This document shows positions 1 through 64,000 of a stretch of DNA of 64,000 bases, in pieces (positions within the stretch are counted from its first letter, which is position 1; each line of letters begins with the position of its first letter). The notes under the pieces are model-generated. The model did not search any database. It was not told the origin of the DNA and saw only the letters and a program-made list of their open reading frames with translations. Source of the stretch: an uncultured Actinomycetes bacterium (lineage in GTDB: Bacteria; Actinomycetota; Aquicultoria; Subteraquimicrobiales; CAMTWV01). Location of the stretch: NCBI GenBank assembly GCA_947085535.1, contig CAMTWV010000002.1, positions 94,199 to 158,198 of the forward strand, read 5' to 3'. Made by a program: the position numbers and the translations under genes.

Positions 1-8824: not shown

Positions 8825-10090
8825 CTAACCGACTGTCTTTGCAAGTGTTTTTTCATTTACTGGCCCAATAGCTACCAGCAACATTTTTTCAGGTTTAAAT
8901 AAAAGTTTAGCTATCCTTTGCACATCTTCAAGAGTAACTTTGTCAATACGTTTAACTATTTCATCGAGACTTAAAATTTCTCCCTGTGTTAATTCAGACT
9001 TACCTAATCTTATCATTCTGTTGTGCGTGCTTTCCAAACTCAGCACCAACTGTCCTTTTAAATGTTCACGAGCTATATTTAGTTCTTTTTCAGTTACCCC
9101 GTTCTCAGCAATATTCATTAGTTCGTTTTGAGTAATCTTTAAAACTTCTTCGACTTTTGATTTTCTTGTTCCTGCGTAGACAGCAAATAATCCTGAATCT
9201 GAGTATAGCGAATGGTAAGAGTAGACGGTATAGACAAGCCCTCTTTTTTCTCTTATTTCTTGAAATAGTCTGGAGCTCATTCCCCCGCCCAAAATGACAT
9301 CAAGGATAGCCAGAGTAAATCTATCAGCATGTTTAGCTGGAACAGCAGTAGTTCCGTAGCATATGTGGACTTGCTCTGTCTCCCGTGAATTGACAAGCAA
9401 TCCTTTTTTAGGTTTGGATTCAAGTTCCTGTCTTTTGGTTGATGCTAAAGGTGAAGGAGTTTTAGTTTTCGGAAAATGTTTGTTGATTAAATTAACAATG
9501 CTTCTTGTTTCAAGATTACCAGCGGCGGCAACAAGGATGTTTTCAGGAACATAATTCTCACTAAAAAACTCAGAGATATTTTCGCGGTTAAAAGATTTAA
9601 CCGTTTCAATTCTTCCAAGAATGTTTTTGCCCAAGGGGTGATTTTGAAAAAGCGTTGACGCAAAAAGGTCATGAATTAGCTCATCTGGTGTGTCTTCATG
9701 AAGATTTATTTCTTCCAGAACAACATTTTTTTCGGACTCGATGTCTTTTTTGTTTAGAAGTGGATTCTGGAGCATGTCTGCTAATACATCAACCGCAATG
9801 GGAAGATGCTTATCGTGAAAACGAGCATAATAACAGACATACTCTTTTGAAGAAAAGGCATTAATATCTGCCCCTAAAGACTCGAAGATTTCGGAAATGT
9901 CGCGAGATGAGTATTTTTTGGTTCCCTTAAATAGCATATGCTCAATGAAGTGTGAAATTCCTTCATGTTTGTCATTTTCATCTCGCGTGCCCACTTTTAT
10001 CCAGAAACCAAGAGCTATTGATCTCATGTGAGGCATGGGTTCGCTTAATATCTTAATGCCTGAATCAGAATATGAAAAAGTGAAAGACAT
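8825..10090 (-). CDS. M16-family (pitrilysin-like) zinc peptidase
   Basis: 421 aa with the inverted zinc motif HFIEH (HxxEH). It occupies the mlpA/ymxG position downstream of pnp. Confidence 0.9.
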   Translation of the reverse strand: MSFTFSYSDSGIKILSEPMPHMRSIALGFWIKVGTRDENDKHEGISHFIEHMLFKGTKKYSSRDISEIFESLGADINAFSSKEYVCYYARFHDKHLPIAVDVLADMLQNPLLNKKDIESEKNVVLEEINLHEDTPDELIHDLFASTLFQNHPLGKNILGRIETVKSFNRENISEFFSENYVPENILVAAAGNLETRSIVNLINKHFPKTKTPSPLASTKRQELESKPKKGLLVNSRETEQVHICYGTTAVPAKHADRFTLAILDVILGGGMSSRLFQEIREKRGLVYTVYSYHSLYSDSGLFAVYAGTRKSKVEEVLKITQNELMNIAENGVTEKELNIAREHLKGQLVLSLESTHNRMIRLGKSELTQGEILSLDEIVKRIDKVTLEDVQRIAKLLFKPEKMLLVAIGPVNEKTLAKTVG

Positions 10091-10099
10091 AGAGGTATC

Positions 10100-12196
10100 C
10101 TAAGCTTTATTTGTATCTTCTACTAGTGCAAGGCTAGTTCGGTTTGTCTTTTTATCAAATTCAATGACTTCAACGAGAATTTTATCCCCTGCTTTAACAA
10201 CATCTTCAACAGCCCTTATCCTTTGGCGTGATAGTTTAGAGATATGAACCAACCCCTCTTTCCCGGGAAATATTTCAACGAATGCGCCAAAAGCAGTTGT
10301 TTTGGTGACCGTTCCAAGATATTTTTCACCAACCGCTGGTTCTTTTATTATGCTTTCAACAATTTGTCGAGCGCGCGCTCCATTTATTACGTTTTTAGAA
10401 GCAATATAGACGGTTCCATCGTCTTCGATATCTATGGAGACCCCGGTCTCTTCAATTATGCCTCTTATTATTTTTCCTCCTGGTCCAATTAATTCACCGA
10501 TTTTATCTTTCGCCACTTTTAAAATGTAGATTTGCGGAGCGAATTCAGAAATTTTCTCTCGAGGTGTGGCAATTGCTTCATTCATTTTTTCAAGGATAAA
10601 CAGTCGGGCTCGTTTAGCCTGCTCAAGTGCTTCTTTTAGTATCTCTTTTTTGATACCGGCTATCTTTAAATCCATTTGAAGTGCGGTCACGCCTTTAGTT
10701 GTTCCAGCAACCTTAAAATCCATATCGCCAAGAGCGTCCTCCATGCCTAAAATATCAGTTAAGATAGCATGTTTGTCGCCTTCAACTACAAGACCCATGG
10801 CAATACCACCAACATTTTCCCGAATAGGAACCCCGGCATCCATTAAAGCCATACTGCCTGCGCAGACAGAAGCCATTGAGGTTGAGCCGTTAGATTCCAG
10901 AGCTTCAGCAACCAATCTAATTGTATAGGGAAATTCAACTTCATCTGGAATGAGTGGAAGCAGAGCCCTTTCCGCCAAAGCACCGTGTCCAATTTCCCGT
11001 CTCCTTGGACCACGCAACACACCAGTATCTCCTGTTGAAAAAGGTGGGAAATTATAGTGGTGTATAAATCGCTTTGACTCTTCAGTACCAATGCTGTCGA
11101 TTCTTTGTTCATCGCTTAAAGTTCCAAGCGTTACAGTGCTTAAAACTTGAGTTTGTCCCCGAGTGAAAATTGCAGAGCCATGAGGACGTGGCAAAGGATG
11201 AATCAGACACGAAATTTGCCTGATTTCATCAGTTTTCCTGCCATCAGCTCTCTTATTTTCTTCTAAAATCATTCGCCTAATTTCTTCTTTCTGAATTTTT
11301 TCCAGCGTTTGAACAATATAGCGCTCTTTTCCTTCCAGCATGGTTGTAATTCGTTCAACCGTTTCATCTTCAACTAAAGCAAGTGTTTCTTCTCGCTCCA
11401 GTTTGTCTGGATTTTTTAAGGCTTCTCTGAGTTTATCCGTTGCATGTTCGCGCACTTTATATTCAACTTCGCCCGGGATGGTAATTATTTTGGGCTCCTT
11501 TTTTTGGGTGCCAACCTGAGTTTGGAACTTTTCCTGAAAGTTAATTAACTCTACGATGTACTTATGAGCTTCTTCAAGAGCCTGCATGGTTTCTTCTTCA
11601 GATATTTCATTTAATCCGGCTTCAACCATCAGGATTCCTTCACGGTTGCCGGCAACAGTGACATCTATGTCGCTTTGTTCTAACTCTTGAAAAGTGGGGT
11701 TGACCACCCAGCGATTATCGCACCGACCTATTCGCACAGCGCCTATTGGACCTAAAAAGGGAATATCGGAAATAGAAAGCGCAGCTGAAGCACCTATTAT
11801 AGCAAGCACATCGGGTGGGTTTACCTGGTCAACTGATAAAATACTCGCTATTACTTGAACTTCATTTCGATAACCTTTAGGAAAAGATGGGCGTATCGAC
11901 CTGTCAGTTAATCGGGCGGTTAAGATTGATTTTTCACTAGGTCGCCCTTCACGCTTAATGTAGCCGCCGGGAATTTTTCCTGCAGCATACATTTTTTCTT
12001 CTACATCAACGGTTAATGGAAAAAAATCCGTACCTTCAAGTGGTTTATCTGAAGCTGTAGCTGCTGCTAAAACTACTGTGTCTTCGCATCTGACTAAGAC
12101 ACTTCCGTTTGCCTGTCGGGCAAGTATTCCTGATTCAATAGAAATAGTCTTCCCGCCCAGCAAAATTTCTTCTTTAACAGTGTTTTTTAAATACAT
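10100..12196 (-). CDS. pnp: Polyribonucleotide nucleotidyltransferase (PNPase)
   Basis: 698 aa. Two RNase PH domains plus KH and S1 domains. Confidence 0.97.
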   Translation of the reverse strand: MYLKNTVKEEILLGGKTISIESGILARQANGSVLVRCEDTVVLAAATASDKPLEGTDFFPLTVDVEEKMYAAGKIPGGYIKREGRPSEKSILTARLTDRSIRPSFPKGYRNEVQVIASILSVDQVNPPDVLAIIGASAALSISDIPFLGPIGAVRIGRCDNRWVVNPTFQELEQSDIDVTVAGNREGILMVEAGLNEISEEETMQALEEAHKYIVELINFQEKFQTQVGTQKKEPKIITIPGEVEYKVREHATDKLREALKNPDKLEREETLALVEDETVERITTMLEGKERYIVQTLEKIQKEEIRRMILEENKRADGRKTDEIRQISCLIHPLPRPHGSAIFTRGQTQVLSTVTLGTLSDEQRIDSIGTEESKRFIHHYNFPPFSTGDTGVLRGPRRREIGHGALAERALLPLIPDEVEFPYTIRLVAEALESNGSTSMASVCAGSMALMDAGVPIRENVGGIAMGLVVEGDKHAILTDILGMEDALGDMDFKVAGTTKGVTALQMDLKIAGIKKEILKEALEQAKRARLFILEKMNEAIATPREKISEFAPQIYILKVAKDKIGELIGPGGKIIRGIIEETGVSIDIEDDGTVYIASKNVINGARARQIVESIIKEPAVGEKYLGTVTKTTAFGAFVEIFPGKEGLVHISKLSRQRIRAVEDVVKAGDKILVEVIEFDKKTNRTSLALVEDTNKA

Positions 12197-12229
12197 AAAA
12201 CCTCCATTTGTTTTGCGGAAACATGTTTA

Positions 12230-12499
12230 TTATCCGCGCAAACCTAATTTTTTAATTACATCATTGTATCTTTTAGGGTCGATTTTTTTGATGTAAGCCA
12301 AAAGACTTCTTCTCTGCCCCACCATTTTAAGTAATCCGTGTCTTGAGCTATTATCTTTTTTGTGGATTTTGAAGTGGCTGGCTAATTTGTCGATTTTTTT
12401 TGTGAGAATTGCAATTTGGACTTCTGGGGAACCAGTATCAGTTGTATGCAGCTTAAAATCGTTAATAATCTTTTCTTTTTCGTCCTTAGCTAAAGACAT
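12230..12499 (-). CDS. rpsO: 30S ribosomal protein S15
   Basis: 89 aa. [25 protein letters not shown] signature. Confidence 0.97.
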
Positions 12500-12603
12500 T
12501 TTTTCACCTCCCCTTTTTAATCCCGCTTACCAAGAATGCGTTGGTGATTCGCGATCCCAGTGAAACGGTGAAACAGCTTGTTGCCGCTCCATTGTAAAAA
12601 ATA
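12500..12603 (-). promoter_or_regulatory. rpsO 5' leader, locally GC-rich; possible S15 autoregulatory structure
   Basis: About 100 nt between the predicted -10 box and the GGAGGTG RBS. It contains tandem GTTTCAC x2 and small stems (CCAA..TTGG, TCGCGA palindrome). S15 translational autoregulation through its own leader is known in several phyla. I did not derive a fold. Confidence 0.3.
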
Positions 12604-12632
12604 ATGATACCATAGGTTGAAATTGATGTAAA
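12604..12632 (-). promoter_or_regulatory. Putative sigma-70 promoter of rpsO
   Basis: Minus strand reads TTTACA (12627-12632), a 17-nt spacer, then TGG-TATCAT (extended -10, 12604-12612). Confidence 0.4.
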
Positions 12633-12640
12633 ATTCAACC
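12615..12640. promoter_or_regulatory. Inverted repeat GGTTGAA-N12-TTCAACC spanning the rpsO -35 box
   Basis: Perfect 7-bp arms at 12615-12621 and 12634-12640. Candidate operator in the divergent control region. Confidence 0.35.
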
Positions 12641-12668
12641 AAAATAGACAAGAAAAAATAGACAAGAA
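12641..12668. promoter_or_regulatory. Perfect tandem 14-bp direct repeat (AAAATAGACAAGAA x2), candidate operator
   Basis: 12641-12654 and 12655-12668 are identical. The repeat lies 16 nt upstream of the -35 box of the cassette promoter. Confidence 0.45.
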
Positions 12669-12684
12669 ATTTTTGCTATCTTTA

Positions 12685-12713
12685 TTTACAAAATTGAGTT
12701 TATAAAATATATT
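12685..12713 (+). promoter_or_regulatory. Putative sigma-70 promoter of the HTH-ImmA-membrane cassette
   Basis: TTTACA (12685-12690), a 17-nt spacer, TATATT (12708-12713). AGGAGG RBS lies 6 nt before the ATG at 12753. Confidence 0.45.
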
Positions 12714-12752
12714 TAAAGTCAGTAACGAAATTAAATTAAAAGGAGGATTAAA

Positions 12753-13142
12753 ATGGCAAGTATTGACGAAAAGTTGAGATTTTTATTTACCACACATTTA
12801 AGCCCTGACGGAGATGAATACACCTACGAGGAAGTTGCTCAAGGAACCGGAGGTGTAATTTCACCAAGTTATGTCTGGAATCTCCGAAATGGGAAGAAGC
12901 TGAATCCAAGCCGGTCTAAGATGGAAATACTGGCAAAATTCTTCGATGTGTCACCTTCCTACTTCTTTGATGAGGAAGACGCTCTAAAGAAAAGCTTAAG
13001 CATTGATACAAGAATCGTGAGAGCAATTGAAGACCCAGTGGTAAGAGACATTGCTTTGCGGGCAATGGACTTAAGCGACAGAAACAAAGAGTTTATTTTA
13101 GCTATGGTTGATAAAGCGAAAGAGTTAGTTGAGGAAAAATAG
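12753..13142 (+). CDS. XRE-family HTH regulator with EspR-like architecture
   Basis: 129 aa. The pattern KLRFLFTT..PDG.EYTYEEVA....ISPSYVWNLRNGKKLNPSRSKMEILAKFFDVSPSYFFDEE plus a C-terminal helical block (VRDIALRAMDLSD..) parallels EspR as I remember it (RLNRLFDTV..PGRGPHTSAEV..MSAPYLSQLRSGNRTNPS..MAALANFF..AAYFTDDE). Confidence 0.8.
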   Translation: MASIDEKLRFLFTTHLSPDGDEYTYEEVAQGTGGVISPSYVWNLRNGKKLNPSRSKMEILAKFFDVSPSYFFDEEDALKKSLSIDTRIVRAIEDPVVRDIALRAMDLSDRNKEFILAMVDKAKELVEEK

Positions 13143-13660
13143 TGCTCAACCAGAGCAAGCTTAGAAAAAAGGTTAATAAATTGCTAAAAGAATTGAATTT
13201 TGAAGGAAGTTTTGATTCTTTTAGGTTTGTTGAGAAACTCGGGGAGCAATTAAACTTAAAGATAAAACTCCAATCTGTTCCCATGCCGCCCGGTTTTTTT
13301 GGCTTCTGGAGTTTAATCAATGACTGTCATGTCATTCTTTATCGGGCAAATACTTCTTGGTTTCATCAGCAACAAATTATCTTCCATGAATGCGGGCATA
13401 TTTGTTTAGGCCATCATTCAGGAAGCATTGAAAAGTTTTTAAAAAGAGAAATTCTCTACTCCGAGCCCGAGGAGCAAGAAGCAGAAACTTTTGCCACACT
13501 TCTTCTATGTAATGCTATAACTCAGGGATTGACTGAGCAAGGTATTTCTCTAAGCCAATATTATAACCAAAACAGTTCTTTTTACAACGAGTGTCCCCAG
13601 GATGTAATTTCAATGCAGGATTTTATGCTTCAATTAAAAGAAGTAATGGAAATGAGGTGA
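13142..13660 (+). CDS. ImmA/IrrE-family (COG2856) zinc metallopeptidase
   Basis: 172 aa. HExxH motif in FHECGHICLGHH and downstream EQEAETFA (the E.EA..FA motif of the family). The GTG start overlaps the upstream stop (TAGTG), implying translational coupling. Confidence 0.8.
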   Translation: MLNQSKLRKKVNKLLKELNFEGSFDSFRFVEKLGEQLNLKIKLQSVPMPPGFFGFWSLINDCHVILYRANTSWFHQQQIIFHECGHICLGHHSGSIEKFLKREILYSEPEEQEAETFATLLLCNAITQGLTEQGISLSQYYNQNSSFYNECPQDVISMQDFMLQLKEVMEMR

Positions 13661-13670
13661 GGTAACTCCC

Positions 13671-14960
13671 TTGCTTTATTACTTAGATTACCTTTTTCTT
13701 ATGCTCTTTTGGACTTGTACTTTGTATGCGCTTAAAGCTTATTATGTAAATCCACGTGATTCGAAGAATAAGCATGTTTTTTTGGTTTTTTTATTTGCTT
13801 CTATTGCTTTTACCTTTGCCGCACCCATTATTGCTCAAAAATTCAATAAGTTTTTGGGAATTAGCAGCATCAGTCGACCAATCGAGAATATCTCGAGCCT
13901 TATAGCTCTTTACTTTGGCTACCTTTTTTTTACGGATTTTGCTCCTAAAAAAAAGAAAAGAATTCCATGGCTTACTTTCTATCTTTTTTTGGTTACTGTA
14001 GCTCTAATTTCAATTTTTTCCCTGTTTTTGTCCAAACCTCAGCTTGAACCAATTTTTTTGGGTGAGGACACAAGAAATTTATCTGTTTTCATTTACAGTT
14101 TAGTTCTTCAGTCCCTTTTTCTCCCCCTTTTTGCTATTTATGCTTTAAATTTTTATAGATATGCTCGCCTGGTCAAAGAGCAAGCAACAAGAGTCAGACT
14201 TTATTCTTTATCGATAGGTTGTTTAATGGGCGCTTCGGGTCGCATTCTTGAACTCGTTTACTGGTTTGATATGCGGTATTTTGCTTATCTAAAGTTTTTC
14301 GGATTCTCTGCGGTTATTAGAATAATCAATTTATTTATGGTTTTATTTCTTTACGCTGGTTTTATAATGCCTGCTTTTTTAAGGAAAATTGTAGAGTCGT
14401 TTGGCGAACTGTTAGGATTGCGTCGAACTCGATATAATTTGATTTCCTTGCTTGCTTTAATTAACGACGCCCGTTCTTTTCTTCATTCTGATAATGAAAT
14501 GATTAATTATGTGCGGCGACTGTGCGAAAAATTTTTCTTAAGCTTAGAGGAGACAGCGCAGGCGGTAGAAAGTGCTCGGATAATTTCTGCTCTGGCTGGA
14601 AAAACAGATCAAAATTCAACTATGGAGTCTGCTCAGGTTTTTCATAGCGCTGCCAAGTATGCAGCGGCTGCCTTTGCTGAAGAAATTAAGTTTTATGACC
14701 AGGTTTATAAGAATATTTTGTATGCCAAGGAAAGGTATGACGGAAAGGATGCTATTTCTGACTTAAGTGGGGATAAATTACCAATGGGCTCACGCATTAT
14801 AAAAGTGGTTGATTGCTATTTCAATTCAAATCTTTTTCCCTTCGAAGCAGTCAAAGTTTTAAAGAAAGGTGCGAATAAAGAATTTGATCCCGAAGTAATA
14901 AAAGCTTTTATTGAAATACTCGAGGAAGAAAAAAACCTCAATCTCTTAAGATCTTCTTAG
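13671..14960 (+). CDS. Polytopic (~7 TM) membrane protein with a C-terminal degenerate HD-GYP-like domain
   Basis: 429 aa. TTG start 8 nt after GAGGTGAGG. About 7 hydrophobic helices in residues 1-236. The C-terminus AKERYDGKDAIS..LPMGSRIIKVVD..FDPEVIKAFIEIL aligns to the HD-GYP consensus HHERxDGxGYP..P.gaRI..vaD..FDP.lv.aF, but HD, HH and GYP are all substituted. Confidence 0.6.
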   Translation: MLYYLDYLFLMLFWTCTLYALKAYYVNPRDSKNKHVFLVFLFASIAFTFAAPIIAQKFNKFLGISSISRPIENISSLIALYFGYLFFTDFAPKKKKRIPWLTFYLFLVTVALISIFSLFLSKPQLEPIFLGEDTRNLSVFIYSLVLQSLFLPLFAIYALNFYRYARLVKEQATRVRLYSLSIGCLMGASGRILELVYWFDMRYFAYLKFFGFSAVIRIINLFMVLFLYAGFIMPAFLRKIVESFGELLGLRRTRYNLISLLALINDARSFLHSDNEMINYVRRLCEKFFLSLEETAQAVESARIISALAGKTDQNSTMESAQVFHSAAKYAAAAFAEEIKFYDQVYKNILYAKERYDGKDAISDLSGDKLPMGSRIIKVVDCYFNSNLFPFEAVKVLKKGANKEFDPEVIKAFIEILEEEKNLNLLRSS

Positions 14961-15864
14961 CTTTTTTAATATCTTCATGTATCTCTTCTATTAGTTGTTT
15001 CTCATCTTCAAACATTTTAATATCTCGAACTCTTTCTCTTATTTCGAGTTCAACTGGCTTTCCATATAAATTCTGGTTAAATCTAAAAATATGAGCCTCA
15101 ATGTGTCTTTTTAAGATACCAAAAGTTGGACTCTCTCCTATGTGAATAACACACGGGTTTTTTTCAGCGTTATACCAAAAAAAGCCAGCATAGACTCCTT
15201 TTTTGGGAACAGAAGCTTTATCGGGTGTTTTTATGTTAGCGGTAGGAAGTCCTAATTTTGAGTGAGCAATTCCTGTTCCTTTGATAACTTTCCCCGTAAT
15301 TCTTGGCCAGTGCCCGAGCAAACTTTTTGCTTTCTTAATATCCCCTGCTCTAATATGGTGTCTTATATTGCTGCTGCTGACCAATTCTTCCTCCAGATAC
15401 AGGAATGGTACGATTTTAGTTCCAAAACCCGTCTTTTTTTCGTAACCAATTAAGAAATCATGATCTCCTTTTGCGCCTTTTCCAAAATGAAAGTCCTCGC
15501 CTACCACTAAACTTGAGGCTTTAAGTTTTTTAAGGACTATTTCGTTAAGGAATTTTTCAGGGCTTAAGTTAGCTAACCGTTTGTTAAATTTAAGGATGAG
15601 TAAATAATCGACACCTAATTCTTCTATTAACTCTGCTTTTAAATGGGTGGCTGTCAAAATGGGGGGATGACTGCCTGGTTTAAGAACTTCGAGCGGATGA
15701 GGCTCAAAAGTAATAACAATGCTTTTGGCTCCACTTATTTTTGCAGTTTCTACCGCGGTTTTAATGATTTTTTGGTGCCCTTTATGAACACCATCAAAAA
15801 CGCCGATGGTGACAACGCTTTTTTCTATGAATGGCATGTCTTTAAGTTCTCTTATAATTTCCAT
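14938..15864 (-). CDS. ribF: Bifunctional riboflavin kinase / FMN adenylyltransferase
   Basis: 308 aa. GVFDGVHKGHQ motif and a C-terminal riboflavin kinase domain. Its 3' end overlaps the convergent membrane-protein gene by 23 nt. Confidence 0.92.
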   Translation of the reverse strand: MEIIRELKDMPFIEKSVVTIGVFDGVHKGHQKIIKTAVETAKISGAKSIVITFEPHPLEVLKPGSHPPILTATHLKAELIEELGVDYLLILKFNKRLANLSPEKFLNEIVLKKLKASSLVVGEDFHFGKGAKGDHDFLIGYEKKTGFGTKIVPFLYLEEELVSSSNIRHHIRAGDIKKAKSLLGHWPRITGKVIKGTGIAHSKLGLPTANIKTPDKASVPKKGVYAGFFWYNAEKNPCVIHIGESPTFGILKRHIEAHIFRFNQNLYGKPVELEIRERVRDIKMFEDEKQLIEEIHEDIKKAKKILRD

Positions 15865-15866
15865 TT

Positions 15867-16778
15867 TTATTCGTTAAATACTCTTATGGGTTGAGCGAAA
15901 AAATGTTTTGTTTTTTTGGCAATGGCAACTAAATTCTCTTTTTCGTCGACTATTTTTAACAACTTGTTTTCAACTAACGTGGTGTGCGGTGCAATTTCAA
16001 TTATCATGTTTTCGATTAAAGCCTGCCCCTGACGGATGACTTTTGCTGCCTCATTTCCGATTTTAATGGAAGGATAAGGCAAAATCCGATTTAAGGAAAA
16101 AATGTGCTTTTTGAGTTCATTTAAATTCATTTCTTTAATTTTGTCTAAATCCATAGCTTGTTTTAAGTCAAATTCCCCTACCTTTGTTCGAGTTAACTTG
16201 CTTAAATGGCCACCACAGTCAAGTCTCTTTCCTATGTCGGCACACAGGCTTCTTATGTATGTTCCACTGGATGAGAGAACTCGAAAATCTACCCTCGGGT
16301 ACTCGCCATTCTCTATGTTTATTAATTCTAATTCATGAATCGTTACTTCTCTCTCAGGTATTGTAATCGTTGTTGCAATGCCTTTTCGTGCCAGTTTATA
16401 AAGGGGTGTTCCGTTTATTTTTATAGCGGAAACAAGAGGTGGTGTTTGTTTAATTTTCCCTCTAAATTCATCAAAAACGGTTGAAATTTTCTCGGTGGTT
16501 ATGCTTACAGGTTTTTGGGTAAGAATTTTTCCCCATTTATCCAGGGTATCAGTGGTTATTCCTAATGTTAATTGAGCAAGATATTCTTTATTCTGATTTT
16601 GCAGAAAAGGGGTAAGTTTTGTGGCTTCTCCAAGACATAAAACTAAAATTCCTGTTGCCATCGGATCTAAAGTGCCGGTATGACCTACTTTCTTAAGTTT
16701 AAATAGCTTTTTCACAATTAAAACTGCATCATGCGAAGTTATTCCGGCTGGTTTATTGATAATTAATACACCATTCAT
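15867..16778 (-). CDS. truB: tRNA pseudouridine(55) synthase
   Basis: 303 aa. GHTGTLDPMATG motif with the catalytic Asp, plus a PUA-like C-terminus. Confidence 0.95.
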   Translation of the reverse strand: MNGVLIINKPAGITSHDAVLIVKKLFKLKKVGHTGTLDPMATGILVLCLGEATKLTPFLQNQNKEYLAQLTLGITTDTLDKWGKILTQKPVSITTEKISTVFDEFRGKIKQTPPLVSAIKINGTPLYKLARKGIATTITIPEREVTIHELELINIENGEYPRVDFRVLSSSGTYIRSLCADIGKRLDCGGHLSKLTRTKVGEFDLKQAMDLDKIKEMNLNELKKHIFSLNRILPYPSIKIGNEAAKVIRQGQALIENMIIEIAPHTTLVENKLLKIVDEKENLVAIAKKTKHFFAQPIRVFNE

Positions 16779-16780
16779 AT

Positions 16781-17758
16781 TTACTCTGTTTGGGTAAGCT
16801 TTTTGGTCAAATCAATTAAAATCTCAATAGTCTTTTCTTCTTTGAAGGGCGAAGAGAATCCAGCGGCGTTAGGATGTCCCCCTCCACCAAATTTTTCAGC
16901 AATTTTAATTACGTTAAATGGACCATGCGACCTCAAGCTCACCTTTATAGTTTTGTCGGGTAGCTCTTTTAAAATAGCTGCCACTTTTGTACCATTAATA
17001 CCTCTAATAATGTCGATAAAGTTTTCTGTTTCTTCCATTTTTGCGCCTGTTTGCGCGAGGTCTTTTTGGGTGATAACTGAGTAAGCAAGTCCAATTTCAG
17101 GAAGAAAGTTTAGCTTTTGAAGAGTATGCATAAGCAACTTAACACTTTCATGGGAATAATTTTCATAGACATTTTGAAAAACAAAATTAGGGGAAACACC
17201 GTATCCTAAAAGCTCTTCTGCCATTTTAAGAGTCTTTTTTGAAGTGTTTGAATACTGGAATTTGCCTGTGTCAGTAACAAGTCCTGTATAAAGACAAAGA
17301 GCAATTGAGTGGTCAATTTCCTCATTTAAATATTTAATTAAATCAAATATCACTTCTGTTGTGGCGCTAGCTTTTCCGTCAACTATGTTTATGACGCCGA
17401 ACATTTCGTTGTCTGCGTGATGATCGATGTTGACCAAGGTAATTGCACTTTTTGCTTCTTCGATGAGATTACCCAGACGCTCAATGTTAGCACAGTCTAA
17501 AGCAATGAATACTTCAGGTTTTTTAGGGCATTCGAAGTGTGGTTTTATAAGGTTTGCTCCCGGAAGAAAGGTATATTGAGGTGGGATGCGTAAAATTGGT
17601 TCACCCCAGCTTAAACAAACTTCTTTGCCCAGATTGGAGAGAAAAAGCCCCAAACCCAACAGCGAACTGATGCCATCGCCATCAGGCTGAACATGGGTGG
17701 CAACAACAAAACTGTTTGTCTTTTGAATTAAATTTGCAAATGGTTGAAAATCATTCAT
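16781..17758 (-). CDS. nrnA: DHH/DHHA1 phosphoesterase (NrnA-like nanoRNase / pAp phosphatase)
   Basis: DGDG, DHH (NIDHHADN) and GGGHPNAAG motifs. I prefer the ATG at 17756-17758, which overlaps the rbfA stop (ATGAATGA). The ORF track's longer start at 17827 would overlap rbfA by 77 nt. Confidence 0.85.
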   Translation of the reverse strand: MNDFQPFANLIQKTNSFVVATHVQPDGDGISSLLGLGLFLSNLGKEVCLSWGEPILRIPPQYTFLPGANLIKPHFECPKKPEVFIALDCANIERLGNLIEEAKSAITLVNIDHHADNEMFGVINIVDGKASATTEVIFDLIKYLNEEIDHSIALCLYTGLVTDTGKFQYSNTSKKTLKMAEELLGYGVSPNFVFQNVYENYSHESVKLLMHTLQKLNFLPEIGLAYSVITQKDLAQTGAKMEETENFIDIIRGINGTKVAAILKELPDKTIKVSLRSHGPFNVIKIAEKFGGGGHPNAAGFSSPFKEEKTIEILIDLTKKLTQTE

Positions 17759-18107
17759 CAGGTGTTCCCTCGTGAATTTTTTTAAGTATTTCGGTAATTC
17801 TAATGCCGTACTCAATTGATTCATCAATTTTAAAAGTTAGTTCAGGGAGAAATTTAATTTGCACTCTTTTTCCCAATTCATTTCGAATATGACCTTTAGC
17901 GTGCTCTATTGCTTTAAATGTTCGCGCAATTTCCTTTTCTTTTCCCATAATACTTAAATAAACGTGGGCGTTTTTCAAGTCAGGAGAAACCTCAACGCTT
18001 GTAATGGTGACAAATCCAATACGAGGGTCTTTTAGCTCTTTCTGGAAAATAGACGATATAGTTTCTCTTAGAACTTTATTAACACGAAGAGTTCTTGGAC
18101 GTCGCAT
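17751..18107 (-). CDS. rbfA: Ribosome-binding factor A
   Basis: 118 aa. RVNKVLRETISSI...DPRIGFVTITSVEVSPDLKNAHVY signature. Confidence 0.93.
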   Translation of the reverse strand: MRRPRTLRVNKVLRETISSIFQKELKDPRIGFVTITSVEVSPDLKNAHVYLSIMGKEKEIARTFKAIEHAKGHIRNELGKRVQIKFLPELTFKIDESIEYGIRITEILKKIHEGTPDE

Positions 18108-18123
18108 ATCAGTTCCTTTCTTC

Positions 18124-18414
18124 TTAGTCAGGAGTCATGATTGAGACATTTGTTTTTAAGATGCTTACTGAATGCATTTGTTCAATAAAACGTTCAATGG
18201 TGTGAAGTGTTCTTTTTGCTTGAAAACTCGACTGGCTGATGCAAGCAATTCCTATTGTTGCTCTTTGCCAGAGGTCGTGATGGTCAACCTCATTTACTGC
18301 CGCATTAAATTGGTTTTTAACTTTATTTATGAGACTTTTAATTACCCGTCTTTTTTCTTTAAGGGAGTTGCAGCCGGGTATAAGCAAATCTAATTTCATT
18401 AAACCCACTACCAT
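18124..18414 (-). CDS. ylxP: DUF503 (YlxP-like) protein
   Basis: LDLLIPGCNSLKEKRRVIKSL pattern, at the conserved infB-ylxP-rbfA position. Start moved to the ATG at 18412-18414, with AGGAG 5 nt upstream. Confidence 0.8.
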   Translation of the reverse strand: MVVGLMKLDLLIPGCNSLKEKRRVIKSLINKVKNQFNAAVNEVDHHDLWQRATIGIACISQSSFQAKRTLHTIERFIEQMHSVSILKTNVSIMTPD

Positions 18415-18444
18415 ACAAACTCCTGATTCGATCGTAAGCAAAAC

Positions 18445-20253
18445 TTAAACGCGCGGTTTTTCAATAATTTTATATGTTTCTATGATGTCTCCCTCTTTTA
18501 CATCATTGAAATTTTCAAGTCCAATGCCACATTCGAAACCAGATTTAACCACAGAGACATCTTCTTTAAATCGTCTTAGTGAGTGAATTAAGCCGTCGTA
18601 AACAACCACGCCATCTCGAATAAGTCTTGCTTTAGCGTCTAAATTAATTTCTCCATCCTGCACAAAAGTACCTGCAATAGTTCCTACTTTAGTGATTTTA
18701 AAAATAGCTCTAACTTCTGCTCGACCAAGGAGAATCTCCTCGTATTCAGGTTTTAACAAACCAATGCGAGCGGCGTTTATATCCTCAATAACTTGATAAA
18801 TTACCCGATAAGTTCGTATGTCAACTTTTTCTTTTCGAGCAAGCTCTCGGGCTTTTGGAGCAGGGCGAACATTGAAACCGATAATTATTGCGTTTGAAGC
18901 TGCCGCGAGCATAACATCAGTTTCACTGATTGCTCCAGCACCCTGATGGATAATGTTAATTTTTACTTCGGACTGGTCTAACTTGTTAAAAGAATCTCTT
19001 AAAGCCTCTACGGAACCTTGCACATCGGCTTTAATAATAAGATTTAACTCTTGAAGTTCGCCTTCTTGAATTTTCTGGAATAAGTCTTCCAGGCTTAATT
19101 TTTTCTCCCTTCCTCCTTCAATGATTCTAAGTTTTAAGGCACGTTCTTCGGCTTTCTGTCGGGCAACTTTTTCATCGGCGACTACCTTGATTTCATCGCC
19201 TGCATGTGGAACAGATGAAAAACCAATCACTTCTACAGGCATTGATGGGGTAGCTTCCTCCACAGGGTTTCCCTGGTCATTAGTGAGAGCGCGGACTTTA
19301 CCGTTAACTACACCACTAATTATGGAGTCACCAACTTTGAGTGTTCCTTGCTGTATAAGTACTGTAGCGACAGGTCCCCTTCCTTTGTCCAACTTCGCTT
19401 CAATGACAAATCCTTTAGTTGTGGCTTTGCAGCTTGCTTTTAGTTCCTGTAATTCGGCAGTGATTAAAATCATTTCAAGGAGATCATCGATATTAGTACC
19501 AAGTTTGGCTGAGATTTCCACAAAGATGGTGTCTCCTCCCCATTCCTCAGAAACGAGACCATATTCAGTTAGTTGTTGTTTTATTTTTTCCGGGTTAGCT
19601 TCGGGCTTGTCTATTTTATTGATAGCGACAATTATTGGTACTTTTGCGGCGTGAGCATGGTCAATGGCTTCTATTGTTTGAGGCATGACTCCATCGTCAG
19701 CGGCAACAACTAAAACAGCTATATCAGTAACTTTAGCACCGCGAGCTCGCATGGCTGTGAAAGCTTCATGGCCAGGTGTATCAATGAAGGTTATTTTTTT
19801 ATTATTTTTGATAACCTGATAAGCACCAATGTGCTGAGTAATTCCACCTGCTTCGGAAGCAATGACATTTGTTTTCCGAATTCCATCTAAAAGCGAAGTT
19901 TTTCCATGGTCAACGTGACCCATAACGGTAACAACAGGAGGCCGAGGCTCTAAATCTTCCAAAGTTTCTTTAACCTCGGGTGCTGTTTCTTCTACCGGGG
20001 AAACTATTTTTAATTCATAACCTAATTCTTCAGCCAGAACATTGATTGCCTCGTTGCTTAACGGCTGATTTATGGTAACCATTTCGCCTAAAGAAATTAG
20101 CCTTTTTATTATGTCACTCGGGTTCTTTTTAACAAGTTCAGCAAAATCTTTAACTGTGGCGCCTTCTGTAACAACTAATTCACCCAAGGACTTAGGATCA
20201 TCGAGTTTATGTTTATCTTCATTTTCGCTGTCGCTAACAATCTTTTTAACCAT
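18445..20253 (-). CDS. infB: Translation initiation factor IF-2 (short N-terminus)
   Basis: 602 aa. G motifs [16 protein letters not shown] and NKID. Confidence 0.97.
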
Positions 20254-20536
20254 TTTCCATCTTCCCGGAAGATAAGATTTTTACTGCTTCTAATTCTAAC
20301 TCTTTTATTTTTTCTAGAGTTAACTTAGATTTTAGCGAATACCCCAATCTTCCTTCCTTAATAGCTTTAGCTAAACATTCTTTGTTGTAGCAAATATACA
20401 CCCCACGGCCATTTAGTTTGCCTGTGGTGTCAACCTTAATTTCGTCTGATGGTGTTCGAACAACCCTTAAAAGCTCTTTTTTAGATTTAACTGCTTTACA
20501 ACCAACGCAAGTTCTTAAAGAAATCTTCTTAGGCAT
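20246..20536 (-). CDS. ylxR: YlxR/DUF448 RNA-binding protein
   Basis: 96 aa. RTCVGCK...RGVYIC pattern, at the conserved nusA-ylxR-infB position. It overlaps both neighbours by 8 nt. Confidence 0.87.
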   Translation of the reverse strand: MPKKISLRTCVGCKAVKSKKELLRVVRTPSDEIKVDTTGKLNGRGVYICYNKECLAKAIKEGRLGYSLKSKLTLEKIKELELEAVKILSSGKMENG

Positions 20537-21650
20537 TTGATTCCTTATCTTCTAAATTTTTGTGTCTTCCGCAATATTTGCTCCCTGGTTTGGCTTTTGC
20601 TTTGCATTGCCCGCCGCTTGAAGTAATTGCCTGGCATTGCTCAGAAGAAGTTTCGGTTTTAACCTCAATCTCAACCTCTTTTACTTGAGATTCACTTTTA
20701 ATATCGATTCGCAAACCAGTTAGTTTAGCTGCTAATCTTGCATTTTGGCCTTCTTTTCCTATGGCTAAAGAGAGCTGGTTATCAGGAACAATCACAAAGG
20801 CACCATGCTCTTTCTCGTTTATTTTTACTTCTTTAACTTTAGCTGGACTTAATGAGTTAGCCACAAAGATGGGAGCGTTTTCGTTCCATTCAATAATATC
20901 AATTTTTTCGCCTCTCAGCTCACTTGTGATCATGCGAACGCGAGAACCTTTAGGTCCGACGCATGCACCTATGGGGTCGATGCTTGGGTCGCGAGAAAAT
21001 ACAGCAACTTTTGAACGATGACCAGCTTCGCGAGCAATGGCTTTAATTTCGACAAAGCCATTGTAGATTTCAGGAACTTCAAGCTCAAAAAGCCTCATTA
21101 GAAGACCCGGATGAGTTCTTGATAGAACAATCTGGGGCTCTTTAGTTGTTTTTCTTACCTCAACAATATAAGCCTTTATTCGTGTTCCGTGTTCATATTT
21201 TTCTGTTGGAATTTGTTCAGTTGGGGGCAATAAGGCTTCGACGCGACCTAAATCCACAAGGGTATAACGTTGGTCGCTTTGTTCAATGATGCCTGTTACA
21301 ACCTCGCCTTCCCTATCAATGTATTCTTCATACATTTGTTTGCGCTCGGCTTCTTTAATTTTTTGCAAAATTACTTGTTTAGCAGTCTGCGTGGCGATTC
21401 GTCCAAAACTTTCAGAAGTTACTTCAATTTCAGTAATTTTTTCTTTGCCGTTTTCTTCAATTATTTGCTGAGAAAACACCCTAATCTCTCCTGTTTCTGG
21501 ATTGATGTCAACGCGAACATCTGCCTCTGTTCTATGGTCTCTTTTGTAGGCAGCAGCCAAGGCGGCTTTAAGGGTTTCTAAAACAATTTCCCGACTAATT
21601 CGTTTTTCAGTTTCTAATTGTTTTAAGGCATCAATGAGTCTTGGGATCAT
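20529..21650 (-). CDS. nusA: Transcription termination/antitermination factor NusA with a C-terminal Cys3-His tail
   Basis: 373 aa. NTD, S1 and two KH domains (VGPKGSRV, IGKEGQNARLA). The tail is CQAITSSGGQCKAKAKPGSKYCGRH. Confidence 0.95.
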   Translation of the reverse strand: MIPRLIDALKQLETEKRISREIVLETLKAALAAAYKRDHRTEADVRVDINPETGEIRVFSQQIIEENGKEKITEIEVTSESFGRIATQTAKQVILQKIKEAERKQMYEEYIDREGEVVTGIIEQSDQRYTLVDLGRVEALLPPTEQIPTEKYEHGTRIKAYIVEVRKTTKEPQIVLSRTHPGLLMRLFELEVPEIYNGFVEIKAIAREAGHRSKVAVFSRDPSIDPIGACVGPKGSRVRMITSELRGEKIDIIEWNENAPIFVANSLSPAKVKEVKINEKEHGAFVIVPDNQLSLAIGKEGQNARLAAKLTGLRIDIKSESQVKEVEIEVKTETSSEQCQAITSSGGQCKAKAKPGSKYCGRHKNLEDKESNA

Positions 21651-21668
21651 TTTGGCTTTAGTCTCCTT

Positions 21669-22139
21669 TCAAAACTCAATATCCACTTTAAGGTGAGCTT
21701 TTAAAACAAGCTCATAAGGGATTTCATACAAGTTTTTATCACAATCAATAATAAATGCCTGGTTTCCACTGGCTTTTACAGTTCCTGTAAATTGCCGTCT
21801 TTTGTTTATAGGCTCAGCTGTTTTGACAAATATTTTAGAACCAACAAACCGTCTAAAGTCCTCTGGTTTGGTCAACGGCCTTTCGATTCCAGGCGAAGAA
21901 ACCTCTAAGTTATATGGCTCGTTAATTAAGTTATGAATATCGAGCAAAGGACTAATTATTTTACTTGCCCGACAACATACATCAAGGTTAACACCGCCTT
22001 CTCTGTCAATAAATAAACGCAAAACAAGTCCTCCCTGTGGCTCTCTTTTTAATTCGATATGTACAAGCTCGAGTGCTTCTTCGTTTAGCACAGGCGTGAT
22101 TATCTCTGTAATTTTTTCTAATATTTCCTCGTTTTTCAT
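21669..22139 (-). CDS. rimP: Ribosome maturation factor RimP
   Basis: 156 aa. LEVSSPGIERPL motif, located upstream of nusA. Confidence 0.92.
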   Translation of the reverse strand: MKNEEILEKITEIITPVLNEEALELVHIELKREPQGGLVLRLFIDREGGVNLDVCCRASKIISPLLDIHNLINEPYNLEVSSPGIERPLTKPEDFRRFVGSKIFVKTAEPINKRRQFTGTVKASGNQAFIIDCDKNLYEIPYELVLKAHLKVDIEF

Positions 22140-22157
22140 CTTACCTAACTAATGAAA

Positions 22158-22179
22158 AGAGTGGGTTTAAGCCCACTCT
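22158..22179 (-). terminator. Intrinsic-terminator-like hairpin in the rimP-nusA-infB leader (candidate attenuator)
   Basis: Perfect 8-bp stem AGAGTGGG/CCCACTCT with a 6-nt loop, followed on the minus strand by the interrupted U-tract TTTCATT. It ends 18 nt before the rimP ATG and lies downstream of a candidate promoter. Confidence 0.5.
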
Positions 22180-22203
22180 AAGTCGAGTTTAAATTTCATA
22201 TTT

Positions 22204-22232
22204 AATTTAACATAATTAAGGCAATTGTGCAA
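22204..22232 (-). promoter_or_regulatory. Putative promoter of the rimP-nusA-infB operon
   Basis: Minus strand reads TTGCAC (22227-22232), a 17-nt spacer, TAAATT (22204-22209). It sits between the GT2 gene stop and the leader hairpin. Confidence 0.35.
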
Positions 22233-22251
22233 ACAGGAACGAGTTCTAAAG

Positions 22252-22947
22252 TTATTTTGTTTTAAACAGATGGGAAAATATTTCTTTGTACATTTTGAGA
22301 CGATAAACAAATCCGTGCGGATAGCCCAACTTTTCCTCTTTCATAACGTGGGTTAAATTTTTCAAGAGTACTTCTTTTAATCTGGTTTTCTTAGTTTTTG
22401 CATGTTGGGTAAAGATTATTTCTACTGCAAAACCAGAAGAGGCAAAATCCGGGATATCCCGGACAAAATTTCGTCTGAAAGCTCTTTGTCCTGATATAAA
22501 AGGAACCATTTTTTGGGAAAGGTCGGTGCAGATTCTACCCCCTGAGAATTTACCCACTGTCATCATAAGTTTTGGGTCTTGAATTAAAGGGTCGACTAAA
22601 CTTTTAAGGTGATTGACGGTTAATCCAACAAGGTCTGCGTCAATAAAGGCAATAATATCTCCTTTAGCAGAATCGAGCCCGTCTTTTAAAGCCGCGCCTT
22701 TTCCACCGTTTTTTTCGCGGTTTATTAGTTTTACTGCAGGGTAGGTTTTTACTATTTCGGCTGTCTTATCTGTGGAACCATCGTTGACAACAATTATTTC
22801 ATCGATGAATGATGCCTTGCTGACAGTATCAAGAACTGGCTTTACATGATTTTCTTCATTGTAAGCAGGTATAATAACAGAGATTTCTGGCAAATCTTTC
22901 TTGTTAGTAAGACCTGGCAAAGTAAACCCTCTCCCCTTCTTTTTCAC
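22252..22947 (-). CDS. Family-2 glycosyltransferase (soluble, about 220-230 aa)
   Basis: ISVIIPAYNEE, VVNDGSTDKT and the DxD motif in FIDADL. The ORF-track GTG start overlaps proS by 44 nt. An alternative TTG at 22918-22920, with GGAGAGG 7 nt upstream, overlaps by 17 nt. Confidence 0.8.
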   Translation of the reverse strand: MKKKGRGFTLPGLTNKKDLPEISVIIPAYNEENHVKPVLDTVSKASFIDEIIVVNDGSTDKTAEIVKTYPAVKLINREKNGGKGAALKDGLDSAKGDIIAFIDADLVGLTVNHLKSLVDPLIQDPKLMMTVGKFSGGRICTDLSQKMVPFISGQRAFRRNFVRDIPDFASSGFAVEIIFTQHAKTKKTRLKEVLLKNLTHVMKEEKLGYPHGFVYRLKMYKEIFSHLFKTK

Positions 22948-24346
22948 ACACTACGCATTTGCCTGTGCCCTCTTTTGTGAGGGGTATGAAGCGTATAGTT
23001 GCCATAGTTTTCTCTTTAACATGAGCTTCGCAATCAGGGTTTCCACACCAGAAAGCACGGACAAATCCTTTTTTATTTGAAATGATGTTTTCTAACCCTT
23101 TAAGATTTTTCGCATCAGAAGTAAGTTCTTCCCTGAACCTCAAAGCTTTATTAAATAAATCTTTTTGGATTTCACCAAGGAGTTCTCTTACTCGTCCCGG
23201 GGCGTCCTCAAATGAAACAAACTCTTTGACTCGATTGTCTCTTCTAAATAAAACTACCTGATTTTTTTTAATGTCTTTAGGTCCAATTTCTAATCGTAAA
23301 GGTACCCCTTTAAGCTCCCATTCGTTAAATTTCCAGCCAGGGGTATACTCCTTTCGGTCATCGATTTCTACTCTTATGTCAGGAAACATTTCCTTAAGTT
23401 CGCTTAATTTAGCCGAAACGATTTCTTCATTTTCTTTCTTGCCAAAAATTGGAATAATGACTAATTGAGTCGGGGCAATTTTTGGGGGAAAAACAAGCCC
23501 AAAATCATCGCCGTGAACCATAATAACAGCGCCAATCAAACGGGTAGATACTCCCCAACTGGTTTGCCAGACATATTTTCTTTCGCCGTCCATGTCCTGA
23601 AAAGTGATATTAAACACTCGGGCGAAATGTTGACCGAGATTGTGAGAAGTACCAGCTTGAAGTGCTTTTCCGTCGCCCATTAAAGCTTCCAGGGTATAAG
23701 TTCTAAGTGCGCCAGCAAATTTTTCTTTTTCTGTTTTTTGTCCAATATAAACCGGTATAGCCAATTCGGTTTCAGCAAAGTCTTTATAGACATTGAGCAT
23801 TTTTAAAGTTTCTTCCTCTGCCTCTTCTTCAGTTCGGTGAGCTGTGTGTCCTTCTTGCCATAAAAATTCGGTTGTTCTTAAAAAAAGTCGAGTTACTTTC
23901 TCCCAGCGAACCACATTTGCCCATTGATTAATTAAGACAGGCAAGTCTCGCCAGGAATCAATCCACTTAGCATACATACTGCAAATAATTGCCTCCGATG
24001 TCGGCCTTATAGCTAATTTTTCTTCTAATTTTTCTCGGCCCGCATGAGTTACCCAGGCAACTTCTGGGGCAAATCCTTCCACATGCTCGGCTTCTTTCTC
24101 TAAAAGGCTTTCAGGAACGAAAATGGGGAAATAAGCATTCTTATGGCCTGTTTCTTTTATGCGTTTACCCAACAAAACTTGCATGTTTTCCCAGAGTGCA
24201 TAGCCAAAAGGACGAATAACCATACAACCTTTAATGGGAGCGTAATCTGCAAGCTGTGCTTTGGTAATTACATCTGTATACCAGCGAGAGTAATCCTCGC
24301 TTTTGTCAACAATGGCTTCAACAAACTTACTCTCCTCTTTTGTCAT
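22904..24346 (-). CDS. proS: Prolyl-tRNA synthetase, archaeal/eukaryote-like type (no INS editing domain)
   Basis: 480 aa. Class II motifs and a C-terminal Zn-binding-like segment CGNPDCEAH...GKCVVCEKEG. Confidence 0.94.
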   Translation of the reverse strand: MTKEESKFVEAIVDKSEDYSRWYTDVITKAQLADYAPIKGCMVIRPFGYALWENMQVLLGKRIKETGHKNAYFPIFVPESLLEKEAEHVEGFAPEVAWVTHAGREKLEEKLAIRPTSEAIICSMYAKWIDSWRDLPVLINQWANVVRWEKVTRLFLRTTEFLWQEGHTAHRTEEEAEEETLKMLNVYKDFAETELAIPVYIGQKTEKEKFAGALRTYTLEALMGDGKALQAGTSHNLGQHFARVFNITFQDMDGERKYVWQTSWGVSTRLIGAVIMVHGDDFGLVFPPKIAPTQLVIIPIFGKKENEEIVSAKLSELKEMFPDIRVEIDDRKEYTPGWKFNEWELKGVPLRLEIGPKDIKKNQVVLFRRDNRVKEFVSFEDAPGRVRELLGEIQKDLFNKALRFREELTSDAKNLKGLENIISNKKGFVRAFWCGNPDCEAHVKEKTMATIRFIPLTKEGTGKCVVCEKEGERVYFARSY

Positions 24347-24350
24347 ATCT

Positions 24351-25403
24351 TCACCTCTTTGCCACTTTTTCTATTTCAGCTAAAAGTGCTTTTATTAGCT
24401 CTTTTTCAGGCACTTTTTTAATGGCTTTTCCTCGGGCAAAAAGTACCCCGCTCCCTTTTCCGCAAGCTATTCCTATATCAGCTTCTCGTGCTTCGCCAGG
24501 TCCATTAACAATACAGCCCATAACAGCAACAGTTATAGGTGAATTATACCTTAAAAGTGCCCGTTCGACTTCTTCGGCAATCGGAATTAAATTTACTTCA
24601 CACCGACCACAGGTAGGACAAGAAATAAGAATAGGTCCCTTTATTAAATTAAGAGTTTTTAAAATTTCTTTGGCAACCAGTACTTCATTAATTGGATTAG
24701 CGGTTAGAGAAACACGAATTGTATCGCCAATTCCTTCGTAAAGCAGCATACCCAGACCAATTGCTGATTTTACTGTGCCTGAGGTAATTGTTCCAGCTTC
24801 AGTTATTCCTAAATGTAATGGGTAGTCTATTTTCTTAGCTATTGAACGGTAAGCTTTAATGGTAGTTAAAACCGATGAGGATTTAACGGAAATAACTAAA
24901 TCATAAAAGTTCAATTTTTCGCAAAAATCAATATATTCAAGTGCGCTTTCAACTAAAGCTTGAGCGAGATTTTCTTCTCTTTTTGCCCCGTATTTTTTAT
25001 GAAGAGAACCAGCGTTTACCCCGATTCTTACGGGTATCTTTTTTTCTCTGGCTTTTTCAATAATAGCTGCTACTTTAGCTTCATTCCCGATATTACCCGG
25101 ATTAATTCGTATTTTGTCAGCCCCGGCTTCAATCGCAGCAATAGCTAAACGCCAGTCAAAATGTATATCGGCAACAATTGGGATTTTTATTCTCTTTTTA
25201 ATTTCAGAAATAGCTAAGGCGGACTCTCTATCCGGAACAGCCACTCTAATTATTTCGCAACCTGCCTGCTCAAGTTCTTTTATTTGAGCTGCTGTTGCTT
25301 GAACATCAGAGGTTTTTGTGGTTGTCATGGACTGTATGGATATTGGGGCGTTATCGCCAATTGTAAGAGTGCCAACTTTTATTTCTTTTGAAAAGCGACG
25401 CAT
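24351..25403 (-). CDS. ispG: 4-hydroxy-3-methylbut-2-en-1-yl diphosphate synthase (IspG/GcpE)
   Basis: 350 aa. TIM-barrel N-terminus and C-terminal cluster cysteines (SCPTCGRC ... GCIVNGPGE). Confidence 0.95.
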   Translation of the reverse strand: MRRFSKEIKVGTLTIGDNAPISIQSMTTTKTSDVQATAAQIKELEQAGCEIIRVAVPDRESALAISEIKKRIKIPIVADIHFDWRLAIAAIEAGADKIRINPGNIGNEAKVAAIIEKAREKKIPVRIGVNAGSLHKKYGAKREENLAQALVESALEYIDFCEKLNFYDLVISVKSSSVLTTIKAYRSIAKKIDYPLHLGITEAGTITSGTVKSAIGLGMLLYEGIGDTIRVSLTANPINEVLVAKEILKTLNLIKGPILISCPTCGRCEVNLIPIAEEVERALLRYNSPITVAVMGCIVNGPGEAREADIGIACGKGSGVLFARGKAIKKVPEKELIKALLAEIEKVAKR

Positions 25404-25416
25404 TTTTCTTTCCTCG

Positions 25417-26448
25417 TTACCAGCCAGGTGAAACTTGGGGAAGTAATCTCATAATATCTGAAAATATGACATAAAGCATTAAAATTAGTAGAAGAGTCAT
25501 ACCAACAGCCTGAATGATTGCCAATTTTGATGCGTCTACAGGTTTTTTTCTTATTTTTTCGGCTAAAAATATCAAGACTATTCCTCCGTCGAGAGGCGGT
25601 ATGGGGATTAAGTTGACAATAGTTAAGTTTAAGCTGATTATCGATAAAAACATGAGAAAATCAAGAAAACTTTCTCTCGCAACCTGTGTTGCTTCTGAAA
25701 CGATTCCTATGGGTGAACGGGCTTCTTTGAAAAATGTGTCAAGTTGTTGTGTGATGAGTTTGTAAAATAATTTAAGCATTTCCTTAAAAACGGCAAATGT
25801 CCACGTTACTCCCTCTTTAATTGAACCAACTAGCCCCAAACTTCTTGTTTCGAGTTTTGTTTCAACACCTAAAAATCCAATTGAATCCTTTTCAGCAAGT
25901 GTTGTTTTAAGCGCGACTCTTTTATCATTTCTTAAAACAACAAATTCAACTTCTTTATTTGGATTGGCTCGGATAATTTTAATAATTTCACTCCATTCTG
26001 AAACCTTAGCTCCGTTAATTTCAACTATTTTGTCTCCACTTTGAAAACCAACCTTTTCGGCAGGAAAACCTTGAAGAGTATGTTTAATAGTGTTTGTGGG
26101 GTAAGGAACACCGATTAAAAAAACAGTGGTGGCTAAAAATATTGGAAGAATAAAATTCATCAATGGTCCAGCTAAAATTACGGTAATTTTTTTCCAGATG
26201 GGCTGGAGTTCAAAAAGATGTTTAGAATTTTTGCTACCTTTGGAATCAGCGAATTTCACATAACCGCCAAGAAGAAGTGCTGTGACCCCATAAGTAGTCT
26301 CTTTTCTTTTGAATTTGAAAAGCTTAGGTCCTGGTAGCCCTAACATGAATTCGTTTACTTCAATTTTCATTAGTTTCGCGGCAATAAAATGGCCAAATTC
26401 GTGAACAAAAATTAAAAGCCCAATACCTATTATTGCTATGATGACCAT
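25417..26448 (-). CDS. rseP: Site-2 protease RseP/RasP (M50)
   Basis: 343 aa. HEFGHF and NLIPIPPLDGG motifs with a PDZ insert. Confidence 0.92.
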   Translation of the reverse strand: MVIIAIIGIGLLIFVHEFGHFIAAKLMKIEVNEFMLGLPGPKLFKFKRKETTYGVTALLLGGYVKFADSKGSKNSKHLFELQPIWKKITVILAGPLMNFILPIFLATTVFLIGVPYPTNTIKHTLQGFPAEKVGFQSGDKIVEINGAKVSEWSEIIKIIRANPNKEVEFVVLRNDKRVALKTTLAEKDSIGFLGVETKLETRSLGLVGSIKEGVTWTFAVFKEMLKLFYKLITQQLDTFFKEARSPIGIVSEATQVARESFLDFLMFLSIISLNLTIVNLIPIPPLDGGIVLIFLAEKIRKKPVDASKLAIIQAVGMTLLLILMLYVIFSDIMRLLPQVSPGW

Positions 26449-26482
26449 TGATAACTCCTTTATTCAAACTTTGAATTTTGAC

Positions 26483-27643
26483 TTAATTTTTTGAAATGGT
26501 TTTGATTATTTCTTTTGCTTTATTCCTTGCCCAGTTTCCAGCTTCTTTCAATGTTACAATGTTTTTGACTTCGAGAGGAGTATGTGCATTAAGAGTTTTC
26601 TCAATAATTTTACTGATATCGGTAAAATTAATCTGGTTGTTTAAAAGAGCAGCAACTGCCTCTTCATTGCTCGCGTTAAGGACAGCAGGATAAGTTTTTC
26701 CTTCTTTTCCAGCTTGAAGAGCATATTTAAGACATGGAAAGGTTTCCAAATCAGGTTTTTCAAAGGTGAGATTAGCTATTTCAATAAAATCTAAGGGCGG
26801 CAAAGGCGAAGACAATCTTTCTGGATAAGAAAGCGCATACTGAATGGGAATACGCATATCTGTTTGTCCAAGGTGTGCCTTAATGGAACCGTCTTTGAAT
26901 TCAATCATTGAATGAATAATGCTTTGTGGATGAATAAGCACCTCTATTTTGTCGTAGTCGATACCAAAGAGAAAATGAGCCTCAATTACCTCCAAACCTT
27001 TATTCATCAGTGTGGCTGAGTCAATTGATATTTTCTTGCCCATTCTCCAGCGAGGATGCACAAGTGCTTCTTCGACTGTAACCTTTTTAAGTTCGTTATT
27101 TTTTTTGCCTCGAAAGGGTCCGCCTGAACCCGTGATAATTAAACGAGAAATATCTTCCTTTCTTTCTCCAATCAGGCACTGAAAAATAGCATTATGCTCA
27201 CTGTCAATGGGAATTATTTGTGCGTTTTTTGCTCGTGCAACCTTTATAACAATTTCTCCTCCGACCACCAAAGATTCTTTATTGGCTAAAGCAAGAACTT
27301 TGCCAGATTCAAGAGCAGCAATGGTTGCATCAAGTCCAATTGAACCGACTAAAGCATTAACAACCACATCATTTTCTTTAAGAGAGGAAAGTTCAACTAA
27401 TCCTTGCAAGCCAACAACGAGAGAAATTTTTTCAGGAATGATATCTCGAATTTTTTGAGCTGCTTCTAAATCTACAACACCAATAAATTTTGGTTTGAAT
27501 TGTTTTATCTGGCTTATCAAAAGTTCAATATTTTTATGAGTCGATAGGGCAATGACCTTAAATTTATCAGGATTTTGTGAAACTACTTCAAGAGTTTGTT
27601 TTCCTATCGAACCTGTTGAGCCAAGAATTGAAAAATTTTTCAC
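26483..27643 (-). CDS. dxr: 1-deoxy-D-xylulose 5-phosphate reductoisomerase
   Basis: 386 aa. GSTGSIG, LANKESLV and IPIDSEHNAIFQC motifs. Confidence 0.96.
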   Translation of the reverse strand: MKNFSILGSTGSIGKQTLEVVSQNPDKFKVIALSTHKNIELLISQIKQFKPKFIGVVDLEAAQKIRDIIPEKISLVVGLQGLVELSSLKENDVVVNALVGSIGLDATIAALESGKVLALANKESLVVGGEIVIKVARAKNAQIIPIDSEHNAIFQCLIGERKEDISRLIITGSGGPFRGKKNNELKKVTVEEALVHPRWRMGKKISIDSATLMNKGLEVIEAHFLFGIDYDKIEVLIHPQSIIHSMIEFKDGSIKAHLGQTDMRIPIQYALSYPERLSSPLPPLDFIEIANLTFEKPDLETFPCLKYALQAGKEGKTYPAVLNASNEEAVAALLNNQINFTDISKIIEKTLNAHTPLEVKNIVTLKEAGNWARNKAKEIIKTISKN

Positions 27644-27649
27644 TCAAGC

Positions 27650-28522
27650 TCACCCGATTATGAGTTTAAGAATGTAATATGCGGCTGGCGCAGCGAACAA
27701 TAGACTATCAAATCTATCTAAAATACCACCGTGACCAGGCAGAATGAAACCTGTATCCTTAACTTTCATTTCGCGCTTAAGGCGCGATTCAGCCAGGTCG
27801 CCAACAGGCGCAGCGATGCCAAGAATAAACCCAACTAAAAATCCCCAGAGGATGCCTTTTAAAGAATGGAAGGGTTTTACCAGTAAAAAATAGAGAAGCC
27901 CTGAAATGAGCGCACTTGAAATGAGACCTGCCAATGTGCCTTCCCATGTTTTATTTGGGCTGATTGACGGCAAAAATTTCTTTTTTCCTTTCCAAATGCC
28001 ATAACCATAAGCAGCAGAATCAGAAATCCAAACGGTTATAAGAGTAATTAAGGCAAGTACAGCGCCATATTTTTCAATGCCTCTGATTAAAATGAGATGG
28101 CTAAGGAGAAAAGCCACATATAAATCGGCGTAGATGGTGATACCAAAATCAGACACGGTAAAAGTTTTTGGGGTAAATACTTCCCAGAAAAGCGAGAGAA
28201 AAATAGTTGTCAATAAAGCAGTAGCTAAACCTACGCCTCCTCCAACATAGGCGCCTGTGCAGAGAAGGATGCCGCTAAACATGCCGAAAAGTATGTTGGG
28301 ATTCATACCGCGGAAGCGGACCAGCGAATAAAATTCATCAAGACCAATTAAAACAATGGCGGTGATTAAAAGGTAAAAAGTAAAATGACTTAAAAATAAA
28401 AAGAACAGCATTAAAGGAACACCAATTACTGCTACCAGAATTCGCTGTTTTAACATTGTTTCGTTTTGCTTAAGTTCTTCAGTCAATAGCTCCAAACCGC
28501 CTTTTTCTTTGCTGAAATTCAT
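27650..28522 (-). CDS. cdsA: Phosphatidate cytidylyltransferase
   Basis: Polytopic protein with the C-terminal signature SRLKREMKVKDTGFILPGHGGILDRFDS. The start is uncertain: 28522 overlaps uppS by 44 nt, and the alternative ATG at 28454-28456 gives MLKQRIL. Confidence 0.9.
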   Translation of the reverse strand: MNFSKEKGGLELLTEELKQNETMLKQRILVAVIGVPLMLFFLFLSHFTFYLLITAIVLIGLDEFYSLVRFRGMNPNILFGMFSGILLCTGAYVGGGVGLATALLTTIFLSLFWEVFTPKTFTVSDFGITIYADLYVAFLLSHLILIRGIEKYGAVLALITLITVWISDSAAYGYGIWKGKKKFLPSISPNKTWEGTLAGLISSALISGLLYFLLVKPFHSLKGILWGFLVGFILGIAAPVGDLAESRLKREMKVKDTGFILPGHGGILDRFDSLLFAAPAAYYILKLIIG

Positions 28523-29261
28523 AAATAGCTTTAAAAAATTCTAGTCGAGAAAAATCAGGCCAGAGAGTCTCAGTTACCCAGAGTTCAGAATAAGTTGATT
28601 GCCAGGGCAAGAAATTACTTAAACGCATCTCCCCACTTGTCCTGATTAAAAGCTCAGGATCGGGCATGCCTGCTGTATAAAGGTAATTTGCCACGGTTTC
28701 GGGTGTAATTAAGTCAGGGCTTAAGTTCTTTAATAATACCTCTCTGACTATTTTTTTAACCGCCTCAGTTATTTCTTGTCTGCCCCCATAGTTTAAAGCT
28801 AAGTTTAAAACCAACCCTGTATTATTTGAAGTTGCCTTAATGCTATTTTCGAAGCATTTCTTGGTCGAATCAGGAAGTTCTTCAAGATGCCCTAATACAT
28901 TCAACCTTACATTATTTTCACTAAGTTCACCCAACTCTTCTTTAAGCGTATTTTTAAAAAGACTCATTAAGCTTGAAACTTCCTTTTTTGGTCTTTTCCA
29001 ATTTTCAGTTGAGAATGTGTAAAGCGTTAGGTATTTAATTTTAATTTCGGCTGCGGCCTTCACAATTTCACGAGTAGCTTTAACACCTGCGTGATGACCA
29101 ACAATTCGAGGCAACCCCTTTTTCTTTGCCCACCGTCCGTTTCCATCCATTATTATGGCAATGTGCCGAGGGAGCTTATCGAAATTGATTTTTTTTAAAA
29201 AAAAATCCTCACTTTCCTCTTTATGAGTTTTACGAAGACGTTCTCTATTTTTACTGGGCAC
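28479..29261 (-). CDS. uppS: Undecaprenyl diphosphate synthase
   Basis: 260 aa. IIMDGNGRWA and RTSGEMRLSNFLPWQ motifs. Confidence 0.94.
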   Translation of the reverse strand: MPSKNRERLRKTHKEESEDFFLKKINFDKLPRHIAIIMDGNGRWAKKKGLPRIVGHHAGVKATREIVKAAAEIKIKYLTLYTFSTENWKRPKKEVSSLMSLFKNTLKEELGELSENNVRLNVLGHLEELPDSTKKCFENSIKATSNNTGLVLNLALNYGGRQEITEAVKKIVREVLLKNLSPDLITPETVANYLYTAGMPDPELLIRTSGEMRLSNFLPWQSTYSELWVTETLWPDFSRLEFFKAIYEFQQRKRRFGAID

Positions 29262-29274
29262 TTTATTGGCTCAC

Positions 29275-29832
29275 CTATATTTCCATTATTTCTTTTTCTT
29301 TAGCTGCCAAAAGTTCATCAATTTCATGAATATTTTTGTCAGTCAATTTTTGAATTCTTTCTTGAGTGCGAAGTAGTTCATCCTCAGAAATTTTCTTTTC
29401 TTTTTCTTCATTTTTGAGTATGTCATTTGTGTGTCTTCTGATATTTCTAATAGCAACCCTTCCCTCTTCTGCGTATTTTTTAGCGATTTTAGCGAGTTCT
29501 TTTCTTCGTTCTTCAGTTAGTGGTGGTATTGGTAATCTAATGACATTACCGTCGTTTGTGGGAGTTATTCCTAAATCAGACTGCTGAATTGCCTTTTCAA
29601 TATTTCTTAAAATTGATTTGTCCCAGGGCTGGATGACTAATAACTGTGGTTCAGGAGATAGGATGGTTGCCACCTGGTTTACCGGCATTTTTGCTCCGTA
29701 ACAATCAACAAAAATTCTGTCGAGAAGACTGGCTGAAGCCCTACTTGTTCTTAGTCCTTTAAACTCCTCAACCATAGTTAAAACAGCTTTTTTCATATGT
29801 TCTTCAGCATCTTTAACAATAGTTTCAGTCAT
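29275..29832 (-). CDS. frr: Ribosome recycling factor
   Basis: 185 aa. Typical RRF sequence (GLRTSRASASLLD, VRLPIPPLTEERRKEL). Confidence 0.96.
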   Translation of the reverse strand: MTETIVKDAEEHMKKAVLTMVEEFKGLRTSRASASLLDRIFVDCYGAKMPVNQVATILSPEPQLLVIQPWDKSILRNIEKAIQQSDLGITPTNDGNVIRLPIPPLTEERRKELAKIAKKYAEEGRVAIRNIRRHTNDILKNEEKEKKISEDELLRTQERIQKLTDKNIHEIDELLAAKEKEIMEI

Positions 29833-29837
29833 TTTCC

Positions 29838-30566
<729 letters not shown>

Positions 30567-30570
30567 CTAA

Positions 30571-31170
30571 TTAAATAGTCACGCCTAATTCGTAACGAAC
30601 GAATCGTCTGATAACAATATTTTCGCCGATTTTTGTAGCAATTTCACCCAGGTAATCTTCAATTTTAATATCAGGATTTTTAATGTAAGGTTGGTCAAAC
30701 AAACAAACTGACTGATAAAATTTTTCTATTCTTCCTTCAGCTATTTTTTCGATAACATGAAGGGGTTTTCTTTCCTCAAACCCTTGAGCTTTGTAAATTT
30801 CAATTTCTTTTTCAATTACTTCCGGCGGCACATCGTCTCTTTTAATATAAAGGGAATTACTTGCTGCGATATGTAAAGCAATATTATGGACGAATTCTTT
30901 AAAGTCTTCGTTTCTTGCGACAAAATCTGTCTCACAGTTTACCTCAACCAGAACTCCGATTTTTCCGCCTGCGTGAACATATGAATCAATGAGTCCTTCT
31001 TTGGTGATTTTAGCGGCTCTTTTTTTAAGTTCAGCTAATCCCTTTTTTCTTAAAAGTTCAACCGCAGTTTCTATATCTCCCTTTGCTTCTTCAAGAGCTT
31101 TTTTGCAGTCCATAAATCCAGCTCCGGTGCGAACGCGTAAGTCTTTTACTAATGATGCGGATAACTCCAT
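30571..31170 (-). CDS. tsf: Elongation factor Ts
   Basis: 199 aa. LRVRTGAGFMDCKKAL UBA-like N-terminus. Confidence 0.96.
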   Translation of the reverse strand: MELSASLVKDLRVRTGAGFMDCKKALEEAKGDIETAVELLRKKGLAELKKRAAKITKEGLIDSYVHAGGKIGVLVEVNCETDFVARNEDFKEFVHNIALHIAASNSLYIKRDDVPPEVIEKEIEIYKAQGFEERKPLHVIEKIAEGRIEKFYQSVCLFDQPYIKNPDIKIEDYLGEIATKIGENIVIRRFVRYELGVTI

Positions 31171-31202
31171 CTTTGCCTCCGTAATTAATTTAACTCTGGA
31201 AT

Positions 31203-31931
31203 TTAAGCTTTTTTAACTTCGACCATATCATCTGCTTCAGGTTTGATGCGGCTTTCTTTGCCTTCAAAGCAGGCGTTGGAAATGATTTTTGTAATTAAAG
31301 CTATGGCTCTTATGGCGTCATCATTACCAGGAATCACAACATCAACTTCGTCAGGGTCACAATTTGTGTCAATAATGGCAATAACCGGAATGTTTAACCT
31401 TCGGGCTTCTTTTATAGCGATTTCTTCCTTTTTTGAATCGACCACAAAAATAGCCGCAGGAAGTTTAGTCAAATTTTTCATGCCGCCAAAGTTCTTTTCC
31501 AATTTTTCTTTTTCTTTAAGGAGTGCTTGCGCTTCTTTCTTGAGTAGTTTCTGAAGTGTTCCATTGGCTTCCATAGCCTCAAGCTCTTTTAATCGCTTAA
31601 TTCTTGATTGAATTGTCTGAAAGTTGGTTAGTGTTCCACCCAACCATCGATTGTTTACGTACGGCATTTCACAGCGAGTAGCTTCTTCTTTTATGGCATC
31701 CTGAGCTTGTTTTTTAGTTCCGATAAATAAAATGTCACCGTTGGTGCTTACTGTGCTGCGAGTAAACTCATAAGATTTTTCGATTCCGACGAGAGTTTTT
31801 TGAAGGTCAAAGATGTGAATATCATTTCGCTTGGTGAAGATGTAATTCTTCATCTTGGGATTCCATCGGCGAGTTTGATGTCCGAAATGCACCCCCGCTT
31901 CCAAAAGCTGTTTCATTGAAACTACTGACAT
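31203..31931 (-). CDS. rpsB: 30S ribosomal protein S2
   Basis: [15 protein letters not shown] motif. Start moved to the ATG at 31929-31931 ([13 protein letters not shown]), with AAAGGAG upstream. The ORF track's 21-codon extension is not S2-like. Confidence 0.96.
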
Positions 31932-32084
31932 ATAGATTTTTTCTCCTTTTCTGGTTTTTTCCCGCCACCCGCTTCGATCTTTTCTTTGCCCCACTTTTGG
32001 CGAGGACCAGAAGAAAAGTCAGCGGATGTGAGTATTTAAAACGGTCAATAGTTTAGCATAGTCAGAAATTAACATCAATTATTT

Positions 32085-32870
32085 TTATTCCAGGACAGCC
32101 TGCGATTTTATTTTGCGAAGATATGTTTTTAACCTGAAAATAGCTTTAGTGTGAAGTTGGGAAACTCTCGATTCAGTTATGCCCATGATTTCCCCGATTT
32201 CTTTTAAAGTTAAACCTTCGTAGTAATAAAGTGCAACCACAATATTTTCTTTATCAGGGAGCCGTTCTATCGCTTTCATAAGAGATTCCTTAAGCTCTAA
32301 AAATTCAAAAACTTTAGAGGGGTCACGAGCAGTCACATCTTCAATTGTGTCAATTACGGCAATTTTGTCTTCCTTGTTTGTGTCAATTGTGTAAAGGTCT
32401 TCAAGTCCGGCTACACAGGAATGGCTTAGTTGAAACATTAAATTGTAAAGCTCATCCTGACTAACATTGAGCGCTTTGGCTAATTCTTCGTCTGTGGGAA
32501 TGCGTTTTAATTTTGCCTCTAAATCATTATAAGTTTTTTCCATTTCTCTTGATTTATGTCTGAGAGAGCGAGGCACCCAGTCCATAGCCCGAAGTTCGTC
32601 GATTATTGCTCCCTTAATTCGAGTTATTGCATAGTTCTCAAATTTGATATTTCGGGATGGGTCGAATTTTTCTATAGCATCGATTAAACCCAGGATGCCA
32701 TAACTAATTAAATCGGCAATCTCAATATTTGATGGGAGTTTGGAGTAAATTTTGCCTGCTACATATTTTACTAAAGGAGCATAATAAAGAATAAGTTTAT
32801 CGCGGGTCTCATTGGATTTGGCTTTTTTATATCCATCCCAGATTTTTTGGATTTCTGGTGCGGTTTCTAT
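32085..32870 (-). CDS. FliA/SigD/WhiG-type (sigma-28) RNA polymerase sigma factor; start codon non-canonical or gene decaying
   Basis: The ORF track gives only 166 aa from the ATG at 32585 (regions 3-4). The same frame stays open upstream to 32951 and encodes a clear region 2 (KLILYYAPLVKYVAGKIY..ADLISYGILGLIDAIEKFDPSRNIKFENYAITRIKGAIIDELRAMDWVPRSLR). There is no in-frame ATG/GTG/TTG in that stretch. AGGAGG at 32880-32885 lies 9 nt upstream of ATA at 32868-32870. Confidence 0.7.
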   Translation of the reverse strand: METAPEIQKIWDGYKKAKSNETRDKLILYYAPLVKYVAGKIYSKLPSNIEIADLISYGILGLIDAIEKFDPSRNIKFENYAITRIKGAIIDELRAMDWVPRSLRHKSREMEKTYNDLEAKLKRIPTDEELAKALNVSQDELYNLMFQLSHSCVAGLEDLYTIDTNKEDKIAVIDTIEDVTARDPSKVFEFLELKESLMKAIERLPDKENIVVALYYYEGLTLKEIGEIMGITESRVSQLHTKAIFRLKTYLRKIKSQAVLE

Positions 32871-32905
32871 TTTTACTCTCCTCCTACTTGTTCTTTTAAT
32901 TAAAC

Positions 32906-33814
32906 CTAAGCACGTGGGTGAGTTTGTTGATAAATTTCTTTTAACTTTGTTTTACTTAAATGAGTATAAACTTGGGTTGAGGATAAATCAATGTGCCCTA
33001 AAAGCTCTTGAACAGACCTTAAGTCAGCTCCACGCTCAAGCAAATGGGTGGCAAAAGTGTGTCTTAAAAGGTGAGGAAAAATTTTAAGGTCACTGCCTAT
33101 TTTTTTAATGTACTTATCCAAGCAAGCTCGAATTGCTCTTTGAGTGAGTCGTTCGCCGTCTTTATTTAAAAATAAGGCTTTTTCAGTTTTTGCTCGTTCG
33201 GGGTGTTTTGAAAGAAGTTTTTTTCGTCCGTTTGCAATGTAGACTTGAATTGACTCGAGGGCTTTTCTGTTTAAAGGAAGGATTCTTTCTTTTCTTCCCT
33301 TTCCGACAACCTTAATTTCGCCTTGAGCAAAATTAACCTCGTTTATATCCATGTTTGTAAGCTCACCAACACGTATGCCTGCGCCATAAAGTGTTTCAAT
33401 CATTGCTTTGTCTCTTTGTCCTAATGGGGTGGTTTCATCAGGTGCAGATATCAATCGTTCTATGAAATCGACTTTTAAAATGCGAGGCAGTCTTTTTTCG
33501 ATTTTAGGAGAAGAAAGCATTGTAGTGGGATTTGTTTTAAGCTGGCTGGTTTTTTTAAGATAAGCGAAGAATGTTCTTAAAGCAGCTATTTTCCTAGCGA
33601 TGCTTGTTTTGCTGTACTTTAAAGTTTGAAGATAAGCAAGATATTGACGAAGAAGATTATAATTGACGTTTGAAAGCTTAATCCTGCTACGCTCGAGAAA
33701 AGTCAAAAATTGAGTTATGTCAAATTTGTATGCCTCAATGGTGTTTAAAGAGAAATTTCTCTCGGAAGATAGATACATTAAAAACTTTTTTAAAGCGTCC
33801 TTTGCTTGTGCCAT
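32906..33814 (-). CDS. xerC: Tyrosine recombinase XerC/XerD (CodV-like)
   Basis: 302 aa. N-terminal SAM-like domain, catalytic HLLRHTFATHLL and LGHIDLSSTQVYTH motifs. Confidence 0.9.
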   Translation of the reverse strand: MAQAKDALKKFLMYLSSERNFSLNTIEAYKFDITQFLTFLERSRIKLSNVNYNLLRQYLAYLQTLKYSKTSIARKIAALRTFFAYLKKTSQLKTNPTTMLSSPKIEKRLPRILKVDFIERLISAPDETTPLGQRDKAMIETLYGAGIRVGELTNMDINEVNFAQGEIKVVGKGRKERILPLNRKALESIQVYIANGRKKLLSKHPERAKTEKALFLNKDGERLTQRAIRACLDKYIKKIGSDLKIFPHLLRHTFATHLLERGADLRSVQELLGHIDLSSTQVYTHLSKTKLKEIYQQTHPRA

Positions 33815-33820
33815 TAATTT

Positions 33821-34912
33821 TTATCGTAACCTGATATAGTTTTTACCGATGTCTTGCTTAACATAACCTTTTAGTTCTAAAATCGTTAAGCAGCCAATAA
33901 CTGTTGCAATATCTAAGTTAATAAGCTGACTTATTTTATCTATGTGTACAGTTTCCCACCCAATAGTTTCAATTATCTGTTTTTCGAGATGAGAAAGCCC
34001 TTCTTCGCTTTCTTTCTTTTCCAGCTTCTTTGTCCGAAAAAGATTAAGAATACTAAGAATATCGTTAGCATTTTCAACAAGATAAGCACCTTGTTTAAGC
34101 AAATTATGAACTCCTTTACTTAAACTGCTTTTGATGTGACCTGGAACTGCCATTACATCTCGTCCTTGTTCGAGAGCAAAATCGGCTGTAATTAAGGCGC
34201 CGCTTTTTTCTGACGCCTCGATAACAATAACGCCCAGAGAAAGCCCACTAATAATTCGGTTTCGGGCAGGAAAGTTTGATTTAAACGGTGGTGTCCCTAA
34301 AGGATATTCTGAGATGAGAGCACCATGTTCTTCAATTTTTTCAAAAAGTCTTCGATTTTCGGGTGGGTAAATAATGTTTAAGCCGCAGCCAACAACTCCA
34401 ATAGTGCTGCCAACTTCCGATACTGCTCCTGTATGAGCAGCTGAATCGATTCCTCGAGCAAGACCACTTACAATTGTTATTCCGCATTTTGATAAATCAC
34501 GGGCTAATTCTTGAGCAAAAGTTTGTCCAGATAGACTGGCTCGACGGGCACCAACAATTGCCACACAGGTTGGAAAATTGGAGAGCGAATGTCCTTTAAT
34601 AAACAAAACCGAAGGAGGACTTGCTATCTCGCGAAGCAAAGGTGGATAGTCAATATCATCCATGGTTAATATTTTAATATTATAGGAAGAAAGTTTTTTA
34701 AACTCTTTATCGAGGTCAATTTTTGCCTGTTTTTCTTTAATTTTTTGAGCTGTTTTTTCAATGACAATCCCTGAATCGATAAGTTCTTTAAGTGAGACAT
34801 TCCAGATGTTTTCAGGAGTTTTAAAATGAGTGAGCAAATACCTTTCTCTGGTTGAAAATTCGCTTATTAATTTTAGTCCGAGCCAGAATTTCTTGTCTGA
34901 CAAATAGTTCAC
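33821..34912 (-). CDS. dprA: DNA processing protein DprA
   Basis: 363 aa. Rossmann-like core with GLARGIDSAAH and a C-terminal winged-helix domain. Confidence 0.92.
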   Translation of the reverse strand: MNYLSDKKFWLGLKLISEFSTRERYLLTHFKTPENIWNVSLKELIDSGIVIEKTAQKIKEKQAKIDLDKEFKKLSSYNIKILTMDDIDYPPLLREIASPPSVLFIKGHSLSNFPTCVAIVGARRASLSGQTFAQELARDLSKCGITIVSGLARGIDSAAHTGAVSEVGSTIGVVGCGLNIIYPPENRRLFEKIEEHGALISEYPLGTPPFKSNFPARNRIISGLSLGVIVIEASEKSGALITADFALEQGRDVMAVPGHIKSSLSKGVHNLLKQGAYLVENANDILSILNLFRTKKLEKKESEEGLSHLEKQIIETIGWETVHIDKISQLINLDIATVIGCLTILELKGYVKQDIGKNYIRLR

Positions 34913-34928
34913 CCTACGGGTCGTAGAC

Positions 34929-36449
34929 CTATTTTAAACTCGTTCTATACTGAATAGCTTCAGCAATATGTCCTAACTCGATATTTTCTGAATTGACTAA
35001 ATCCGCAATGGTTCTTGCCACTTTTAAAATGCGGTCGTAAGCCCTCGCGCTTAAGGCAAACTTATCAACAGCATTTTCAAGAAGCGATTTAGCCGATGGC
35101 GAAAGAGAACAAAATTCCTTAATCTCTTTTGCTCTCATTTGCGCATTCAAAACAATATTTCTTTCATAGAATCTCTCTTGCTGTTTTATTCTTGCCTTCT
35201 GGATTCTTTCTTTTATTGAACTTGATGGCTCACCGCTAAGATTTCCAGAGAGCTCTTCTTTGGTGAGTCGAGGCACCTCAACACAGATATCCATTCTGTC
35301 CATAAGTGGTCCAGAAATCTTATTTCTGTATTGCTGAACTTTTATTGGCGTGCAAACACATTCTTTTAATCGGTCGCCTGAGTGGCCACAAGGACAAGGG
35401 TTCATTGCTGCGATGAGGACAAATTTACTTGGATAAGTAAGTGCTGTAGAAGCTCTTGAAATGGTTACATAACCATCTTCTAAAGGTTGTCTGAGAACTT
35501 GAAGAACACTTTTGCTAAATTCAGGAAATTCGTCTAAAAATAAAACACCGTTATGACTGAGCGAAATTTCACCCGGTTTAGGAAAGTGACCACCGCCCAC
35601 AAGACCAGCATAAGAAATTGTGTGATGAGGGGATCTGAATGGTCGGGTTAAAATTAGAGATGTATTGGAAGCCAGAATTCCAGCAACGCTGTAAACTTTA
35701 GTTGTTTCTATTGCTTCGTTTAAAGTCAAATCAGGAAGTATTGTTGGAATTCGGCGAGCAAGCATTGTTTTACCCGAGCCAGGAGGTCCAATCATTAAGA
35801 CATTGTGGCCACCTGCGGTGGCAACTTCGAGTGCCCTTTTAGCATGTTCCTGCCCTTTAATATCAGAGAAATCGATACCAAAATCAGTATTCGAGGTAAA
35901 AATACTCTTTAAATCAGTTTTTTGAGGTTCAATGATTATTTTATCATTTAAAAAATCAACTACTTCTCTTAGTGTTTTTACTGGAATGACTTTAACGCCA
36001 TCTACTATTGCGGCTTCTCTTGCATTATCAAAAGGGATAATGATTCCCTCTTTTTTCTCATTTTTGGCGCAAATAGCTAAAGAAATAGCCCCGTTAACCC
36101 TTCTTATTTCACCATTTAGAGAAAGCTCGCCAACAATTAAGTATTTTTTAAGGTTATGGTGAGAAATAACTTTAAATGCAGCCAGTGAAGCTAAGGCAAT
36201 AGGTAAATCAAAAGAAGGTCCTTCTTTTTTAATGTCAGCCGGAGCTAAATTTATTGTGATACGCTTTAAGGGAAACTCAAACTCGGAATTACGAATGCTG
36301 GACCTGACTCTTTCTCTTGATTCCTGAACGACTGTATCAGGAAGTCCAACAATGTTAAAAGCAGGTAAGCCCGTTGAAATATCAGCCTCAACCTCTACTT
36401 TTATAGCTTCCAGTCCGTAAAGTGTAGCGCTTTCTAATTTAGCAATCAA
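34929..36449 (-). CDS. comM: Mg-chelatase-like AAA+ protein YifB/ComM
   Basis: 506 aa. Lon-like N-terminus, Walker A GPPGSGKTMLA, Walker B LFLDEFPEF, and an inserted CPCG zinc motif. Confidence 0.9.
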   Translation of the reverse strand: MIAKLESATLYGLEAIKVEVEADISTGLPAFNIVGLPDTVVQESRERVRSSIRNSEFEFPLKRITINLAPADIKKEGPSFDLPIALASLAAFKVISHHNLKKYLIVGELSLNGEIRRVNGAISLAICAKNEKKEGIIIPFDNAREAAIVDGVKVIPVKTLREVVDFLNDKIIIEPQKTDLKSIFTSNTDFGIDFSDIKGQEHAKRALEVATAGGHNVLMIGPPGSGKTMLARRIPTILPDLTLNEAIETTKVYSVAGILASNTSLILTRPFRSPHHTISYAGLVGGGHFPKPGEISLSHNGVLFLDEFPEFSKSVLQVLRQPLEDGYVTISRASTALTYPSKFVLIAAMNPCPCGHSGDRLKECVCTPIKVQQYRNKISGPLMDRMDICVEVPRLTKEELSGNLSGEPSSSIKERIQKARIKQQERFYERNIVLNAQMRAKEIKEFCSLSPSAKSLLENAVDKFALSARAYDRILKVARTIADLVNSENIELGHIAEAIQYRTSLK

Positions 36450-36459
36450 ATTGCTCCTC

Positions 36460-36801
36460 CTAAAAAGCGTTTTCTATGTGAATAATCTCTGTTCTATCTT
36501 CATTGACAAGAATTCCTATAACGTCAAATCTGAATGATTCCGCTTGAGGCTTGTGGAAAGCAATAAAAGAATCAGCAAGTTTTTTTAATCTTTTCTGTTT
36601 TGAAATATTGACAGCCTCAAATGGTTCGCCATATTTTTTATTGGACCTTGTTTTTACTTCAACAAAGACAAGAGTCTTTTTATTAAAAGCAATTATATCA
36701 ATTTCACCAAATTTTAAGCGATAATTTCTTTCAAAAATTTTAAAACCTTTTTTGAGAAGAAGCTGGCAGGCGAGGTCTTCGCCTTGAGATTTGAGTGGCA
36801 T
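36460..36801 (-). CDS. yraN: YraN-family (UPF0102) endonuclease-like protein
   Basis: 113 aa. GEIDIIA...VFVEVKTR pattern, located next to rnhB. Confidence 0.85.
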   Translation of the reverse strand: MPLKSQGEDLACQLLLKKGFKIFERNYRLKFGEIDIIAFNKKTLVFVEVKTRSNKKYGEPFEAVNISKQKRLKKLADSFIAFHKPQAESFRFDVIGILVNEDRTEIIHIENAF

Positions 36802-36804
36802 AGC

Positions 36805-37449
36805 TTAACCTTCGCATATTAATTTTTTAATGGGAGAAAAGTTTTTCCGATGGATTTTTGACGGACCCCATCGGGCAAGTGCTTCCTGGTGATATTTTGT
36901 TCCGTATCCTTTGTTGAAAGAGAACCCAAAGCTGGGAAACTCTTTATCGAGTTTATCCATAATTCTATCTCGTGTAACCTTGCACACTATTGAGGCAGCA
37001 GCAATGCACGCACTTATGGAGTCACCTTTAATTAAAGCTTTATTGGGAATTTCCAAATTGGGCAGAAGATAGCCGTCAGAAAGAACAAAATCGGGCTTAA
37101 CTGAAAGTTTTTTAACCGCTTCTTTGAGACATTCAAGATTTGTTTTTTGCAGTCCGAGAGCTTCGATTTTTTTTACGTCAAAAATAGCGACGCTCCAAAA
37201 GCAAGAATCAGTAATTGTTTTAAATAGTTTTTCTCGAGTCTTAGGAGTTATTTGCTTGCAATCTTTTAATCCAGAAATAAAAACATTTTGAGGAATGATA
37301 ACTGCGGCAGCAACCAGCGGTCCAGCCCAGGCACCCCTTCCTGATTCATCAACACCAGCAATTAGCTGGTATTTCTTACTGCGTAAATCATTTTCAATTT
37401 GACACAAATTTTTAAAATCTTCAATTTCGAGGTTATCCTTGGCTTTCAT
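36805..37449 (-). CDS. rnhB: Ribonuclease HII
   Basis: 214 aa. GVDESGRGAWAGP and DSK-type motifs. Confidence 0.93.
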   Translation of the reverse strand: MKAKDNLEIEDFKNLCQIENDLRSKKYQLIAGVDESGRGAWAGPLVAAAVIIPQNVFISGLKDCKQITPKTREKLFKTITDSCFWSVAIFDVKKIEALGLQKTNLECLKEAVKKLSVKPDFVLSDGYLLPNLEIPNKALIKGDSISACIAAASIVCKVTRDRIMDKLDKEFPSFGFSFNKGYGTKYHQEALARWGPSKIHRKNFSPIKKLICEG

Positions 37450-38045
37450 TCTCGACCTATTAAAGCAATTCTGTGAGGGGGCCAGTAAGTTAAAATTGCT
37501 TTTCCAATTATTGTGTCTTTATCTATGGGTCCGAAAATTCGACTGTCCTGACTGCTTGGACGGTTATCTCCCATCACAAATAATTTGTCTTCAGGGATAG
37601 TTATAGGTCCAAAGTTGCTCAAATCAGGCATATTAATCAAATAAGGTTCATCAATTTTTTTGCCGTTGATGTAAACAATGCCACTTTTAACCTCAATAGC
37701 TTCGCCCTCAGTAGCGATAACTCGTTTAATGTAGTCTTTGTGAGAGTCAAAGGGTGCTTCAAAAACAATGATATCGCTTCTTTTGGGTTCTCCTAGCCAG
37801 TAGGAAAATCTGGCGACTAATACACGGTCGCCGGGGTAAAAAGTGGGTTCCATTGAACTACTTGGAATCATGAACGGTTGAACAATAATGGTTTTAAGCA
37901 AAAAAGCTAAAATGTAGGCAATTACGAGGATAAAGAAGACTTCTTTTATAAATACCCAGACTAAGTTAACAGGTCTTTCAGATTTGGTTTGTTCAAAAGA
38001 ATCAGAACCAGACTCCTCAAAATCTTCTTCGTTATTCAAATCCAC
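37446..38045 (-). CDS. lepB: Signal peptidase I
   Basis: 199 aa. GTG start, TM helix, catalytic-Ser motif SSSMEPT, KRVIA and GDNRPSSQDSR motifs. Confidence 0.9.
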   Translation of the reverse strand: MDLNNEEDFEESGSDSFEQTKSERPVNLVWVFIKEVFFILVIAYILAFLLKTIIVQPFMIPSSSMEPTFYPGDRVLVARFSYWLGEPKRSDIIVFEAPFDSHKDYIKRVIATEGEAIEVKSGIVYINGKKIDEPYLINMPDLSNFGPITIPEDKLFVMGDNRPSSQDSRIFGPIDKDTIIGKAILTYWPPHRIALIGRE

Positions 38046-38057
38046 GCTTTCCTTTCC

Positions 38058-38408
38058 TTAAGAGTCCTGTCTTTTTTCTTTAATTCGAGATGCTTTGCCA
38101 ATTTTTTCACGCAGGTAATAAAGTCGGGCTCGTCGTACTTTTCCTTTCGTTGAAACTTCAATTTTGGAAATTCGGGGGGAATGCAGTGGGAATGTTTTCT
38201 CTACCCCTACACCAAAAGAAATTTTTCTTACCGTGAAGGTTGATTTAATTCCACTTCCCTGTTTTCTGATGACTGTGCCTTGAAAGACTTGAATTCTTTC
38301 ACGGCCACTTTCACTGATTTTGTAGTGGACTTTAACTGTATCGCCTGTATCAAAAACAGGCAAATCTTGTCTCATATTCTCTTTTTCGTAAACATCGATT
38401 TCCTGCAT
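38058..38408 (-). CDS. rplS: 50S ribosomal protein L19
   Basis: 116 aa. Typical L19 sequence ([26 protein letters not shown]). Confidence 0.96.
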
Positions 38409-38470
38409 CGTAGTCGCCTCCTTAAATCAAACAAAGTCGAATTATAACACAGTTCATTTTGGATTAAAAG

Positions 38471-39214
38471 TTATTTTGAGATTAGCCCTTTTATTTCTTT
38501 AAGGATTTCTTTCTCTTCTTCAGTTAAGGAGTCTTCGTAAATTAAATCAGGACGTCTTGCAAGTGTCTTTTCTAAAGATTTGCGTATTCGCCACTTCCTT
38601 ATAGCTTCATGATGACCACTTATGAGAATCTCAGGCACTGCCCAGCCTTGCCATTCGCGAGGACGAGTATATTGGGGGTATTCCAGAAGACCGCGGGTAA
38701 ATGTTTCTTCGGCAAGAGACTCACGTTTGCCGAGCACTCCAGGAACTAAACGAATAACACTGTCAACTAACGCCATAGCTGCATATTCTCCTCCTGAAAG
38801 AATATAATCCCCAATTGAAATTTCATCAGTTGCCAGATTTTCGTGGACTCTTTCGTCAATTCCCTCATATCTTCCGCAAAGAACAATAAGGTGCTTTTCT
38901 CTTGATAGCTCTTCGGCTAAACGTTGATTAAAAGGTTTGCCCTGGGGGGTAAGTAAAATAACTCTTGGTTTTCCTGAAATTGAATTTTTAGAGATGGATT
39001 CAACAGCTTCAAAAAATGGCCCAGGTTTCATAACCATACCAAAACCTCCGCCATAAGGTGCATCATCAATTTGAGAATGCTTATTATGCACATAATCTCG
39101 CAGATTATGTAACTTAACATCAACAAGCTTTTTTTCAAGAGCTATTTTAATAACGCCCTCTTTCAGGGTTGACTCAAACATTTGAGGGAAAATAGTGATG
39201 ATATCGATTTTCAT
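38471..39214 (-). CDS. trmD: tRNA (guanine37-N1)-methyltransferase
   Basis: MKIDIITIFPQMF... and GRYEGIDERV motifs. Start moved to the ATG at 39212-39214, with TAGGAG 7 nt upstream. The ORF-track start at 39253 would overlap rimM. Confidence 0.95.
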   Translation of the reverse strand: MKIDIITIFPQMFESTLKEGVIKIALEKKLVDVKLHNLRDYVHNKHSQIDDAPYGGGFGMVMKPGPFFEAVESISKNSISGKPRVILLTPQGKPFNQRLAEELSREKHLIVLCGRYEGIDERVHENLATDEISIGDYILSGGEYAAMALVDSVIRLVPGVLGKRESLAEETFTRGLLEYPQYTRPREWQGWAVPEILISGHHEAIRKWRIRKSLEKTLARRPDLIYEDSLTEEEKEILKEIKGLISK

Positions 39215-39224
39215 AGAAGTACTC

Positions 39225-39734
39225 CTAAAATAAGCCTGGTATCCTTGACACAACCATTCGTTTTCGTTTTAAGTCAATTTTTTTAATTACTTCTTTAATG
39301 GCAGGTATTAAAATTTCGGTTTGTTCATTCGAAATCACGTAAACATCATTTGCCGGCGTTTTTATTATCTCCTTGATTATACCAAGAAGTTCGCCTTCTT
39401 CCGTAAAAACATCAAGACCAATGATTTGGTAAATCCAGAAGTGTCCTTTGGGCAATTTTTTTGTTTCGTTAGACGGGACTTCGAGCCAATATTCGACAAT
39501 TTCATTTGCTTCGCCTCGATTATTAATTTCTTCAAATTTAACCAGTCCGAAATCGCCCCTAAAAGAAGCATGTTCAACTTTGAGGGTTTGATATTTGCCG
39601 TGTGGCGGATAAACATAGAATATTTGTCCTTTGGCAAATCTTTCAGGAAAATCTGTGTGGCTTGCCACTTTAGTCAAGCCTTTTGTGCCATGAACAGAAA
39701 CAATTTTACCGACAGCTATGAACTCATCAGCCAT
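39225..39734 (-). CDS. rimM: 16S rRNA processing protein RimM
   Basis: 169 aa. VGKIVSVHGTKG N-terminus and a PRC-barrel C-terminus. Confidence 0.92.
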   Translation of the reverse strand: MADEFIAVGKIVSVHGTKGLTKVASHTDFPERFAKGQIFYVYPPHGKYQTLKVEHASFRGDFGLVKFEEINNRGEANEIVEYWLEVPSNETKKLPKGHFWIYQIIGLDVFTEEGELLGIIKEIIKTPANDVYVISNEQTEILIPAIKEVIKKIDLKRKRMVVSRIPGLF

Positions 39735-39780
39735 ACTATCATTATTAATTGTAAATTGAAAATTGTAAATTGTAAAAAAC

Positions 39781-39975
39781 AGTTAGCAGATGGCAGATAG
39801 CTTATGGGAGAGGGATTAGTGAAGAGAGAGGAGTCTGGAGGAAAAAATCTTTTAGTATCCCTTTAGACTTCCTGCCTGCCCTGTCTGCCGACAGGCAGGC
39901 ATCAGACACGGTAGACCCATCCCTTTTCCCTAAATTAACTGGAAGCTGGTAACTGTGCTATTAGCTATCGAGGCT
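39781..39975 (-). repeat. Intergenic repeat element, copy D (long form, inverted relative to copy A, with inserted GC hairpin)
   Basis: The reverse complement is collinear with 244-413. The core 39801-39841 matches at 38/41. An extra segment, 39871-39901, carries the TGTCTGCCGACAGGCAGG hairpin shared with copy B. It is flanked by a TGTAAATTG-type AT-rich tandem at 39749-39779. Confidence 0.8.
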
Positions 39976-40035
39976 GTAAAGCTGAGCTATGTCGCTATGT
40001 CGAGAGACGATTGAAATAAAGAAGGCGGATAAAAA

Positions 40036-40266
40036 TCAATCGATAATTTCAACAATTGCTCTTTTGTTTTCTTTAGCTGCGGCAGCTCCCACAATTACTC
40101 TAAGGGCTTTAGCTATCCTTCCCTCTTTACCGATTACTTTACCAATGTCGTCGGGAGCAACTTTTAATTGCAAAATGACAGATTTCGCACCTTCTACTAT
40201 GCTAACATCAACTTCCTCGGGAGTGTCCACAAGCGCTCGGGCTAACGTCTCTAACAGTTCTTTCAA
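40036..40266 (-). CDS. ylqC: KH-domain RNA-binding protein (YlqC family)
   Basis: 76 aa. VIGKEGRIAKALR GxxG motif, at the conserved position after rpsP. Confidence 0.88.
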   Translation of the reverse strand: MKELLETLARALVDTPEEVDVSIVEGAKSVILQLKVAPDDIGKVIGKEGRIAKALRVIVGAAAAKENKRAIVEIID

Positions 40267-40320
40267 CTCAGCACCTCCTATTCTTTCTCAACGGGTTTCG
40301 CTTTGGTTGACGCCTTGGAT

Positions 40321-40677
40321 TTAGACGGTTTTTTTTGCCTCAACAGTCTTTTTTGCTGGAGCTTTTTTAGCGGTAACTTTTTCTTCTGGCAACTTTTCTT
40401 TTGACTCTACTTTCTTTTCTACTTTTTTTGTAGGAAGAGCTATATTTGCAATTTTAAGCAGCTTTTCCACTGTATTAGTAGGTTTCGCTCCTTGCGAAAG
40501 CCATAATAACGCTCTTTCTTCATCCATTTTCACAAAGGAGGGTTCTTGCCTCGGATCATATTGACCAATGATTTCGATAAATCTACCATCTCTCGGCATC
40601 CGAGAATCTGCTATAACAACACGGTAAAATGGCTTATTCTTGCTGCCCCCTCTGCTTAATCTGATTTTGACTGCCAA
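40321..40677 (-). CDS. rpsP: 30S ribosomal protein S16 with a Lys/Ala/Glu-rich C-terminal tail
   Basis: [22 protein letters not shown]-terminus. The last ~37 aa are the low-complexity K/E/A tail. Confidence 0.95.
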
Positions 40678-40695
40678 TCACTCACCTCCTTATTC

Positions 40696-42030
40696 TTATT
40701 TCATAAACGGAAAAAACTTTTTACCAAAAGGTACACGATTAATTTTACCAAACTGTTTCACTATTTTACGCATTTGTTCAAATTGTTTCAATAACTGATT
40801 TACATCCTGAATGGTTACACCACTTCCCTGCGCAATCCGAGCTCGTCTGTTTCCGTTTAAGATGTTTGAATTTTTTCTTTCCTCTGGCGTCATCGATTGG
40901 ATGATTGCCTGAGTACGCACAAAATATTTTTCATCTACTCGGGTATCATTGCTTTTTAATTTATCTAAACCGGGAAGCATTTCAAAAATCTGGTTAACAG
41001 GACCCATTTTCCTCAAGTCTTCAATTTGACTTAAAAAATCTTCCAAAGTTAGCTCTTGCTTTTTTAATTTATCTTCAATTTGTTTAGCTTTTTCGAGGTC
41101 GATTACCTCTTCAGCTTTTTCTACGAGTGTAAGAACATCGCCAAATCCTAAAATACGAGAGGCAATTCTATCAGGATAAAATATTTGCAAGCTATTAGAT
41201 TTTTCTCCAAAGCTAGCAAAATAAATTGGTTTTCCTGTGATGGATTTAACTGAAAGAGCAGCTCCACCGCGGGCATCACCATCAAGTTTGGTCATAATTA
41301 ATCCGTCTATTCCCACTTGCTCATTAAACGAAGAAGCAATATTTACAGCATCTTGACCTGTCATGGCATCGACAACCAAAAGTATGTAATGCGGGTGAAC
41401 CTCCTGTTTTATTCTAAGAAGCTCGTCTAACATTTCTTTATCAATATGAAGACGTCCAGCAGTATCTAAAATTACCGCGTCATAAAAGCCTGAAGAGGCT
41501 TCGCTTACTCCCTTTCGGGCAATTTCAACAGGAGATGTTTTTGGTCCCAATGAAAAAAATGGAACAGAAATTTCTTCACACAAAGTTTTTAGCTGGTCAA
41601 TAGCTGCGGGACGATAAATATCTGCTGCTATTAATAGAGTCTTTTTGTTTTGTTTTTTTAAAAAGTAAGCCAACTTTGCTGCTGTTGAAGTTTTTCCTGA
41701 ACCTTGAAGTCCGACAAGCATAAAAATGGTGGGCGGTTTAGAGGAGTAAGAAACTTTTTGAGGTGTGTTTCCCAGTAGCTCCACAAGTTCATCATGAACA
41801 ATTTTTATTATTTGTTGAGAAGGAGTCAGGCTTTTTGTAATTTCAGTTTTTTCTATTTTTCCTCTGATGTTTGAAATAAAATCTTTGACAACTTTAAAAT
41901 TGACATCGGCTTCGAGCAAAGCCAGTCGAATTTCTCTCAAGGTCTCATCAATGTCTTTTTCATTAATAAAACCGCGACTGCGAAGCTTTCGAAAAGTTTC
42001 ATTTAATCGTGAGGATAAGAGGTCAAACAA
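40696..42030 (-). CDS. ffh: Signal recognition particle protein Ffh
   Basis: 444 aa. GLQGSGKTST, DTAGR and TKLDGD motifs, with a Met-rich M domain. Confidence 0.97.
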   Translation of the reverse strand: MFDLLSSRLNETFRKLRSRGFINEKDIDETLREIRLALLEADVNFKVVKDFISNIRGKIEKTEITKSLTPSQQIIKIVHDELVELLGNTPQKVSYSSKPPTIFMLVGLQGSGKTSTAAKLAYFLKKQNKKTLLIAADIYRPAAIDQLKTLCEEISVPFFSLGPKTSPVEIARKGVSEASSGFYDAVILDTAGRLHIDKEMLDELLRIKQEVHPHYILLVVDAMTGQDAVNIASSFNEQVGIDGLIMTKLDGDARGGAALSVKSITGKPIYFASFGEKSNSLQIFYPDRIASRILGFGDVLTLVEKAEEVIDLEKAKQIEDKLKKQELTLEDFLSQIEDLRKMGPVNQIFEMLPGLDKLKSNDTRVDEKYFVRTQAIIQSMTPEERKNSNILNGNRRARIAQGSGVTIQDVNQLLKQFEQMRKIVKQFGKINRVPFGKKFFPFMK

Positions 42031-42044
42031 AGTCGTCTCCTTAT

Positions 42045-42971
42045 TTACTCTGACAAGAGGGCTTCCGTGAATTCATCAGGATTAAATTCACGCAAATCTT
42101 CCAAGCCCTCACCTATGCCAATTAGTTTAATGGGTATTTTTAGTTCGTCCTGAATAGCTATAACTATGCCGCCTCTGGCTGTACCGTCAAGCTTAGTCAG
42201 AATTATTCCATCAATACCCAGAGTTTCTTGAAAAACTTTTGCCTGGGTAATTCCGTTGTGTCCTGTCGTAGCATCAACCACAAGAAGTGTTTTTAAGTTC
42301 GCCTTGGGTGCCTCGCATTCAATTATGCGTTTAACCTTTTTTAGTTCTTCCATTAAATTTAAATAAGTATGCAGTCTTCCGGCCGTATCGATTAATAAAA
42401 CATTTGCTTTTCGGGCAAGTGCAGCGTGTACAGCATCAAAAGCTACAGCCGAAGGATTAGCGCCGCGTTTATGGCAAACACACTCAATGTCTAATTTTTT
42501 TGCCCAGACTTGAAGCTGTTCAATAGCAGCAGCCCTAAAAGTATCCGATGCGCAAAGTATTGGTTTTAAGTTTTTTTGCTTCACCTGATGGGCCATTTTT
42601 GCAATGGTAGTGGTTTTACCTGTGCCATTAACTCCCACAATTAAGAAGACATTTAGCTGATTGTCCTTTAAAAGTACATCCTCTTCCTTTCTTAAAATGG
42701 TTATTAATTCCCCCTTTAGATACTCCAAAATTTCCGGAGGATTTTTTAATTCGCCTCTTTTAACTTTCTCTTTTAAGTTGGAGACAAGCTTTATAGTAGT
42801 AGTCACACCTACATCAGCCCCAAGGAGTATTTCTTCGACTTTTTCCCAAACATGTTCTTCGAAACGAGTAAGTCGAGGAAAAATAGAAGAAAGCTCATGC
42901 GTAAGATTCTCGCGACTTTTTCTCAATCTTCTCTTAAGTTTTTCAAACAATTTTTCATCGGTAATTTTCAT
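42045..42971 (-). CDS. ftsY: SRP receptor FtsY
   Basis: 308 aa. GVNGTGKTTT, DTAGR and TKLDGT motifs. Confidence 0.95.
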   Translation of the reverse strand: MKITDEKLFEKLKRRLRKSRENLTHELSSIFPRLTRFEEHVWEKVEEILLGADVGVTTTIKLVSNLKEKVKRGELKNPPEILEYLKGELITILRKEEDVLLKDNQLNVFLIVGVNGTGKTTTIAKMAHQVKQKNLKPILCASDTFRAAAIEQLQVWAKKLDIECVCHKRGANPSAVAFDAVHAALARKANVLLIDTAGRLHTYLNLMEELKKVKRIIECEAPKANLKTLLVVDATTGHNGITQAKVFQETLGIDGIILTKLDGTARGGIVIAIQDELKIPIKLIGIGEGLEDLREFNPDEFTEALLSE

Positions 42972-45900
42972 ACTGCTTCACGCTCAGCGTTAAGTTTTTG
43001 TGAAATCAGTTTGGAAACACCATCAGCCTGCATGGTTGTGCCATAAATTGTGTCAGCCATTTCCATGGTTCGTTGCTGATGGGTGATGATTAGAAACTGA
43101 GTTTTGTCCTTTAACCTTAATAAAAGATTAATGAAGCGCTGAAGATTAGCTTCATCCAGAGACGCTTCAACTTCATCAAGGATGTAAAATGGGCTAGGCC
43201 TTGTAAAGTATAGGGCAAACAAGAAAGCTAAAGCAGCGAGTGCGGTTTCGCCCCCTGACAAAAGAGAAAGTTTCTGAAGTTTTTTCCCTTGCGGCTGAAT
43301 CTGTATCTCAATTCCTGACTCAAGAAGATTATCTTCTTTTTCTAAAACAATCTCAGCTTTTCCACCGGGAAATAAATAAGAAAAAACGGATTGGAAATTC
43401 TTATTAACTTCAACAAGAGTTTGGGCAAATTTTTCTTTTATTTTTTCATCTATTGCTCTGGTGACTTTTTCTAAAGCTTTTTTGCTATGCGATAAGTCAT
43501 TTATTTGTTCGTTCAAGAATTCATAACGCTCATCAAGCTCTTTAAATTCCTCAAGCGCCATGGGATTAACAGGACCCAGACTGCTTATTTTGCGCTTAAT
43601 TTCGCCAATTTTAGTCTGGCACTCAGAGTAAGAAATTTTTAGAGGATAATTTTCAAGTGCTTTCTCGAGCGGCGTATCGTATTCATCGACAATTTTTTCA
43701 ACAGCTGAGGTGATTTGTCCTTCCAACTGCACCCGACTTAATTCTTTTAAGCGTAAATCTTCTTGAAGTGTCTCTTTTTTTGCCTCGCATCCCTCTTTTT
43801 CTTCTTTAAGTTTTTTGAAAGCCCGCCTGATTTCTTCAAAGAATGTTTCATCCCCTGAAGCAATATCAGTCAGTTTCGCCGCCCACCAGTTTCCTTTTTC
43901 GTATAGGGCGGTAAAGAGCTCATAAGTGGGTTGTATGCGACCGACTAAAACTTCAAGCGCTTGAGAAATTTTGTGTTCGGATTCAGTTAAACTTTCAATT
44001 TCTCTTAAATCCTGATTTAATTTTTCTTTTTGCTGGTTTAGATGATTTTTTTGATTGACCAGCGATTTTAAATTAACTTCATTTTCCATTATTTTATGGC
44101 TGAGAGTAAGTTCTTCTTTATGGTTTGCATTTAATTCAACTTTGAAAACCTGGAGAGCTTCCTTTGCTTCATCTATTTTTGCTACAATATTTTTACTTTC
44201 TTTTGAGAAATTTTCTTTTGTGGTTTTGTCAATCTTTATTTCTTCACCAAGTTTATTTGACTCATTTTCAGCTTTTACTAAGTTATCTTTAAGCTTAATT
44301 AAGTCAGCCTCAAAATTGTGTATAGTCACTTTAAGAATTTCAATTTGAGAAGACTCATTGTTTAGCTTTTGTTGATATGAAGCTAAATTTTCTTTTGTTT
44401 GAGCGAGCCTTTCTTTATCTTTTTTAATTTCTGCCTCTAAAGTTGAAATCCCATGAGTTAATTTATTTTTTTCATCTTCAAGTGCTGTAAGCTCTCTTTT
44501 TCTATTTAAGATTTCCGAGGAATTGTTGCCAGCGATATTCCCGTAGCTTATTTTAAATGGGCAAAACACTTTGCCATTAGTTGTAACAAAAGTTAAATCA
44601 GAGCTTGTTTTATCGCTTAAACAACTGTCTTCGTTGATCAAATAAATATCTCTGGTTAGATACTCAATCGCCGATTTAAATTTTTCGTTTATTTCAATAA
44701 CGTCGCTTAATTTTTGTCCATTTGATTTGTGAGTATCAGGCATAGGAAGATTATTTATTGGAAGAAAAGAGATACCGCCCTGAATCGAGTTTCTTCGAAT
44801 AAGCCCAAGAGCATTTAAAGCCGTTTCTTTTGTGTCGCAAAGCACTGTGAATAAGTCAGGACCTAAAGCTGCCTCCAAAGCTTGTTCAAATTTAGGGGAA
44901 ATTTTAATTAAATCAATAAGGCAACCTGCTATGCCTTGAGGTTTGTTTTCTTTTTTTAATAACCAAGCTACTGCCTCAGGATAACCGGTTAAGTTGTTGT
45001 TCATGCCTTGAAGAGCATTGCTTTTTGATTTGCATTCAGCTGATTTTATTTTTAAGTCAGATAACTTCACCAGATGATTGTCTAATTTAAGTTGAACCTT
45101 ATTTAGTTCCTCTTCTAATTGTTTTATTTCTTTCCGGGAGTTTTTAATGTTACCCTCAAACCCTTCTCTTTCTTTGCTTTTAGCTTCAATTAACTTATTT
45201 AGCTCACTTATTTTTGTGAGATTAGAATTTCTTTCCGAGTCGATGAGTTTTAATTTTTCTTCGTTAAGGGTAATTTTTCTGTCAATATCAGATAACTTGT
45301 GCTGAATTTCAGAAAGATAAGCAGTGTTTTTATTAAGCGTCTCTTCCAAATTTTCAATCGTTTCTTCCAGATTAGAGCTTTTCTTAGTTTGATTTTCTTG
45401 AGAATTTTTAAGTTCATTTAAAGTATTTTCAATATGGCTTATTTCTTCCTCTGTTTTTTTCTTTCTATCATTTGTTTCTGTTATCTCTTTGTTCTTTTGG
45501 GTCTTTTGTTTTTCAAGCCGGTAAATTTCCTGCCGAATCTCGCTCATTTTTTCAATTAAGTGTTTACCTTTTTCCTCTAAAAGCAACATACTGCTATGAA
45601 GTCTTTCCTGAATAGCAGCAAGATGTCTTCTTTGTTCACTTAAATTTCCGGTAAAAAGTCTTTTCTCCTCTAAAGAGATCTGAAACTCTTCAATTTGGGT
45701 TTCTTTTTGTTTAAATTCATTTTTAAAAGTTTCAAAGCTTTCTTTTAACTGCTTTTCCTCTAAATTAAGCTTTTCCCATCTCTTTTGCATCTCTTTTAAT
45801 TCGAAAATTGTCTGACTTAGCTCTAACGTTTTTAACTCGTCGGTCAGCTTCTGGTATTCTTGAGCTTTTTCCGCCTGAGATTTTATGGGTCTAAGTTGAC

Positions 45901-46501
45901 GATGTACTTCTTGAGAAATATCTCGAATTCTTGATAGAGTTTGCTCCATTGACTCCAATTTTTTAATTGCCTTTTCTTTCCTTTTCTTATACTTCAATAC
46001 ATGAGCAACTTCCTCAATTAGAAGCCTTTTTTCTTCTGGCTTACTGGTTAAAATTTCTTCTAATTTCCCCTGACTGATAACAGAGTGGCACTCCCTTCCC
46101 ATTGCGGAGTCAGATAATAATTCCTGGATATCAAACAGTCGGCAAGGGGAATTATTTATGAAGTACTCTGAATCACCTGAGCGAAACAGACGGCGGCTAA
46201 TTGTTACCTCAGAAAATTCCAGGGGTATACTTTTATCTGAATTATCCATACAAAGAGTAATCTCGGCTAAGCCTAATGCTGGACGAGCGCTACTACCAGC
46301 AAAAATTACATCTTCCATAGCAGTGCCTCTAAGCGAGCGTGGACTTTGCTCTCCCAGCACCCAGAGGACTGCATCAGAAATATTACTTTTGCCGCTGCCG
46401 TTTGGACCTGCAATTACAGTTATTCCTGGTTTAAACTTTAAAATTGTTTTATCAGCAAAGGATTTAAATCCTTTGAGCGTTAAAGATTTAAGATACATCA
46501 A
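42968..46501 (-). CDS. smc: Chromosome segregation protein SMC
   Basis: 1177 aa. Walker A GPNGSGKSN, long coiled coils, hinge, signature LSGGE, Walker B ILDEVEASLD. Confidence 0.96.
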   Translation of the reverse strand: MMYLKSLTLKGFKSFADKTILKFKPGITVIAGPNGSGKSNISDAVLWVLGEQSPRSLRGTAMEDVIFAGSSARPALGLAEITLCMDNSDKSIPLEFSEVTISRRLFRSGDSEYFINNSPCRLFDIQELLSDSAMGRECHSVISQGKLEEILTSKPEEKRLLIEEVAHVLKYKKRKEKAIKKLESMEQTLSRIRDISQEVHRQLRPIKSQAEKAQEYQKLTDELKTLELSQTIFELKEMQKRWEKLNLEEKQLKESFETFKNEFKQKETQIEEFQISLEEKRLFTGNLSEQRRHLAAIQERLHSSMLLLEEKGKHLIEKMSEIRQEIYRLEKQKTQKNKEITETNDRKKKTEEEISHIENTLNELKNSQENQTKKSSNLEETIENLEETLNKNTAYLSEIQHKLSDIDRKITLNEEKLKLIDSERNSNLTKISELNKLIEAKSKEREGFEGNIKNSRKEIKQLEEELNKVQLKLDNHLVKLSDLKIKSAECKSKSNALQGMNNNLTGYPEAVAWLLKKENKPQGIAGCLIDLIKISPKFEQALEAALGPDLFTVLCDTKETALNALGLIRRNSIQGGISFLPINNLPMPDTHKSNGQKLSDVIEINEKFKSAIEYLTRDIYLINEDSCLSDKTSSDLTFVTTNGKVFCPFKISYGNIAGNNSSEILNRKRELTALEDEKNKLTHGISTLEAEIKKDKERLAQTKENLASYQQKLNNESSQIEILKVTIHNFEADLIKLKDNLVKAENESNKLGEEIKIDKTTKENFSKESKNIVAKIDEAKEALQVFKVELNANHKEELTLSHKIMENEVNLKSLVNQKNHLNQQKEKLNQDLREIESLTESEHKISQALEVLVGRIQPTYELFTALYEKGNWWAAKLTDIASGDETFFEEIRRAFKKLKEEKEGCEAKKETLQEDLRLKELSRVQLEGQITSAVEKIVDEYDTPLEKALENYPLKISYSECQTKIGEIKRKISSLGPVNPMALEEFKELDERYEFLNEQINDLSHSKKALEKVTRAIDEKIKEKFAQTLVEVNKNFQSVFSYLFPGGKAEIVLEKEDNLLESGIEIQIQPQGKKLQKLSLLSGGETALAALAFLFALYFTRPSPFYILDEVEASLDEANLQRFINLLLRLKDKTQFLIITHQQRTMEMADTIYGTTMQADGVSKLISQKLNAEREAV

Positions 46502-46523
46502 TGCCTCTTTGTCAAAGTTGATA

Positions 46524-47237
46524 TTATTTAATTATTTTTAAAGCTTTTAAGACTTCTTTAGCAGCTAACTGTTCAGCCTTCTTTTTACTGCCTGCTTTTC
46601 CCTGTTTTTTTATTTTCGAACCTATGTTTACCTCGACATGGTAAAGTCTATTATGTGGCGGACCTAATTCTGAAATAACTTTATATTCAGGCATAAGCTT
46701 AAATCTTTGAACAGCTTCTTCTTGCAGGGTTGTTTTAAAATCAAAAAACTTATTTTCGCTTGAAAGTTTTTCAATAACTTCGCCAAAGAGTTTTGTTAGA
46801 AACTTCTCCGCTTTCCTTAAACCCTGGTCGAGAAAGATAGCGCCAATAATAGCTTCAAAACAACCACTTAATATTGAAATATTTTCTTTAACCCCAGCGA
46901 GCTCAACACCCTTTCCGGTTTGCACAAAATTTTCCAGATTTAACTTTAGAGCTAATTCGTACAATGTCTCCGAGTTGACTGCTGCTGCTCGCAGTTTGGA
47001 CAGTTCACCCTCATTATAACTGGGGAATCTCGTGTAGATAAACTTGGTTATAGCAAAGTTAAGTACAGAATCCCCTAAAAACTCAAGTCTTTCATAGTTG
47101 TTAATTTTATCTTTAGACTCGAAAACAAACGAACGGTGTGTCAAAGCATTAGATAGAAGAGTTTTATCTTTAAATGAAACATTCAGAGCTTTTTCGGCTT
47201 GCTTAAGCAATTCAATTGAGATCATTTTTTTAATCAA
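46524..47237 (-). CDS. rnc: Ribonuclease III
   Basis: 237 aa. ERLEFLGDSVL signature and a C-terminal dsRBD. Confidence 0.95.
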   Translation of the reverse strand: MIKKMISIELLKQAEKALNVSFKDKTLLSNALTHRSFVFESKDKINNYERLEFLGDSVLNFAITKFIYTRFPSYNEGELSKLRAAAVNSETLYELALKLNLENFVQTGKGVELAGVKENISILSGCFEAIIGAIFLDQGLRKAEKFLTKLFGEVIEKLSSENKFFDFKTTLQEEAVQRFKLMPEYKVISELGPPHNRLYHVEVNIGSKIKKQGKAGSKKKAEQLAAKEVLKALKIIK

Positions 47238-48468
47238 GTTGGCGAATGATTATTGCTGCGTTATGACCACCAAAACCAAAAGAGTTAGACATCGCGCACT
47301 TAATCTCTTTCTTAACTGCTTTGTTTGGCACATAATTGAGATCACACAAGGGGTCGGGATATTCAAGATTTATTGTGGGTGGAACAATCCCATTTTTAAT
47401 TACCAGCGCGCAGGCTATCAATTCAAAAGCACCTGCCGCACCCAGAGCATGGCCAGTCATTGATTTAGTCGAGCTTACTAAAAGCTTATAAGCGTGGTCT
47501 CCAAATATATTTTTGATAGCCATTGTTTCAAACTCGTCATTGTATTGCGTGGAAGTTCCATGAGCATTTATATAATCGATATCTTCAGCTATAAGTCCTA
47601 CTTCATCAAGAGCCTGTTGTATAGCACGAGCAGCACCTTCGCCATCCGGAGAAGGTGAGGTTATGTGATAAGCATCGCCCGTTGCCCCGTAACCAACAAT
47701 TTCACCATAGATATGAGCGTCACGAGAAAGTGCGCTTTCTAAAGTTTCCAAAATTAAAATCCCTGCGCCCTCAGCAATAACAAAACCATCACGCTTGGTA
47801 TCAAAAGGACGACTGGCTTTTTGAGGCTCATCATTTCGAGTTGAGAGTGCTCTTGCCGCACAAAAACCAGCTACTCCTAACGGGGTAACCCCGGCCTCTG
47901 TACCACCTGTAATGCAGATATCAATGGCACCTCGTTTAATGGCTTCAAAAGCTTCCCCGATTGCATGGGTGCCGGAAGCACAAGCAGTGACTGTACAAAG
48001 ATTGATACCCTTTGCGCCCGTAGATATTGAGACATAACCGGCAGCCAAATCGCAAATCATCATGGGTACAAGGAAGGGGCTGACACGCTTAACTCCCTTT
48101 TCGAGTAAGATTTTGTGCTGGGCTTCGAGGGTACCCAGTCCACCGATACCCGAGCCAATAATAACACCTGTCTCATTGGCAATTTCGGGTGTTATTTTTA
48201 ATTTTGCGTCTTCTAAAGCTAATTGGGCGGCTGCCACGGCAAAATGACAGAAGCGGTCCATTCTTCTAATCTCGCGTTCGTCAATGAAGTTTTTAGGCTC
48301 AAAGTCTCTAACCTCACCGGCAATTTGGGATGGATATTCAGAAGCATCAAACAAGGAAATCTTATCAATTCCAGATTTTCCTTCTACCAAAGATTGCCAG
48401 TAAGTATCTTTTCCGATGCCAATTGGGGTAATTGGACCAATGCCTGTAACGACTACTCTTCGATTCAA
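47230..48468 (-). CDS. fabF: 3-oxoacyl-ACP synthase II
   Basis: 412 aa. Active-site Cys in ACASGTHAIG, His-His motifs, C-terminal GFGGHN. Confidence 0.95.
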   Translation of the reverse strand: MNRRVVVTGIGPITPIGIGKDTYWQSLVEGKSGIDKISLFDASEYPSQIAGEVRDFEPKNFIDEREIRRMDRFCHFAVAAAQLALEDAKLKITPEIANETGVIIGSGIGGLGTLEAQHKILLEKGVKRVSPFLVPMMICDLAAGYVSISTGAKGINLCTVTACASGTHAIGEAFEAIKRGAIDICITGGTEAGVTPLGVAGFCAARALSTRNDEPQKASRPFDTKRDGFVIAEGAGILILETLESALSRDAHIYGEIVGYGATGDAYHITSPSPDGEGAARAIQQALDEVGLIAEDIDYINAHGTSTQYNDEFETMAIKNIFGDHAYKLLVSSTKSMTGHALGAAGAFELIACALVIKNGIVPPTINLEYPDPLCDLNYVPNKAVKKEIKCAMSNSFGFGGHNAAIIIRQLD

Positions 48469-49445
48469 TTTCTACCCATCCTTGAAGCCGCTTCATTAAA
48501 CTCGTTAATTAAATTCGCCATTATTTCCTTAACAGAAAGAACTTCTTTAATCTCAGACACTCTTTCGCCAATGGTAAAGAGACCTTTTATTACGTCTCCT
48601 TGCTGGGCTTTTTCGAGAGCCTCGATTATGCAGTAGTTTTTCTTGCAATCCTGCAAACATTGGCGGCATCTGACAAGGGTATCTTTGCCAGGAATAGGAA
48701 CTTTCCCTTCCCTTAAGTTTTTAACAAATGTGCTTACGACTGCCCTAAAAGGCATTCCGACAGGACTTTCAATTATCGTAACATTTTCTTTTTCTGCTTC
48801 TAAACAAATCTTTTTCCATTCATCGGCGCCGCTTGCTTCTTTACTTAAAGAAAATCTTGTCCCCATCTGTACACCCTTAGCACCCAAACTTAGTGCTTTG
48901 GCTATGTCGAATCCGCCAATTATTCCGCCTGCAGCAATTAACGGTAACTTCACGCTATTTATAATCTCAGGCAATATGGAAAAGAGTGTTTTGTCTGTGC
49001 CAAGATGTCCGCCTGCCTCAAAACCTTCAATTATAATAGCGGGTGGATCAAATTTTTCTGCCAATTTAGCTGCTTTCAATGACGAAACAACAGGTAAAAA
49101 TGGTATGTTTGCTTCGCGACAACGTTTAAAGGCTTCGCGCGAAAACCCGGCGCCTGAAACCACCAAATCGACTTTTTCCCTGATTGAAGTCTCGAGAAGG
49201 TCGCTAAAGTTTTTTAGAGCCACCATGATATTCACGCCAATTATTCTGTCAGTTAACAAACGAGCCTCTCTGATATGTTTAGCAAGCTCATTGCTTTTTA
49301 ACCCTGAACCGGCTATTAACCCAATGCCTCCTTCATTAGCTACAGCAGCAGCAAGTGGTGCTAACGAAATTCTAACCGCCATACCTCCTTGTATAACTGG
49401 AAGTGGCGCTTCTAAATTTCCAATTTTTAAAGTAGGAAGTTTCAC
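48465..49445 (-). CDS. fabK: FabK-type enoyl-ACP reductase II / nitronate-monooxygenase-fold flavoprotein with a 4-Cys motif
   Basis: 326 aa. VIQGGMA, GGIGLI and AAGGI motifs of the NMO/FabK fold, placed inside the fab cluster. C260-x2-C263-x3-C267-x4-C272 motif near the C-terminus. Confidence 0.78.
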   Translation of the reverse strand: MKLPTLKIGNLEAPLPVIQGGMAVRISLAPLAAAVANEGGIGLIAGSGLKSNELAKHIREARLLTDRIIGVNIMVALKNFSDLLETSIREKVDLVVSGAGFSREAFKRCREANIPFLPVVSSLKAAKLAEKFDPPAIIIEGFEAGGHLGTDKTLFSILPEIINSVKLPLIAAGGIIGGFDIAKALSLGAKGVQMGTRFSLSKEASGADEWKKICLEAEKENVTIIESPVGMPFRAVVSTFVKNLREGKVPIPGKDTLVRCRQCLQDCKKNYCIIEALEKAQQGDVIKGLFTIGERVSEIKEVLSVKEIMANLINEFNEAASRMGRN

Positions 49446-49462
49446 TTTTTTCTCCTGTTTAA

Positions 49463-49699
49463 CTATTGTTTTTTGCTTTCGATGTAATTAACAGCATCGC
49501 CAACGGTGACAATCTTTTCAGCATCTTCGTCAGAAATTTCGATGCCAAATGATTCCTCGAGAGCCATTACAAGCTCAACAATATCGAGCGAATCAGCACC
49601 AAGGTCGTCAACAAAGGCTGTTTTTTCAGTGACTTCACTTACCTCCACACTTAGTTGGTCAGCAATTATATCCTTTACTTTTTCAAAAATAGCCGACAT
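49463..49699 (-). CDS. acpP: Acyl carrier protein
   Basis: 78 aa. [11 protein letters not shown] phosphopantetheine attachment site. Confidence 0.97.
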
Positions 49700-49757
49700 A
49701 AATTCACCTCCTTATCTAACAGAAATTGCAAATTGACTTTTGACTTCCAACTACCTA

Positions 49758-50504
49758 TTAGGTAACCATTCCACCATCAATCTGAATGACCTGGCCTGTG
49801 ATATAGCCCGATTCATCAGAGGCAAGAAAAGCAACTAAATTTGCCACATCTTCGGGTTGACCAAATCTGCCAAGCGGAATTTGTTTATTTATAGCACTTC
49901 TTGTGTCCTCGGAAAGCTTTTGAGTCATTTCTGTTTCAATAAAACCAGGAGCTACAGCGTTAGCCCTGACTCCTCTTGAAGCCATTTCTCGAGCGATTGT
50001 CTTGGTTAAACCAATAACCCCGGCTTTTGAAGCCGAGTAATTTGCTTGGCCAGGGTTTCCAGTGATTCCAACAACAGAAGCTATGTTAATAATATTCCCG
50101 CTTCGCTGTTTCATCATATATTTACTCACTGCCTGACTGCAATTAAAGGTGCCTTTAAGATTAACAGTTAAAACAGCATCCCAATCTTCTTCTTTCATCC
50201 GAACAAGAAGATTGTCGCGAGTAATCCCGGCATTGTTAACGAGAATATCAATTTTACCAAACTTTTCAATTATGCTCTCGATAAGTGAATTTGCTTCATC
50301 GAGTTTCGCGACATTTGCTTTTATAAAAACAGCTTCGCTTCCCATCTTTTTTATTTGTTCGACCAGTTCTTGAGCTAACTCTTCATTTCTTATAGCATTT
50401 ACAACTATGTTTGCGCCTAACTCGGCTAATTTTAAGCAAATTGCTTTGCCAATTCCGCGAGCGCCTCCTGTAACGAGAACCACTCTACCAGTAAGTTCAG
50501 GCAT
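49758..50504 (-). CDS. fabG: 3-oxoacyl-ACP reductase
   Basis: 248 aa. SDR family, TGGARGIGKA and YSASKAG motifs. Confidence 0.93.
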   Translation of the reverse strand: MPELTGRVVLVTGGARGIGKAICLKLAELGANIVVNAIRNEELAQELVEQIKKMGSEAVFIKANVAKLDEANSLIESIIEKFGKIDILVNNAGITRDNLLVRMKEEDWDAVLTVNLKGTFNCSQAVSKYMMKQRSGNIINIASVVGITGNPGQANYSASKAGVIGLTKTIAREMASRGVRANAVAPGFIETEMTQKLSEDTRSAINKQIPLGRFGQPEDVANLVAFLASDESGYITGQVIQIDGGMVT

Positions 50505-50506
50505 TT

Positions 50507-51460
50507 TTAATACTCCTTTCTTAAAAAATCAATCGTTTTTTGAAGCGATTCGCTATCTTCAACATTTAAAATTGTACAATCAGTAGAAATTCTTTTCACT
50601 AAACCTGAAAGAATTTTACCGGGTCCTACTTCAATAAAGATATTAGCCATTTTAAGCATCTTGTTTACTGATTGCTGCCACTTAACAGAACCTGTAATTT
50701 GTTTTCTAAGAGTCTCTTTGATTGTCTCTGGCTCTACAGAAACCTCTGCCGTGTAGTTTGAGATAACAGGAATCCTTGCTTTCTTAAATAATGCCTTATC
50801 TAAAAATTCACCAAATTCGTTCTCAGCTTTTTTCATTAGTGGAGAATGAAAACCTCCACTAACTGCTAATTTTACTACACGTTTTGCTCCTGCTTCATTA
50901 AAAAATTTAATCGATTCGTTTATAACTTTTGATTCGCCTGACACAATTATCTGACCAGGAGAATTGTAATTAGCTATGGTGATAACACCCTCGTCTTTTA
51001 AAGACGCGGTAACTTTTTCAACTTTTTCTTCTTCGAGCCCTAAAACAGCAATCATTTCACCGTATTTTCCAGAAGTCGAGCTTGTTGCAGCTTTTTGCAT
51101 TAATTCTGCTCGCTTCATAACTAATTTTAAGCCATCATTGAAATTAAAGGCATCAGCCACAGCTAAAGCTGTGTATTCGCCAAGACTATGTCCTGCCATA
51201 ACCTCAGGAATTATACCTTCTTTAGCAAGAAGCATCCAGGCAGCAAAGCTAACTAAAAAAATGGCAGGCTGGGCATTTATAGTTTCAGTTAGTTTTTCAA
51301 TCGGTCCATTAAAGCATAACTCTTTTAAATCAAAGTTTAAAATTTCATTTGCCTGCAAAAACAAATCTTTAATCTCAGGATAATTTTTATATAAATCTAA
51401 TCCCATTCCCACATATTGTGAGCCCTGACCTGGAAATACTAAAGCAATTCCTTTTTTCAA
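50507..51460 (-). CDS. fabD: Malonyl-CoA:ACP transacylase
   Basis: 317 aa. FPGQGSQ and GHSLGEY motifs. Confidence 0.94.
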   Translation of the reverse strand: MKKGIALVFPGQGSQYVGMGLDLYKNYPEIKDLFLQANEILNFDLKELCFNGPIEKLTETINAQPAIFLVSFAAWMLLAKEGIIPEVMAGHSLGEYTALAVADAFNFNDGLKLVMKRAELMQKAATSSTSGKYGEMIAVLGLEEEKVEKVTASLKDEGVITIANYNSPGQIIVSGESKVINESIKFFNEAGAKRVVKLAVSGGFHSPLMKKAENEFGEFLDKALFKKARIPVISNYTAEVSVEPETIKETLRKQITGSVKWQQSVNKMLKMANIFIEVGPGKILSGLVKRISTDCTILNVEDSESLQKTIDFLRKEY

Positions 51461-52645
51461 CTAAGAACACCTTGTCTCTTTAAGTTTAGAAATTAAAACA
51501 GGGACGACCTCAAATAAATCGCCCACTATCCCATAATTGGCTACACTAAAGATAGGAGCATCTGGGTCTTTATTAATAGCCACAATTGTCTCTGATGTTT
51601 GCATGCCAGCTAAATGCTGAATTGCACCCGATATACCACAGGCGATGTATAATTTAGGACAAACTGTCTTTCCTGTTTGTCCAACTTGATGAGAGTAAGG
51701 TATCCACTCGGCGTCAACAGCTGCTCTTGAAGCACCAACTGCAGCGTTCAAAAGAGAGGCAAATTCCTTGATTAGTTTAAAATTATCAGCTTTCCCTAAA
51801 CCTCGACCGCCAGAAACGATAACATCTGCTTCCTCAAGTTTTACTTTCTCGGTTAAATCTTCGACAAAATTAAGGACATTTATTTTTGAAGAAAGATTTT
51901 TTGGTTCGAATTTAATAATTTCACCTTGCCGCGAACTTGAAAAGTCAAGCTTTTTCATTACACGAGGCCGAACAGTTGCCATTTGCGGTCTTTTATTAGG
52001 ACAAACAATTGTAGCCATGATGTTTCCACCGAAAGCCGGTCGGGTTTGAAGAAGTAATCTGTTTTTTAAATCAATTTCAAGTCCAGTGCAATCAGCAGTT
52101 AAACCTGTTTTTAAGATAGCAGCAATCTTGGGAGCAATTGATCTTCCAACAACTGTTGCTCCAAAAAGCACAGTCTCTGGCTTATATTGATTAATTAAAT
52201 CAACCATGACTTGTGCGTAGGCATCGTCAAGGTGATCTTTTAATAAGTCATCCTCAACAAGAAAAACCTTATCAGCTCCATGACCAATTAATTTGTCCGT
52301 TCCATCTTTTATGTTTTTCCCTAAAAGAACCGCTGCGAGATAAGTTCCTAACGAATCGGCTAACTTCCTTCCTTCCCCTAAAAGCTCATAAACAACAGAA
52401 GCAATATTTTTGTTTCTTTGCTCGGTAAAAACCCAAATTCCATTATACCCAGAGGTATCCTCAATTTTTCTTTTGTCTTCAATAACAATGGCATTAGACT
52501 TGCAAACCTCCACACAAGCTCCGCACAAGTTGCAATTTGCTTCAATAATTGCTTTTTTTTCAAATACTTTAATGGCTTGATAGGGACAGCTTTTTACACA
52601 GAGTTTGCAGCCATTACATTTTTCAAGAATTACCTTGATTGACAT
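51461..52645 (-). CDS. etfA: Electron transfer flavoprotein alpha subunit with an N-terminal 2x[4Fe-4S] ferredoxin domain
   Basis: 394 aa. CNGCKLCVKSCP and CNLCGACVEVCK cluster motifs in the first ~60 aa, then the EtfA core (SRAAVDAEW, QVGQTGK, YIACGISGAIQH). Confidence 0.9.
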   Translation of the reverse strand: MSIKVILEKCNGCKLCVKSCPYQAIKVFEKKAIIEANCNLCGACVEVCKSNAIVIEDKRKIEDTSGYNGIWVFTEQRNKNIASVVYELLGEGRKLADSLGTYLAAVLLGKNIKDGTDKLIGHGADKVFLVEDDLLKDHLDDAYAQVMVDLINQYKPETVLFGATVVGRSIAPKIAAILKTGLTADCTGLEIDLKNRLLLQTRPAFGGNIMATIVCPNKRPQMATVRPRVMKKLDFSSSRQGEIIKFEPKNLSSKINVLNFVEDLTEKVKLEEADVIVSGGRGLGKADNFKLIKEFASLLNAAVGASRAAVDAEWIPYSHQVGQTGKTVCPKLYIACGISGAIQHLAGMQTSETIVAINKDPDAPIFSVANYGIVGDLFEVVPVLISKLKETRCS

Positions 52646-52646
52646 T

Positions 52647-53432
52647 TTAAATTAACCTACCTTGTTTTAATTTATCAATTAAAGTGTCGACCTGAGTTTC
52701 TAAGTTACCTTGAAGCATTCCACCTTTTTGGTGTCTTTCAGGAGTAAAAATTTTAATCACCTGAGTGGGTGAACCGGCTAAACCAACTTTATCTTTTTTA
52801 GCGTCTATATCTTGATGGTTCCAAATGGTAACTTGGGCACTTTTTGCCTTCATCATTCCCTTGAGCGAAGGAAGACGGGGCTCATTTATTTCCTTAACTA
52901 CAGTAATTAGACCTGGAAGAGGCATTCCAATAACTTCATAACCTTCTTCAACCATTCTTTCAACCACAATCTTATTTTCATTAATTTCTTCAACTTTTTT
53001 AACAAAAGTGACATAGGGAATGGAAAGAAAATGAGCAAGCTCGGGACCAACTTGGCCAGTGTCACCATCCATAGTTTGTTTACCACAAATTATAAGGTCA
53101 AATGAACCGATTTTTTCGATGGTTTTAGAGAGAGTATATGAAGTTGCCAGAGTATCGGCACCCGCAAACGCTCTATCGCTCAAAAGTATGGCTTCATCTG
53201 CTCCTACTGTAAGAGCATCACGTAAAACTTGCTCGGCTTGAGGAGGTCCCATAGTAATTACGGTAACTTTCCCACCCACACGCTCTTTTAATCTAACTCC
53301 CTCTTCAAGAGCGTATGTGTCAAAAGGATTGATGATACTATCGACTCCCTGTCTTATGAGAGTATTTGTGTTAGGGTCAATTTTTACTTCGGTTGTTCCA
53401 GGAACTTGCTTAATGCAAACAATAATTTCCAT
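52647..53432 (-). CDS. etfB: Electron transfer flavoprotein beta subunit
   Basis: 261 aa. MEIIVCIKQVP N-terminus and LIICGKQTMDGDTGQVGP motif. Confidence 0.9.
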   Translation of the reverse strand: MEIIVCIKQVPGTTEVKIDPNTNTLIRQGVDSIINPFDTYALEEGVRLKERVGGKVTVITMGPPQAEQVLRDALTVGADEAILLSDRAFAGADTLATSYTLSKTIEKIGSFDLIICGKQTMDGDTGQVGPELAHFLSIPYVTFVKKVEEINENKIVVERMVEEGYEVIGMPLPGLITVVKEINEPRLPSLKGMMKAKSAQVTIWNHQDIDAKKDKVGLAGSPTQVIKIFTPERHQKGGMLQGNLETQVDTLIDKLKQGRLI

Positions 53433-53450
53433 TTTGACTTCCTTTGGTCA

Positions 53451-54611
53451 CTAATTTGCTGTCAGAGTGCTTTCTTTAATTAGCTGAAGCGCAATAACAT
53501 TTCTTTGAATTTGATTAGTGCCTTCATATATCTGAATAATTTTTGCATCCCGCATCATTTTTTCGACAGGATATTCTCGCATGTAACCATATCCACCAAA
53601 AATCTGAACAGCATCAACTGTTATTTTCATAGCCACATCGGAAGCAAAAACTTTTGCCATAGCCGAAATTTTAGAGACATCTTTTGCCCCTGCATCTATG
53701 GATTTTGCCACTTGGTAAACCAAAGCCCTCGCAGCTTCAATTTCTGTAGCCATATCAGCTAACATATGCTGAATAGCCTGAAAAGAAGAAATTGATTGGC
53801 CAAACTGCACTCGCTGACGGGAGTAATTCAAAGTAGCTTCGAGAGCACCCGCAGCTAATCCCACAGCTTGAGCACCTATGCCAGGACGCGTCACATCCAG
53901 TGTTTTCATAGCAACAATAAAGCCAAGTCCTTCTTTCCCGATTAAGTTTTCGGCCGGTATTTTACAATTTTCAAAAATAAGTTCTCTTGTGGCTGAAGCT
54001 CTGATACCAAGTTTTTTTTCTTTCTTGCCAAAAGAAAACCCAGGGATTCCTTTTTCAACAATAAAAGCACTCGCTCCACGAGCACCTTTGCTTTTGTCTG
54101 TTAAAGCAATAATTGTGTATATTTCGGCTTCTCCGCCATTAGTTATCCATTGCTTTGTTCCATTCAATATATAGTAATCGCCTTCGCGAACTGCGTTTGT
54201 TTGGATGCCACCAGCGTCGCTTCCTGCGTTTGCTTCCGTTAAACCAAATGCTGCTAATTTTGTTCCCTTAGCAACGTCAGGTAAGTACTTCTTTTTTTGC
54301 TCGTCAGAACCAAAAAGAAGAATGGGATAAGCTCCTAACGCGCTTGCCGCATAACTCACCGAAACACCGCAACAACCTCGGCTCAATTCTTCCATGACTA
54401 AACAATTCTCAAAACAGCCCATCCCGAAACCTCCATATTCTTCCGGGACGTATAAGCCAAATAAATCTGACTCGGCTAAAATTTTAAGTATTTCCCAGGG
54501 AAACTCTTCTTTCTCGTCGAGTTCGGCTCGCGCTGGGATTATTTTTTCTTCAGTAATTCTTCTTGCTAAATCCTTAATCATTCTTTGCTCATCAGTTAAG
54601 AAATAATCCAT
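53451..54611 (-). CDS. Acyl-CoA dehydrogenase (butyryl-CoA dehydrogenase-like)
   Basis: 386 aa. GLTEANAGSD, QWITNG and the C-terminal catalytic-Glu context IYEGTNQIQR. Confidence 0.9.
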   Translation of the reverse strand: MDYFLTDEQRMIKDLARRITEEKIIPARAELDEKEEFPWEILKILAESDLFGLYVPEEYGGFGMGCFENCLVMEELSRGCCGVSVSYAASALGAYPILLFGSDEQKKKYLPDVAKGTKLAAFGLTEANAGSDAGGIQTNAVREGDYYILNGTKQWITNGGEAEIYTIIALTDKSKGARGASAFIVEKGIPGFSFGKKEKKLGIRASATRELIFENCKIPAENLIGKEGLGFIVAMKTLDVTRPGIGAQAVGLAAGALEATLNYSRQRVQFGQSISSFQAIQHMLADMATEIEAARALVYQVAKSIDAGAKDVSKISAMAKVFASDVAMKITVDAVQIFGGYGYMREYPVEKMMRDAKIIQIYEGTNQIQRNVIALQLIKESTLTAN

Positions 54612-54626
54612 ACCTTTGACCCCTCT

Positions 54627-55646
54627 CTATTTAAAATTTTTATGCCATCTAATAACATTGGCTCCCCAAGTTAAACCTCCTCCAAATCCAACGGAAAGAA
54701 CAATATTGCCTTTTATTAGTTTTCCGGCTGCCCAGAGCTCGTAAAGAGCTATTGGGATGGAGGCCGAGGAAGTATTTCCATACTTATTAATATTACTGAC
54801 AACTTTTGAAGAGTCTATTTTTAATCTTTCGACTGCGACATCAATAATTCTCTGATTTGCCTGATGCGGGATTAAAAAATCAATATCTCCAACTTTCAAA
54901 TTTGCTTTTTTAAGTGCTATTTTAGCTGCACGAGGAAGCACTTTGACGGCAAATTTAAAAATTTCATTTCCGCTCATATGGATGTAATGTAAATTATTTT
55001 TAACTGTTTCACTGCTGGTTGGGAGCATTGCGCCACCAGCAGGGATTTTTAAAAGGTCGCCTCGAGTGCCATCTGCTGATAAGTAATTTGATAAAATACC
55101 GTAACCTGGCTCCACTTCTTGCAAAACAACTGCTCCAGCCCCATCGCCAAAAAGCACACAGGTATTTTTATCTTTCCAATTGACAAAACGAGTAATGGCT
55201 TCAGCGCCGATTAGAAGAACTGTTTTATAAGTGCCGGTGGCAACAAAGCTTGAAGCCACGGCTAAACCATAACTAAAACCTGTGCATGCAGCCTGTAAAT
55301 CAAAAGCAGGACAACCTTTGATACCCATTTTTTGCTGGGCAACACAAGCAGTTGAAGGAAAAATCATGTCAGGCGAACCAGTGGCAACAATAATCAACTC
55401 AACATCTTTAGGACTTACATTTGCATCTTCTAATGCTTTTAAACCAGCTTCAGCAGCTAAATCCGAAGTAGACAAATCATCGGCTATGATGTGTCTTTCT
55501 GATATCCCTGTTCGACTGCGTATCCACTCATCACTGGTTTCAACCATTTTTTCTAAATCATGGTTATTAAGTATTCTTTCCGGAATTGATACACCAATTC
55601 CTGTAATACCAACCGGAATTAAAATTAGATTTTTCATTTGCAACAT
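54627..55646 (-). CDS. fabH: 3-oxoacyl-ACP synthase III
   Basis: Active-site Cys in ACTGFSYGL, plus HQAN and GNTSSASIP motifs. An alternative start ATG at 55635-55637 gives MKNLIL. Confidence 0.93.
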   Translation of the reverse strand: MLQMKNLILIPVGITGIGVSIPERILNNHDLEKMVETSDEWIRSRTGISERHIIADDLSTSDLAAEAGLKALEDANVSPKDVELIIVATGSPDMIFPSTACVAQQKMGIKGCPAFDLQAACTGFSYGLAVASSFVATGTYKTVLLIGAEAITRFVNWKDKNTCVLFGDGAGAVVLQEVEPGYGILSNYLSADGTRGDLLKIPAGGAMLPTSSETVKNNLHYIHMSGNEIFKFAVKVLPRAAKIALKKANLKVGDIDFLIPHQANQRIIDVAVERLKIDSSKVVSNINKYGNTSSASIPIALYELWAAGKLIKGNIVLSVGFGGGLTWGANVIRWHKNFK

Positions 55647-55648
55647 CC

Positions 55649-56656
55649 TTAAGAACTTTTTAGAGATTCCTTAATTTCACCGATTAGGTTTTCCTGGATA
55701 GTTTTAGCGGCTACTTTTATGGCATTCTTTATTGCTTTGCTGCTTGAGCTTCCGTGACTGATGATGCAAACTCCGTCTACACCGAGAAGTTGTGCTCCGC
55801 CATACTCTTCATAATCGAGTTGTTTGATTAATTTTTTAAGTCCAGGTTTTAAAAGTAAAGCGCCGATTTTAGAAATCAATGACCCTTCAGCGGTTAATCT
55901 TATTTGCTTAAAAATGGTGCTGGCTAATCCTTCCATTAGCTTTAAAACAACATTTCCTGTAAAACCGTCACAAACACATATGTCAACTTTACCTTTAGGA
56001 ATATCGTTGCCTTCCACATTGCCAAAAAAGTTTAATTGTGATGCGGTGAGAAGTTTATGAGCAGCAACAGTAATTTCATTTCCTTTGCTTTTTTCTTCTC
56101 CAATACTTAAGAGTCCAACAGTCGGATTTTCAATGTTAAGAATTTTTTTAGCAAAAAGACTACCCATCTGGGCAAATCGTACTAAGTGTTCGGGTTTACA
56201 GTCAGCTGTAGCTCCAACATCTAAAATCACCACTGGTTTATAGGGTGTAGGAACAACAATGGCAATAGCCGGCCGCGAAATTCCTTTTATACGCCCATAA
56301 GTAAGCAAAGCTGCGCTGACCACAGCTCCTGTGTTTCCTGCAGAGAGAAAAGCGTGTACCTTACCTTCTTTTACCAATCTGGTACCGACAACAATAGATG
56401 AGTTGCTTTTTGAACGGACAGACCACGCTGCTTCTTCGCCCATTTCGATAACATCAGATGCTGTCTGAACTTCAAGATTTGGTAGTTTACTAAAGCGGTT
56501 TAGCTCTGCCTGAATAGCCGATAGTTCTCCAACTAAAATTACTTTTAAATTTTTTAACTCTAAAGCTGCCCTATGTGCACCTTTTACAATTTCGTGAGGC
56601 GCATGGTCGCCTCCCATAGCGTCTACAGCAATTATTAAATTATTTTCCTCTGGCAT
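55649..56656 (-). CDS. plsX: Phosphate acyltransferase PlsX
   Basis: 335 aa. IAVDAMGGDHAP N-terminus and GxxGNV motifs. Confidence 0.95.
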   Translation of the reverse strand: MPEENNLIIAVDAMGGDHAPHEIVKGAHRAALELKNLKVILVGELSAIQAELNRFSKLPNLEVQTASDVIEMGEEAAWSVRSKSNSSIVVGTRLVKEGKVHAFLSAGNTGAVVSAALLTYGRIKGISRPAIAIVVPTPYKPVVILDVGATADCKPEHLVRFAQMGSLFAKKILNIENPTVGLLSIGEEKSKGNEITVAAHKLLTASQLNFFGNVEGNDIPKGKVDICVCDGFTGNVVLKLMEGLASTIFKQIRLTAEGSLISKIGALLLKPGLKKLIKQLDYEEYGGAQLLGVDGVCIISHGSSSSKAIKNAIKVAAKTIQENLIGEIKESLKSS

Positions 56657-56674
56657 ATCAAACCTCTTTAAGGT

Positions 56675-56851
56675 TTATTCAACCTCGATTACCTTTTTAC
56701 CATCATAATAACCGCAATTTGGACAAATATGATGTGGTAATTTTGACTGGTGACATTGAGGACAATTTGAAAGAGTAGGCTCGGTAGCACGCCAGTTTGC
56801 TCTTCGCTTATCTCTTCTTGCTTTAGATGTTTTTCTTTTTGGTACAGCCAT
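56675..56851 (-). CDS. rpmF: 50S ribosomal protein L32
   Basis: MAVPKRKTSKARRDKRR N-terminus and a CPQC...CPNCG zinc ribbon. The ATG at 56849-56851 has GGAAGGAG 8 nt upstream; the ORF-track TTG at 56869 is less likely. Confidence 0.95.
   Translation of the reverse strand: MAVPKRKTSKARRDKRRANWRATEPTLSNCPQCHQSKLPHHICPNCGYYDGKKVIEVE

Positions 56852-64000: not shown

Follow-up and report, generated by a model that had tools for sequence, protein, structure and literature searches.

A conserved, mobile three-gene operon of Actinomycetota predicted to encode an EspR-like XRE protein, an ImmA/IrrE-type peptidase, and a seven-helix membrane protein with a degenerate HD-GYP domain

Mobile elements, resistance to radiation, and defence against phage are all under the control of repressor-cleaving M78 proteases (ImmA, IrrE, and CapP). 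In the ImmR/ImmA systems of Bacillus subtilis ICEBs1 and phage phi105 (repressor plus ImmA), a gene for an XRE repressor is followed in the same operon by that of a COG2856/M78 peptidase, ImmA, a single-domain protein of roughly 170 amino acids that cleaves the repressor. ImmA requires an outside activator, either RapI or the DNA-damage pathway, and the third position in ICEBs1 is occupied by int. In the CapH/CapP and Deinococcus DdrO/IrrE pairs, genes are induced when an HExxH peptidase cuts the oligomeric XRE repressor, and here the peptidases CapP and IrrE consist of three domains, the peptidase, an HTH-like linker, and a GAF domain, and detect ssDNA or damage on their own. In BlaR1/BlaI and MecR1/MecI, the repressor is removed and the operon induced by a zinc protease activity that is under the control of a sensor embedded in the membrane, with sensor and protease of BlaR1 contained in one M56-family polypeptide and with BlaI being a winged-helix repressor. 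EspR (Rv3849) of Mycobacterium tuberculosis has been investigated as a nucleoid-associated ESX-1 regulator that stands alone (PDB titles), and degenerate HD-GYP proteins that have no GYP motif are known elsewhere, for example HdgB in Streptomyces (PMC6205966).

The whole 64-kb stretch of DNA analysed here (the window) contains three coupled plus-strand genes placed between rpsO and ribF (Table 1), with rimP-nusA-infB-rbfA-truB-ribF on one side and rpsO-pnp-M16-dapB on the other. This cassette had been described in an earlier sequence-only reading of the window, and that observation was borne out in all details. All non-shadow ORFs of at least 110 amino acids outside the cassette, across the whole window, are on the minus strand, and the only plus-strand candidate for a second gene (39989-40324) was rejected as the shadow of a minus-strand gene for a 76-residue KH-domain protein, so that the cassette is, as had been claimed, the sole plus-strand coding block of the window. 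The tight coupling of the genes is also real: the junction of genes 1 and 2 reads ATAGTG, in which the stop codon TAG and the start codon GTG have one base in common, and genes 2 and 3 are separated by 10 nt, with the ribosome-binding site GAGGTGAGG ahead of gene 3. From the coordinates, the end of gene 3 overlaps the convergent ribF by the 23 nt previously stated. The homologues of gene 3 open with the identical N-terminus MLYYLD, which supports its TTG start, and chance ORFs are rejected by the conservation of the genes. Neither integrase, excisionase, nor conjugation genes were found in the window, nor any tRNA gene, other RNA gene, or tRNA integration site.

Table 1. Coordinates of the cassette, its upstream elements, and the convergent neighbour.
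Feature	Position	Strand	Description
Candidate operator	12642..12687	+	two tandem AAATAGACAAGAA copies and a partial inverted copy; putative function
Predicted sigma-70-type cassette promoter	12685..12713	+	TTTACA, 17 nt, TATATT; consensus match only
Ribosome-binding site	12740-12746	+	AAGGAGG, upstream of gene 1
Gene 1 ORF	12753-13142	+	129 aa, ATG start; XRE-family HTH, EspR type
Gene 2 ORF	13142-13660	+	172 aa, GTG start; stand-alone M78 (ImmA/IrrE-type) zinc metallopeptidase
Gene 3 ORF	13671-14960	+	429 aa, TTG start; stop codon 14958-14960
Gene 3 residues 1-232	13671-14366	+	seven-helix membrane domain
Gene 3 residues 235-429	14373-14957	+	linker helix 235-270 and cytoplasmic pseudo-HD-GYP domain
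ribF	14938-15864	-	convergent with gene 3

Upstream of the cassette, the repeats noted in the earlier reading are present: the 13-nt AAATAGACAAGAA forms an exact tandem pair at 12642-12654 and 12656-12668, with a partial inverted copy at about 12673-12687, and the exact sequence is absent from the remainder of the 64 kb. On either side of the repeats is a predicted -35 box, one for the cassette and one, divergent from it, for rpsO. Both copies are present in a 96% relative (L002), which says little because the entire region is nearly identical there. The predicted promoter is to be read with the frequency of such matches in mind, since sigma-70-type consensus matches are no more numerous in this region than in shuffled sequence. 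A further sequence, TACTATAG, recurs about 25-35 nt ahead of the start codon in L001, L008, and L009; it was rejected as an operator motif common to the loci, with a -10 element being equally likely and the sharing not significant by a rough estimate.

Gene 1 matches the Pfam family HTH_3 with 26.7 bits (cut-off 23, E 5.6e-6) and aligns end to end, over residues 7-123, with the EspR structures 3qf3, 3r1f, and 4ndw (E 5e-9), with its N-terminal HTH and its C-terminal helical dimerisation region both finding their counterparts in EspR. This agrees with the earlier description of an EspR-like XRE protein, and orthologues in six other loci are 39-69% identical. Its sequence indicates a full-length EspR-like XRE protein, which we presume to be a repressor and the substrate of the protease.

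Gene 2 carries HECGH and EQEAETFA, the first giving the HExxH motif as H82-E83-H86 and the second containing the likely third ligand within E111-x2-A114-E115. Across 13 loci that range from Aquicultoria-type MAGs to Streptomyces, H75, H82, E83, H86, H91, E111, A114, E115, and A118 are invariant. The claim of a peptidase of the ImmA/IrrE kind is supported by these residues, by a match to the phrog_87 metallo-protease (4.8e-9), by a match to PADLOC capP, and by the orthologues, 7/8 of which match Pfam Peptidase_M78 (best 1.2e-7). The profile search that had been proposed gave 19.2 bits for the window protein itself, just below the cut-off of 22 (E 1.1e-3), and sequence searches of solved structures with gene 2 and with its family profile returned only noise. 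Gene 2 comprises the peptidase domain alone, and it is predicted to be a divergent stand-alone M78 peptidase with an intact active site that looks active.

An AF2 model of gene 3 was built from 13 sequences (a 5-sequence model had pLDDT 49), and it has seven transmembrane helices in a GPCR-like arrangement, with the N-terminus predicted to be outside and the C-terminus inside, followed by a cytoplasmic fold that matches 4r8z, 9rbz, 5z7c, and 4mcw. The modelled likeness to 7TM receptors may reflect a generic helix-bundle topology, and no 7TM receptor family in Pfam matched gene 3 at E<=1. The cytoplasmic domain scores 31.1 bits against HD_5 (cut-off 27.2), with the match limited to profile positions 65-170 of 170. 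When gene 3 is aligned with nine canonical HD-GYP domains, its HD is replaced by IS, the HH by AK, and the GYP is absent; judged by this alignment, all of the metal-binding residues are gone and the domain is predicted to be catalytically dead. The losses are family-wide, with the exception of P0008, which has kept the GYP. The residues that are conserved best in the gene 3 family are found in the cytoplasmic domain. Fold model and alignment together thus confirm the architecture first proposed, about seven transmembrane helices and an HD-GYP-like domain that has lost its catalytic residues. There was no match to gene 3 in phage and plasmid collections.

An exhaustive HMM search brought out the gene 3 family, and in 7/7 independent loci for which upstream sequence is available the order HTH, peptidase, membrane protein on one strand is retained, each locus being at a different genomic site and gene 3 identity descending to 24%. 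Loss of co-conservation between gene 3 homologues and the HTH/peptidase pair had been named beforehand as a finding that would refute the proposal, and no informative locus displays it. A profile search of genome contigs yielded nearly all generic HD-GYP proteins, with L013, located at the L001 site, as the single true member. In the window the gene divergent from the cassette is rpsO, and in every relative it is a different one; defence-island or toxin-antitoxin neighbours occur in four of the seven contexts (PIN/MazE pairs; a KAP NTPase; AAA_15/AAA_21 with pP_pnuc_1; DUF87 with AAA_16).

More distant relatives are the operons of the MAB_1171c/DUF6545 family. With hhalign, the cassette matches a DUF6545 locus in the HTH protein (E 7e-32), the peptidase (E 1e-21), and the membrane protein (probability 98.9%, gene 3 residues 3-313). 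Gene 3 scores 63.3 bits against NCBIfam NF042915 (MAB_1171c family), for which the cut-off is 100, and DUF6545 itself has no match in gene 3 at E<=1; the clear homology and the score below the NF042915 cut-off make gene 3 a sister group rather than a member. The three-gene order is found in 6/7 high-GC DUF6545-type loci (L173, L174, L175, L176, L180, and L181), with L182 being unannotated, and the gene of 247 amino acids upstream in L176 is an HTH protein by Pfam that is "hypothetical" in the record. These loci are on Streptomyces and Amycolatopsis plasmids, in a soil MAG, and in the record "Mycobacterium phage Adler" (M. abscessus, UNVERIFIED_ORG). The fourth gene varies: a cytochrome P450 directly after the trio in four high-GC DUF6545-type loci, a ketoacyl synthase in two, an FAD_binding_3 oxidoreductase, PNP_UDP_1, a PAP2-like protein, or none. 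A third gene that stays constant ahead of a changing fourth is what one would expect of a regulatory core with cargo.

The trio therefore recurs across Actinomycetota as a conserved, horizontally mobile three-gene operon, of which the window cassette is a deep-branching version, the module having three or four genes in high-GC actinomycetes. Whether relatives would prove to carry it inside a prophage or ICE had been posed as a caveat; this does not hold for the window, and it does hold in part for distant relatives on plasmids and in one phage-labelled record, where the trio looks like cargo, not the element's own immunity switch. Likewise, the statement that the combination is undescribed stands insofar as the trio was not found as a studied system in the searchable literature, but the trio is not unique to this genome and its parts already bear NCBI labels. 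The "transporter" label of the MAB_1171c family obtained no support from the modelled fold of gene 3. No DUF6545 papers were found, and our literature search for a function of MAB_1171c/DUF6545 returned nothing beyond one transposon-mutant screen, in which the MAB_1171c mutant showed reduced MICs for cefoxitin and clarithromycin and formed about 50% less biofilm (PMC8707978), a phenotype that could come from a polar effect.

The cassette had been said to look like an insertion, and an empty junction in related genomes had been put forward as a check; the insertion is now established. In two colinear relatives (L178 and L179; RibF 55% identical) the ribF-rpsO spacer is only 70 nt, which identifies the cassette as an old insertion, and it is present at the identical site in L177 and L002, being kept at one chromosomal site across RibF divergence down to 70% identity. 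A RibF scan of metagenomes found relatives of <=40% identity only, in which ribF-rpsO adjacency is variable, with a gap of <260 nt in 19/32 loci that hold both genes. The GC content of the cassette (0.33-0.40) gives no clear signal against that of the flanks (0.32-0.46), so a compositional island was rejected; an unremarkable GC content fits an old insertion. The insertion into the ribF-rpsO junction thus took place long ago, in an Aquicultoria-type actinobacterial lineage.

Our tentative reading, which we consider plausible while stopping short of calling it probable, is an ImmR/ImmA-type derepression switch with the membrane protein supplying the input. Gene 1 would repress the operon's own promoter through the upstream tandem repeats, and gene 2 would cut gene 1 to cause derepression, as ImmA does with ImmR, IrrE with DdrO, and CapP with CapH. 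Since gene 2 has none of the GAF and linker sensor domains of IrrE and CapP, we infer that its input comes from gene 3, which would be a receptor-like membrane sensor of a signal carried by the membrane, for example a lipid or hydrophobic compound, or the state of the envelope. The pseudo-HD-GYP domain might hold or release the peptidase, or possibly bind a nucleotide. The output would be induction of the operon and, in relatives, also of a fourth gene whose product modifies lipids or xenobiotics (P450, FAD monooxygenase, ketoacyl synthase, or PAP2). Speaking for such a switch are the conserved order, strand, and coupling of the trio, the invariant peptidase active site, the receptor-like fold of gene 3 with its conserved pseudo-enzyme domain, and the phenotype of the relative MAB_1171c in the absence of phage; speaking against it are the defence and toxin-antitoxin neighbours, a "toxin" label on the middle gene in Streptomyces, and the score and structure searches of gene 2.

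A wider form of this proposal, which with all its ramifications is possible though somewhat unlikely, is that the operon represents an unrecognised mode of transmembrane signalling, widespread in Actinomycetota, in which a GPCR-fold 7TM receptor gates an ImmA-type metalloprotease that destroys an EspR-type repressor. Such gating would replace phosphorylation or a second messenger, with the HD-GYP domain, devoid of its chemistry, acting as the platform for coupling; in the DUF6545 "putative transporters" this erosion would have gone further; the enzymes switched on would be ones that modify lipids or xenobiotics (P450, monooxygenase, and ketoacyl synthase); and EspR of M. tuberculosis could be the orphaned descendant of such a repressor.

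The strongest alternative, unlikely in our judgement, reverses the role of gene 3: genes 1 and 2 would form a CapH/CapP- or ImmR/ImmA-type switch responding to stress, for example DNA damage or phage, and would keep gene 3 silent, a membrane effector whose induction leads to cell arrest, cell death, or envelope remodelling, in an abortive-infection or defence-like module. The best PADLOC matches of genes 1 and 2 are capH (3.8e-8) and capP (2.1e-6, over profile positions 3-112 of 242 only), and pairs of the CapH/CapP kind are known regulators of diverse defence operons, some of them with transmembrane effectors. Several relatives have defence-island or toxin-antitoxin neighbours, and the module shifts between sites and appears on plasmids and in a phage-labelled record. 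Among the products of the window cassette, only that of gene 3 is non-regulatory, and an autoregulated switch with no fourth gene would induce only itself, which fits gene 3 as the output. Against this, the described CapH/CapP-like pairs are divergent from a variable target operon, whereas the third gene here has the same direction as the pair, lies translationally close to it, and does not vary even across very large distances, and gene 2 has neither the ssDNA-sensing linker nor the GAF region of CapP. Gene 3 has no match in PADLOC and PHROG, and a 429-residue GPCR-like 7TM protein with a pseudo-enzyme domain is unlike the short effectors of 1-4 transmembrane helices listed for CBASS. Moreover, the fourth genes that recur code for oxygenases and lipid enzymes and not for defence enzymes, and the MAB_1171c mutant phenotypes arise with no phage involved.

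It is less probable still that gene 3 mainly senses a second messenger of the cytoplasm, such as c-di-GMP or cGAMP, through its degenerate HD-GYP domain, with the messenger level setting peptidase activity and the 7TM part merely anchoring or oligomerising the protein. The domain retains the HD-GYP fold and the family motifs ERYDG, PxGxRI, and FDPxV, and the closest structures are c-di-GMP and cGAMP phosphodiesterases, including one c-di-GMP-bound HD-GYP. However, the metal ligands, all of which are lost here, also hold the substrate phosphate in active HD-GYP enzymes, the DUF6545 relatives retain only the first part of the domain and yet have an unchanged operon, and none of the loci seen has a nucleotide cyclase gene in linkage with the trio. 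Finally, we regard as very doubtful a three-component, toxin-antitoxin-like addiction module with gene 2 as toxin, gene 1 as antitoxin, and gene 3 as accessory: a toxin-antitoxin-like nature of Xre-COG2856 pairs was predicted by Makarova et al. 2009, who also proposed three-component versions but concluded that the peptidase most likely cleaves the Xre repressor and is not a classical toxin (PMC2701414); a Brucella Xre/Zn-protease pair is treated as a toxin-antitoxin system in the title and abstract of one paper, but the COG2856 proteins with a defined mechanism in the literature consulted, ImmA, IrrE, and CapP, are anti-repressor proteases; the middle gene carries the RefSeq name "toxin" in three Streptomyces plasmids, but no NCBIfam model was found behind that name; and the genomic location is patchy, with L001 set among PIN/MazE and PIN/RHH pairs, but retention of the cassette at a single site while RibF diverged suggests a host function and not pure addiction.

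Returning to the derepression switch with gene 3 as its input, one of its close described counterparts is ImmR/ImmA, which the cassette matches in gene order and in peptidase size. It differs in that gene 1 is of the EspR type, that there is no conserved divergent target operon, that the window has neither integrase, excisionase, and conjugation genes nor tRNA genes, and that a 7TM/pseudo-HD-GYP protein takes the third position. CapH/CapP and DdrO/IrrE share the HExxH peptidase, but the cassette peptidase has only one of their three domains, and where CapH/CapP is divergent from a variable defence operon, the cassette genes are co-directional with a constant third gene and no known defence genes attached in the window. 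Gene 3 resembles receptors of the 7TMR-HD/PgpH type in that a cytoplasmic HD-superfamily domain comes after a 7TM module, but its domain is of the HD-GYP type with every catalytic residue lost, and an operon link of either such receptors or degenerate HD-GYP proteins to a repressor/peptidase pair has not been described. Compared with the MAB_1171c/DUF6545 operons, whose high-GC versions usually have an added cytochrome P450, the window trio has no fourth gene, and while DUF6545 proteins align only to the first helices of the HD-GYP fold, the fold of gene 3 is complete though dead. If the regulated-effector explanation were true instead, gene 3 would be a new membrane effector among CapH/CapP-like regulated systems. 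Under the switch, a protease always encoded with a receptor-shaped membrane protein would offer a testable candidate for the input of single-domain M78 members, and the MAB_1171c/DUF6545 "transporters", one of which affects antibiotic susceptibility and biofilm in M. abscessus, would for the first time have a working hypothesis, together with an evolutionary derivation from 7TM-HD-GYP proteins. The functional equivalent would be BlaR1/BlaI logic, split and assembled from ImmR/ImmA parts; homology of BlaR1/BlaI or MecR1/MecI to genes 1-3 was not detected, and the likeness to these systems is one of working principle only.

The three ORFs that a sequence-only reading had placed between rpsO and ribF are present with the same coordinates, lengths and plus-strand orientation (table). 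The stop of gene 1 and the start of gene 2 have one base in common (ATAGTG), the spacer between gene 2 and gene 3 is 10 nt and carries the ribosome-binding site GAGGTGAGG, and the end of gene 3 lies 23 nt within the convergent ribF. The flanks are entirely on the minus strand, with rpsO and pnp on one side and ribF, truB, a DHH phosphoesterase gene, rbfA, infB, nusA and rimP on the other. The only other sizeable plus-strand ORF was rejected as a gene, being the shadow of a minus-strand 76-aa KH-domain gene, and therefore, as had been claimed, no part of the 64 kb apart from the cassette codes on the plus strand. This KH-domain ORF occupies the space between the apparent rpsP and rimM; it falls under common ORF-length cut-offs, and its DNA is covered by the longer spurious ORF. 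No tRNA genes and no Rfam families above threshold were found in the 64-kb window.

Coordinates of the cassette, neighboring elements in the window and the P450 genes of high-GC relatives
Feature	Record	Coordinates	Strand	Remarks
Gene 1 (EspR-like HTH protein)	window	12753-13142	+	129 aa, start ATG
Gene 2 (M78-type peptidase)	window	13142-13660	+	172 aa, start GTG
Gene 3 (7TM, pseudo-HD-GYP)	window	13671-14960	+	429 aa, start TTG
rpsO	window	12230-12499	-	flank of cassette, with pnp
rpsO 5' leader	window	12443-12640	-	
rpsO promoter-like site	window	12632-12604	-	TTTACA, 17 nt, TGnTATCAT
Back-to-back promoter region	window	12604-12713		
KH-domain ORF	window	40036-40266	-	76 aa
Shadow ORF	window	39989-40324	+	
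Cytochrome P450	L174	5164-6342		
Cytochrome P450	L176	5198-6403		
Cytochrome P450	L181	4697-5902		
Cytochrome P450	L180	5705-7120		

The cassette was also proposed to be an insertion, and comparison with related genomes agrees. A gene 3 homologue sits at the same site, convergent on ribF, in a 96% relative (L002) and in a Candidatus Subteraquimicrobiales MAG with 70% RibF identity (L177). In two Actinomycetota MAGs with 55% RibF identity (L178 and L179) the region from rimP to dapB is colinear with the window and the ribF-rpsO gap is only 70 nt. With the site occupied in the first two and empty in the others, the ~2.4-kb cassette is an insertion older than the divergence of the 70% lineage, an age that agrees with the absence of a compositional signal. 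Membership of an ICE or a prophage was rejected for the cassette in the window, in line with the earlier reading, which had noted no integrase, phage or conjugation gene nearby. A second MAG (L001/L003) carries a trio 50-69% identical at a different genomic place, among PIN/MazE and PIN/RHH pairs; at L001 these toxin-antitoxin pairs and a Rce1-like protease flank the trio (5804-6515 and 10487-11136), and a tyrosine recombinase lies ~5 kb downstream of it.

The spacer between rpsO and gene 1 is 253 nt long. The rpsO leader has a stable fold (-38.5 kcal/mol, z -3.3) and scores below threshold against the Rfam S15 leader (23.1 bits versus 39.5, E 0.019), and it could be an autoregulatory S15 leader belonging to an actinobacterial type that has no model. 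Beyond it, the spacer contains divergent promoter-like sites, with that of rpsO back to back with the cassette promoter. With rpsO separated from ribF by the insertion, transcription of rpsO-pnp must now begin in this common spacer, and rpsO appears to be transcribed from the promoter-like site there. Between the two -35 boxes are two exact tandem copies and a partial inverted copy of AAATAGACAAGAA, a 13-mer with no further exact occurrence within the window, and these repeats are putative operators for gene 1. Given their position between both -35 boxes, the cassette repressor could also affect expression of S15 and PNPase.

Gene 1 passes the HTH_3 model, its best PADLOC match is capH, and M. 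tuberculosis EspR structures align to it across nearly its whole length (E 5e-9). Gene 2 scores 19.2 bits against Peptidase_M78, just below the cut-off of 22, and seven of eight gene 2 orthologues match that family, the best at 1.2e-7. A further match is to phrog_87, a family of phage metallo-proteases (4.8e-9), and the capP profile is covered over only the N-terminal 112 of its 242 positions. Across 13 loci that range from low-GC MAGs to Streptomyces, H82-E83-x2-H86, E111 and E115 do not vary. On these sequence grounds gene 2 is assigned to the M78 family although its own score is below the cut-off, which agrees with its reading as an ImmA/IrrE-type Zn-peptidase, and its peptidase site is, judged by the conserved residues, intact. 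CapP and IrrE are activated via linker and GAF domains, for which gene 2 is too short.

In the AF2 model of gene 3, made with 13 sequences (pLDDT 82), seven helices are predicted to span the membrane, and a long helix links them to a cytoplasmic domain that is itself helical; the charge distribution is consistent with the N-terminus outside and the C-terminus inside. The top Foldseek matches of the model are HD-GYP domains. An alignment of the gene 3 family, the full-architecture homologues, to canonical HD-GYP domains shows the loss of the first His, of the HD pair and of the HH of HHExxDGxGYP; nearly all members also lack GYP, and structural motifs are kept. These results bear out the earlier description of a 7-TM protein whose HD-GYP-like domain has lost its catalytic residues, and by this alignment gene 3 is not an active HD-GYP enzyme; its best-conserved residues fall in the cytoplasmic pseudo-enzyme. 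Among the best-scoring HD-GYP domains outside the family, QD, MD or CD replaces the HD pair in three (P0014, P0015 and P0016), so that partial erosion of the site may be common in the nearest soluble relatives.

When 1.84 billion representatives were searched exhaustively with a profile, only about ten proteins had the full gene 3 architecture; next in rank came HD-GYP domains of the generic kind and two proteins of high-GC actinobacteria whose similarity is confined to the membrane part. Co-conservation, which the sequence-only reading had suggested checking, holds in all seven independent contexts with upstream sequence: each keeps a same-strand EspR-like HTH protein (~129 aa) and HExxH protein (161-185 aa) upstream, at gene 3 identities down to 24%. 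The exception in length is a doubled EspR-like HTH of 220 aa with two repeats (L009, 4034-8568; also L010). At L009 the stop of gene 3 falls within a gene for a PNP_UDP_1 nucleoside phosphorylase, and the neighboring AAA_15/AAA_21 ATPase and pP_pnuc_1 nuclease give the locus the look of a defence island. The fourth gene in the family proper is a ketoacyl synthase (two loci), an FAD-dependent oxidoreductase, the PNP_UDP_1 phosphorylase, or absent. In both independent loci the beta-ketoacyl synthase gene (L005, 1370-1819; L008, 8664-9956) comes next after gene 3, in the same orientation and at a distance of 26-33 nt, a hint of some connection to lipid metabolism.

The two high-GC proteins belong to Pfam DUF6545 and bear the NCBIfam name "MAB_1171c family putative transporter". 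Residues 3-313 of gene 3 were aligned by hhalign to one DUF6545 protein with a probability of 98.9%, and at locus L173 the upstream pair consists of a gene 1 homologue (E 7e-32) and a gene 2 homologue (E 1e-21). By curated cut-offs gene 3 falls outside the MAB_1171c/DUF6545 family and is placed as its sister group, and it points to a likely HD-GYP ancestry of that family. The trio order is repeated on Streptomyces and Amycolatopsis plasmids and in a 95.7-kb M. abscessus record named "phage Adler" (UNVERIFIED_ORG); a further Streptomyces record, L182, has no annotation and is left out of this statement on gene order. RefSeq names the middle, peptidase-like gene "toxin" in the Streptomyces records, and no NCBIfam model matched it. 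In four high-GC loci with the HTH-peptidase-DUF6545 trio the immediate fourth gene encodes a cytochrome P450, with the DUF6545 and P450 coding regions overlapping in three and 3 nt apart in the other. In the Adler record (L180, KC960489.1, 'Mycobacterium phage Adler'), which is circular and was deposited as a phage, the four-gene module adjoins a second XRE gene; the flag puts its origin in doubt. The literature searched contained no mention of DUF6545 and, for MAB_1171c, a single paper (PMC8707978). It describes a transposon screen, whose MAB_1171c mutant showed reduced MICs for cefoxitin and clarithromycin and formed about half as much biofilm.

From what is known of ImmR/ImmA, DdrO/IrrE and CapH/CapP, we infer that gene 1 would repress the operon and that gene 2 would cleave gene 1. 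Our preferred further reading, a tentative one, is that gene 3 would be a sensor gating gene 2, because gene 2 lacks sensor domains of its own, because gene 3 is the constant partner and the fourth gene varies, because gene 3 has the shape of a receptor and is best conserved in its cytoplasmic pseudo-enzyme, and because the fourth genes, which vary, encode oxygenases and lipid enzymes. A less probable reading takes gene 3 as the payload that a stress or defence switch keeps repressed: the window offers no other output gene and four relatives have defence or toxin-antitoxin neighbors, but the trio is co-directional and invariant in arrangement, no defence-family match was found for gene 3, and the MAB_1171c mutant phenotype was seen without phage. 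Second-messenger reception at the center of the system, which overlaps with gene 3 acting as a sensor, is unlikely, and a toxin-antitoxin-like module is more unlikely still.

The module of three genes is real and ancient, and it occurs widely in Actinomycetota; databases name it in part, and the literature searched contains no description of its function. Membership of the CapH/CapP systems is ruled out because the cassette departs from them in both domain architecture and orientation. It has the repressor-peptidase core in common with the ImmR/ImmA-type switch, and would work alike.

Follow-up and report, generated by a model that had tools for sequence, protein, structure and literature searches.

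The last gene of a three-gene operon encodes a seven-helix membrane protein that ends in a dead HD-GYP domain. As judged by profile comparisons, a genuine domain of the HD-GYP fold makes up its last 190 residues; on alignment with characterized relatives, this domain has lost the metal centre, the GYP motif and every known c-di-GMP contact. The domain is kept under purifying selection, and the operon turns up on plasmids and in numerous genomic surroundings unrelated to one another, with no conserved fourth gene. We hold these statements jointly with high confidence. We interpret the operon as an autonomous proteolytic-derepression cassette in which the dead domain would serve as an interaction or relay module, and put the probability of this mechanism as a whole at about 0.45.

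Organization of the operon

Within the window, by which we mean the whole 64-kb stretch of DNA analysed, the operon is the sole plus-strand unit, wedged between rpsO and ribF and surrounded by a minus-strand housekeeping block; the features described here all lie on the plus strand. It is preceded by a perfect tandem direct repeat, two copies of the 14-nt AAAATAGACAAGAA at 12641..12668, which is a candidate operator or promoter of the operon. A site resembling a promoter (TTTACA at 12685, TATATT at 12713) follows 17 nt downstream. We assign the operator role only by inference, because the repeat is conserved only in a near-identical locus (L003), and no operator motif common to the other loci that carry the same three genes (the triad, below) was found.

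Gene 1 (12753..13142) encodes an XRE-family HTH protein of 129 residues with a C-terminal dimerisation-type domain, similar to the EspR and CapH repressors. It scores 26.7 bits against Pfam HTH_3 (cut-off 23), matches positions 11-100 of the 103-position PADLOC capH profile at 3.8e-8 and Mycobacterium tuberculosis EspR over its full length (E = 5e-9), and has homologues in every other triad locus (E ≤ 1e-29). The literature on the espR neighbours Rv3848 and Rv3850 offered nothing useful.

Gene 2 (13142..13660), whose start codon shares 1 nt with the stop codon of gene 1, encodes an ImmA/IrrE-type (M78) zinc peptidase of 172 residues that comprises the catalytic domain only and that we take to be ImmA-like in size. 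Its HECGH motif (13385-13399) and EAE third-ligand motif (13478-13486) belong to an HExxH...EAE signature that is invariant among the homologues in the triad loci (E ≤ 1e-14), and 11 homologues all keep residues H82, E83, H86, E111 and E115. The match to Pfam Peptidase_M78 (1e-3, 19.2 bits) is below the cut-off of 22; a Pfam M78 annotation is on record for the peptidase homologues of L078 and L074, and gene 2 further matches the PHROG 87 metallo-protease (5e-9) and PADLOC capP (2e-6). The best PDB match is to the CapP catalytic motif and is not significant. CapP and IrrE peptidases carry a GAF sensor domain (bioRxiv 10.1101/2022.04.27.489752), which is C-terminal and is missing from gene 2, given its length and the confinement of its capP match to positions 3-112 of the 242-position profile. 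On one plasmid, the ImmA-like peptidase is labelled 'toxin' by RefSeq.

Gene 3 (13671..14960) is an ORF of 429 residues. Residues 1-239 (13671..14387) form a seven-helix transmembrane domain of the MAB_1171c type, and residues 240-429 (14388..14957) begin with a stalk helix that extends TM7 without a break and end with the degenerate HD-GYP domain.

A degenerate HD-GYP domain

An earlier, sequence-only reading of this DNA had proposed that the cytoplasmic part of gene 3 is related to HD-GYP domains, and profile comparison bears this out. Pfam HD_5 matches residues 311-409 at 31.1 bits (gathering cut-off 27.2) and the fragment 14403-14957 alone at 34.1 bits, while hhalign aligns the family profile with a canonical HD-GYP profile over 190 columns (probability 99.95%, E = 6.7e-38). 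A phmmer search of the PDB finds the HD-GYP domain of PA4781 (4r8z, E = 2e-6), with YA.KERYDGKDAIS aligned to YShHERWDGRGFP, and an HD-GYP-like fold is predicted confidently for the domain (pLDDT 87). Its homology to the active phosphodiesterases (PmGH 4mcw, PA4781 4r8z, V-cGAP3 5z7c) extends over the full length. In a MAFFT alignment of the family to which PmGH, DvhD and PA4781 were added, the scaffold residues said to be kept are indeed kept: P371, R375, I376 and F405-D406-P407 (14883..14891), the structural FDP motif common to canonical HD-GYP domains, and likewise G373. E354 and D381, also listed as retained, align with PmGH E278 and D305, and E354 and D357 are common to gene 3 and active HD-GYPs. 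Other family members preserve remnants of the active motifs, namely the H of HD in P0005, the D in P0009 and P0011, and GYP in P0008, which points to descent from an active enzyme.

In contrast to the active phosphodiesterases, gene 3 has only one of the eight metal ligands and lacks GYP, KPG and RxY[K/R]. With residue roles for PmGH taken from bioRxiv 10.1101/2021.11.05.467447, the ligands E185, H189, H221, D222, H250, H276, H277 and D305 correspond to L271, S273, I305, S306, A328, A352, K353 and D381, respectively. Seven are thus lost, and the one position retained, D381 (14811..14813), is variable in the family (D/G/N/S/R). The invariant D266 was considered for the E185 ligand position and rejected, as the alignment with PmGH added places E185 at L271 and D266 in a non-ligand column. 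The HD dyad had rightly been read as replaced, but at the wrong site: instead of A307-L308 (14589-14594), MAFFT and hhalign agree on I305-S306 (14583..14588; PmGH H221-D222), a shift that leaves the conclusion unaffected because residues 302-311 contain neither His nor Asp. The other two replacements proposed were placed correctly, with A352-K353 in lieu of HH (A352-K353-E354, 14724..14732, at the HHE site, PmGH H276-H277-E278) and D360-A361-I362 (14748..14756) in lieu of GYP (PmGH G284-Y285-P286; DvhD Y621), and no set of intact His/Asp ligands lies in register.

HDxGK and HHE are absent in 14 of 14 family members, so the degeneracy is a trait of the family and not a sequencing artefact. The ligand loss supports the view, already voiced in the sequence-only reading, that the domain is not an enzyme; it should be unable to act as a metal-dependent phosphodiesterase of known type. 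The inactive HD-GYPs HnoD, ECA3548 and Xanthomonas campestris RpfG, which act by protein-protein interaction, are similarly degenerate in their HD/HHE motifs and fulfil a regulatory function that involves no hydrolysis. They are, however, soluble response-regulator or PilZ fusions, whereas gene 3 is membrane-borne and its degeneration is far more complete, including a deleted substrate loop.

The known ligand-binding residues are affected as well. Among dead HD-GYP proteins, only DvhD of Desulfovibrio vulgaris (PDB 9rbz/9rc0) has been proven by structure to be a receptor; it is a transmembrane protein that binds c-di-GMP and controls the protease DvhG (PMC13090378). It shares the loss of the HD and HH metal ligands with the gene 3 domain, but holds c-di-GMP with a retained KPG, GYP and RxYR loop (PMC13090378). 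Using the residue roles given there, the DvhD contacts L577, K582, Y621, M646, R650, Y652, R653 and E668 fall in the MAFFT alignment on S320, a gap, A361, S386, three further gaps and G400, with none of the eight kept. Substitution or deletion has also removed the PmGH contacts K235, Y285, R314 and K317, along with the metals: S316 stands in place of the KPG lysine (K235 of K235/G237), and a family-wide deletion at S386-N387 (14826..14831) removes the RxY[K/R] c-di-GMP-binding loop (PmGH R314/K317; DvhD R650/Y652/R653). The contact positions also vary within the family.

The membrane domain and its relatives

NCBIfam MAB_1171c_fam (NF042915) matches gene 3 over model positions 2-239 of 362, that is, the TM part only, with E = 2e-17 and 63.3 bits, below the cut-off of 100; Pfam DUF6545 has no match in the protein. 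The profile of the dead-HD-GYP family matches the DUF6545 proteins P0073 and P0113 over the TM domain at 73-80 bits. Furthermore, hhalign aligns the DUF6545 regions, represented by only two sequences, with the first 76 columns of the dead-HD-GYP family domain (probability 95.7%, E = 9e-9). The MAB_1171c family of Actinomycetota (NF042915; Pfam DUF6545), named 'putative transporter', has a 7-TM domain homologous to that of gene 3 and the same HTH / M78-like / membrane operon, but carries the shorter DUF6545 where gene 3 has a complete HD-GYP fold.

In the AF2 model of gene 3, seven TM helices are predicted at a pLDDT of about 85-90, and TM7 runs straight into a helix (residues 235-270) that leads to the HD-GYP domain and is comparable to the stalks of DvhD and PmGH. 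By the positive-inside rule, the loop charges place the N-terminus outside and the C-terminus inside. MASE9-HD-GYP proteins (TM1467, HdgA) have the same layout, with a polytopic membrane domain of ~230 residues and then an HD-GYP domain of ~180, but their TM domain is unrelated: a relation of the 7-TM domain to MASE9, which is the membrane part of those canonical HD-GYPs of equal size that scored best, was rejected at an hhalign probability of 0.2%. Comparison of the full-length model with the PDB gave only generic 7-TM similarity for this part (GPCRs, bacteriorhodopsin; E 0.25-1), which is no evidence of a relationship.

A conserved and mobile three-gene module

Gene 3 always stands third in its operon, after the EspR-like XRE repressor and the ImmA-like HExxH peptidase. 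This triad occurs in 11 genomic contexts (window/L003, L001/L002, L069, L071, L074, L075, L076, L077, L078, L080 and L081) and is conserved down to 20% identity of the membrane protein. The HD-GYP-like form is found in the window and in 6 further contexts, and the bona fide MAB_1171c/DUF6545 form in L075, L076, L080 and L081. The membrane-anchored protein coupled to a protease/repressor switch that had been suggested from the window alone is therefore part of a strictly conserved operon. Two of the 11 contexts are actinomycete plasmids, of Streptomyces and Amycolatopsis; the DUF6545 form is present on 5 actinomycete plasmids, and the HD-GYP-like form had no match in viral contigs, phage records or plasmids. 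With just the C-terminal domain as query, a word-indexed search for homologues found P0004 and nothing else, and no more than two true loci of the family came out of scans of genomes and metagenomes.

The genes that flank and follow the triad differ from locus to locus. A conserved, regulated fourth gene was rejected, as the genes directly downstream encode an MTA/SAH nucleosidase, a geranylgeranyl reductase family protein, FabF, CysE, PAP2 and a P450, and their heterogeneous, housekeeping nature implies the lack of a conserved cargo. The module is a self-contained, mobile unit.

A putative proteolytic switch

The operon resembles ImmR/ImmA (ICEBs1), the CBASS regulators CapH/CapP and DdrO/IrrE of Deinococcus, in which adjacent, coupled genes likewise encode an XRE repressor with a C-terminal dimerisation domain and a COG2856/M78 HExxH peptidase. 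It differs from them in that the repressor is EspR-like, the GAF domain of CapP and IrrE is missing, the third gene is fixed rather than variable, and repressor cleavage is a prediction. The three genes would form an autonomous proteolytic-derepression cassette of this type, in which the repressor would keep the operon shut off until a stress cue caused the peptidase to cut it. The membrane protein would then be the working output of the module, acting at the membrane, a role suggested by elimination, since it is the sole non-regulatory component and no other gene is conserved. The dead HD-GYP domain would be a dimerising protein-interaction or conformational-relay module, neither enzyme nor nucleotide receptor, that either links the 7-TM bundle with the peptidase and repressor or serves as a gate for the 7-TM domain. 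BlaR1/BlaI and MecR1/MecI, which also encode a cleavable repressor together with a zinc protease and a membrane protein, serve only as an analogy: BlaR1 combines sensor and protease of an unrelated family (M56) in one polypeptide, and we claim no homology.

Other roles for the domain have to be weighed against the constraint on its sequence. For two close pairs the dN/dS of the C-terminal domain is 0.29 and 0.22, the motifs LPxGSRIIKVV and FDPEVV persist even where overall identity falls to 20%, and D266, E300, F341 and Y342 are family-specific invariant residues; these conservation statistics are thin, since the family is tiny, with about 14 sequences among 1.8 billion representatives. The progressive, lineage-specific loss of motifs and the truncation to DUF6545 in relatives would suit a decaying, functionless remnant of a former phosphodiesterase, but dN/dS values of 0.2-0.3, the two motifs and the confidently predicted fold make this scarcely credible. 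An enzyme with another, carboxylate-based metal site (D266, E300, E337, E338, E354, D357, D381) could be imagined, as several of these acidic residues vary little or not at all across the family, and active HD-GYPs share two of the set. It would be highly improbable, however, because D381 and E354 are not invariant, all His ligands and substrate-binding loops are gone, and we know of no HD-superfamily enzyme without the HD dyad. The proposal that the domain acts as a cyclic-dinucleotide receptor, as degenerate domains of the GGDEF, EAL or HD-GYP types do, is the part of the sequence-only reading that found no support here. A DvhD-like, metal-independent receptor for a cyclic dinucleotide or related nucleotide seems improbable given the loss of every DvhD and PmGH contact, several of which lie in the very motifs that DvhD retains. 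No nucleotide cyclase is encoded in or next to the module at any triad locus, no GGDEF/EAL motif occurs within the window, and the DUF6545 relatives retain only the first three helices of the domain, which are insufficient for a pocket; a receptor may still exist by a novel binding mode. DvhD also differs in architecture, having dCache and PAS domains and acting on a periplasmic protease, as opposed to a 7-TM bundle with a cytoplasmic M78 peptidase and repressor.

The output role has its own counterpoint, in that a 7-TM protein whose cytoplasmic domain is of signalling type fits the usual picture of a sensor better than that of an effector. The membrane protein could instead be the signal input: the 7-TM domain would sense a membrane or envelope cue, and the dead HD-GYP domain would activate or release the sensor-less peptidase, which would cleave the EspR-like repressor, in a scheme that would resemble BlaR1/BlaI in split form and control the operon and perhaps unlinked genes as well. 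A peptidase reduced to its catalytic domain, without GAF, would need an external activator, as ImmA does (bioRxiv 10.1101/2022.04.27.489752). The three proteins are co-inherited very strictly and over the long term, with translational coupling; the TM bundle is joined to the domain by a stalk helix in the model; polytopic membrane domains that are joined to HD-GYP (MASE9-12) are in general taken to be sensors; and proteases are controlled by dead c-di-GMP-type domains in LapD and DvhD (PMC13090378). Against this, the module is mobile, sits in unrelated contexts and has no conserved regulated cargo, so that a sensor would control nothing beyond itself unless the repressor also acts on targets in trans, and the loci share no operator. 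We regard the input role as possible but doubtful, and favour the derepression cassette with the membrane protein as its output.

Implications for MAB_1171c/DUF6545 proteins

Dead c-di-GMP enzymes are usually assumed to be receptors. Here, catalysis and the known ligand site both appear to be gone while the fold is still under selection, a combination that points to a purely protein-based role. A broader and more tentative proposal, which we think rather unlikely to hold in its entirety, is that gene 3 may be a 'missing link', with the DUF6545 domain of MAB_1171c proteins from mycobacteria and Streptomyces being a relic of an HD-GYP phosphodiesterase. Together with an EspR-family repressor and a sensor-less ImmA-like peptidase, these proteins might then make up an unrecognised three-component, membrane-coupled proteolytic switch, in which the dead HD-GYP/DUF6545 domain would be the adaptor through which a membrane signal reaches the peptidase. 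The analysis defines a conserved, mobile module of EspR-like repressor, ImmA-like peptidase and 7-TM protein, for which a stress switch, an addiction module or defence are candidate functions, and opens a first way into the structure and evolution of the uncharacterised MAB_1171c/DUF6545 family. A full-text literature search found no papers on DUF6545, PF20182 or NF042915. The sole study of a relative concerns a MAB_1171c transposon mutant, which forms less biofilm and has altered MICs, reported without a mechanism (PMC8707978).

Identity of the degenerate domain

The region 14403-14957 is the C-terminal portion of a 429-aa membrane protein (13671-14960, plus strand, TTG start), which the sequence-only reading had related to HD-GYP domains; profile comparison agrees. 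Over residues 311-409 it scores 31.1 bits against Pfam HD_5 (profile positions 65-170 of 170), above the curated cut-off of 27.2 bits, a response-regulator c-di-GMP phosphodiesterase model of NCBIfam matches weakly, and phmmer against PDB sequences finds the HD-GYP proteins V-cGAP3 (5z7c) and PA4781 (4r8z, E 2e-6), pairing YA.KERYDGKDAIS with YShHERWDGRGFP of the latter. Given these matches, the HD-GYP resemblance is, at the sequence level, real and far above chance. With MAFFT, the entire domain (~190 residues) could be aligned between the family C-termini and 14 canonical domains, and hhalign relates the two profiles over 190 columns (probability 99.95%, E 6.7e-38).

The full-length AF2 model, built from a 14-sequence alignment (pLDDT 80.7), has seven TM helices, with helix 235-270 extending TM7 into a helical domain. 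For this C-terminal part, Foldseek ranks PA4781, V-cGAP3, DvhD and PmGH on top; the membrane part gave only generic, non-significant 7-TM matches.

Loss of catalytic and ligand sites

The active enzyme PmGH, the dead receptor DvhD and PA4781 were added to the family alignment, with residue roles taken from Galperin and Chou (bioRxiv 10.1101/2021.11.05.467447) and, for DvhD, from its structure paper (PMC13090378). The PmGH metal ligands E185, H189, H221-D222 (HD), H250 and H276-H277 (HH) are replaced by L271, S273, I305-S306, A328 and A352-K353, the GK lysine K225 by A309, the c-di-GMP contact K235 (KPG) by S316, and the GYP motif G284-Y285-P286 by D360-A361-I362, while the contacts R314 and K317 of the RxY[K/R] loop are deleted throughout the family. 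Kept are the HHE glutamate E278 (E354) and the metal ligand D305 (D381), a position occupied by D/G/N/S/R across the family. The substitutions listed from sequence alone thus hold, with one shift in register: MAFFT and hhalign agree on I305-S306 as the HD position, not A307-L308, and there is no His or Asp in residues 302-311.

Close relatives are few: a word-indexed search yielded only four, from MAGs of Actinomycetota, Candidatus Subteraquimicrobiales among them. When 1.84 billion representatives were searched exhaustively with a profile, there were 7423 matches, nearly all canonical HD-GYP proteins matched through the C-terminal domain, and only about 14 sequences match over their full length (the window protein and homologues P0001-P0011, P0018 and P0049). 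HDxGK and HHE are absent from all 14, and GYP is present in P0008 only. Because relics persist here and there (the His of HD in P0005, its Asp in P0009 and P0011, GYP in P0008), the sequences argue that the ancestor was an active enzyme whose motifs were lost step by step; that the domain is still a cryptic enzyme is unlikely. Several other strong matches (P0014-P0021, P0026, P0034) are proteins of 610-670 aa with two HD-GYP-type stretches, of which the second, apparently degenerate copy fits the family profile best, comparable to the tandem domains of V-cGAP3.

The domain had also been proposed to act as a cyclic-dinucleotide receptor. The best-understood precedent, DvhD, has SQ in place of HD and MN in place of HH, and binds c-di-GMP metal-free while retaining KPG, GYP and the RxSYR loop (PMC13090378). 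Both proteins lack the HD and HH ligands, whereas only DvhD keeps the c-di-GMP contacts: its L577, K582, Y621, M646, R650, Y652, R653 and E668 (PMC13090378) correspond, in order, to S320, a gap, A361, S386, three gaps and G400, and none of the eight positions is conserved across the family. No nucleotide cyclase accompanies the gene module at any locus, and no GGDEF, EAL or further HD-GYP signature occurs elsewhere in the 64-kb window. With the contacts substituted, gapped and unconserved and no cyclase in the module, the known ligand site is, as far as sequence can tell, gone, as is the catalytic site. To act as a receptor, the domain would require a wholly new pocket, and we consider this role quite improbable.

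A functionless remnant is unlikely as well. Low dN/dS in the C-terminal domain (0.29 between the window and the related locus L003, 0.22 between L001 and L002), the blocks LPxGSRIIKVV and FDPEVVxAF, retained down to ~20% overall identity, and the family-specific invariants D266, E300, F341 and Y342, absent from canonical HD-GYPs, speak against decay and indicate a domain under selection. The fold is dead and without its ligand site, yet selected, and is joined to the 7-TM domain by a stalk helix.

Two genes away from the module is a DHH/DHHA1 (NrnA-like) gene (16781-17827). Some bacteria use NrnA-type enzymes to degrade pGpG and pApA. The gene is part of the conserved rbfA-truB operon, so that its position near the module is probably a coincidence.

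A conserved and mobile triad

Two tightly coupled genes precede the membrane gene on its strand. The first, gene 1 (12753-13142, plus strand), encodes a 129-aa XRE HTH protein (Pfam HTH_3 above cut-off; PADLOC capH 3.8e-8) with a full-length match (residues 7-123 against 9-126, E 5e-9) to Mycobacterium tuberculosis EspR, an ESX-1 regulator and nucleoid-associated protein (PDB 3qf3, 3r1f, 4ndw). Gene 2 (13142-13660, plus strand) encodes a 172-aa HExxH protein (Pfam Peptidase_M78 1e-3; PADLOC capP 2e-6; PHROG 87 metallo-protease 5e-9) in which H82, E83, H86, E111 and E115 are invariant among 11 homologues. The capP match is confined to the catalytic half of CapP. CapP and IrrE carry a GAF domain (bioRxiv 10.1101/2022.04.27.489752), for which the gene 2 product is too short. 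The rpsO gene and the HTH gene diverge from a 253-bp region that holds a perfect tandem direct repeat (AAAATAGACAAGAA x2, 12641-12668), closely followed by a promoter-like TTTACA-17-TATATT (12685-12713); the repeat is conserved in L003 and not in more distant triad loci.

The order HTH (127-220 aa), peptidase (161-204 aa), membrane protein recurs at every family locus with sufficient flanking DNA: L003, L001/L002, L069 (P0018, 20% identity), L071-73 (P0008), L074 (P0010), L077 (P0007) and L078/79 (P0006). The window queries match their repressors at E<=1e-29 and their peptidases at E<=1e-14. The dead-domain protein, an XRE repressor and a sensor-less M78 peptidase predicted to be catalytically intact thus form an obligate, co-inherited triad. 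Flanks differ at every locus (rpsO/ribF; PIN toxin-antitoxin pairs; a histidine kinase with cysE-cysS; AAA_15/21 with a pPIWI-type nuclease; FabF; an ABC transporter) and directly downstream come genes for unrelated housekeeping enzymes, which marks the triad, from gene content, as a self-contained unit.

In the window, the triad is the sole plus-strand element within 64 kb of minus-strand genes: all ORFs of at least 200 aa (1-64000) are on the minus strand except the membrane gene and an overlapping, probably spurious ORF (48643-49491). It divides, in opposite orientation, the widely conserved nusA-infB-rbfA-nrnA-truB-ribF / rpsO-pnp block, and looks like an insertion in the ribF / rpsO-pnp arrangement; local GC is 0.36, against ~0.38-0.41 in the flanks. 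As a module, the triad is both autonomous and mobile.

The membrane gene (plus) and ribF (minus) overlap convergently at their 3' ends by 23 bp (14938-14960), as in L003. At L071 (GCA_002011575.1), the P0008 triad has an AAA_15/AAA_21 ATPase gene on one side and, on the other, a gene for the pPIWI-associated nuclease type pP_pnuc_1 (flanking genes at 1-1991 and 6149-7306), a neighbourhood resembling a defence island. At L001, the P0002 triad has PIN-domain toxin-antitoxin pairs on either side (MazE/PIN, RHH/PIN_3; 3804-4515 and 8487-9136) and a phage-type integrase gene ~5.4 kb downstream. A further stretch of the window with low GC (0.319) and strong AT skew, 44001-46000, was rejected as an island, being part of an ordinary SMC gene (42968-46501; 1177 aa, SMC_N and hinge domains).

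Relationship to MAB_1171c and DUF6545

The TM domain matches the NCBIfam model MAB_1171c_fam below its cut-off (E 2e-17). In two proteins that the exhaustive search matched through the TM half only, P0073 and P0113, Pfam places DUF6545 at the C-terminus. Both line up collinearly with the family across the TM domain (73-80 bits), with a second matched segment in the first ~70 residues of the cytoplasmic domain. By hhalign, their DUF6545 regions match the family domain with 95.7% probability (E 9e-9, 76 columns, helices 1-3), against only 56% for canonical HD-GYPs directly. Both occur in the same triad (L075, L076), as do genes annotated by RefSeq as 'MAB_1171c family putative transporter' on one Streptomyces plasmid and on pAmyja1 of Amycolatopsis, the Streptomyces peptidase being 27% identical to that of the window (E 1e-17, HEIGH). 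On the basis of collinearity, hhalign scores and the shared triad, we infer from these two DUF6545 sequences that the window family bridges DUF6545 and HD-GYP.

The M78-like middle gene of the Streptomyces plasmid triad (NZ_CP108441.1; 2940-3464 of locus L080) is labelled 'toxin' in RefSeq (WP_329317180.1), although no NCBIfam model matches its product; the pAmyja1 homologue is labelled 'hypothetical protein'. Published work on the MAB_1171c/DUF6545 family is almost nil: a MAB_1171c transposon mutant had less biofilm and changed MICs in one study (PMC8707978), and a literature search for DUF6545, PF20182 and NF042915 found nothing.

Degenerate HD-GYP domains (HnoD, ECA3548, DvhD) and the Pfam HD_5 tag of these proteins were already known. 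New are the complete degeneration of both catalytic and ligand sites, an architecture in which a dead HD-GYP domain follows a 7-TM domain of MAB_1171c type, and the conserved EspR-like/ImmA-like/7-TM triad, which reaches the actinomycetotal DUF6545 family.

Putative mechanism

By analogy with the repressor-peptidase switches ImmR/ImmA, CapH/CapP and DdrO/IrrE (bioRxiv 10.1101/2022.04.27.489752; Makarova et al. 2009, PMC2701414), the peptidase would cut the repressor and derepress the operon. The membrane protein, as the sole non-regulatory component of an autonomous module, would be its output, and the dead HD-GYP domain may serve as a dimerising, protein-interaction or relay module that joins the peptidase and repressor to the 7-TM bundle. 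We hold this full reading tentatively, at roughly 45%. The earlier proposal of a membrane-anchored domain coupled to a protease/repressor switch is supported by the obligate triad, the 7-TM domain and the stalk; its receptor role is disfavoured, the known ligand site being lost. In the main rival, which we regard as less likely, the direction is reversed: acting as a sensor, the 7-TM protein would switch on the peptidase, which has no GAF domain. That all three proteins have strictly co-evolved is compatible with a sensor, and equally so with an output. Whichever the direction, this co-evolution suggests direct contacts among the three triad proteins.

Follow-up and report, generated by a model that had tools for sequence, protein, structure and literature searches.

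A sigma-28 gene of an uncultured, deep-branching actinobacterium with a probable AUA start codon behind a perfect Shine–Dalgarno sequence

The DNA analysed here, referred to below as the window, is a 64,000-nt stretch (GC content ~38%) of contig CAMTWV010000002.1, from an uncultured bacterium belonging to the deep-branching Actinomycetota. By the source names of RecG and WhiG homologues, the organism falls in the class Ca. Aquicultoria, close to Ca. Subteraquimicrobiales and Oleimmundimicrobium. On its minus strand, between a xerC-like recombinase gene and rpsB, lies a gene for a sigma factor of the sigma-28 (FliA/WhiG) family. The features that bear on how this gene may be translated are the following.

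32085..32870, minus strand: sigma-28 (FliA/WhiG family) coding sequence, 261 codons plus the stop TAA at 32087-32085, read from ATA
32868..32870, minus strand: proposed AUA initiation codon, the sole in-frame near-cognate codon behind the Shine–Dalgarno (SD) sequence
32871-32879, minus strand: 9-nt spacer between AGGAGG and ATA, AGAGTAAAA
32880..32885, minus strand: perfect SD sequence AGGAGG, separated from the ATA by 9 nt
32583..32585, minus strand: first canonical in-frame ATG (Met96), located after region 2, the apparently spurious start of a 166-aa gene call
32952..32954, minus strand: upstream TAA stop in the sigma frame, the 5' limit of the open stretch
32906..32908, minus strand: stop TAG of the xerC-like recombinase gene, in another frame and 35 nt before the ATA

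The gene order comM-like, dprA, xerC, sigma, rpsB, tsf, pyrH, frr, uppS is identical in other assemblies of the same species and in a sister species, and the comM-dprA-xerC-sigma-rpsB-tsf neighbourhood, which recurs in the closest relatives of the gene, is one that we take to resemble the whiG locus of Streptomyces. Following the xerC stop TAG, the minus strand reads gtttaattaaaagaacaagtAGGAGGagagtaaaaATAgaaacc..., and no terminator-like site was found between xerC, the sigma gene and rpsB. A scan for promoters and terminators around the sigma gene likewise returned nothing that exceeds shuffled controls. A search of the whole window against Rfam at gathering thresholds gave no match, so no known leader or riboswitch is located near the sigma gene, and a tRNA search of the window found none.

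For the sigma gene, the list of open reading frames contains just one entry, the 166-aa frame at 32085..32585 (minus strand) that begins MDWVPRSLR. A codon-by-codon scan of the 122 codons between its ATG and the stop at 32952-32954 finds no in-frame ATG, GTG or TTG, in agreement with the sequence-only reading that this analysis followed up. Up to and including the proposed start, the only in-frame near-cognate codons are ATT (32900-32898) and ATA (32870-32868). The same reading had placed a perfect AGGAGG 9 nt before the ATA, which the sequence confirms. Extended by three nucleotides, this element (AGGAGGaGA) matches the canonical AGGAGGUGA at 8/9 positions, where the comparison is to the canonical 16S 3' end and the host's own may differ. 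Read from the ATA, the product would begin (M)ETAPEIQKIW.

To place this arrangement in the context of the surrounding genes, every GGAGG in the window was listed with its downstream sequence and 65 genes were then surveyed. Taken over the entire window, the hexamer AGGAGG shows no enrichment (30 observed, 22.8 expected), and 11 of the 30 copies are located at gene 5' ends. Nine of these 11 precede ATG or TTG by 5–9 nt; the other two belong to the sigma gene (ATA, 9 nt) and to recG (ATT, 11 nt), which is discussed below. For GGAGG, the spacing to canonical starts in the window is 4–9 nt. Given the 5–9 nt that separate AGGAGG from canonical starts, the sigma site falls within this genome's normal SD-to-start geometry. 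In a predicted mRNA fold covering positions −45 to +45, the SD and the start are mostly unpaired and the fold itself is not significant (z = −1.8); in this model, neither element would be sequestered by mRNA structure.

Read from the ATA, the start-less frame would encode an intact sigma factor. The Pfam matches in the 261-aa product are sigma-70 region 2 (residues 26–98, 61 bits), region 3 (residues 109–146, 34 bits) and region 4 (residues 200–248, 65 bits). The product reaches 268.1 bits with the NCBIfam FliA_WhiG model (TIGR02479; cut-off 189.6) and passes the WhiG equivalog model (NF004935) marginally, at 346.3 bits against 343. The stretch upstream of the 166-aa frame had been described from its letters as a FliA/SigD region 2, and these profiles bear that out; they also agree that a protein starting at MDWVPRSLR would lack the region. 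The homologues are stand-alone proteins of 258–275 aa, which supports the earlier statement that 261 aa is a typical sigma-28 length. Regions 2, 3 and 4 are united in one polypeptide of ~240–275 aa only if translation begins at or near the ATA. Also consistent with a start at this place is a conserved tryptophan, which is residue 11 counting from the ATA and residue 12–14 in orthologues that start with ATG, GTG or TTG.

The sigma factor is probably the flagellar one, since flagellar clusters are mostly present in the basal actinobacterial classes, Ca. Aquicultoria among them (PMC10746217). Within the window, the sigma-28 promoter pattern T[A/C]AA-N16-GCCGA has three matches, at 45513 (+), 54742 (+) and 47219 (−), which by their coordinates lie inside long ORFs.

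If only the 166-aa frame were translated, from the ATG at 32585, the cell would make a protein with regions 3 and 4 and no region 2, possibly an anti-sigma decoy. This frame is the sole canonical ORF and is what gene callers report, but the ATG has no SD that could be found upstream, and the 95 codons that precede it are conserved at the protein level with changes that are mostly synonymous. Moreover, Met96 is an internal conserved position of the family: DWVPRS follows L or M in all homologues. We regard a 166-aa product alone as highly improbable.

Initiation could instead occur at another non-canonical site, such as the ATT at 32900-32898, by termination–reinitiation. This codon is in frame and only 5 nt past the xerC stop, and the resulting protein of 271 aa, extended by the basic stretch KRTSRRRVK, would not be out of keeping with the 270–275 aa of some homologues or with the NCBIfam WhiG profile, which starts ~12 positions ahead of the aligned residue 6. 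The AGGAGG would then just encode Arg-Arg, whereas at other gene boundaries in the window a perfect AGGAGG acts as an SD at a spacing of 5–9 nt. No SD precedes the ATT, and the conserved tryptophan would become residue 21, against 12–14 in all close orthologues. The sister species cannot carry such an extension, since a stop closes its frame 7 codons ahead of the ATG. An upstream start of this kind thus seems very unlikely.

The start region was compared with other assemblies of the species. The segment AGGAGGAGAGTAAAAATAGAAACC (AGGAGG-N9-ATA) is identical in five further assemblies (L001–L005), which derive from runs SRR27458589, ERR3478695, ERR3478709 and ERR3478701 and from the MAG GCA_964480305.1. 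With the window included, the ATA and the SD are shared by 6/6 assemblies from at least three projects, and these assemblies comprise three haplotypes with a divergence of up to 2.3%. Over the 783 positions of the sigma gene, the window differs from the ERR assemblies at 4; L001 and L002 are the same as each other and both differ from the window at 18. As had been expected for standard gene callers, the public predictions are truncated. One product (P0012) is 166 aa long and 99% identical to the window protein; another (P0001) is 225 aa long, 95% identical and begins at an internal GTG. The longer call goes back to a synonymous GTA>GTG substitution in L001 and L002, which produced an internal GTG that the caller accepts.

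The base-for-base agreement of six assemblies means that the ATA is not a sequencing error, and that reading was rejected. Also rejected was a XerC–sigma fusion produced by a −1 frameshift close to the xerC 3' end. Such a shift would indeed enter the sigma frame past the stop at 32952, but no X_XXY_YYZ slippery heptamer occurs in the last 15 xerC codons, and the homologues, as stand-alone proteins of 258–275 aa, offer no precedent. Taken together, an artefact of sequencing or assembly and a frameshift fusion have a negligible probability in our estimation.

The history of the start codon can be read from orthologues. In the sister species (L006), the orthologous protein (P0003, 78% identical) starts with ATG and begins MTEEKSEIEKIW; in the alignment, this ATG and the ATA of the window are no more than one codon apart. 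An ATG at the aligned place makes the ATA derived, and on these alignments the ATA is a derived change that is fixed in the species. A canonical start in orthologues had been named beforehand as a finding that would count against the proposal, by pointing to recent mutation or sequencing error at this site. The ATG of the sister species bears this out in part: the ATA is a mutation, but one that is fixed in the species, and six agreeing assemblies contradict a sequencing error.

Orthologues that are 61–66% identical start with GTG (L087, behind GGAGG, and L089) or TTG (L088), and one at 56% identity (L007) starts with either GTG or ATG. Weak starts (GTG or TTG) are therefore found in 3/5 relatives; the start of a fourth could be either ATG or GTG. 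The ATA would have arisen in a gene family that already tended to weak starts in this clade, and the weak starts of the relatives fit selection for a low dosage of the sigma factor. In a broader set of 142 sigma-28 homologue loci, examined by tblastn on the fetched loci with an upstream walk, a canonical start before region 2 is missing only in the five from this species; two other loci that appeared start-less proved to be truncated at contig ends. The species was not found among the reference genome contigs scanned, where the best match, an ‘uncultured Actinomycetota’ contig, was 56% identical. JGI metagenomes gave no closer relatives when searched for the exact pattern with any start codon allowed, and nothing closer than 56% in a protein-guided scan. 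The phylogenetic reach of the ATA is read from sequences of at least 95% identity on one side and of at most 78% on the other.

A derived ATA raises the question of whether an ATG>ATA change silenced the gene in the ancestor of the species, with the SD and the rest of the gene intact for lack of time. The position of the sister-species ATG and the restriction of the missing start to this species among the 142 loci are what such a recent pseudogene would show, and the sigma factor could be dispensable, given that flagella have been lost repeatedly in the Actinomycetota (PMC10746217). Divergence between the strains is small enough that decay might not show yet. Nevertheless, the three haplotypes contain no stops, indels or frameshifts in the sigma frame, and the ATA itself is fixed in 6/6 assemblies.

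The pattern of substitutions also bears on this question. Between the window and L001, 8 differences in the sigma gene are synonymous and 10 are non-synonymous (dN/dS 0.335), and in the same comparison the neighbouring genes give dN/dS values of 0.29 (dprA), 0.31 (xerC), 0.38 (tsf) and 0.16 (rpsB). The non-synonymous share in the sigma gene falls short of the 0.785 expected under neutrality (binomial p = 0.025 for window versus L001). The value becomes p = 0.003 when the differences between the window and L003 (1 non-synonymous, 3 synonymous) are pooled with these, their independence from the L001 set being unchecked. The share does not differ from that of the pooled neighbours (Fisher p = 0.6), and in this respect the gene equals essential neighbours such as tsf, which speaks against a silenced gene. 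Since the strains have diverged so little (18 differences), these tests are weak, resting on 18–22 changes only.

Constraint can also be considered separately for the two parts of the gene. The start-less 95 codons have 3 synonymous changes and 1 non-synonymous change, and the C-terminal part has a dN/dS of 0.48 on 14 changes. The latter value counts in favour of a pseudogene. In a pseudogene, however, it is the N-terminal part that would be untranslated, and this is the most conserved part: against the sister species, identity is 81% over the N-terminal 95 residues and 75% over the remainder, in a neighbourhood where the other genes are 66–84% identical. Within the limits of these small counts, the sigma gene does not look like a decaying gene and nothing appears to point to relaxation.

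A second candidate for this kind of start was found in the same window. All stop-to-stop frames were screened for long start-free leaders, and only two real genes were flagged: the sigma gene, with 122 codons free of starts, and the gene for the RecG helicase, in the frame 58725-61082, with 106. Its features are the following.

58725..61076, minus strand: recG helicase gene, 783 codons read from an in-frame ATT
61074..61076, minus strand: AUU codon proposed as the start of recG, 6 nt past the stop of an upstream degV-like gene
61083-61085, minus strand: stop of the degV-like gene, between the recG AGGAGG and the ATT
61088..61093, minus strand: perfect AGGAGG of recG, 11 nt upstream of the ATT

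The recG start region reads cgAGGAGGggTAAtcgaaaATTtcc on the minus strand and is identical in three other assemblies (L092, L093 and L094). After the ATT come 104 codons without a canonical start; they encode a conserved N-terminal domain that includes LKFVGPGISKQLNRMGI... and the motif VEKNLNAENRAVIGGF. The latter aligns with the N-terminal LEKxLGxxNxSVIGGF motif of RecG relatives of ~750–810 aa, in which the Gly-Gly pair is invariant or nearly so among the relatives aligned. The first methionine of the frame (60764) sits within the conserved LKFVGPGISKQLNRMGIFVVEDLLYHFPHRY motif, and gene callers give RecG as a 679-aa protein in all three strains. Peptides predicted for a RecG that starts at the AUU include SETK... 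and AVIGGFDVYLSSINESFK. Differences among strains in the leader affect 3 codons synonymously and 7 non-synonymously, all within the first 52 codons, so that the extreme N-terminus of RecG is loosely constrained, as it is among homologues; the remainder of the gene has 28 synonymous and 11 non-synonymous differences.

Candidate AUH starts thus account for 2 of the ~63 genes in the 64-kb window. Look-ups of the genes at the ends of the window led only to short contigs, and this census accordingly covers the window. The screen detects AUH-start genes only where 30 or more codons pass without a canonical one, and this restriction to start-free leaders makes two a lower bound. If the sigma gene were a pseudogene, RecG would have to be a second, independent loss of a start with the same layout of SD and AUH codon. 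Two such losses among ~63 mostly housekeeping genes are much less likely than AUH initiation behind AGGAGG. With this and the evidence from substitutions and assemblies, we judge a recent pseudogene to be an improbable explanation of the locus.

One feature shared by the two leaders was considered as further evidence and rejected. In ten long genes of the window, in-frame ATG, GTG and TTG have a frequency of 3.8%, at which a 95-codon coding stretch without any of them has a probability of ~0.026. Selection against internal canonical starts might be read into such values (p ~0.02–0.03 per leader), but the missing starts are unusable as evidence because RecG was found by screening for exactly that property, an ascertainment bias.

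An AUH start behind a strong SD is an already known kind of start and not a new mechanism. In Escherichia coli, the only confirmed non-canonical starts are those of infC and pcnB, both AUU, and in reporters AUA, AUC, AUU and CUG initiate at 1–2% of the AUG level (10.1101/063800), a low output that speaks against the AUA reading of the sigma gene. As proposed for the sigma gene, the near-cognate codon of infC and pcnB limits a regulatory or dosage-sensitive protein, with discrimination by IF3 presumed. The codon differs, in that infC and pcnB have an experimentally proven AUU and the sigma gene a proposed AUA. The infC AUU is also the sensor of an IF3 autoregulatory loop, whereas no such loop is implied for the sigma factor.

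Closer parallels come from Staphylococcus aureus, where Ribo-RET has identified AUA starts in infC, ccpN and citZ and an AUU start in cvfC1, all behind extended SDs; in reporters, the AUA starts behind extended SDs gave ~10–30% of AUG output (PMC13009471). The very low, IF3-sensitive translation suggested by the sequence-only reading is a conjecture to be set beside these values. The ccpN gene of S. aureus and Bacillus subtilis encodes a transcription regulator and, like the sigma gene, has its AUA behind a strong or extended SD (PMC13009471). The ccpN and citZ starts were likewise overlooked by annotation, and their proposed role is attenuated translation, at ~10–30% of AUG (PMC13009471). The two genes differ in how widely the codon is shared: the ccpN AUA is conserved from S. 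aureus to B. subtilis, while that of citZ is restricted to one strain lineage (PMC13009471). The sigma gene is similar to citZ in that its ATA occurs in a narrow lineage, and differs from ccpN, with AUA conserved across genera, in that its sister species has ATG. The proteins are also different, the hosts of ccpN and citZ are Bacillota whereas that of the sigma gene is a deep-branching actinobacterium, and the S. aureus and B. subtilis starts have been demonstrated experimentally whereas the present one is proposed from comparisons of sequence.

The output of such starts depends on context. In vitro, an AUA mRNA in an optimised context can equal AUG, and non-AUG starts respond to nutrient state and ppGpp (PMC5499595). 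Within the Actinomycetota, AUU starts on leadered mRNAs are known from mycobacteria (Shell et al. 2015, cited by PMC13096801), a precedent in the phylum for real AUH starts with an SD leader. Unlike the case considered here, the mycobacterial codon is AUU and not AUA, and its host belongs to the high-GC Actinomycetes lineage. A literature search that combined sigma factors with AUA start codons found no described case. Streptomyces WhiG and the actinobacterial FliA/WhiG sigma-28 factors belong to the same protein family as the product of the window gene. Control of WhiG as known so far is post-translational, through RsiG and c-di-GMP (PMC7005675, PMC8325347, PMC12871210); a non-canonical start is not known to be part of it.

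Our preferred explanation for the sigma locus is genuine initiation at the AUA, driven by the strong SD and attenuating synthesis of the sigma factor; we consider this the probable state of affairs. In such a model, the accessible AGGAGG 9 nt upstream would anchor the 30S subunit and place the near-cognate AUA (32870-32868) in the P site, where the initiator tRNA would read it as fMet to give an intact 261-aa sigma-28. Ribosomes that finish xerC may also feed the sigma start, because the gap between the two is 35 nt and contains no terminator. The rate of synthesis is likely to be lowered, since a near-cognate start is less efficient than AUG, and it may be sensitive to conditions. We infer initiation at the AUA, the lowered expression and the sensitivity to IF3.

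The sequence-only reading had left the choice between an AUA start and an early pseudogene undecided. Of the two, the AUA start is favoured and the pseudogene is disfavoured, because the site is fixed in six assemblies, the constraint on the gene appears to be like that on its neighbours, the N-terminal part is better conserved than the rest and recG has the same architecture.

It is also possible, though we put it forward only tentatively and think it rather doubtful, that start-codon stringency is relaxed in this species, and perhaps in Ca. Aquicultoria more widely, such that AUA and AUU behind a perfect AGGAGG serve regularly as starts at a percent-level frequency; the window has 2 such genes among ~63, compared with 2 confirmed ones in the whole of E. 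coli. The cause of such relaxation, if real, could lie in IF3, in the initiator tRNA or in the 16S 3' end.

These proposals have consequences for how the genome is read. All public predictions found for the sigma factor (P0001 and P0012) are truncated, with region 2 either missing (166 aa) or clipped (225 aa), and RecG as annotated for this species is short of 104 residues that belong to a conserved N-terminal domain. With calls of this kind, inferences about motility regulation or DNA repair that are drawn from such MAG annotations would be wrong, and callers limited to ATG, GTG and TTG cannot repair the truncation. The RecG case is a modest hint that AUH starts may be unusually frequent in the lineage, and two such genes within 64 kb hint at a greater tolerance of AUH codons than in model bacteria. 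Were start stringency indeed relaxed, there would be a class of genes in this lineage that standard annotation cuts short systematically. If the AUA start of the sigma gene is genuine, the design of a weak start combined with a strong SD, known from regulators of the Bacillota, would extend to the deep-branching Actinomycetota.

The sigma-28 gene lies within the order comM-like, dprA, xerC, sigma-28, rpsB, tsf, pyrH, frr and uppS, which occupies positions 28479–37449 of the window on the minus strand and is conserved in two loci of the same species (L001 and L003) and in the sister-species locus (L006). This order matches the classical actinobacterial whiG–rpsB neighbourhood, found in Streptomyces and, without whiG, in Mycobacterium. 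Together, the conservation of the order and this match support the sigma-28 gene as a positional orthologue of WhiG.

Two further observations concern WhiG-like proteins and their signalling. One protein search match (P0002, 410 aa, from a 2277-bp ENA contig) appears to carry in a single ORF a truncated WhiG-like copy (regions 2–3) and, after it, a second, complete one; the protein comes from an unrelated high-GC organism and could reflect either tandem duplication or chimeric assembly. Separately, a 666-aa GAF-GAF-HD protein (HD-GYP-like; positions 380–2380 of L179, a locus of the same species) is encoded ~2.9 kb past the high-coordinate end of the window, and a DUF1858 protein is also found in L179 just beyond that end. 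In Streptomyces, WhiG is controlled by cyclic-nucleotide signalling, to which the HD-type domain could be relevant.

Downstream, the sigma gene is separated from rpsB by a spacer:
31932–32084, minus strand: untranslated, ~150 nt, between the sigma stop codon and the rpsB ATG at 31931.
An AGGAG lies 11 nt upstream of this ATG, and the rpsB start is called differently across assemblies, giving products of 242, 263 and 279 aa. The spacer has no match to any Rfam family at the gathering threshold and may be an uncharacterised S2 leader.

Truncation of the sigma gene by gene callers differs between strains.
2893–3678 of L001: sigma gene, same species as the window.
The sigma gene of L001 and L002 (95% amino acid identity) carries a synonymous GTA-to-GTG change at Val36, and the truncation point shifts because this internal GTG is chosen as the start of a 225-aa protein beginning MAGKIYSK.

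A second gene in the window also lacks a canonical start:
58725–61093, minus strand: RecG helicase gene with upstream AGGAGG.
61093–61088, minus strand: AGGAGG, 11 nt before an in-frame ATT.
61076–61074, minus strand: the ATT; the degV-like stop ends 6 nt upstream.
ATG, GTG and TTG are absent over 106 codons of the RecG frame, and this start-free leader codes for a conserved N-terminal domain. Three other assemblies share the AGGAGG–11 nt–ATT arrangement. In every public gene call, RecG is truncated to 679 aa.

Start codons were compared among five sigma orthologues from related Actinomycetota (L006, L087, L088, L089 and L007). Three have weak starts (GTG, TTG and GTG), that of L007 is ambiguous (GTG or ATG), and the sole clear ATG, in L006, has a poor Shine–Dalgarno sequence, AAAGAG, abutting it. 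The weak starts and the poor L006 Shine–Dalgarno sequence suggest that low translation of this sigma factor is generally selected for.

Follow-up and report, generated by a model that had tools for sequence, protein, structure and literature searches.

In E. coli, control within the compact rpsP-rimM-trmD-rplS operon is mainly post-transcriptional, and far less RimM and TrmD is needed than S16 and L19. Unlike that operon, the corresponding genes of an uncultured Actinomycetota bacterium contain a long untranslated repeat spacer that parts khpA from rimM, a joint at which relatives carry a hairpin. The locus raises two questions: what this spacer is made of, and whether it changes the expression of rimM-trmD-rplS relative to rpsP. 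We addressed both in the window, by which we mean the whole 64,000-nt stretch of DNA analysed (38% GC), and in related contigs. The closest named protein relatives are Actinomycetota MAGs, with RimM 64% identical to that of a 'Candidatus Subteraquimicrobiales' MAG.

A repeat mosaic between khpA and rimM

The genes run on the minus strand in the order ftsY (42045-42971), ffh (40696-42030), rpsP (40321-40677), a KH-domain gene (40036-40266), rimM (39225-39734), trmD, rplS, lepB and rnhB. The ATG at 39734 is the earliest ATG, GTG or TTG in the rimM frame past a stop, so that 301 nt separate it from the khpA stop at 40036 (spacer 39735-40035, minus strand), precisely the non-coding interval given by the original prediction. 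The spacer has short or antisense ORFs only, none longer than 35 aa. Rfam searches of the whole window at gathering score returned no matches, and permissive searches returned chance-level matches only (39600-40150 at E <= 10; contigs L002, L003 and L007 at E <= 1). A Histone3 Rfam match inside rimM fell below threshold.

Gaps elsewhere in the window are mostly under 35 nt. The earlier statement that neighbouring genes lie 0-60 nt apart thus describes most of the window, but it fails for two further long and repeat-bearing gaps, of about 220 nt (~1121-1340) and 325 nt (8500-8824), and for a 253-nt divergent promoter region at 12500-12752. The features of the khpA-rimM locus, in the order of transcription, are as follows.

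40036-40266, minus strand: khpA-like KH-domain gene (KhpA-type), 76 aa (PF13083 KH_KhpA-B, E 3e-24), with strong Shine-Dalgarno pairing (-13.8 kcal/mol)
39957-40035, minus strand: 5' spacer block of 79 nt with degenerate 7-8-nt repeats (GCTATGTC twice; TRF 39986-40002)
39779-39956, minus strand: copy D, a heptad-built imperfect palindrome of 178 nt, comprising a 136-nt A-type element and a 42-nt nested insert (HMM, alignments)
39870-39911, minus strand: GC-rich hairpin of 42 nt (67% GC) nested at the apex of copy D (-23.5 kcal/mol, z -2.9)
39776-39855, minus strand: C-rich, G-poor right arm of copy D, of rut-like base composition
39773-39778, minus strand: U6 (T6) tract right after the long hairpin, whose MFE outer stem closes at ...GCUAACUGU before UUUUUU
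39735-39776, minus strand: AT-rich heptad array of the TTTACAA type forming the rimM leader (TRF AATTGTA 39747-39776, period 7, 4.3 copies)
39225-39734, minus strand: rimM (PF01782/PF24986), without a Shine-Dalgarno sequence

The predicted make-up of the spacer, a repeat copy with a GC-rich hairpin and an AT-rich tandem, was borne out by BLAST and HMM matches, by the fold of the hairpin and by the period of 7 found by TRF. The 5' block is unstructured (fold -7.6 kcal/mol, z +0.7).

That the spacer is an artefact, joining repeat-containing reads into a chimera, is scarcely credible. Contigs from several samples do break in or beside repeats, as such an artefact might leave them, but two independent Logan assemblies (ERR3478695 and ERR3478706) span khpA-rimM with the same 301 nt, apart from one SNP, and the spacer is therefore real. 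The corresponding spacer of a sister strain (MAG GCA_964480305.1) is likewise tiled consistently by the MAG contig from which it was taken, L025, and by the Logan contigs L026, L002 and L008, each covering parts of it at 100% identity. A frameshift suspected in the sigma-factor gene at 32085-32905 was dismissed; the gene is intact and its 225-aa product is 96% identical to that of the sister strain.

A heptad-built repeat family and a nested hairpin

Copy D belongs to a dispersed family, and further repeats lie elsewhere in the window.

271-405, plus strand: copy A, a full A-type element without the GC hairpin (HMM E 8e-44; TRF)
1121-1340, plus strand: spacer B, an AT-rich palindromic B-type element with C-rich heptads and a 21-nt GC hairpin at 1179-1199 (BLAST, alignment)
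8767-8814, plus strand: copy C, matching the right half of the A-type element, with an M16 peptidase gene and dapB as neighbours (HMM E 1e-8)

By BLAST, copy D matched the copy at 316-440 with 98/126 identities (E 1e-22), and the family HMM matched it at 39780-39873 (E 7e-27) and 39909-39955 (E 2e-9). With the insert removed, 104/125 positions are identical to copy A and 96/130 to a further copy in UBA9087, an Actinomycetota MAG, where it lies between cobU and cobQ on a contig of 50.6% GC (L007, 3609-3744). Copy C is about 85% identical to A and D. The known A-type copies thus comprise two full and one half copy in the 64-kb window and one in UBA9087, the single match in an element-core scan of public genome contigs; the core found no match in JGI metagenomes with two independent patterns, and none in viral contigs. 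All the repeat-bearing sites (four in the window, and cobU|cobQ of UBA9087) lie between same-strand genes, and copy A is oriented oppositely to copy D relative to transcription.

The palindrome of copy D is imperfect. Its 38-nt arms (spacer nt 80-117 and 220-257) are 74% complementary, its predicted fold has an energy of -62.8 kcal/mol, and reverse self-matches of the family HMM are weak (E about 0.03), the arms being made of heptads and lacking sharp TIRs. The three full copies share a 23-pair hairpin but no compensatory changes, so that covariation speaks neither for nor against the structure. By inspection, no target-site duplication flanks copy D, copy A or the UBA9087 copy, the sister strain carrying another repeat rather than a true empty site. 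The left end of copy D coincides with breaks in the assembly graph (L022 stops at spacer nt 83, and L024 departs from the spacer sequence starting with nt 84), and contigs of several independent assemblies end at or inside repeats. In the Pfam-annotated stretch (L001, about 29200-46960 of the window), the only recombinase is a Phage_integrase-family (Xer-type) gene adjoining dprA. We infer mobility of the element from its distribution only, its ends carrying no duplication and no partner transposase having been found.

Autocorrelation at lag 7 was strong in spacers A (96-414), B (1163-1340; z 5.6) and D, with z of 5.6-6.1, and lower in spacer C (8500-8824; z 3.6), against z of about 0 in two control spacers. 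It recurred with z 7.3 in the spacer of the sister strain and with z 4.9 at the UBA9087 copy, and spacers of more distant relatives had no 7-nt periodicity. TRF arrays of period 7 or 14 lie at 378-399, 1262-1276, 1281-1323 and 39747-39776. As the periodicity is present in all repeat-bearing spacers, the family is built from diverged heptads, some of the GGGAxxx type. Unit number varies in the population: copy A, which is flanked by CCATAAG heptads (378-399), is polymorphic for a 14-nt (two-heptad) indel between population assemblies, and four xxCAATT heptads precede rimM in the window versus five in the sister strain. The G-tracts of copy D run GGG-A4-GGG-AT-GGG, with the next GGG 33 nt off, and so fall short of four regularly spaced tracts; copy A has four G-tracts, with loops of 4-18 nt.

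The GC hairpin inserts as a module of its own, as two filled/empty pairs show, each in a different host repeat. Copy A and the UBA9087 copy lack it at the corresponding point of the alignment. Its 18-nt core, CCTGCCTGTCGGCAGACA, is found again at 1183-1200, where comparison with the homologous segment of the sister strain marks the second hairpin copy (1179-1199, 21 nt) as inserted; the window has CTGCCGACAGGCAG twice, versus 0.11 times expected.

The tandem heptanucleotides of Calothrix and Nostoc are usually called STRR. The nearest known class to the window repeats is the intergenic heptameric repeats of Xanthomonas and Nostoc, GGGNATC and GGGGA(T/C)T (Rehm et al. 2015, PMC4692102, which also cites the tandem heptanucleotides of Calothrix). 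Those repeats lie between aligned ORFs, vary among close relatives at the same site, form stem-loops if inverted and have no established function (PMC4692102). The window repeats share with them 7-nt units that include GGGAxxx, a non-coding position between co-directional ORFs, the capacity of inverted units to fold into stem-loops, and same-site variation in length and sequence. Unlike them, the window units have degenerated strongly, each array retaining only 2-4 perfect copies, and are assembled into conserved modules of about 136 nt, which in turn are dispersed; the host belongs to an uncultured Actinomycetota lineage of low GC. Copy D also differs from the GGGNATC subclass in lacking four regularly spaced G-tracts. 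In Nostoc, small dispersed repeats (SDRs) were reportedly found to insert into heptamer arrays, as Elhai and colleagues are said to have described in 2008.

Other classes resemble the window repeats in part. MITEs such as the Correia element of Neisseria can bring in promoters of the sigma-70 type, RNase III/E sites and hairpins resembling terminators (PMC10969869). Like them, the window element is small (100-200 nt), non-coding, multicopy and intergenic, its imperfect arms may correspond to their terminal inverted repeats, and its spacer is probably co-transcribed with the neighbouring genes; unlike them, it has no target-site duplication, no cognate transposase or IS was seen, its arms are only 74% complementary, and the promoter-like sequence lies in the flanking heptad array rather than inside the element. 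The pneumococcal BOX, RUP and SPRITE repeats are modular and mutually nested, with variable numbers of sub-units and intergenic clusters (Croucher et al. 2011, PMC3049150). Modular nesting, extensive RNA secondary structure, likely effects on co-transcribed genes and confinement to one species and its nearest relatives are common to both, whereas there is no sequence relationship and BOX, RUP and SPRITE have no heptad substructure. SDRs have been named as a class comparable to REP/REPIN (Bertels & Rainey 2011, PMC3116915), and the 18-42-nt GC hairpin resembles that class as a tiny palindromic insertion module landing inside other repeats; it differs in having two copies only, with no doublets and no RAYT gene in the window. 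Membership of the window repeats among MITEs or REPINs is not established.

Turnover of the spacer among close relatives

The length and content of the khpA-rimM spacer differ widely among relatives, which are listed here with their identity to the window.

Contigs L027-30 (KH 84%): 0 nt
Contigs L013/14 (TrmD 65%): 46 nt
Contigs L004-6 and L010-12 (TrmD 66%): 89 nt
Contig L031 (KH 82%): 130 nt
Contig L003 (RimM 64%): 355 nt, unrelated and non-heptadic
Sister strain, contig L025 (98.2% at the nucleotide level over 11.3 kb): 362 nt

Several of these spacers hold terminator-like hairpins. The 89-nt spacers carry a 9-bp GC-rich hairpin followed by GUUUUCCCUUU (whole-spacer fold of L010, -30 kcal/mol), and the L003 spacer opens with a 13-bp hairpin followed by UUUAAUUU (fold -19 kcal/mol). 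Simple terminator and promoter scans made no calls on L003 and L010; the terminator scanner has a loop limit of 8 nt, which the hairpins of both apparently exceed, and these hairpins were recognized by folding and by eye. In the sister strain, 58 extra nt directly 3' of khpA form a strong hairpin with a U-rich tract (-18 to -24 kcal/mol, z -4.2 to -4.8), recognized by folding alone. A hairpin 3' of khpA thus appears to be ancestral to the nearest relatives, and the khpA|rimM joint is one that was already punctuated in the lineage before the window cassette. The picture of a normally compact operon split by an inserted element has to be given up on this account: the nearest relatives already have hairpins and T-rich tracts at khpA|rimM.

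Alignment of the window with the sister strain divides the spacer into shared and private parts. The 5' block (39957-40035) is common to both, with about 5 mismatches in 69 columns of the alignment with L025, and the 58-nt hairpin segment of the sister strain, a 58-column gap in the window, falls between 40026 and 40025. The stretch at 39797-39956 is missing from the sister strain, and homology picks up again at 39796. In place of the window palindrome and hairpin (39956-39797), the sister strain has an unrelated AT-rich segment that is homologous to spacer B, matching window positions 1200-1337 at 67% over 143 nt (BLAST E 6e-10, with matches in both orientations). The shared 3' part consists of CTGCCATCTGCTAACTG, a T-run, the xxCAATT heptads and AATAATGATAGT-ATG.

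The window/sister alignment and the relatives identify the joint as a hot spot and the cassette as strain-specific. Within the species the cassette is subject to turnover, since a 98%-identical strain has a different repeat at the same site. Insertion into the operon, as originally proposed, therefore survives as expansion by repeat DNA, given relatives with spacers of 0, 46, 89 and 130 nt and a strain-specific part at 39797-39956. The comparison of related genomes that had been suggested for defining the ends of the element yielded lengths of 0-362 nt with different fillings, but no true empty site for copy D. The spacer is thus a mosaic of small non-coding repeats, with hypervariable heptad arrays on either side of its palindrome, occupying a pre-existing punctuation point of rpsP-khpA | rimM-trmD-rplS. 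Read in this light, it is repeat DNA of an ordinary kind that turns over quickly, at a place where the operon was loosely joined beforehand.

Possible effects on rimM-trmD-rplS expression

The spacer has features suggestive of transcription termination. Its C-rich right arm reaches 37% C and 7% G in 70-nt windows and has the highest C-minus-G value of 6393 minus-strand windows. A simple scan of the minus strand of the spacer called no Rho-independent terminator, a type defined by a GC-rich stem of 5-15 bp with a loop of 3-8 nt and a U-tract directly after it, and the sole U-tract of the spacer (39773-39778) trails the 178-nt composite hairpin. A hairpin of that length with an AT-rich base is atypical for an intrinsic terminator, and any rut site in the C-rich arm would be masked by the predicted pairing of this arm with the G-rich one; both observations speak against the mechanism set out below, as does the sister strain, which copes with a different cassette. 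The A-type family as such is no terminator, because copies A, C and UBA9087 are oppositely oriented to transcription and have no U-tract after them.

The start of rimM is unusual within the window. Its anti-Shine-Dalgarno duplex (+0.6 kcal/mol) is the weakest among the well-defined starts in the window, with neighbours at -8 to -15 kcal/mol. The leader reads TTTACAA TTTACAA TTTTCAA TTTACAA TTAATAA TGATAGT up to the ATG, is 14% GC and is essentially unstructured (fold -0.8 kcal/mol, z +1.3). These heptads contain a promoter-like TTTACA-17-AATAAT (39769-39741, score 10/12) whose -10 box ends 7 nt before the ATG at 39734, a spacing that, together with the missing Shine-Dalgarno, agrees as a sequence match with a sigma-70-type leaderless promoter. 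Promoter-like matches across 38000-42000 were unenriched (12 versus 9.2 +/- 2.9 in shuffles). The strain-specific element does not include the promoter-like AT-rich heptads, which are kept in the sister strain, a further point on which the idea that the element itself splits the operon fails.

From these features we infer an effect of the spacer on expression. The 301 untranslated nt would be co-transcribed with rpsP-khpA, and the long hairpin, the U6 tract and the C-rich, G-poor stretch of about 80 nt would lower read-through, whether by Rho-dependent polarity or by weak intrinsic termination. The window cassette would in this way substitute for the conventional terminator-like hairpin of the closest relatives, which is absent here. 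rimM could then be expressed from the heptad-derived TTTACA-17-AATAAT as a leaderless mRNA or, alternatively, from a Shine-Dalgarno-independent start on an unstructured AU-rich leader, and the net result would be a partial uncoupling of rimM-trmD-rplS from rpsP. Taken as a whole, a repeat mosaic at a pre-existing punctuation point that partly uncouples the downstream genes is the explanation we favour and consider fairly probable.

Its serious rival, which we hold to be possible though rather unlikely, is that the spacer consists of passenger DNA, neutral or selfish, which is tolerated at this intergenic position and has no regulatory effect: polymerase would read from rpsP through rplS, and ribosomes would start on rimM within the polycistronic mRNA with no Shine-Dalgarno, using the unstructured AU-rich leader. 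This rival draws its weight from the lack of a terminator call, the unenriched promoter-like matches, a C-rich arm that may be hidden, the copies in opposite orientation and the different cassette of the sister strain. The family lies between unrelated co-directional genes in both orientations, and the difference in cassette between 98%-identical strains implies that no particular sequence is required; like conclusions were reached for pneumococcal BOX, RUP and SPRITE (PMC3049150), and a study of GGGNATC heptamers turned up no function for them (PMC4692102). However, 301 untranslated nt with the most C-rich, G-poor stretch of the minus strand should expose the transcript to Rho, the absent Shine-Dalgarno and the exact spacing from -10 box to ATG would have to be coincidence, and the hairpin kept at the joint in relatives suggests that punctuation there matters.

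Two other readings assign the repeats a more active part. That the element is a functional structured nucleic acid (a multicopy sRNA, a cis-regulatory RNA, a G-quadruplex or a protein-binding array of GGGA-type heptads, for example a C-rich sequence bound by the KH protein of the adjoining upstream gene) strikes us as very improbable. It could account for the roughly 75-83% identity between copies despite a 12-point GC difference between the genomes, for a 23-pair hairpin kept with one-sided changes that are G-U compatible, and for the resemblance of GGGAxxx heptads to the quadruplex-forming GGGNATC of Xanthomonas and Nostoc, also located between aligned ORFs (PMC4692102). It is at odds with the absence of Rfam matches and of compensatory changes, with copies in both orientations to transcription, with the just three closely spaced G-tracts on the sense strand of copy D, and with a sister strain that has no such element at khpA-rimM. 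We also think it improbable, if less so, that the heptad arrays act as recombination or landing pads for module swaps at operon punctuation points, with a slippage-tunable leaderless promoter on the rimM side. The modules exchanged would be two palindromes, one AT-rich and the other GC-rich, together with a mini-hairpin and a conventional terminator hairpin, in strains that are otherwise near-identical; if true, repeat turnover would tune the dosage of ribosome-maturation factors strain by strain.

The finding opens no long-standing question. What is new is a family of repeats built from heptads, not described before, in which a mini-hairpin module is nested. It occurs in an uncultured Actinomycetota lineage of low GC whose metagenome assemblies such repeats fragment, many contigs ending at them. 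Should the favoured mechanism of partial uncoupling hold, small repeats would have replaced a conventional terminator inside a universally conserved ribosomal operon, and a heptad array would supply the restart promoter, all within 2% sequence divergence.

A variant population contig, and contig ends near the palindrome copies

Within the 301-nt khpA–rimM spacer, which holds palindrome copy D and its nested GC hairpin, one population contig departs from the window sequence:

L024 1281-1371 (ERR3478710): variant palindrome and hairpin

L024 agrees with the window as far as nucleotide 83 of the spacer, beyond which the variant palindrome and hairpin differ from those of the window by several SNPs, by the loss of 4 nt and, in the hairpin, by TGTTGGCAGACA. 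Either the contig carries a strain allele here, or it jumps to a paralogous copy that likewise bears the hairpin. At copy A, the same heptad-built palindrome at 271-405 (plus strand), we found that four Logan contigs (L015, L017, L018 and L019), independent of one another and drawn from different samples, share an identical terminal base (...ATGCTCCCG) at approximately window position 259, just beyond the left edge of the copy and within a GGAAGT...ACTTCC hairpin. The shared end suggests an assembly-graph branch at this position, arising from either a further copy with the same end or a population rearrangement.

Other repeats in window spacers

Two further repeats were found in window intergenic regions:

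Window 8537-8590: GC-rich inverted repeat CACCTGCCCGCC...GGCAGGCGGGTCAGGTGG, in spacer C
Window 12641-12669: perfect 14-nt tandem AAAATAGACAAGAA, 2.1 copies, within the 253-nt divergent intergenic region 12500-12752

The inverted repeat has no sequence relation to the 39870-39911 hairpin of copy D, and the tandem may be an operator-like direct repeat.

Gene joints in relatives

The 355-nt khpA–rimM spacer of a 'Ca. Subteraquimicrobiales' MAG (L003 1135-1489) is unrelated to that of the window and shows no heptad pattern. On a contig of 38% GC, the spacer includes stretches rich in GC (cggtcgggg..., caccggccgcc...) and may represent another repeat or an unannotated RNA; it has no Rfam match. 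In a relative with a 0-nt khpA–rimM spacer (L027/L028 2732-3275), the rimM call is split between two ORFs, one 60 aa and the other 88-118 aa long, which may reflect a frameshift, a pseudogene or an assembly error. Directly upstream of ffh, relatives with 44% GC carry a gene of 350-352 aa on the opposite strand (L004/L005 1918-3803; L010-12 210-1268), in which no Pfam domains were found; in L004/L005 it is joined in the ftsY–ffh interval by an HTH gene. In the window, ftsY adjoins ffh.

The 3' end of rpsP

S16 length differs between the window and its sister strain L025:

Window 40321-40345: rpsP 3' end, compared with L025 2573-2989

The protein has 118 aa in the window versus 138 aa in the sister strain, and 95-102 aa in relatives. 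A run of eight A residues precedes the window stop codon, and by-eye reading, shifted by one frame, places the 18-residue sister tail in the window's 54-nt rpsP–khpA gap. The 118-aa form is also present in the Logan assembly of ERR3478695. The shorter reading frame of the window rpsP looks like the result of a homopolymer frameshift that truncates the lysine-rich S16 tail.

Follow-up and report, generated by a model that had tools for sequence, protein, structure and literature searches.

A FabK-position acyl-CoA dehydrogenase and ferredoxin-fused, bifurcating-type Etf in type II fatty acid synthesis operons: a candidate enoyl reductase

In the type II fatty acid synthesis (FAS II) operon of an uncultured Actinomycetes bacterium, three genes encoding an acyl-CoA dehydrogenase-family flavoprotein (ACAD) and the two subunits of an electron transfer flavoprotein (Etf) of bifurcating type lie between fabH and fabD, in a slot that holds fabK, the gene for enoyl-ACP reductase II, in related operons. 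Anaerobes normally employ genes of this kind for crotonyl-CoA reduction coupled to the formation of reduced ferredoxin. We find the ACAD linked to FAS II genes in more than ten bacterial phyla, and FabK and the ACAD-Etf module are mutually exclusive in the operons sampled. On balance, and by no great measure, we favor the interpretation that the three genes specify an Etf-dependent enoyl-thioester reductase working within FAS II in place of FabK, pointing to an undescribed and possibly energy-saving route for the last reduction of fatty-acid synthesis.

Organization of the operon

The stretch of DNA analysed, referred to here as the window, is 64,000 nucleotides long (GCA_947085535.1 CAMTWV010000002.1:94199-158198). 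ORF coordinates and translations place the cluster on the minus strand in the order rpmF-plsX-fabH-ACAD-etfB-(ferredoxin)etfA-fabD-fabG-acpP-NMO-fabF-rnc. Pfam and NCBIfam profiles back every gene identity in the fab cluster, with fabH, fabD, fabG, acpP, fabF and plsX each scoring above its own NCBIfam equivalog or subfamily cut-off, as follows:

56675..56869, minus strand: rpmF (ribosomal protein L32), at the head of the cluster; ORF, with homologues 5' of plsX in 41 related loci
55649..56656, minus strand: plsX, phosphate acyltransferase; TIGR00182, 375 bits (cut-off 243); 2 nt from fabH
54627..55646, minus strand: fabH, beta-ketoacyl-ACP synthase III; TIGR00747, 425 bits (cut-off 292)
53451..54611, minus strand: ACAD-family flavoprotein, 386 aa; three ACAD Pfam domains
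52647..53432, minus strand: etfB, small Etf subunit of bifurcating type, 261 aa; PF01012 and structure matches
51461..52645, minus strand: etfA, 394 aa, alpha-FAD domain with N-terminal ferredoxin domain; ETF, ETF_alpha and Fer4
52466..52645, minus strand: 2x[4Fe-4S] ferredoxin domain of EtfA, residues 1-60; two CxxCxxCxxxC motifs, Fer4_7 and alignment with CarE
50507..51460, minus strand: fabD, malonyl-CoA:ACP transacylase; TIGR00128, 337 bits (cut-off 261); 0 nt from the etfA stop
49758..50504, minus strand: fabG, 3-oxoacyl-ACP reductase; TIGR01830, 362 bits (cut-off 298)
49463..49699, minus strand: acpP, acyl carrier protein; TIGR00517, 112 bits (cut-off 70)
48465..49445, minus strand: NMO2, FabK-like NMO-family flavoprotein paralogue; PF03060 and a C-x2-C-x3-C-x4-C motif
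47230..48468, minus strand: fabF, beta-ketoacyl-ACP synthase II; TIGR03150, 640 bits (cut-off 494); 4-nt overlap with NMO2
46524..47237, minus strand: rnc (RNase III); ORF, with 8-nt overlap with the end of fabF

The preliminary description of this DNA had placed three same-strand genes between fabH and fabD, and the gaps it gave are exact: 15 nt for fabH/ACAD, 18 for ACAD/etfB, 1 for etfB/etfA and 0 for etfA/fabD. None of the terminator-like sites between 46 and 58 kb falls in an intergenic gap, and such sites are as many as expected from shuffled sequence; rnc is likely to be the last gene of the transcription unit. Ribosomal_L32p and Ribonuclease_3 genes occupy the positions of rpmF and rnc in loci L084-L088 as well. 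Elsewhere the window consists of generic housekeeping genes.

The ACAD and Etf proteins

All three ACAD Pfam domains are found in the ACAD, and there is no equivalog-level NCBIfam match to a characterised reductase or dehydrogenase of CoA thioesters; its top models are for CoA-acting enzymes (AcrC, cyclohexane-1-carbonyl-CoA dehydrogenase and FadE), of which AcrC scores 461 bits, under its cut-off of 640, with the other models further under theirs. Among solved structures the best matches are butyryl-CoA dehydrogenases (Bcd) of bifurcating complexes (5OL2_C, 421 bits; 4L1F, 419 bits), although the resemblance to Bcd is about the same as that to ordinary actinobacterial ACADs. The earlier assignment of the protein as Bcd-like is upheld, and the motif cited for it, IYEGTNQIQ, is present in the translation. 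The catalytic glutamate lies in a YEGT sequence, which 74 of the 78 clade members share; the ACAD also retains the aromatic residues that contact the Etf, a tryptophan standing where 5OL2 has Phe155, the electron-transfer bridge in that structure (PMC5691135). No ACP-docking signature was identified on the ACAD. We propose that it is the catalytic (delta-FAD) subunit for enoyl thioester reduction.

Both Etf subunits give good matches to bifurcating Etfs only, and at the sequence level the Etf is of the bifurcating (group 2) type. EtfB scores 236-264 bits against bifurcating EtfBs (CarD 264, Acidaminococcus fermentans EtfB 253, LctB 252 and C. difficile EtfB 240, with 7KOE also in this range) and 73-106 bits against non-bifurcating ETFs. 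Its sequence GKQTMDGDTGQVGP is matched in the alignment by GRQAIDGDTAQVG in both CarD and A. fermentans EtfB, and the corresponding motif, GKQxxDGDTxQVGP, recurs in every EtfB protein from related loci (40/40). To judge from these scores and this motif, EtfB is of the FAD/NADH-binding type, with a beta-FAD and an NADH site, rather than the AMP-binding type.

EtfA contains an ETF domain and an alpha-FAD-binding domain II (PF01012 and PF00766) and scores 296-446 bits against bifurcating EtfAs and no more than 188 bits, the score with human ETF, against non-bifurcating ones. The highest value is for CarE (6FAH_A) over residues 1-389, with the ferredoxin domain included; bifurcating EtfAs that lack this domain give 311-314 bits. 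The N-terminus aligns with the ferredoxin domain of CarE (residues 1-60), there is a Fer4_7 dicluster match at residues 9-52, and the motifs CNGCKLCVKSCP and CNLCGACVEVCK are both found in the translation, so that the CarE-type 2x[4Fe-4S] domain noticed earlier is confirmed. Of 39 EtfA ORFs from related loci, 35 carry both ferredoxin motifs. We propose that the domain is the exit path of the low-potential electron.

Conservation of the linkage to FAS II genes

For the survey we took the 80 genomic loci that best match the ACAD; they come from roughly 15 lineages and retain 70-77% identity across phyla. In 52 of these the gene is embedded in a FAS II operon or stands at its end. The arrangement is not peculiar to this genome; the preliminary description would have counted such uniqueness as a refutation. 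FAS-linked loci occur in all sampled lineages but two, the Bacillota and a single Dissulfurispiraceae locus; they include Nitrospirota, Thermodesulfobacteriota and other delta-proteobacterial lineages, Omnitrophota, Margulisiibacteriota, Riflemargulisbacteria, Saganbacteria, Ratteibacteria, Rokuibacteriota and Actinomycetota. Every locus is linked in the named lineages other than the two exceptions and the Nitrospirota, where 12 of 31 are; the 28 loci with no FAS gene nearby include the remaining 19 from Nitrospirota and all seven from Bacillota. Oleimmundimicrobium (L087) and another Actinomycetota genome (L088) have an arrangement identical to that of the window, with ACADs that are 77% identical to the one encoded there.

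The ACAD is inserted at four different positions: directly 3' of fabH (about 25 loci), directly after plsX in operons without fabH (11 loci), after fabF or rnc (10 loci), and as ACAD-etfBA-fabD. This argues for repeated selection for co-expression and not for one inherited accident. In about a dozen of the FAS-linked operons no etf gene adjoins the ACAD. Genes for crt, hbd or thiolase were found in no annotated neighbourhood of the ACAD clade, including those in Bacillota, and neither crt, hbd, thl nor a beta-oxidation cluster was found among the 20 ORFs annotated in the window beyond the fab cluster.

FabK in the same slot

The preliminary description took fabH and fabD to be adjacent in the canonical cluster, which holds in Proteobacteria; in the nearest relatives, however, the slot contains fabK. 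A Candidatus Aquicultorales operon (L084), from the same class, and one from Desulfitobacterium (L086) have the order plsX-fabH-FabK-fabD-fabG-acpP-NMO2-fabF, where the window, L087 and L088 have ACAD-etfB-etfA between fabH and fabD. The FabKs in the slot are bona fide, scoring 488 and 539 bits, respectively, against TIGR03151 (cut-off 453). Among operons found through NMO2 there are 16 with FabK in the fabH/fabD slot (these two and 14 further metagenomic operons) and the ACAD is in none of them (0/16); conversely, a canonical FabK is present in none of the 80 loci found through the ACAD (0/80). Most of the ACAD-bearing operons lack any ENR-like gene, but ENR genes are often located outside fab operons and this absence is thus weak evidence.

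Proposed reaction and comparison with known systems

By analogy with Bcd/EtfAB and CarCDE, NADH would reduce the beta-FAD of EtfB, which would then bifurcate, one electron going uphill, by way of the paired [4Fe-4S] clusters in the N-terminal domain of EtfA, to ferredoxin or flavodoxin, and the other downhill to the ACAD's FAD, carried by the swinging alpha-FAD of EtfA. After two such rounds the ACAD would deliver a hydride to the C2=C3 bond of the trans-2-enoyl-ACP supplied by FabZ, and the acyl-ACP would proceed to FabF or PlsX. The potential of NADH is -320 mV and that of the enoyl/acyl couple about -10 mV; if the scheme is correct, reduced ferredoxin would be gained in each elongation cycle and the large potential drop between NADH and the enoyl substrate would not be wasted. 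Bifurcation by the proposed reductase is probable, judging from the type of its Etf, and the carrier of the enoyl substrate is most likely ACP rather than CoA; we infer a reductive direction and a range covering all chain lengths. In bifurcating Bcd/Etf complexes the physiological direction is from NADH to the enoyl thioester and ferredoxin (PMC5691135).

The ACAD/Etf proteins contain no SDR or NMO domain detectable with Pfam and have no homology to a known ENR family, so that if they are the ENR they constitute a new structural class. It is a tentative suggestion, with slightly less than an even chance of being right, that such a class, composed of an ACAD and a bifurcating, ferredoxin-fused EtfAB, is widespread among strictly anaerobic, energy-limited bacteria in more than ten phyla and couples NADH oxidation to ferredoxin reduction in each elongation cycle. 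It would be the first flavin-based electron bifurcation within an anabolic core pathway. We found no description of an Etf-linked ACAD as a FAS II enoyl reductase in the literature searched, in keeping with the earlier impression that this role was undescribed.

The Bcd/EtfAB complexes (C. difficile 5OL2; A. fermentans Bcd 4L1F and EtfAB 4KPU) likewise consist of an ACAD encoded together with a bifurcating-type EtfB and an EtfA; they provide the best structure matches for the ACAD and strong ones for both Etf subunits, and share with the ACAD its catalytic glutamate and Etf-contact aromatic residues. In contrast, the window ACAD belongs to a separate clade and is encoded in a FAS II operon instead of with crt/hbd/thl, its EtfA has an extra ferredoxin domain, and the proposed substrates are ACP-bound and of all chain lengths. 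That ferredoxin domain is the feature in common with CarCDE of Acetobacterium woodii (6FAH), of which CarE is the best full-length match to EtfA and CarD the best match to EtfB; the ACAD, however, resembles Bcd (421 bits) more than CarC (329 bits) and does not qualify as a CarC orthologue. CarCDE serves in anaerobic respiration of phenylacrylates and the window module stands in a lipid biosynthesis context, with only fab genes as neighbours and no adjoining caffeate-activation genes. FabK (an FMN- and NADH-dependent member of the NMO family) shares the operon slot and the proposed reaction, but it is a single subunit of unrelated fold and cofactors that uses NADH directly and has no ferredoxin output.

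Precedents for ACADs that act on carrier proteins are provided by the NCBIfam models MbtN, RedW and PigA and by the structure of a prolyl-ACP dehydrogenase (4IRN), which indicate that the fold can take tethered thioesters. These enzymes are nonetheless oxidative, belong to secondary metabolism and have no dedicated bifurcating Etf, and the window ACAD scores only 79 bits against the MbtN model (cut-off 700) and 278 bits against RedW (cut-off 650). As counterpoints to the reductase interpretation, C12-C18 chains might be excluded from a Bcd-like pocket, 28 of the 80 loci have no FAS gene close to the ACAD, and some FAS-linked operons have no etf gene beside it.

Alternative interpretations

Chance placement of a Bcd/Etf serving energy metabolism, one of the options in the preliminary description, could be argued from the generic housekeeping character of the rest of the window and from the location of the ACAD clade among unrelated housekeeping genes in Bacillota (FAS-linked 0/7) and at many Nitrospirota loci. 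However, we reject such operon hitch-hiking as close to refuted, and give it hardly any credence, because the linkage is conserved across many phyla (52 of 80 loci, in nearly all sampled lineages) and FabK alternates in the same slot; the four distinct insertion positions and the identical arrangement in Oleimmundimicrobium and another Actinomycetota genome also speak against it. An ordinary CoA-specific Bcd/EtfAB, reducing a short enoyl-CoA (such as crotonyl-CoA) to a short acyl-CoA (such as butyryl-CoA) as a primer for FabH or as some other link between CoA-based elongation and FAS II, corresponds to the metabolic bridge offered in the preliminary description and is better matched to the data, as the nearest solved structures are genuine butyryl-CoA dehydrogenases from bifurcating complexes, the top NCBIfam models act on CoA thioesters, and FabH, which the ACAD directly follows in about 25 loci, is the only FAS II enzyme that uses acyl-CoA. 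We nevertheless think it unlikely: acetyl-CoA is sufficient as a primer, the thiolase, hbd and crt genes needed to make crotonyl-CoA were found neither where the window was annotated nor in the annotated neighbourhoods, the ACAD follows plsX without fabH in 11 loci and fabF or rnc in 10, and the alternation with a FabK that acts at the ACP level is left unexplained.

The ACAD could also run oxidatively, as a FabX-like 'backtracking' enzyme that converts acyl-ACP to trans-2-enoyl-ACP for anaerobic unsaturated fatty acid synthesis or some other lipid modification, with the Etf as acceptor, confurcating with reduced ferredoxin and NAD+. ACADs are natively dehydrogenases, we know of no anaerobic unsaturated fatty-acid route in most of the phyla that carry the module, and the ENR-like NMO2 is encoded beside it in the window. 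Acyl-ACP dehydrogenation within FAS II is moreover real, as seen with H. pylori FabX (PMC8626469). We regard this oxidative role as quite improbable, as the operons contain no evident isomerase partner, a bifurcating Etf running backwards would spend reduced ferredoxin on a step that FabZ already supplies in each cycle, and the gene that alternates in the slot, fabK, encodes a reductase. The lack of an ENR-like gene in most ACAD operons also fits the Etf-dependent reductase better.

The FabK-like paralogue NMO2

A further gene of the same operon, absent from the preliminary description, encodes NMO2, which is located in the acpP/fabF interval in all of the operons examined. It scores 196 bits against the FabK model TIGR03151, under the cut-off of 453, as do its counterparts in L084 and L086 (211 and 218 bits), where the FabKs of the same operons reach 488 and 539. 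FabK proteins are its best structure matches (154-166 bits), with FabX at 126 bits, and in about 11 operons it is the sole ENR-like gene. It may act as an additional ENR or resemble FabX in function; alternatively, NMO2 may itself be the ENR, and the ACAD/Etf would then be dispensable for enoyl reduction in this genome. Because the window retains this FabK-like protein, a reductase role for ACAD/Etf is not forced here. The sharing of the FabK slot and the lack of co-occurrence lend support to the earlier proposal of an Etf-coupled reductase that serves or replaces the ENR, but replacement is not a necessary conclusion in this genome.

FabX of H. pylori is a flavoenzyme of the NMO family, an acyl-ACP dehydrogenase/isomerase that carries a [4Fe-4S] cluster and handles ACP thioesters at the enoyl/acyl stage of FAS II (PMC8626469). 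In contrast to the proposed ACAD-Etf reductase, it runs oxidatively, isomerises, has no Etf and does not belong to the ACAD family. The C-x2-C-x3-C-x4-C motif of NMO2 is present in 116 of its 120 closest homologues and is invariant in alignment A1. FabX and NMO2 thus both have four conserved cysteines, in the C-terminal part in NMO2, although the spacing differs, being C300/C304/C308/C320 in FabX and C-x2-C-x3-C-x4-C in NMO2.

Organization of the FAS II operon

Three genes encoding an acyl-CoA dehydrogenase family protein (ACAD), EtfB, and an EtfA with a ferredoxin domain lie within the FAS II operon of the window, and a FabK-like member of the NMO family (referred to here as NMO2), overlooked in the preliminary description, is situated between acpP and fabF.

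Genes of the operon in order of transcription, with the basis of identification
56675-56869, minus strand: rpmF (ORF coordinates and translation)
55649-56656, minus strand: plsX (confirmed by Pfam/NCBIfam)
54627-55646, minus strand: fabH (confirmed by Pfam/NCBIfam)
53451-54611, minus strand: ACAD family gene (three ACAD domains)
52647-53432, minus strand: etfB (confirmed by Pfam/NCBIfam)
51461-52645, minus strand: etfA (confirmed by Pfam/NCBIfam)
50507-51460, minus strand: fabD (confirmed by Pfam/NCBIfam)
49758-50504, minus strand: fabG (confirmed by Pfam/NCBIfam)
49463-49699, minus strand: acpP (confirmed by Pfam/NCBIfam)
48465-49445, minus strand: NMO2, NMO-family FabK-like gene (Pfam/NCBIfam)
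47230-48468, minus strand: fabF (confirmed by Pfam/NCBIfam)
46524-47237, minus strand: rnc (ORF coordinates and translation)

The placement of ACAD, etfB, and etfA between fabH and fabD is borne out by ORF calls, Pfam, and NCBIfam, and the ORF coordinates return the same gaps of 15, 18, 1, and 0 nt around the three genes that were originally described. A consensus scan reveals no terminator-like site in any intergenic gap of the operon region, and the total number of such sites across the region equals the shuffle expectation.

A YceD/DUF177 gene lies upstream of rpmF in most of the related loci, including L087 and L088, and is missing in the window, where only 292 nt (56870-57161) separate rpmF from a 152-aa ORF (57162-57620); the contig L001, which has the same sequence, has just a 44-aa call at this position. 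Two related loci, L084 (Ca. Aquicultorales; 671-3829) and L085 (Coriobacteriaceae; 801-3972), have two additional genes between rpmF and plsX, one coding for an ADP-forming acetyl-CoA-synthetase-like protein of about 698 aa (CoA_binding/Succ_CoA_lig/ATP-grasp_5) and the other a DRTGG-domain gene.

The ACAD and Etf subunits

The catalytic glutamate of the ACAD is located in the motif IYEGTNQIQ, and its closest relatives among solved structures are the butyryl-CoA dehydrogenases (Bcd) of bifurcating complexes from C. difficile (5OL2_C, 421 bits) and A. fermentans (4L1F, 419 bits), in agreement with its description as Bcd-like; actinobacterial ACADs follow close behind (414–416 bits), and CarC scores 329 bits. 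It reaches no NCBIfam equivalog cut-off (the top model is AcrC, with 461 bits against a cut-off of 640) and is without a butyrate context, and is thus not a demonstrable Bcd. Alignment places a tryptophan (KQWITN) at the position of Phe155, which forms the bridge between the two flavins in 5OL2 (PMC5691135), and shows that the 5OL2 contact residues Y340 and Y346 are kept; basic segments conserved in the ACAD clade, such as FGKKExKLGIR, are also present in Bcd. Three Logan contigs encode the identical ACAD protein in an unchanged gene order, and the nearest named homologues are in Ca. Subteraquimicrobiales (91%), other Actinomycetota MAGs, and Ca. Oleimmundimicrobium, by which the window is assigned to Ca. 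Aquicultoria, a class of Actinomycetota. We note also that the 90%-identity cluster of P0059, for which this ACAD is the representative, includes many FabG proteins of about 246 aa, which suggests that the collection contains an ACAD-FabG fusion or a read-through gene call; a fusion, if real, would be a Rosetta-stone link.

By sequence, the Etf subunits are of the bifurcating type. The only strong matches of EtfB are to bifurcating Etfs (CarD, 264 bits; A. fermentans, 253; LctB, 252; C. difficile, 240), with which it has a GxQxxDGDTxQVG segment in common, whereas the solved non-bifurcating ETFs score 73–106 bits. EtfA aligns end to end with CarE (446 bits), including the two-cluster N-terminal ferredoxin domain, as the preliminary description had recognized. 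Among the related loci, the bifurcating-type motif is kept in all 40 EtfB proteins and both Fe-S motifs in 35 of 39 EtfA ORFs. As judged from these sequence features, the module belongs with the bifurcating Etf/ACAD systems, its EtfA being of the CarE type.

Conservation of the FAS II link

We used the ACAD to scan a single genome for each GTDB species, and read the gene context of the best 80 loci (70–77% identity) by tblastn with the window proteins. FAS II genes adjoin the ACAD in 52 of these, so that the arrangement is not unique to this genome; about one-third have no FAS neighbour. Because the loci were picked by ACAD identity, any comparison of the high ACAD identity with that of neighbouring genes is biased, and we do not lean on it as evidence of constraint.

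Distribution of FAS II-linked ACAD loci
Deltaproteobacteria-labelled: 12 of 12
Thermodesulfobacteriota: 4 of 4
Omnitrophota: 4 of 4
Nitrospirota: 12 of 31
Bacillota: 0 of 7
Syntrophorhabdus-type: 2
One locus each: Margulisiibacteriota, Riflemargulisbacteria, Saganbacteria, Ratteibacteria, Rokuibacteriota, Thermodesulfatator, Desulfovibrionales, and a second Actinomycetota

The position of the ACAD takes four forms: fabH-ACAD(-etfB-etfA) in about 25 loci, plsX-ACAD in an operon without fabH in 11, the module downstream of fabF or rnc in 10, and ACAD-etfB-etfA-fabD in five. The ACAD is without an adjacent etf gene in about 12 operons. Eight Syntrophorhabdus-type and other delta-proteobacterial loci (L044, L045, L050, L052, L058, L064, L075, and L081) have the order rpmF-plsX-ACAD-fabD-fabG-acpP-fabF, with the ACAD (at about 10001-11146 in each) in the usual place of fabH, and neither fabH nor etf in the locus.

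There are no ENR (enoyl-ACP reductase) or beta-oxidation relatives among the ORFs inserted in ACAD-bearing fab operons; three have no Pfam hit, one has a SEC-C motif only, and the others are DUF1189, PLD-like, URO-D-like, nucleotidyltransferase, radical SAM, and GHMP kinase proteins and an unrelated-looking SDR. The SDR is in locus L080, where a radical SAM/SPASM protein, the SDR, and a GHMP-kinase-like protein (11174-14508) lie downstream of the fabF-ACAD end of the operon and may be a lipid-modification add-on.

The non-FAS loci of Nitrospirota have the ACAD downstream of hpt-, queD-, and TldD/PmbA-like genes; an assignment of the recurrent neighbour clusters c10, c12, and c13 as efp, accB, and accC, which would have been a further link to FAS, was dropped, as their representatives are these same three types. 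In Bacillota, ACAD-etfBA is found with Wood-Ljungdahl genes (folD, RACo, and a corrinoid protein), with prkA and spoVR, or with kdsABCD and arg genes, and no butyrate or beta-oxidation genes were found in the Bacillota contexts annotated.

Displacement of FabK by the ACAD/Etf module

Enoyl reduction in bacterial fatty-acid synthesis is performed by FabI, FabL, FabV, or FabK, which are both antibiotic targets and annotation markers, and whose genes often lie outside fab operons. The position of NMO2 between acpP and fabF is constant in the operons examined.

NMO2 genes in the window and related loci
48465-49445, minus strand: window
9001-9981: L084 (Ca. Aquicultorales)
9001-9945: L086 (Desulfitobacterium)
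15197-16171: L056 (Margulisiibacteriota)

In L084 and L086 the gene order is plsX-fabH-NMO1-fabD-fabG-acpP-NMO2-fabF-rnc, and tblastn gives the same order in L085. NMO1, in the fabH/fabD slot, is a bona fide FabK in L084 and L086 (488 and 539 bits; equivalog cut-off 453), and NMO2 falls far below that cut-off in both (211 and 218 bits), as it does in the window (196 bits). L087 (Ca. Oleimmundimicrobium) and L088 (another Actinomycetota genome) have exactly the window arrangement, with ACAD-etfB-etfA replacing FabK. In a metagenome scan anchored on NMO2, the slot holds FabK in 16 operons, is empty in about 11 (several of them human-gut assemblies), and holds ACAD-etfBA in the window, L087, and L088. 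FabK and the ACAD occur together in no operon examined; a canonical FabK is absent from all 80 ACAD-anchored loci, of which L056 alone has NMO2. The ACAD/Etf module is thus a positional, non-orthologous displacement of FabK, a known enoyl-ACP reductase.

NMO2 is the sole ENR-like gene in about 11 operons, and may therefore be an ENR itself. Of its 120 closest homologues, 116 carry a C-x2-C-x3-C-x4-C motif in the C-terminal part of the protein, which the solved FabKs in the alignment lack. NMO2 could be an ENR that contains an Fe-S cluster, or an enzyme resembling FabX. To our knowledge, no paralogue of this type has been described.

Possible roles of the module

The displacement of FabK from its slot is the strongest single argument that the module is a reductase, and we consider an Etf-dependent enoyl-thioester reductase that serves FAS II somewhat more likely than not. 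For the boldest form of this reading, a widespread bifurcating enoyl-ACP reductase, we place the probability a little short of even. By analogy, NADH would reduce the beta-FAD of EtfB. One electron would then leave at low potential by way of the two [4Fe-4S] clusters in the N-terminal domain of EtfA, with ferredoxin or flavodoxin as acceptor, and the other would reach the flavin of the ACAD via the mobile alpha-FAD; two such rounds would allow the ACAD to reduce the 2,3-double bond of an enoyl thioester. Within FAS II, the module would act on trans-2-enoyl-ACP, and the gain would be reduced ferredoxin at each elongation cycle. The analysis establishes the components, their type, and their genomic link to FAS II and the FabK slot; the reaction direction, the chain-length range, bifurcation, and ACP as the carrier are inferred. 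The potential difference between NADH (−320 mV) and the enoyl/acyl couple (about −10 mV) makes this electron transfer strongly exergonic, and for organisms that live near the thermodynamic limit, regaining a low-potential electron pair in each cycle would save a meaningful amount of energy. The mechanistic templates are Bcd/EtfAB (PMC5691135) and CarCDE (6FAH); the module shares a CarE-type EtfA with the latter, yet is not CarCDE.

Other roles can be envisaged. The module could act as a CoA-level Bcd that supplies primers or bridges CoA and FAS II pathways, as the preliminary description also considered; its best structural matches are Bcds, and genes for crotonase, 3-hydroxyacyl-CoA dehydrogenase, and thiolase did not turn up in the annotated neighbourhoods or annotated window ORFs, and we regard this as unlikely. 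An oxidative role in unsaturated fatty-acid synthesis has a precedent in FabX (PMC8626469), and seems to us improbable for a module that occupies the FabK slot. Simple hitch-hiking in the operon, the third option originally offered, is very unlikely given the recurrence of the FAS II link across lineages, the varied positions of the module, and the retention of the Etf motifs. The window also contains NMO2, so that a reductase role of the module is not compelled in this genome.

In the open-access full-text literature searched, we found neither ACAD/Etf genes described within fab operons nor an Etf-dependent ENR. An ACAD/Etf enoyl-ACP reductase would add a new structural class to FabI, FabL, FabV, and FabK, as a further, unrelated solution for enoyl reduction, and would carry flavin-based electron bifurcation beyond catabolism into biosynthesis; if module-bearing genomes have no recognizable ENR, the scoring of fatty-acid synthesis completeness in such MAGs would change. 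In a CRISPRi screen of Eubacterium limosum, the Bcd gene of the Bcd-EtfAB cluster was reported to be essential in all tested growth conditions but butyrate formation was not (PMC9963998), a possible, if tangential, hint of an essential housekeeping role for Bcd/Etf-type enzymes.

Other features of the window

We annotated 20 ORFs outside the operon, picked by size as confusable with crt, hbd, thl, fabZ, fabI, or acc. Three have no Pfam hit; of the other 17, one encodes an HD-domain protein and the rest are housekeeping genes (among them rpsB, uppS, cdsA, dxr, nusA, truB, ribF, dapAB, and trmD). Only two stretches of the window are on the plus strand, the rest being on the minus strand: a single 111-aa ORF at 39989-40324, and 12753-14960, where two ORFs (129 and 172 aa) with no Pfam hit precede a protein of 429 aa in which a weak HD_5 domain is the sole hit. 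The genes fakA (Dak2/FakA-like, 534 aa) and DegV/FakB (285 aa) together occupy 61083-63556 on the minus strand, upstream of recG-rsmD-coaD and of the fab operon, and the host is therefore probably also able to use exogenous fatty acids as input for PlsX and FAS II.
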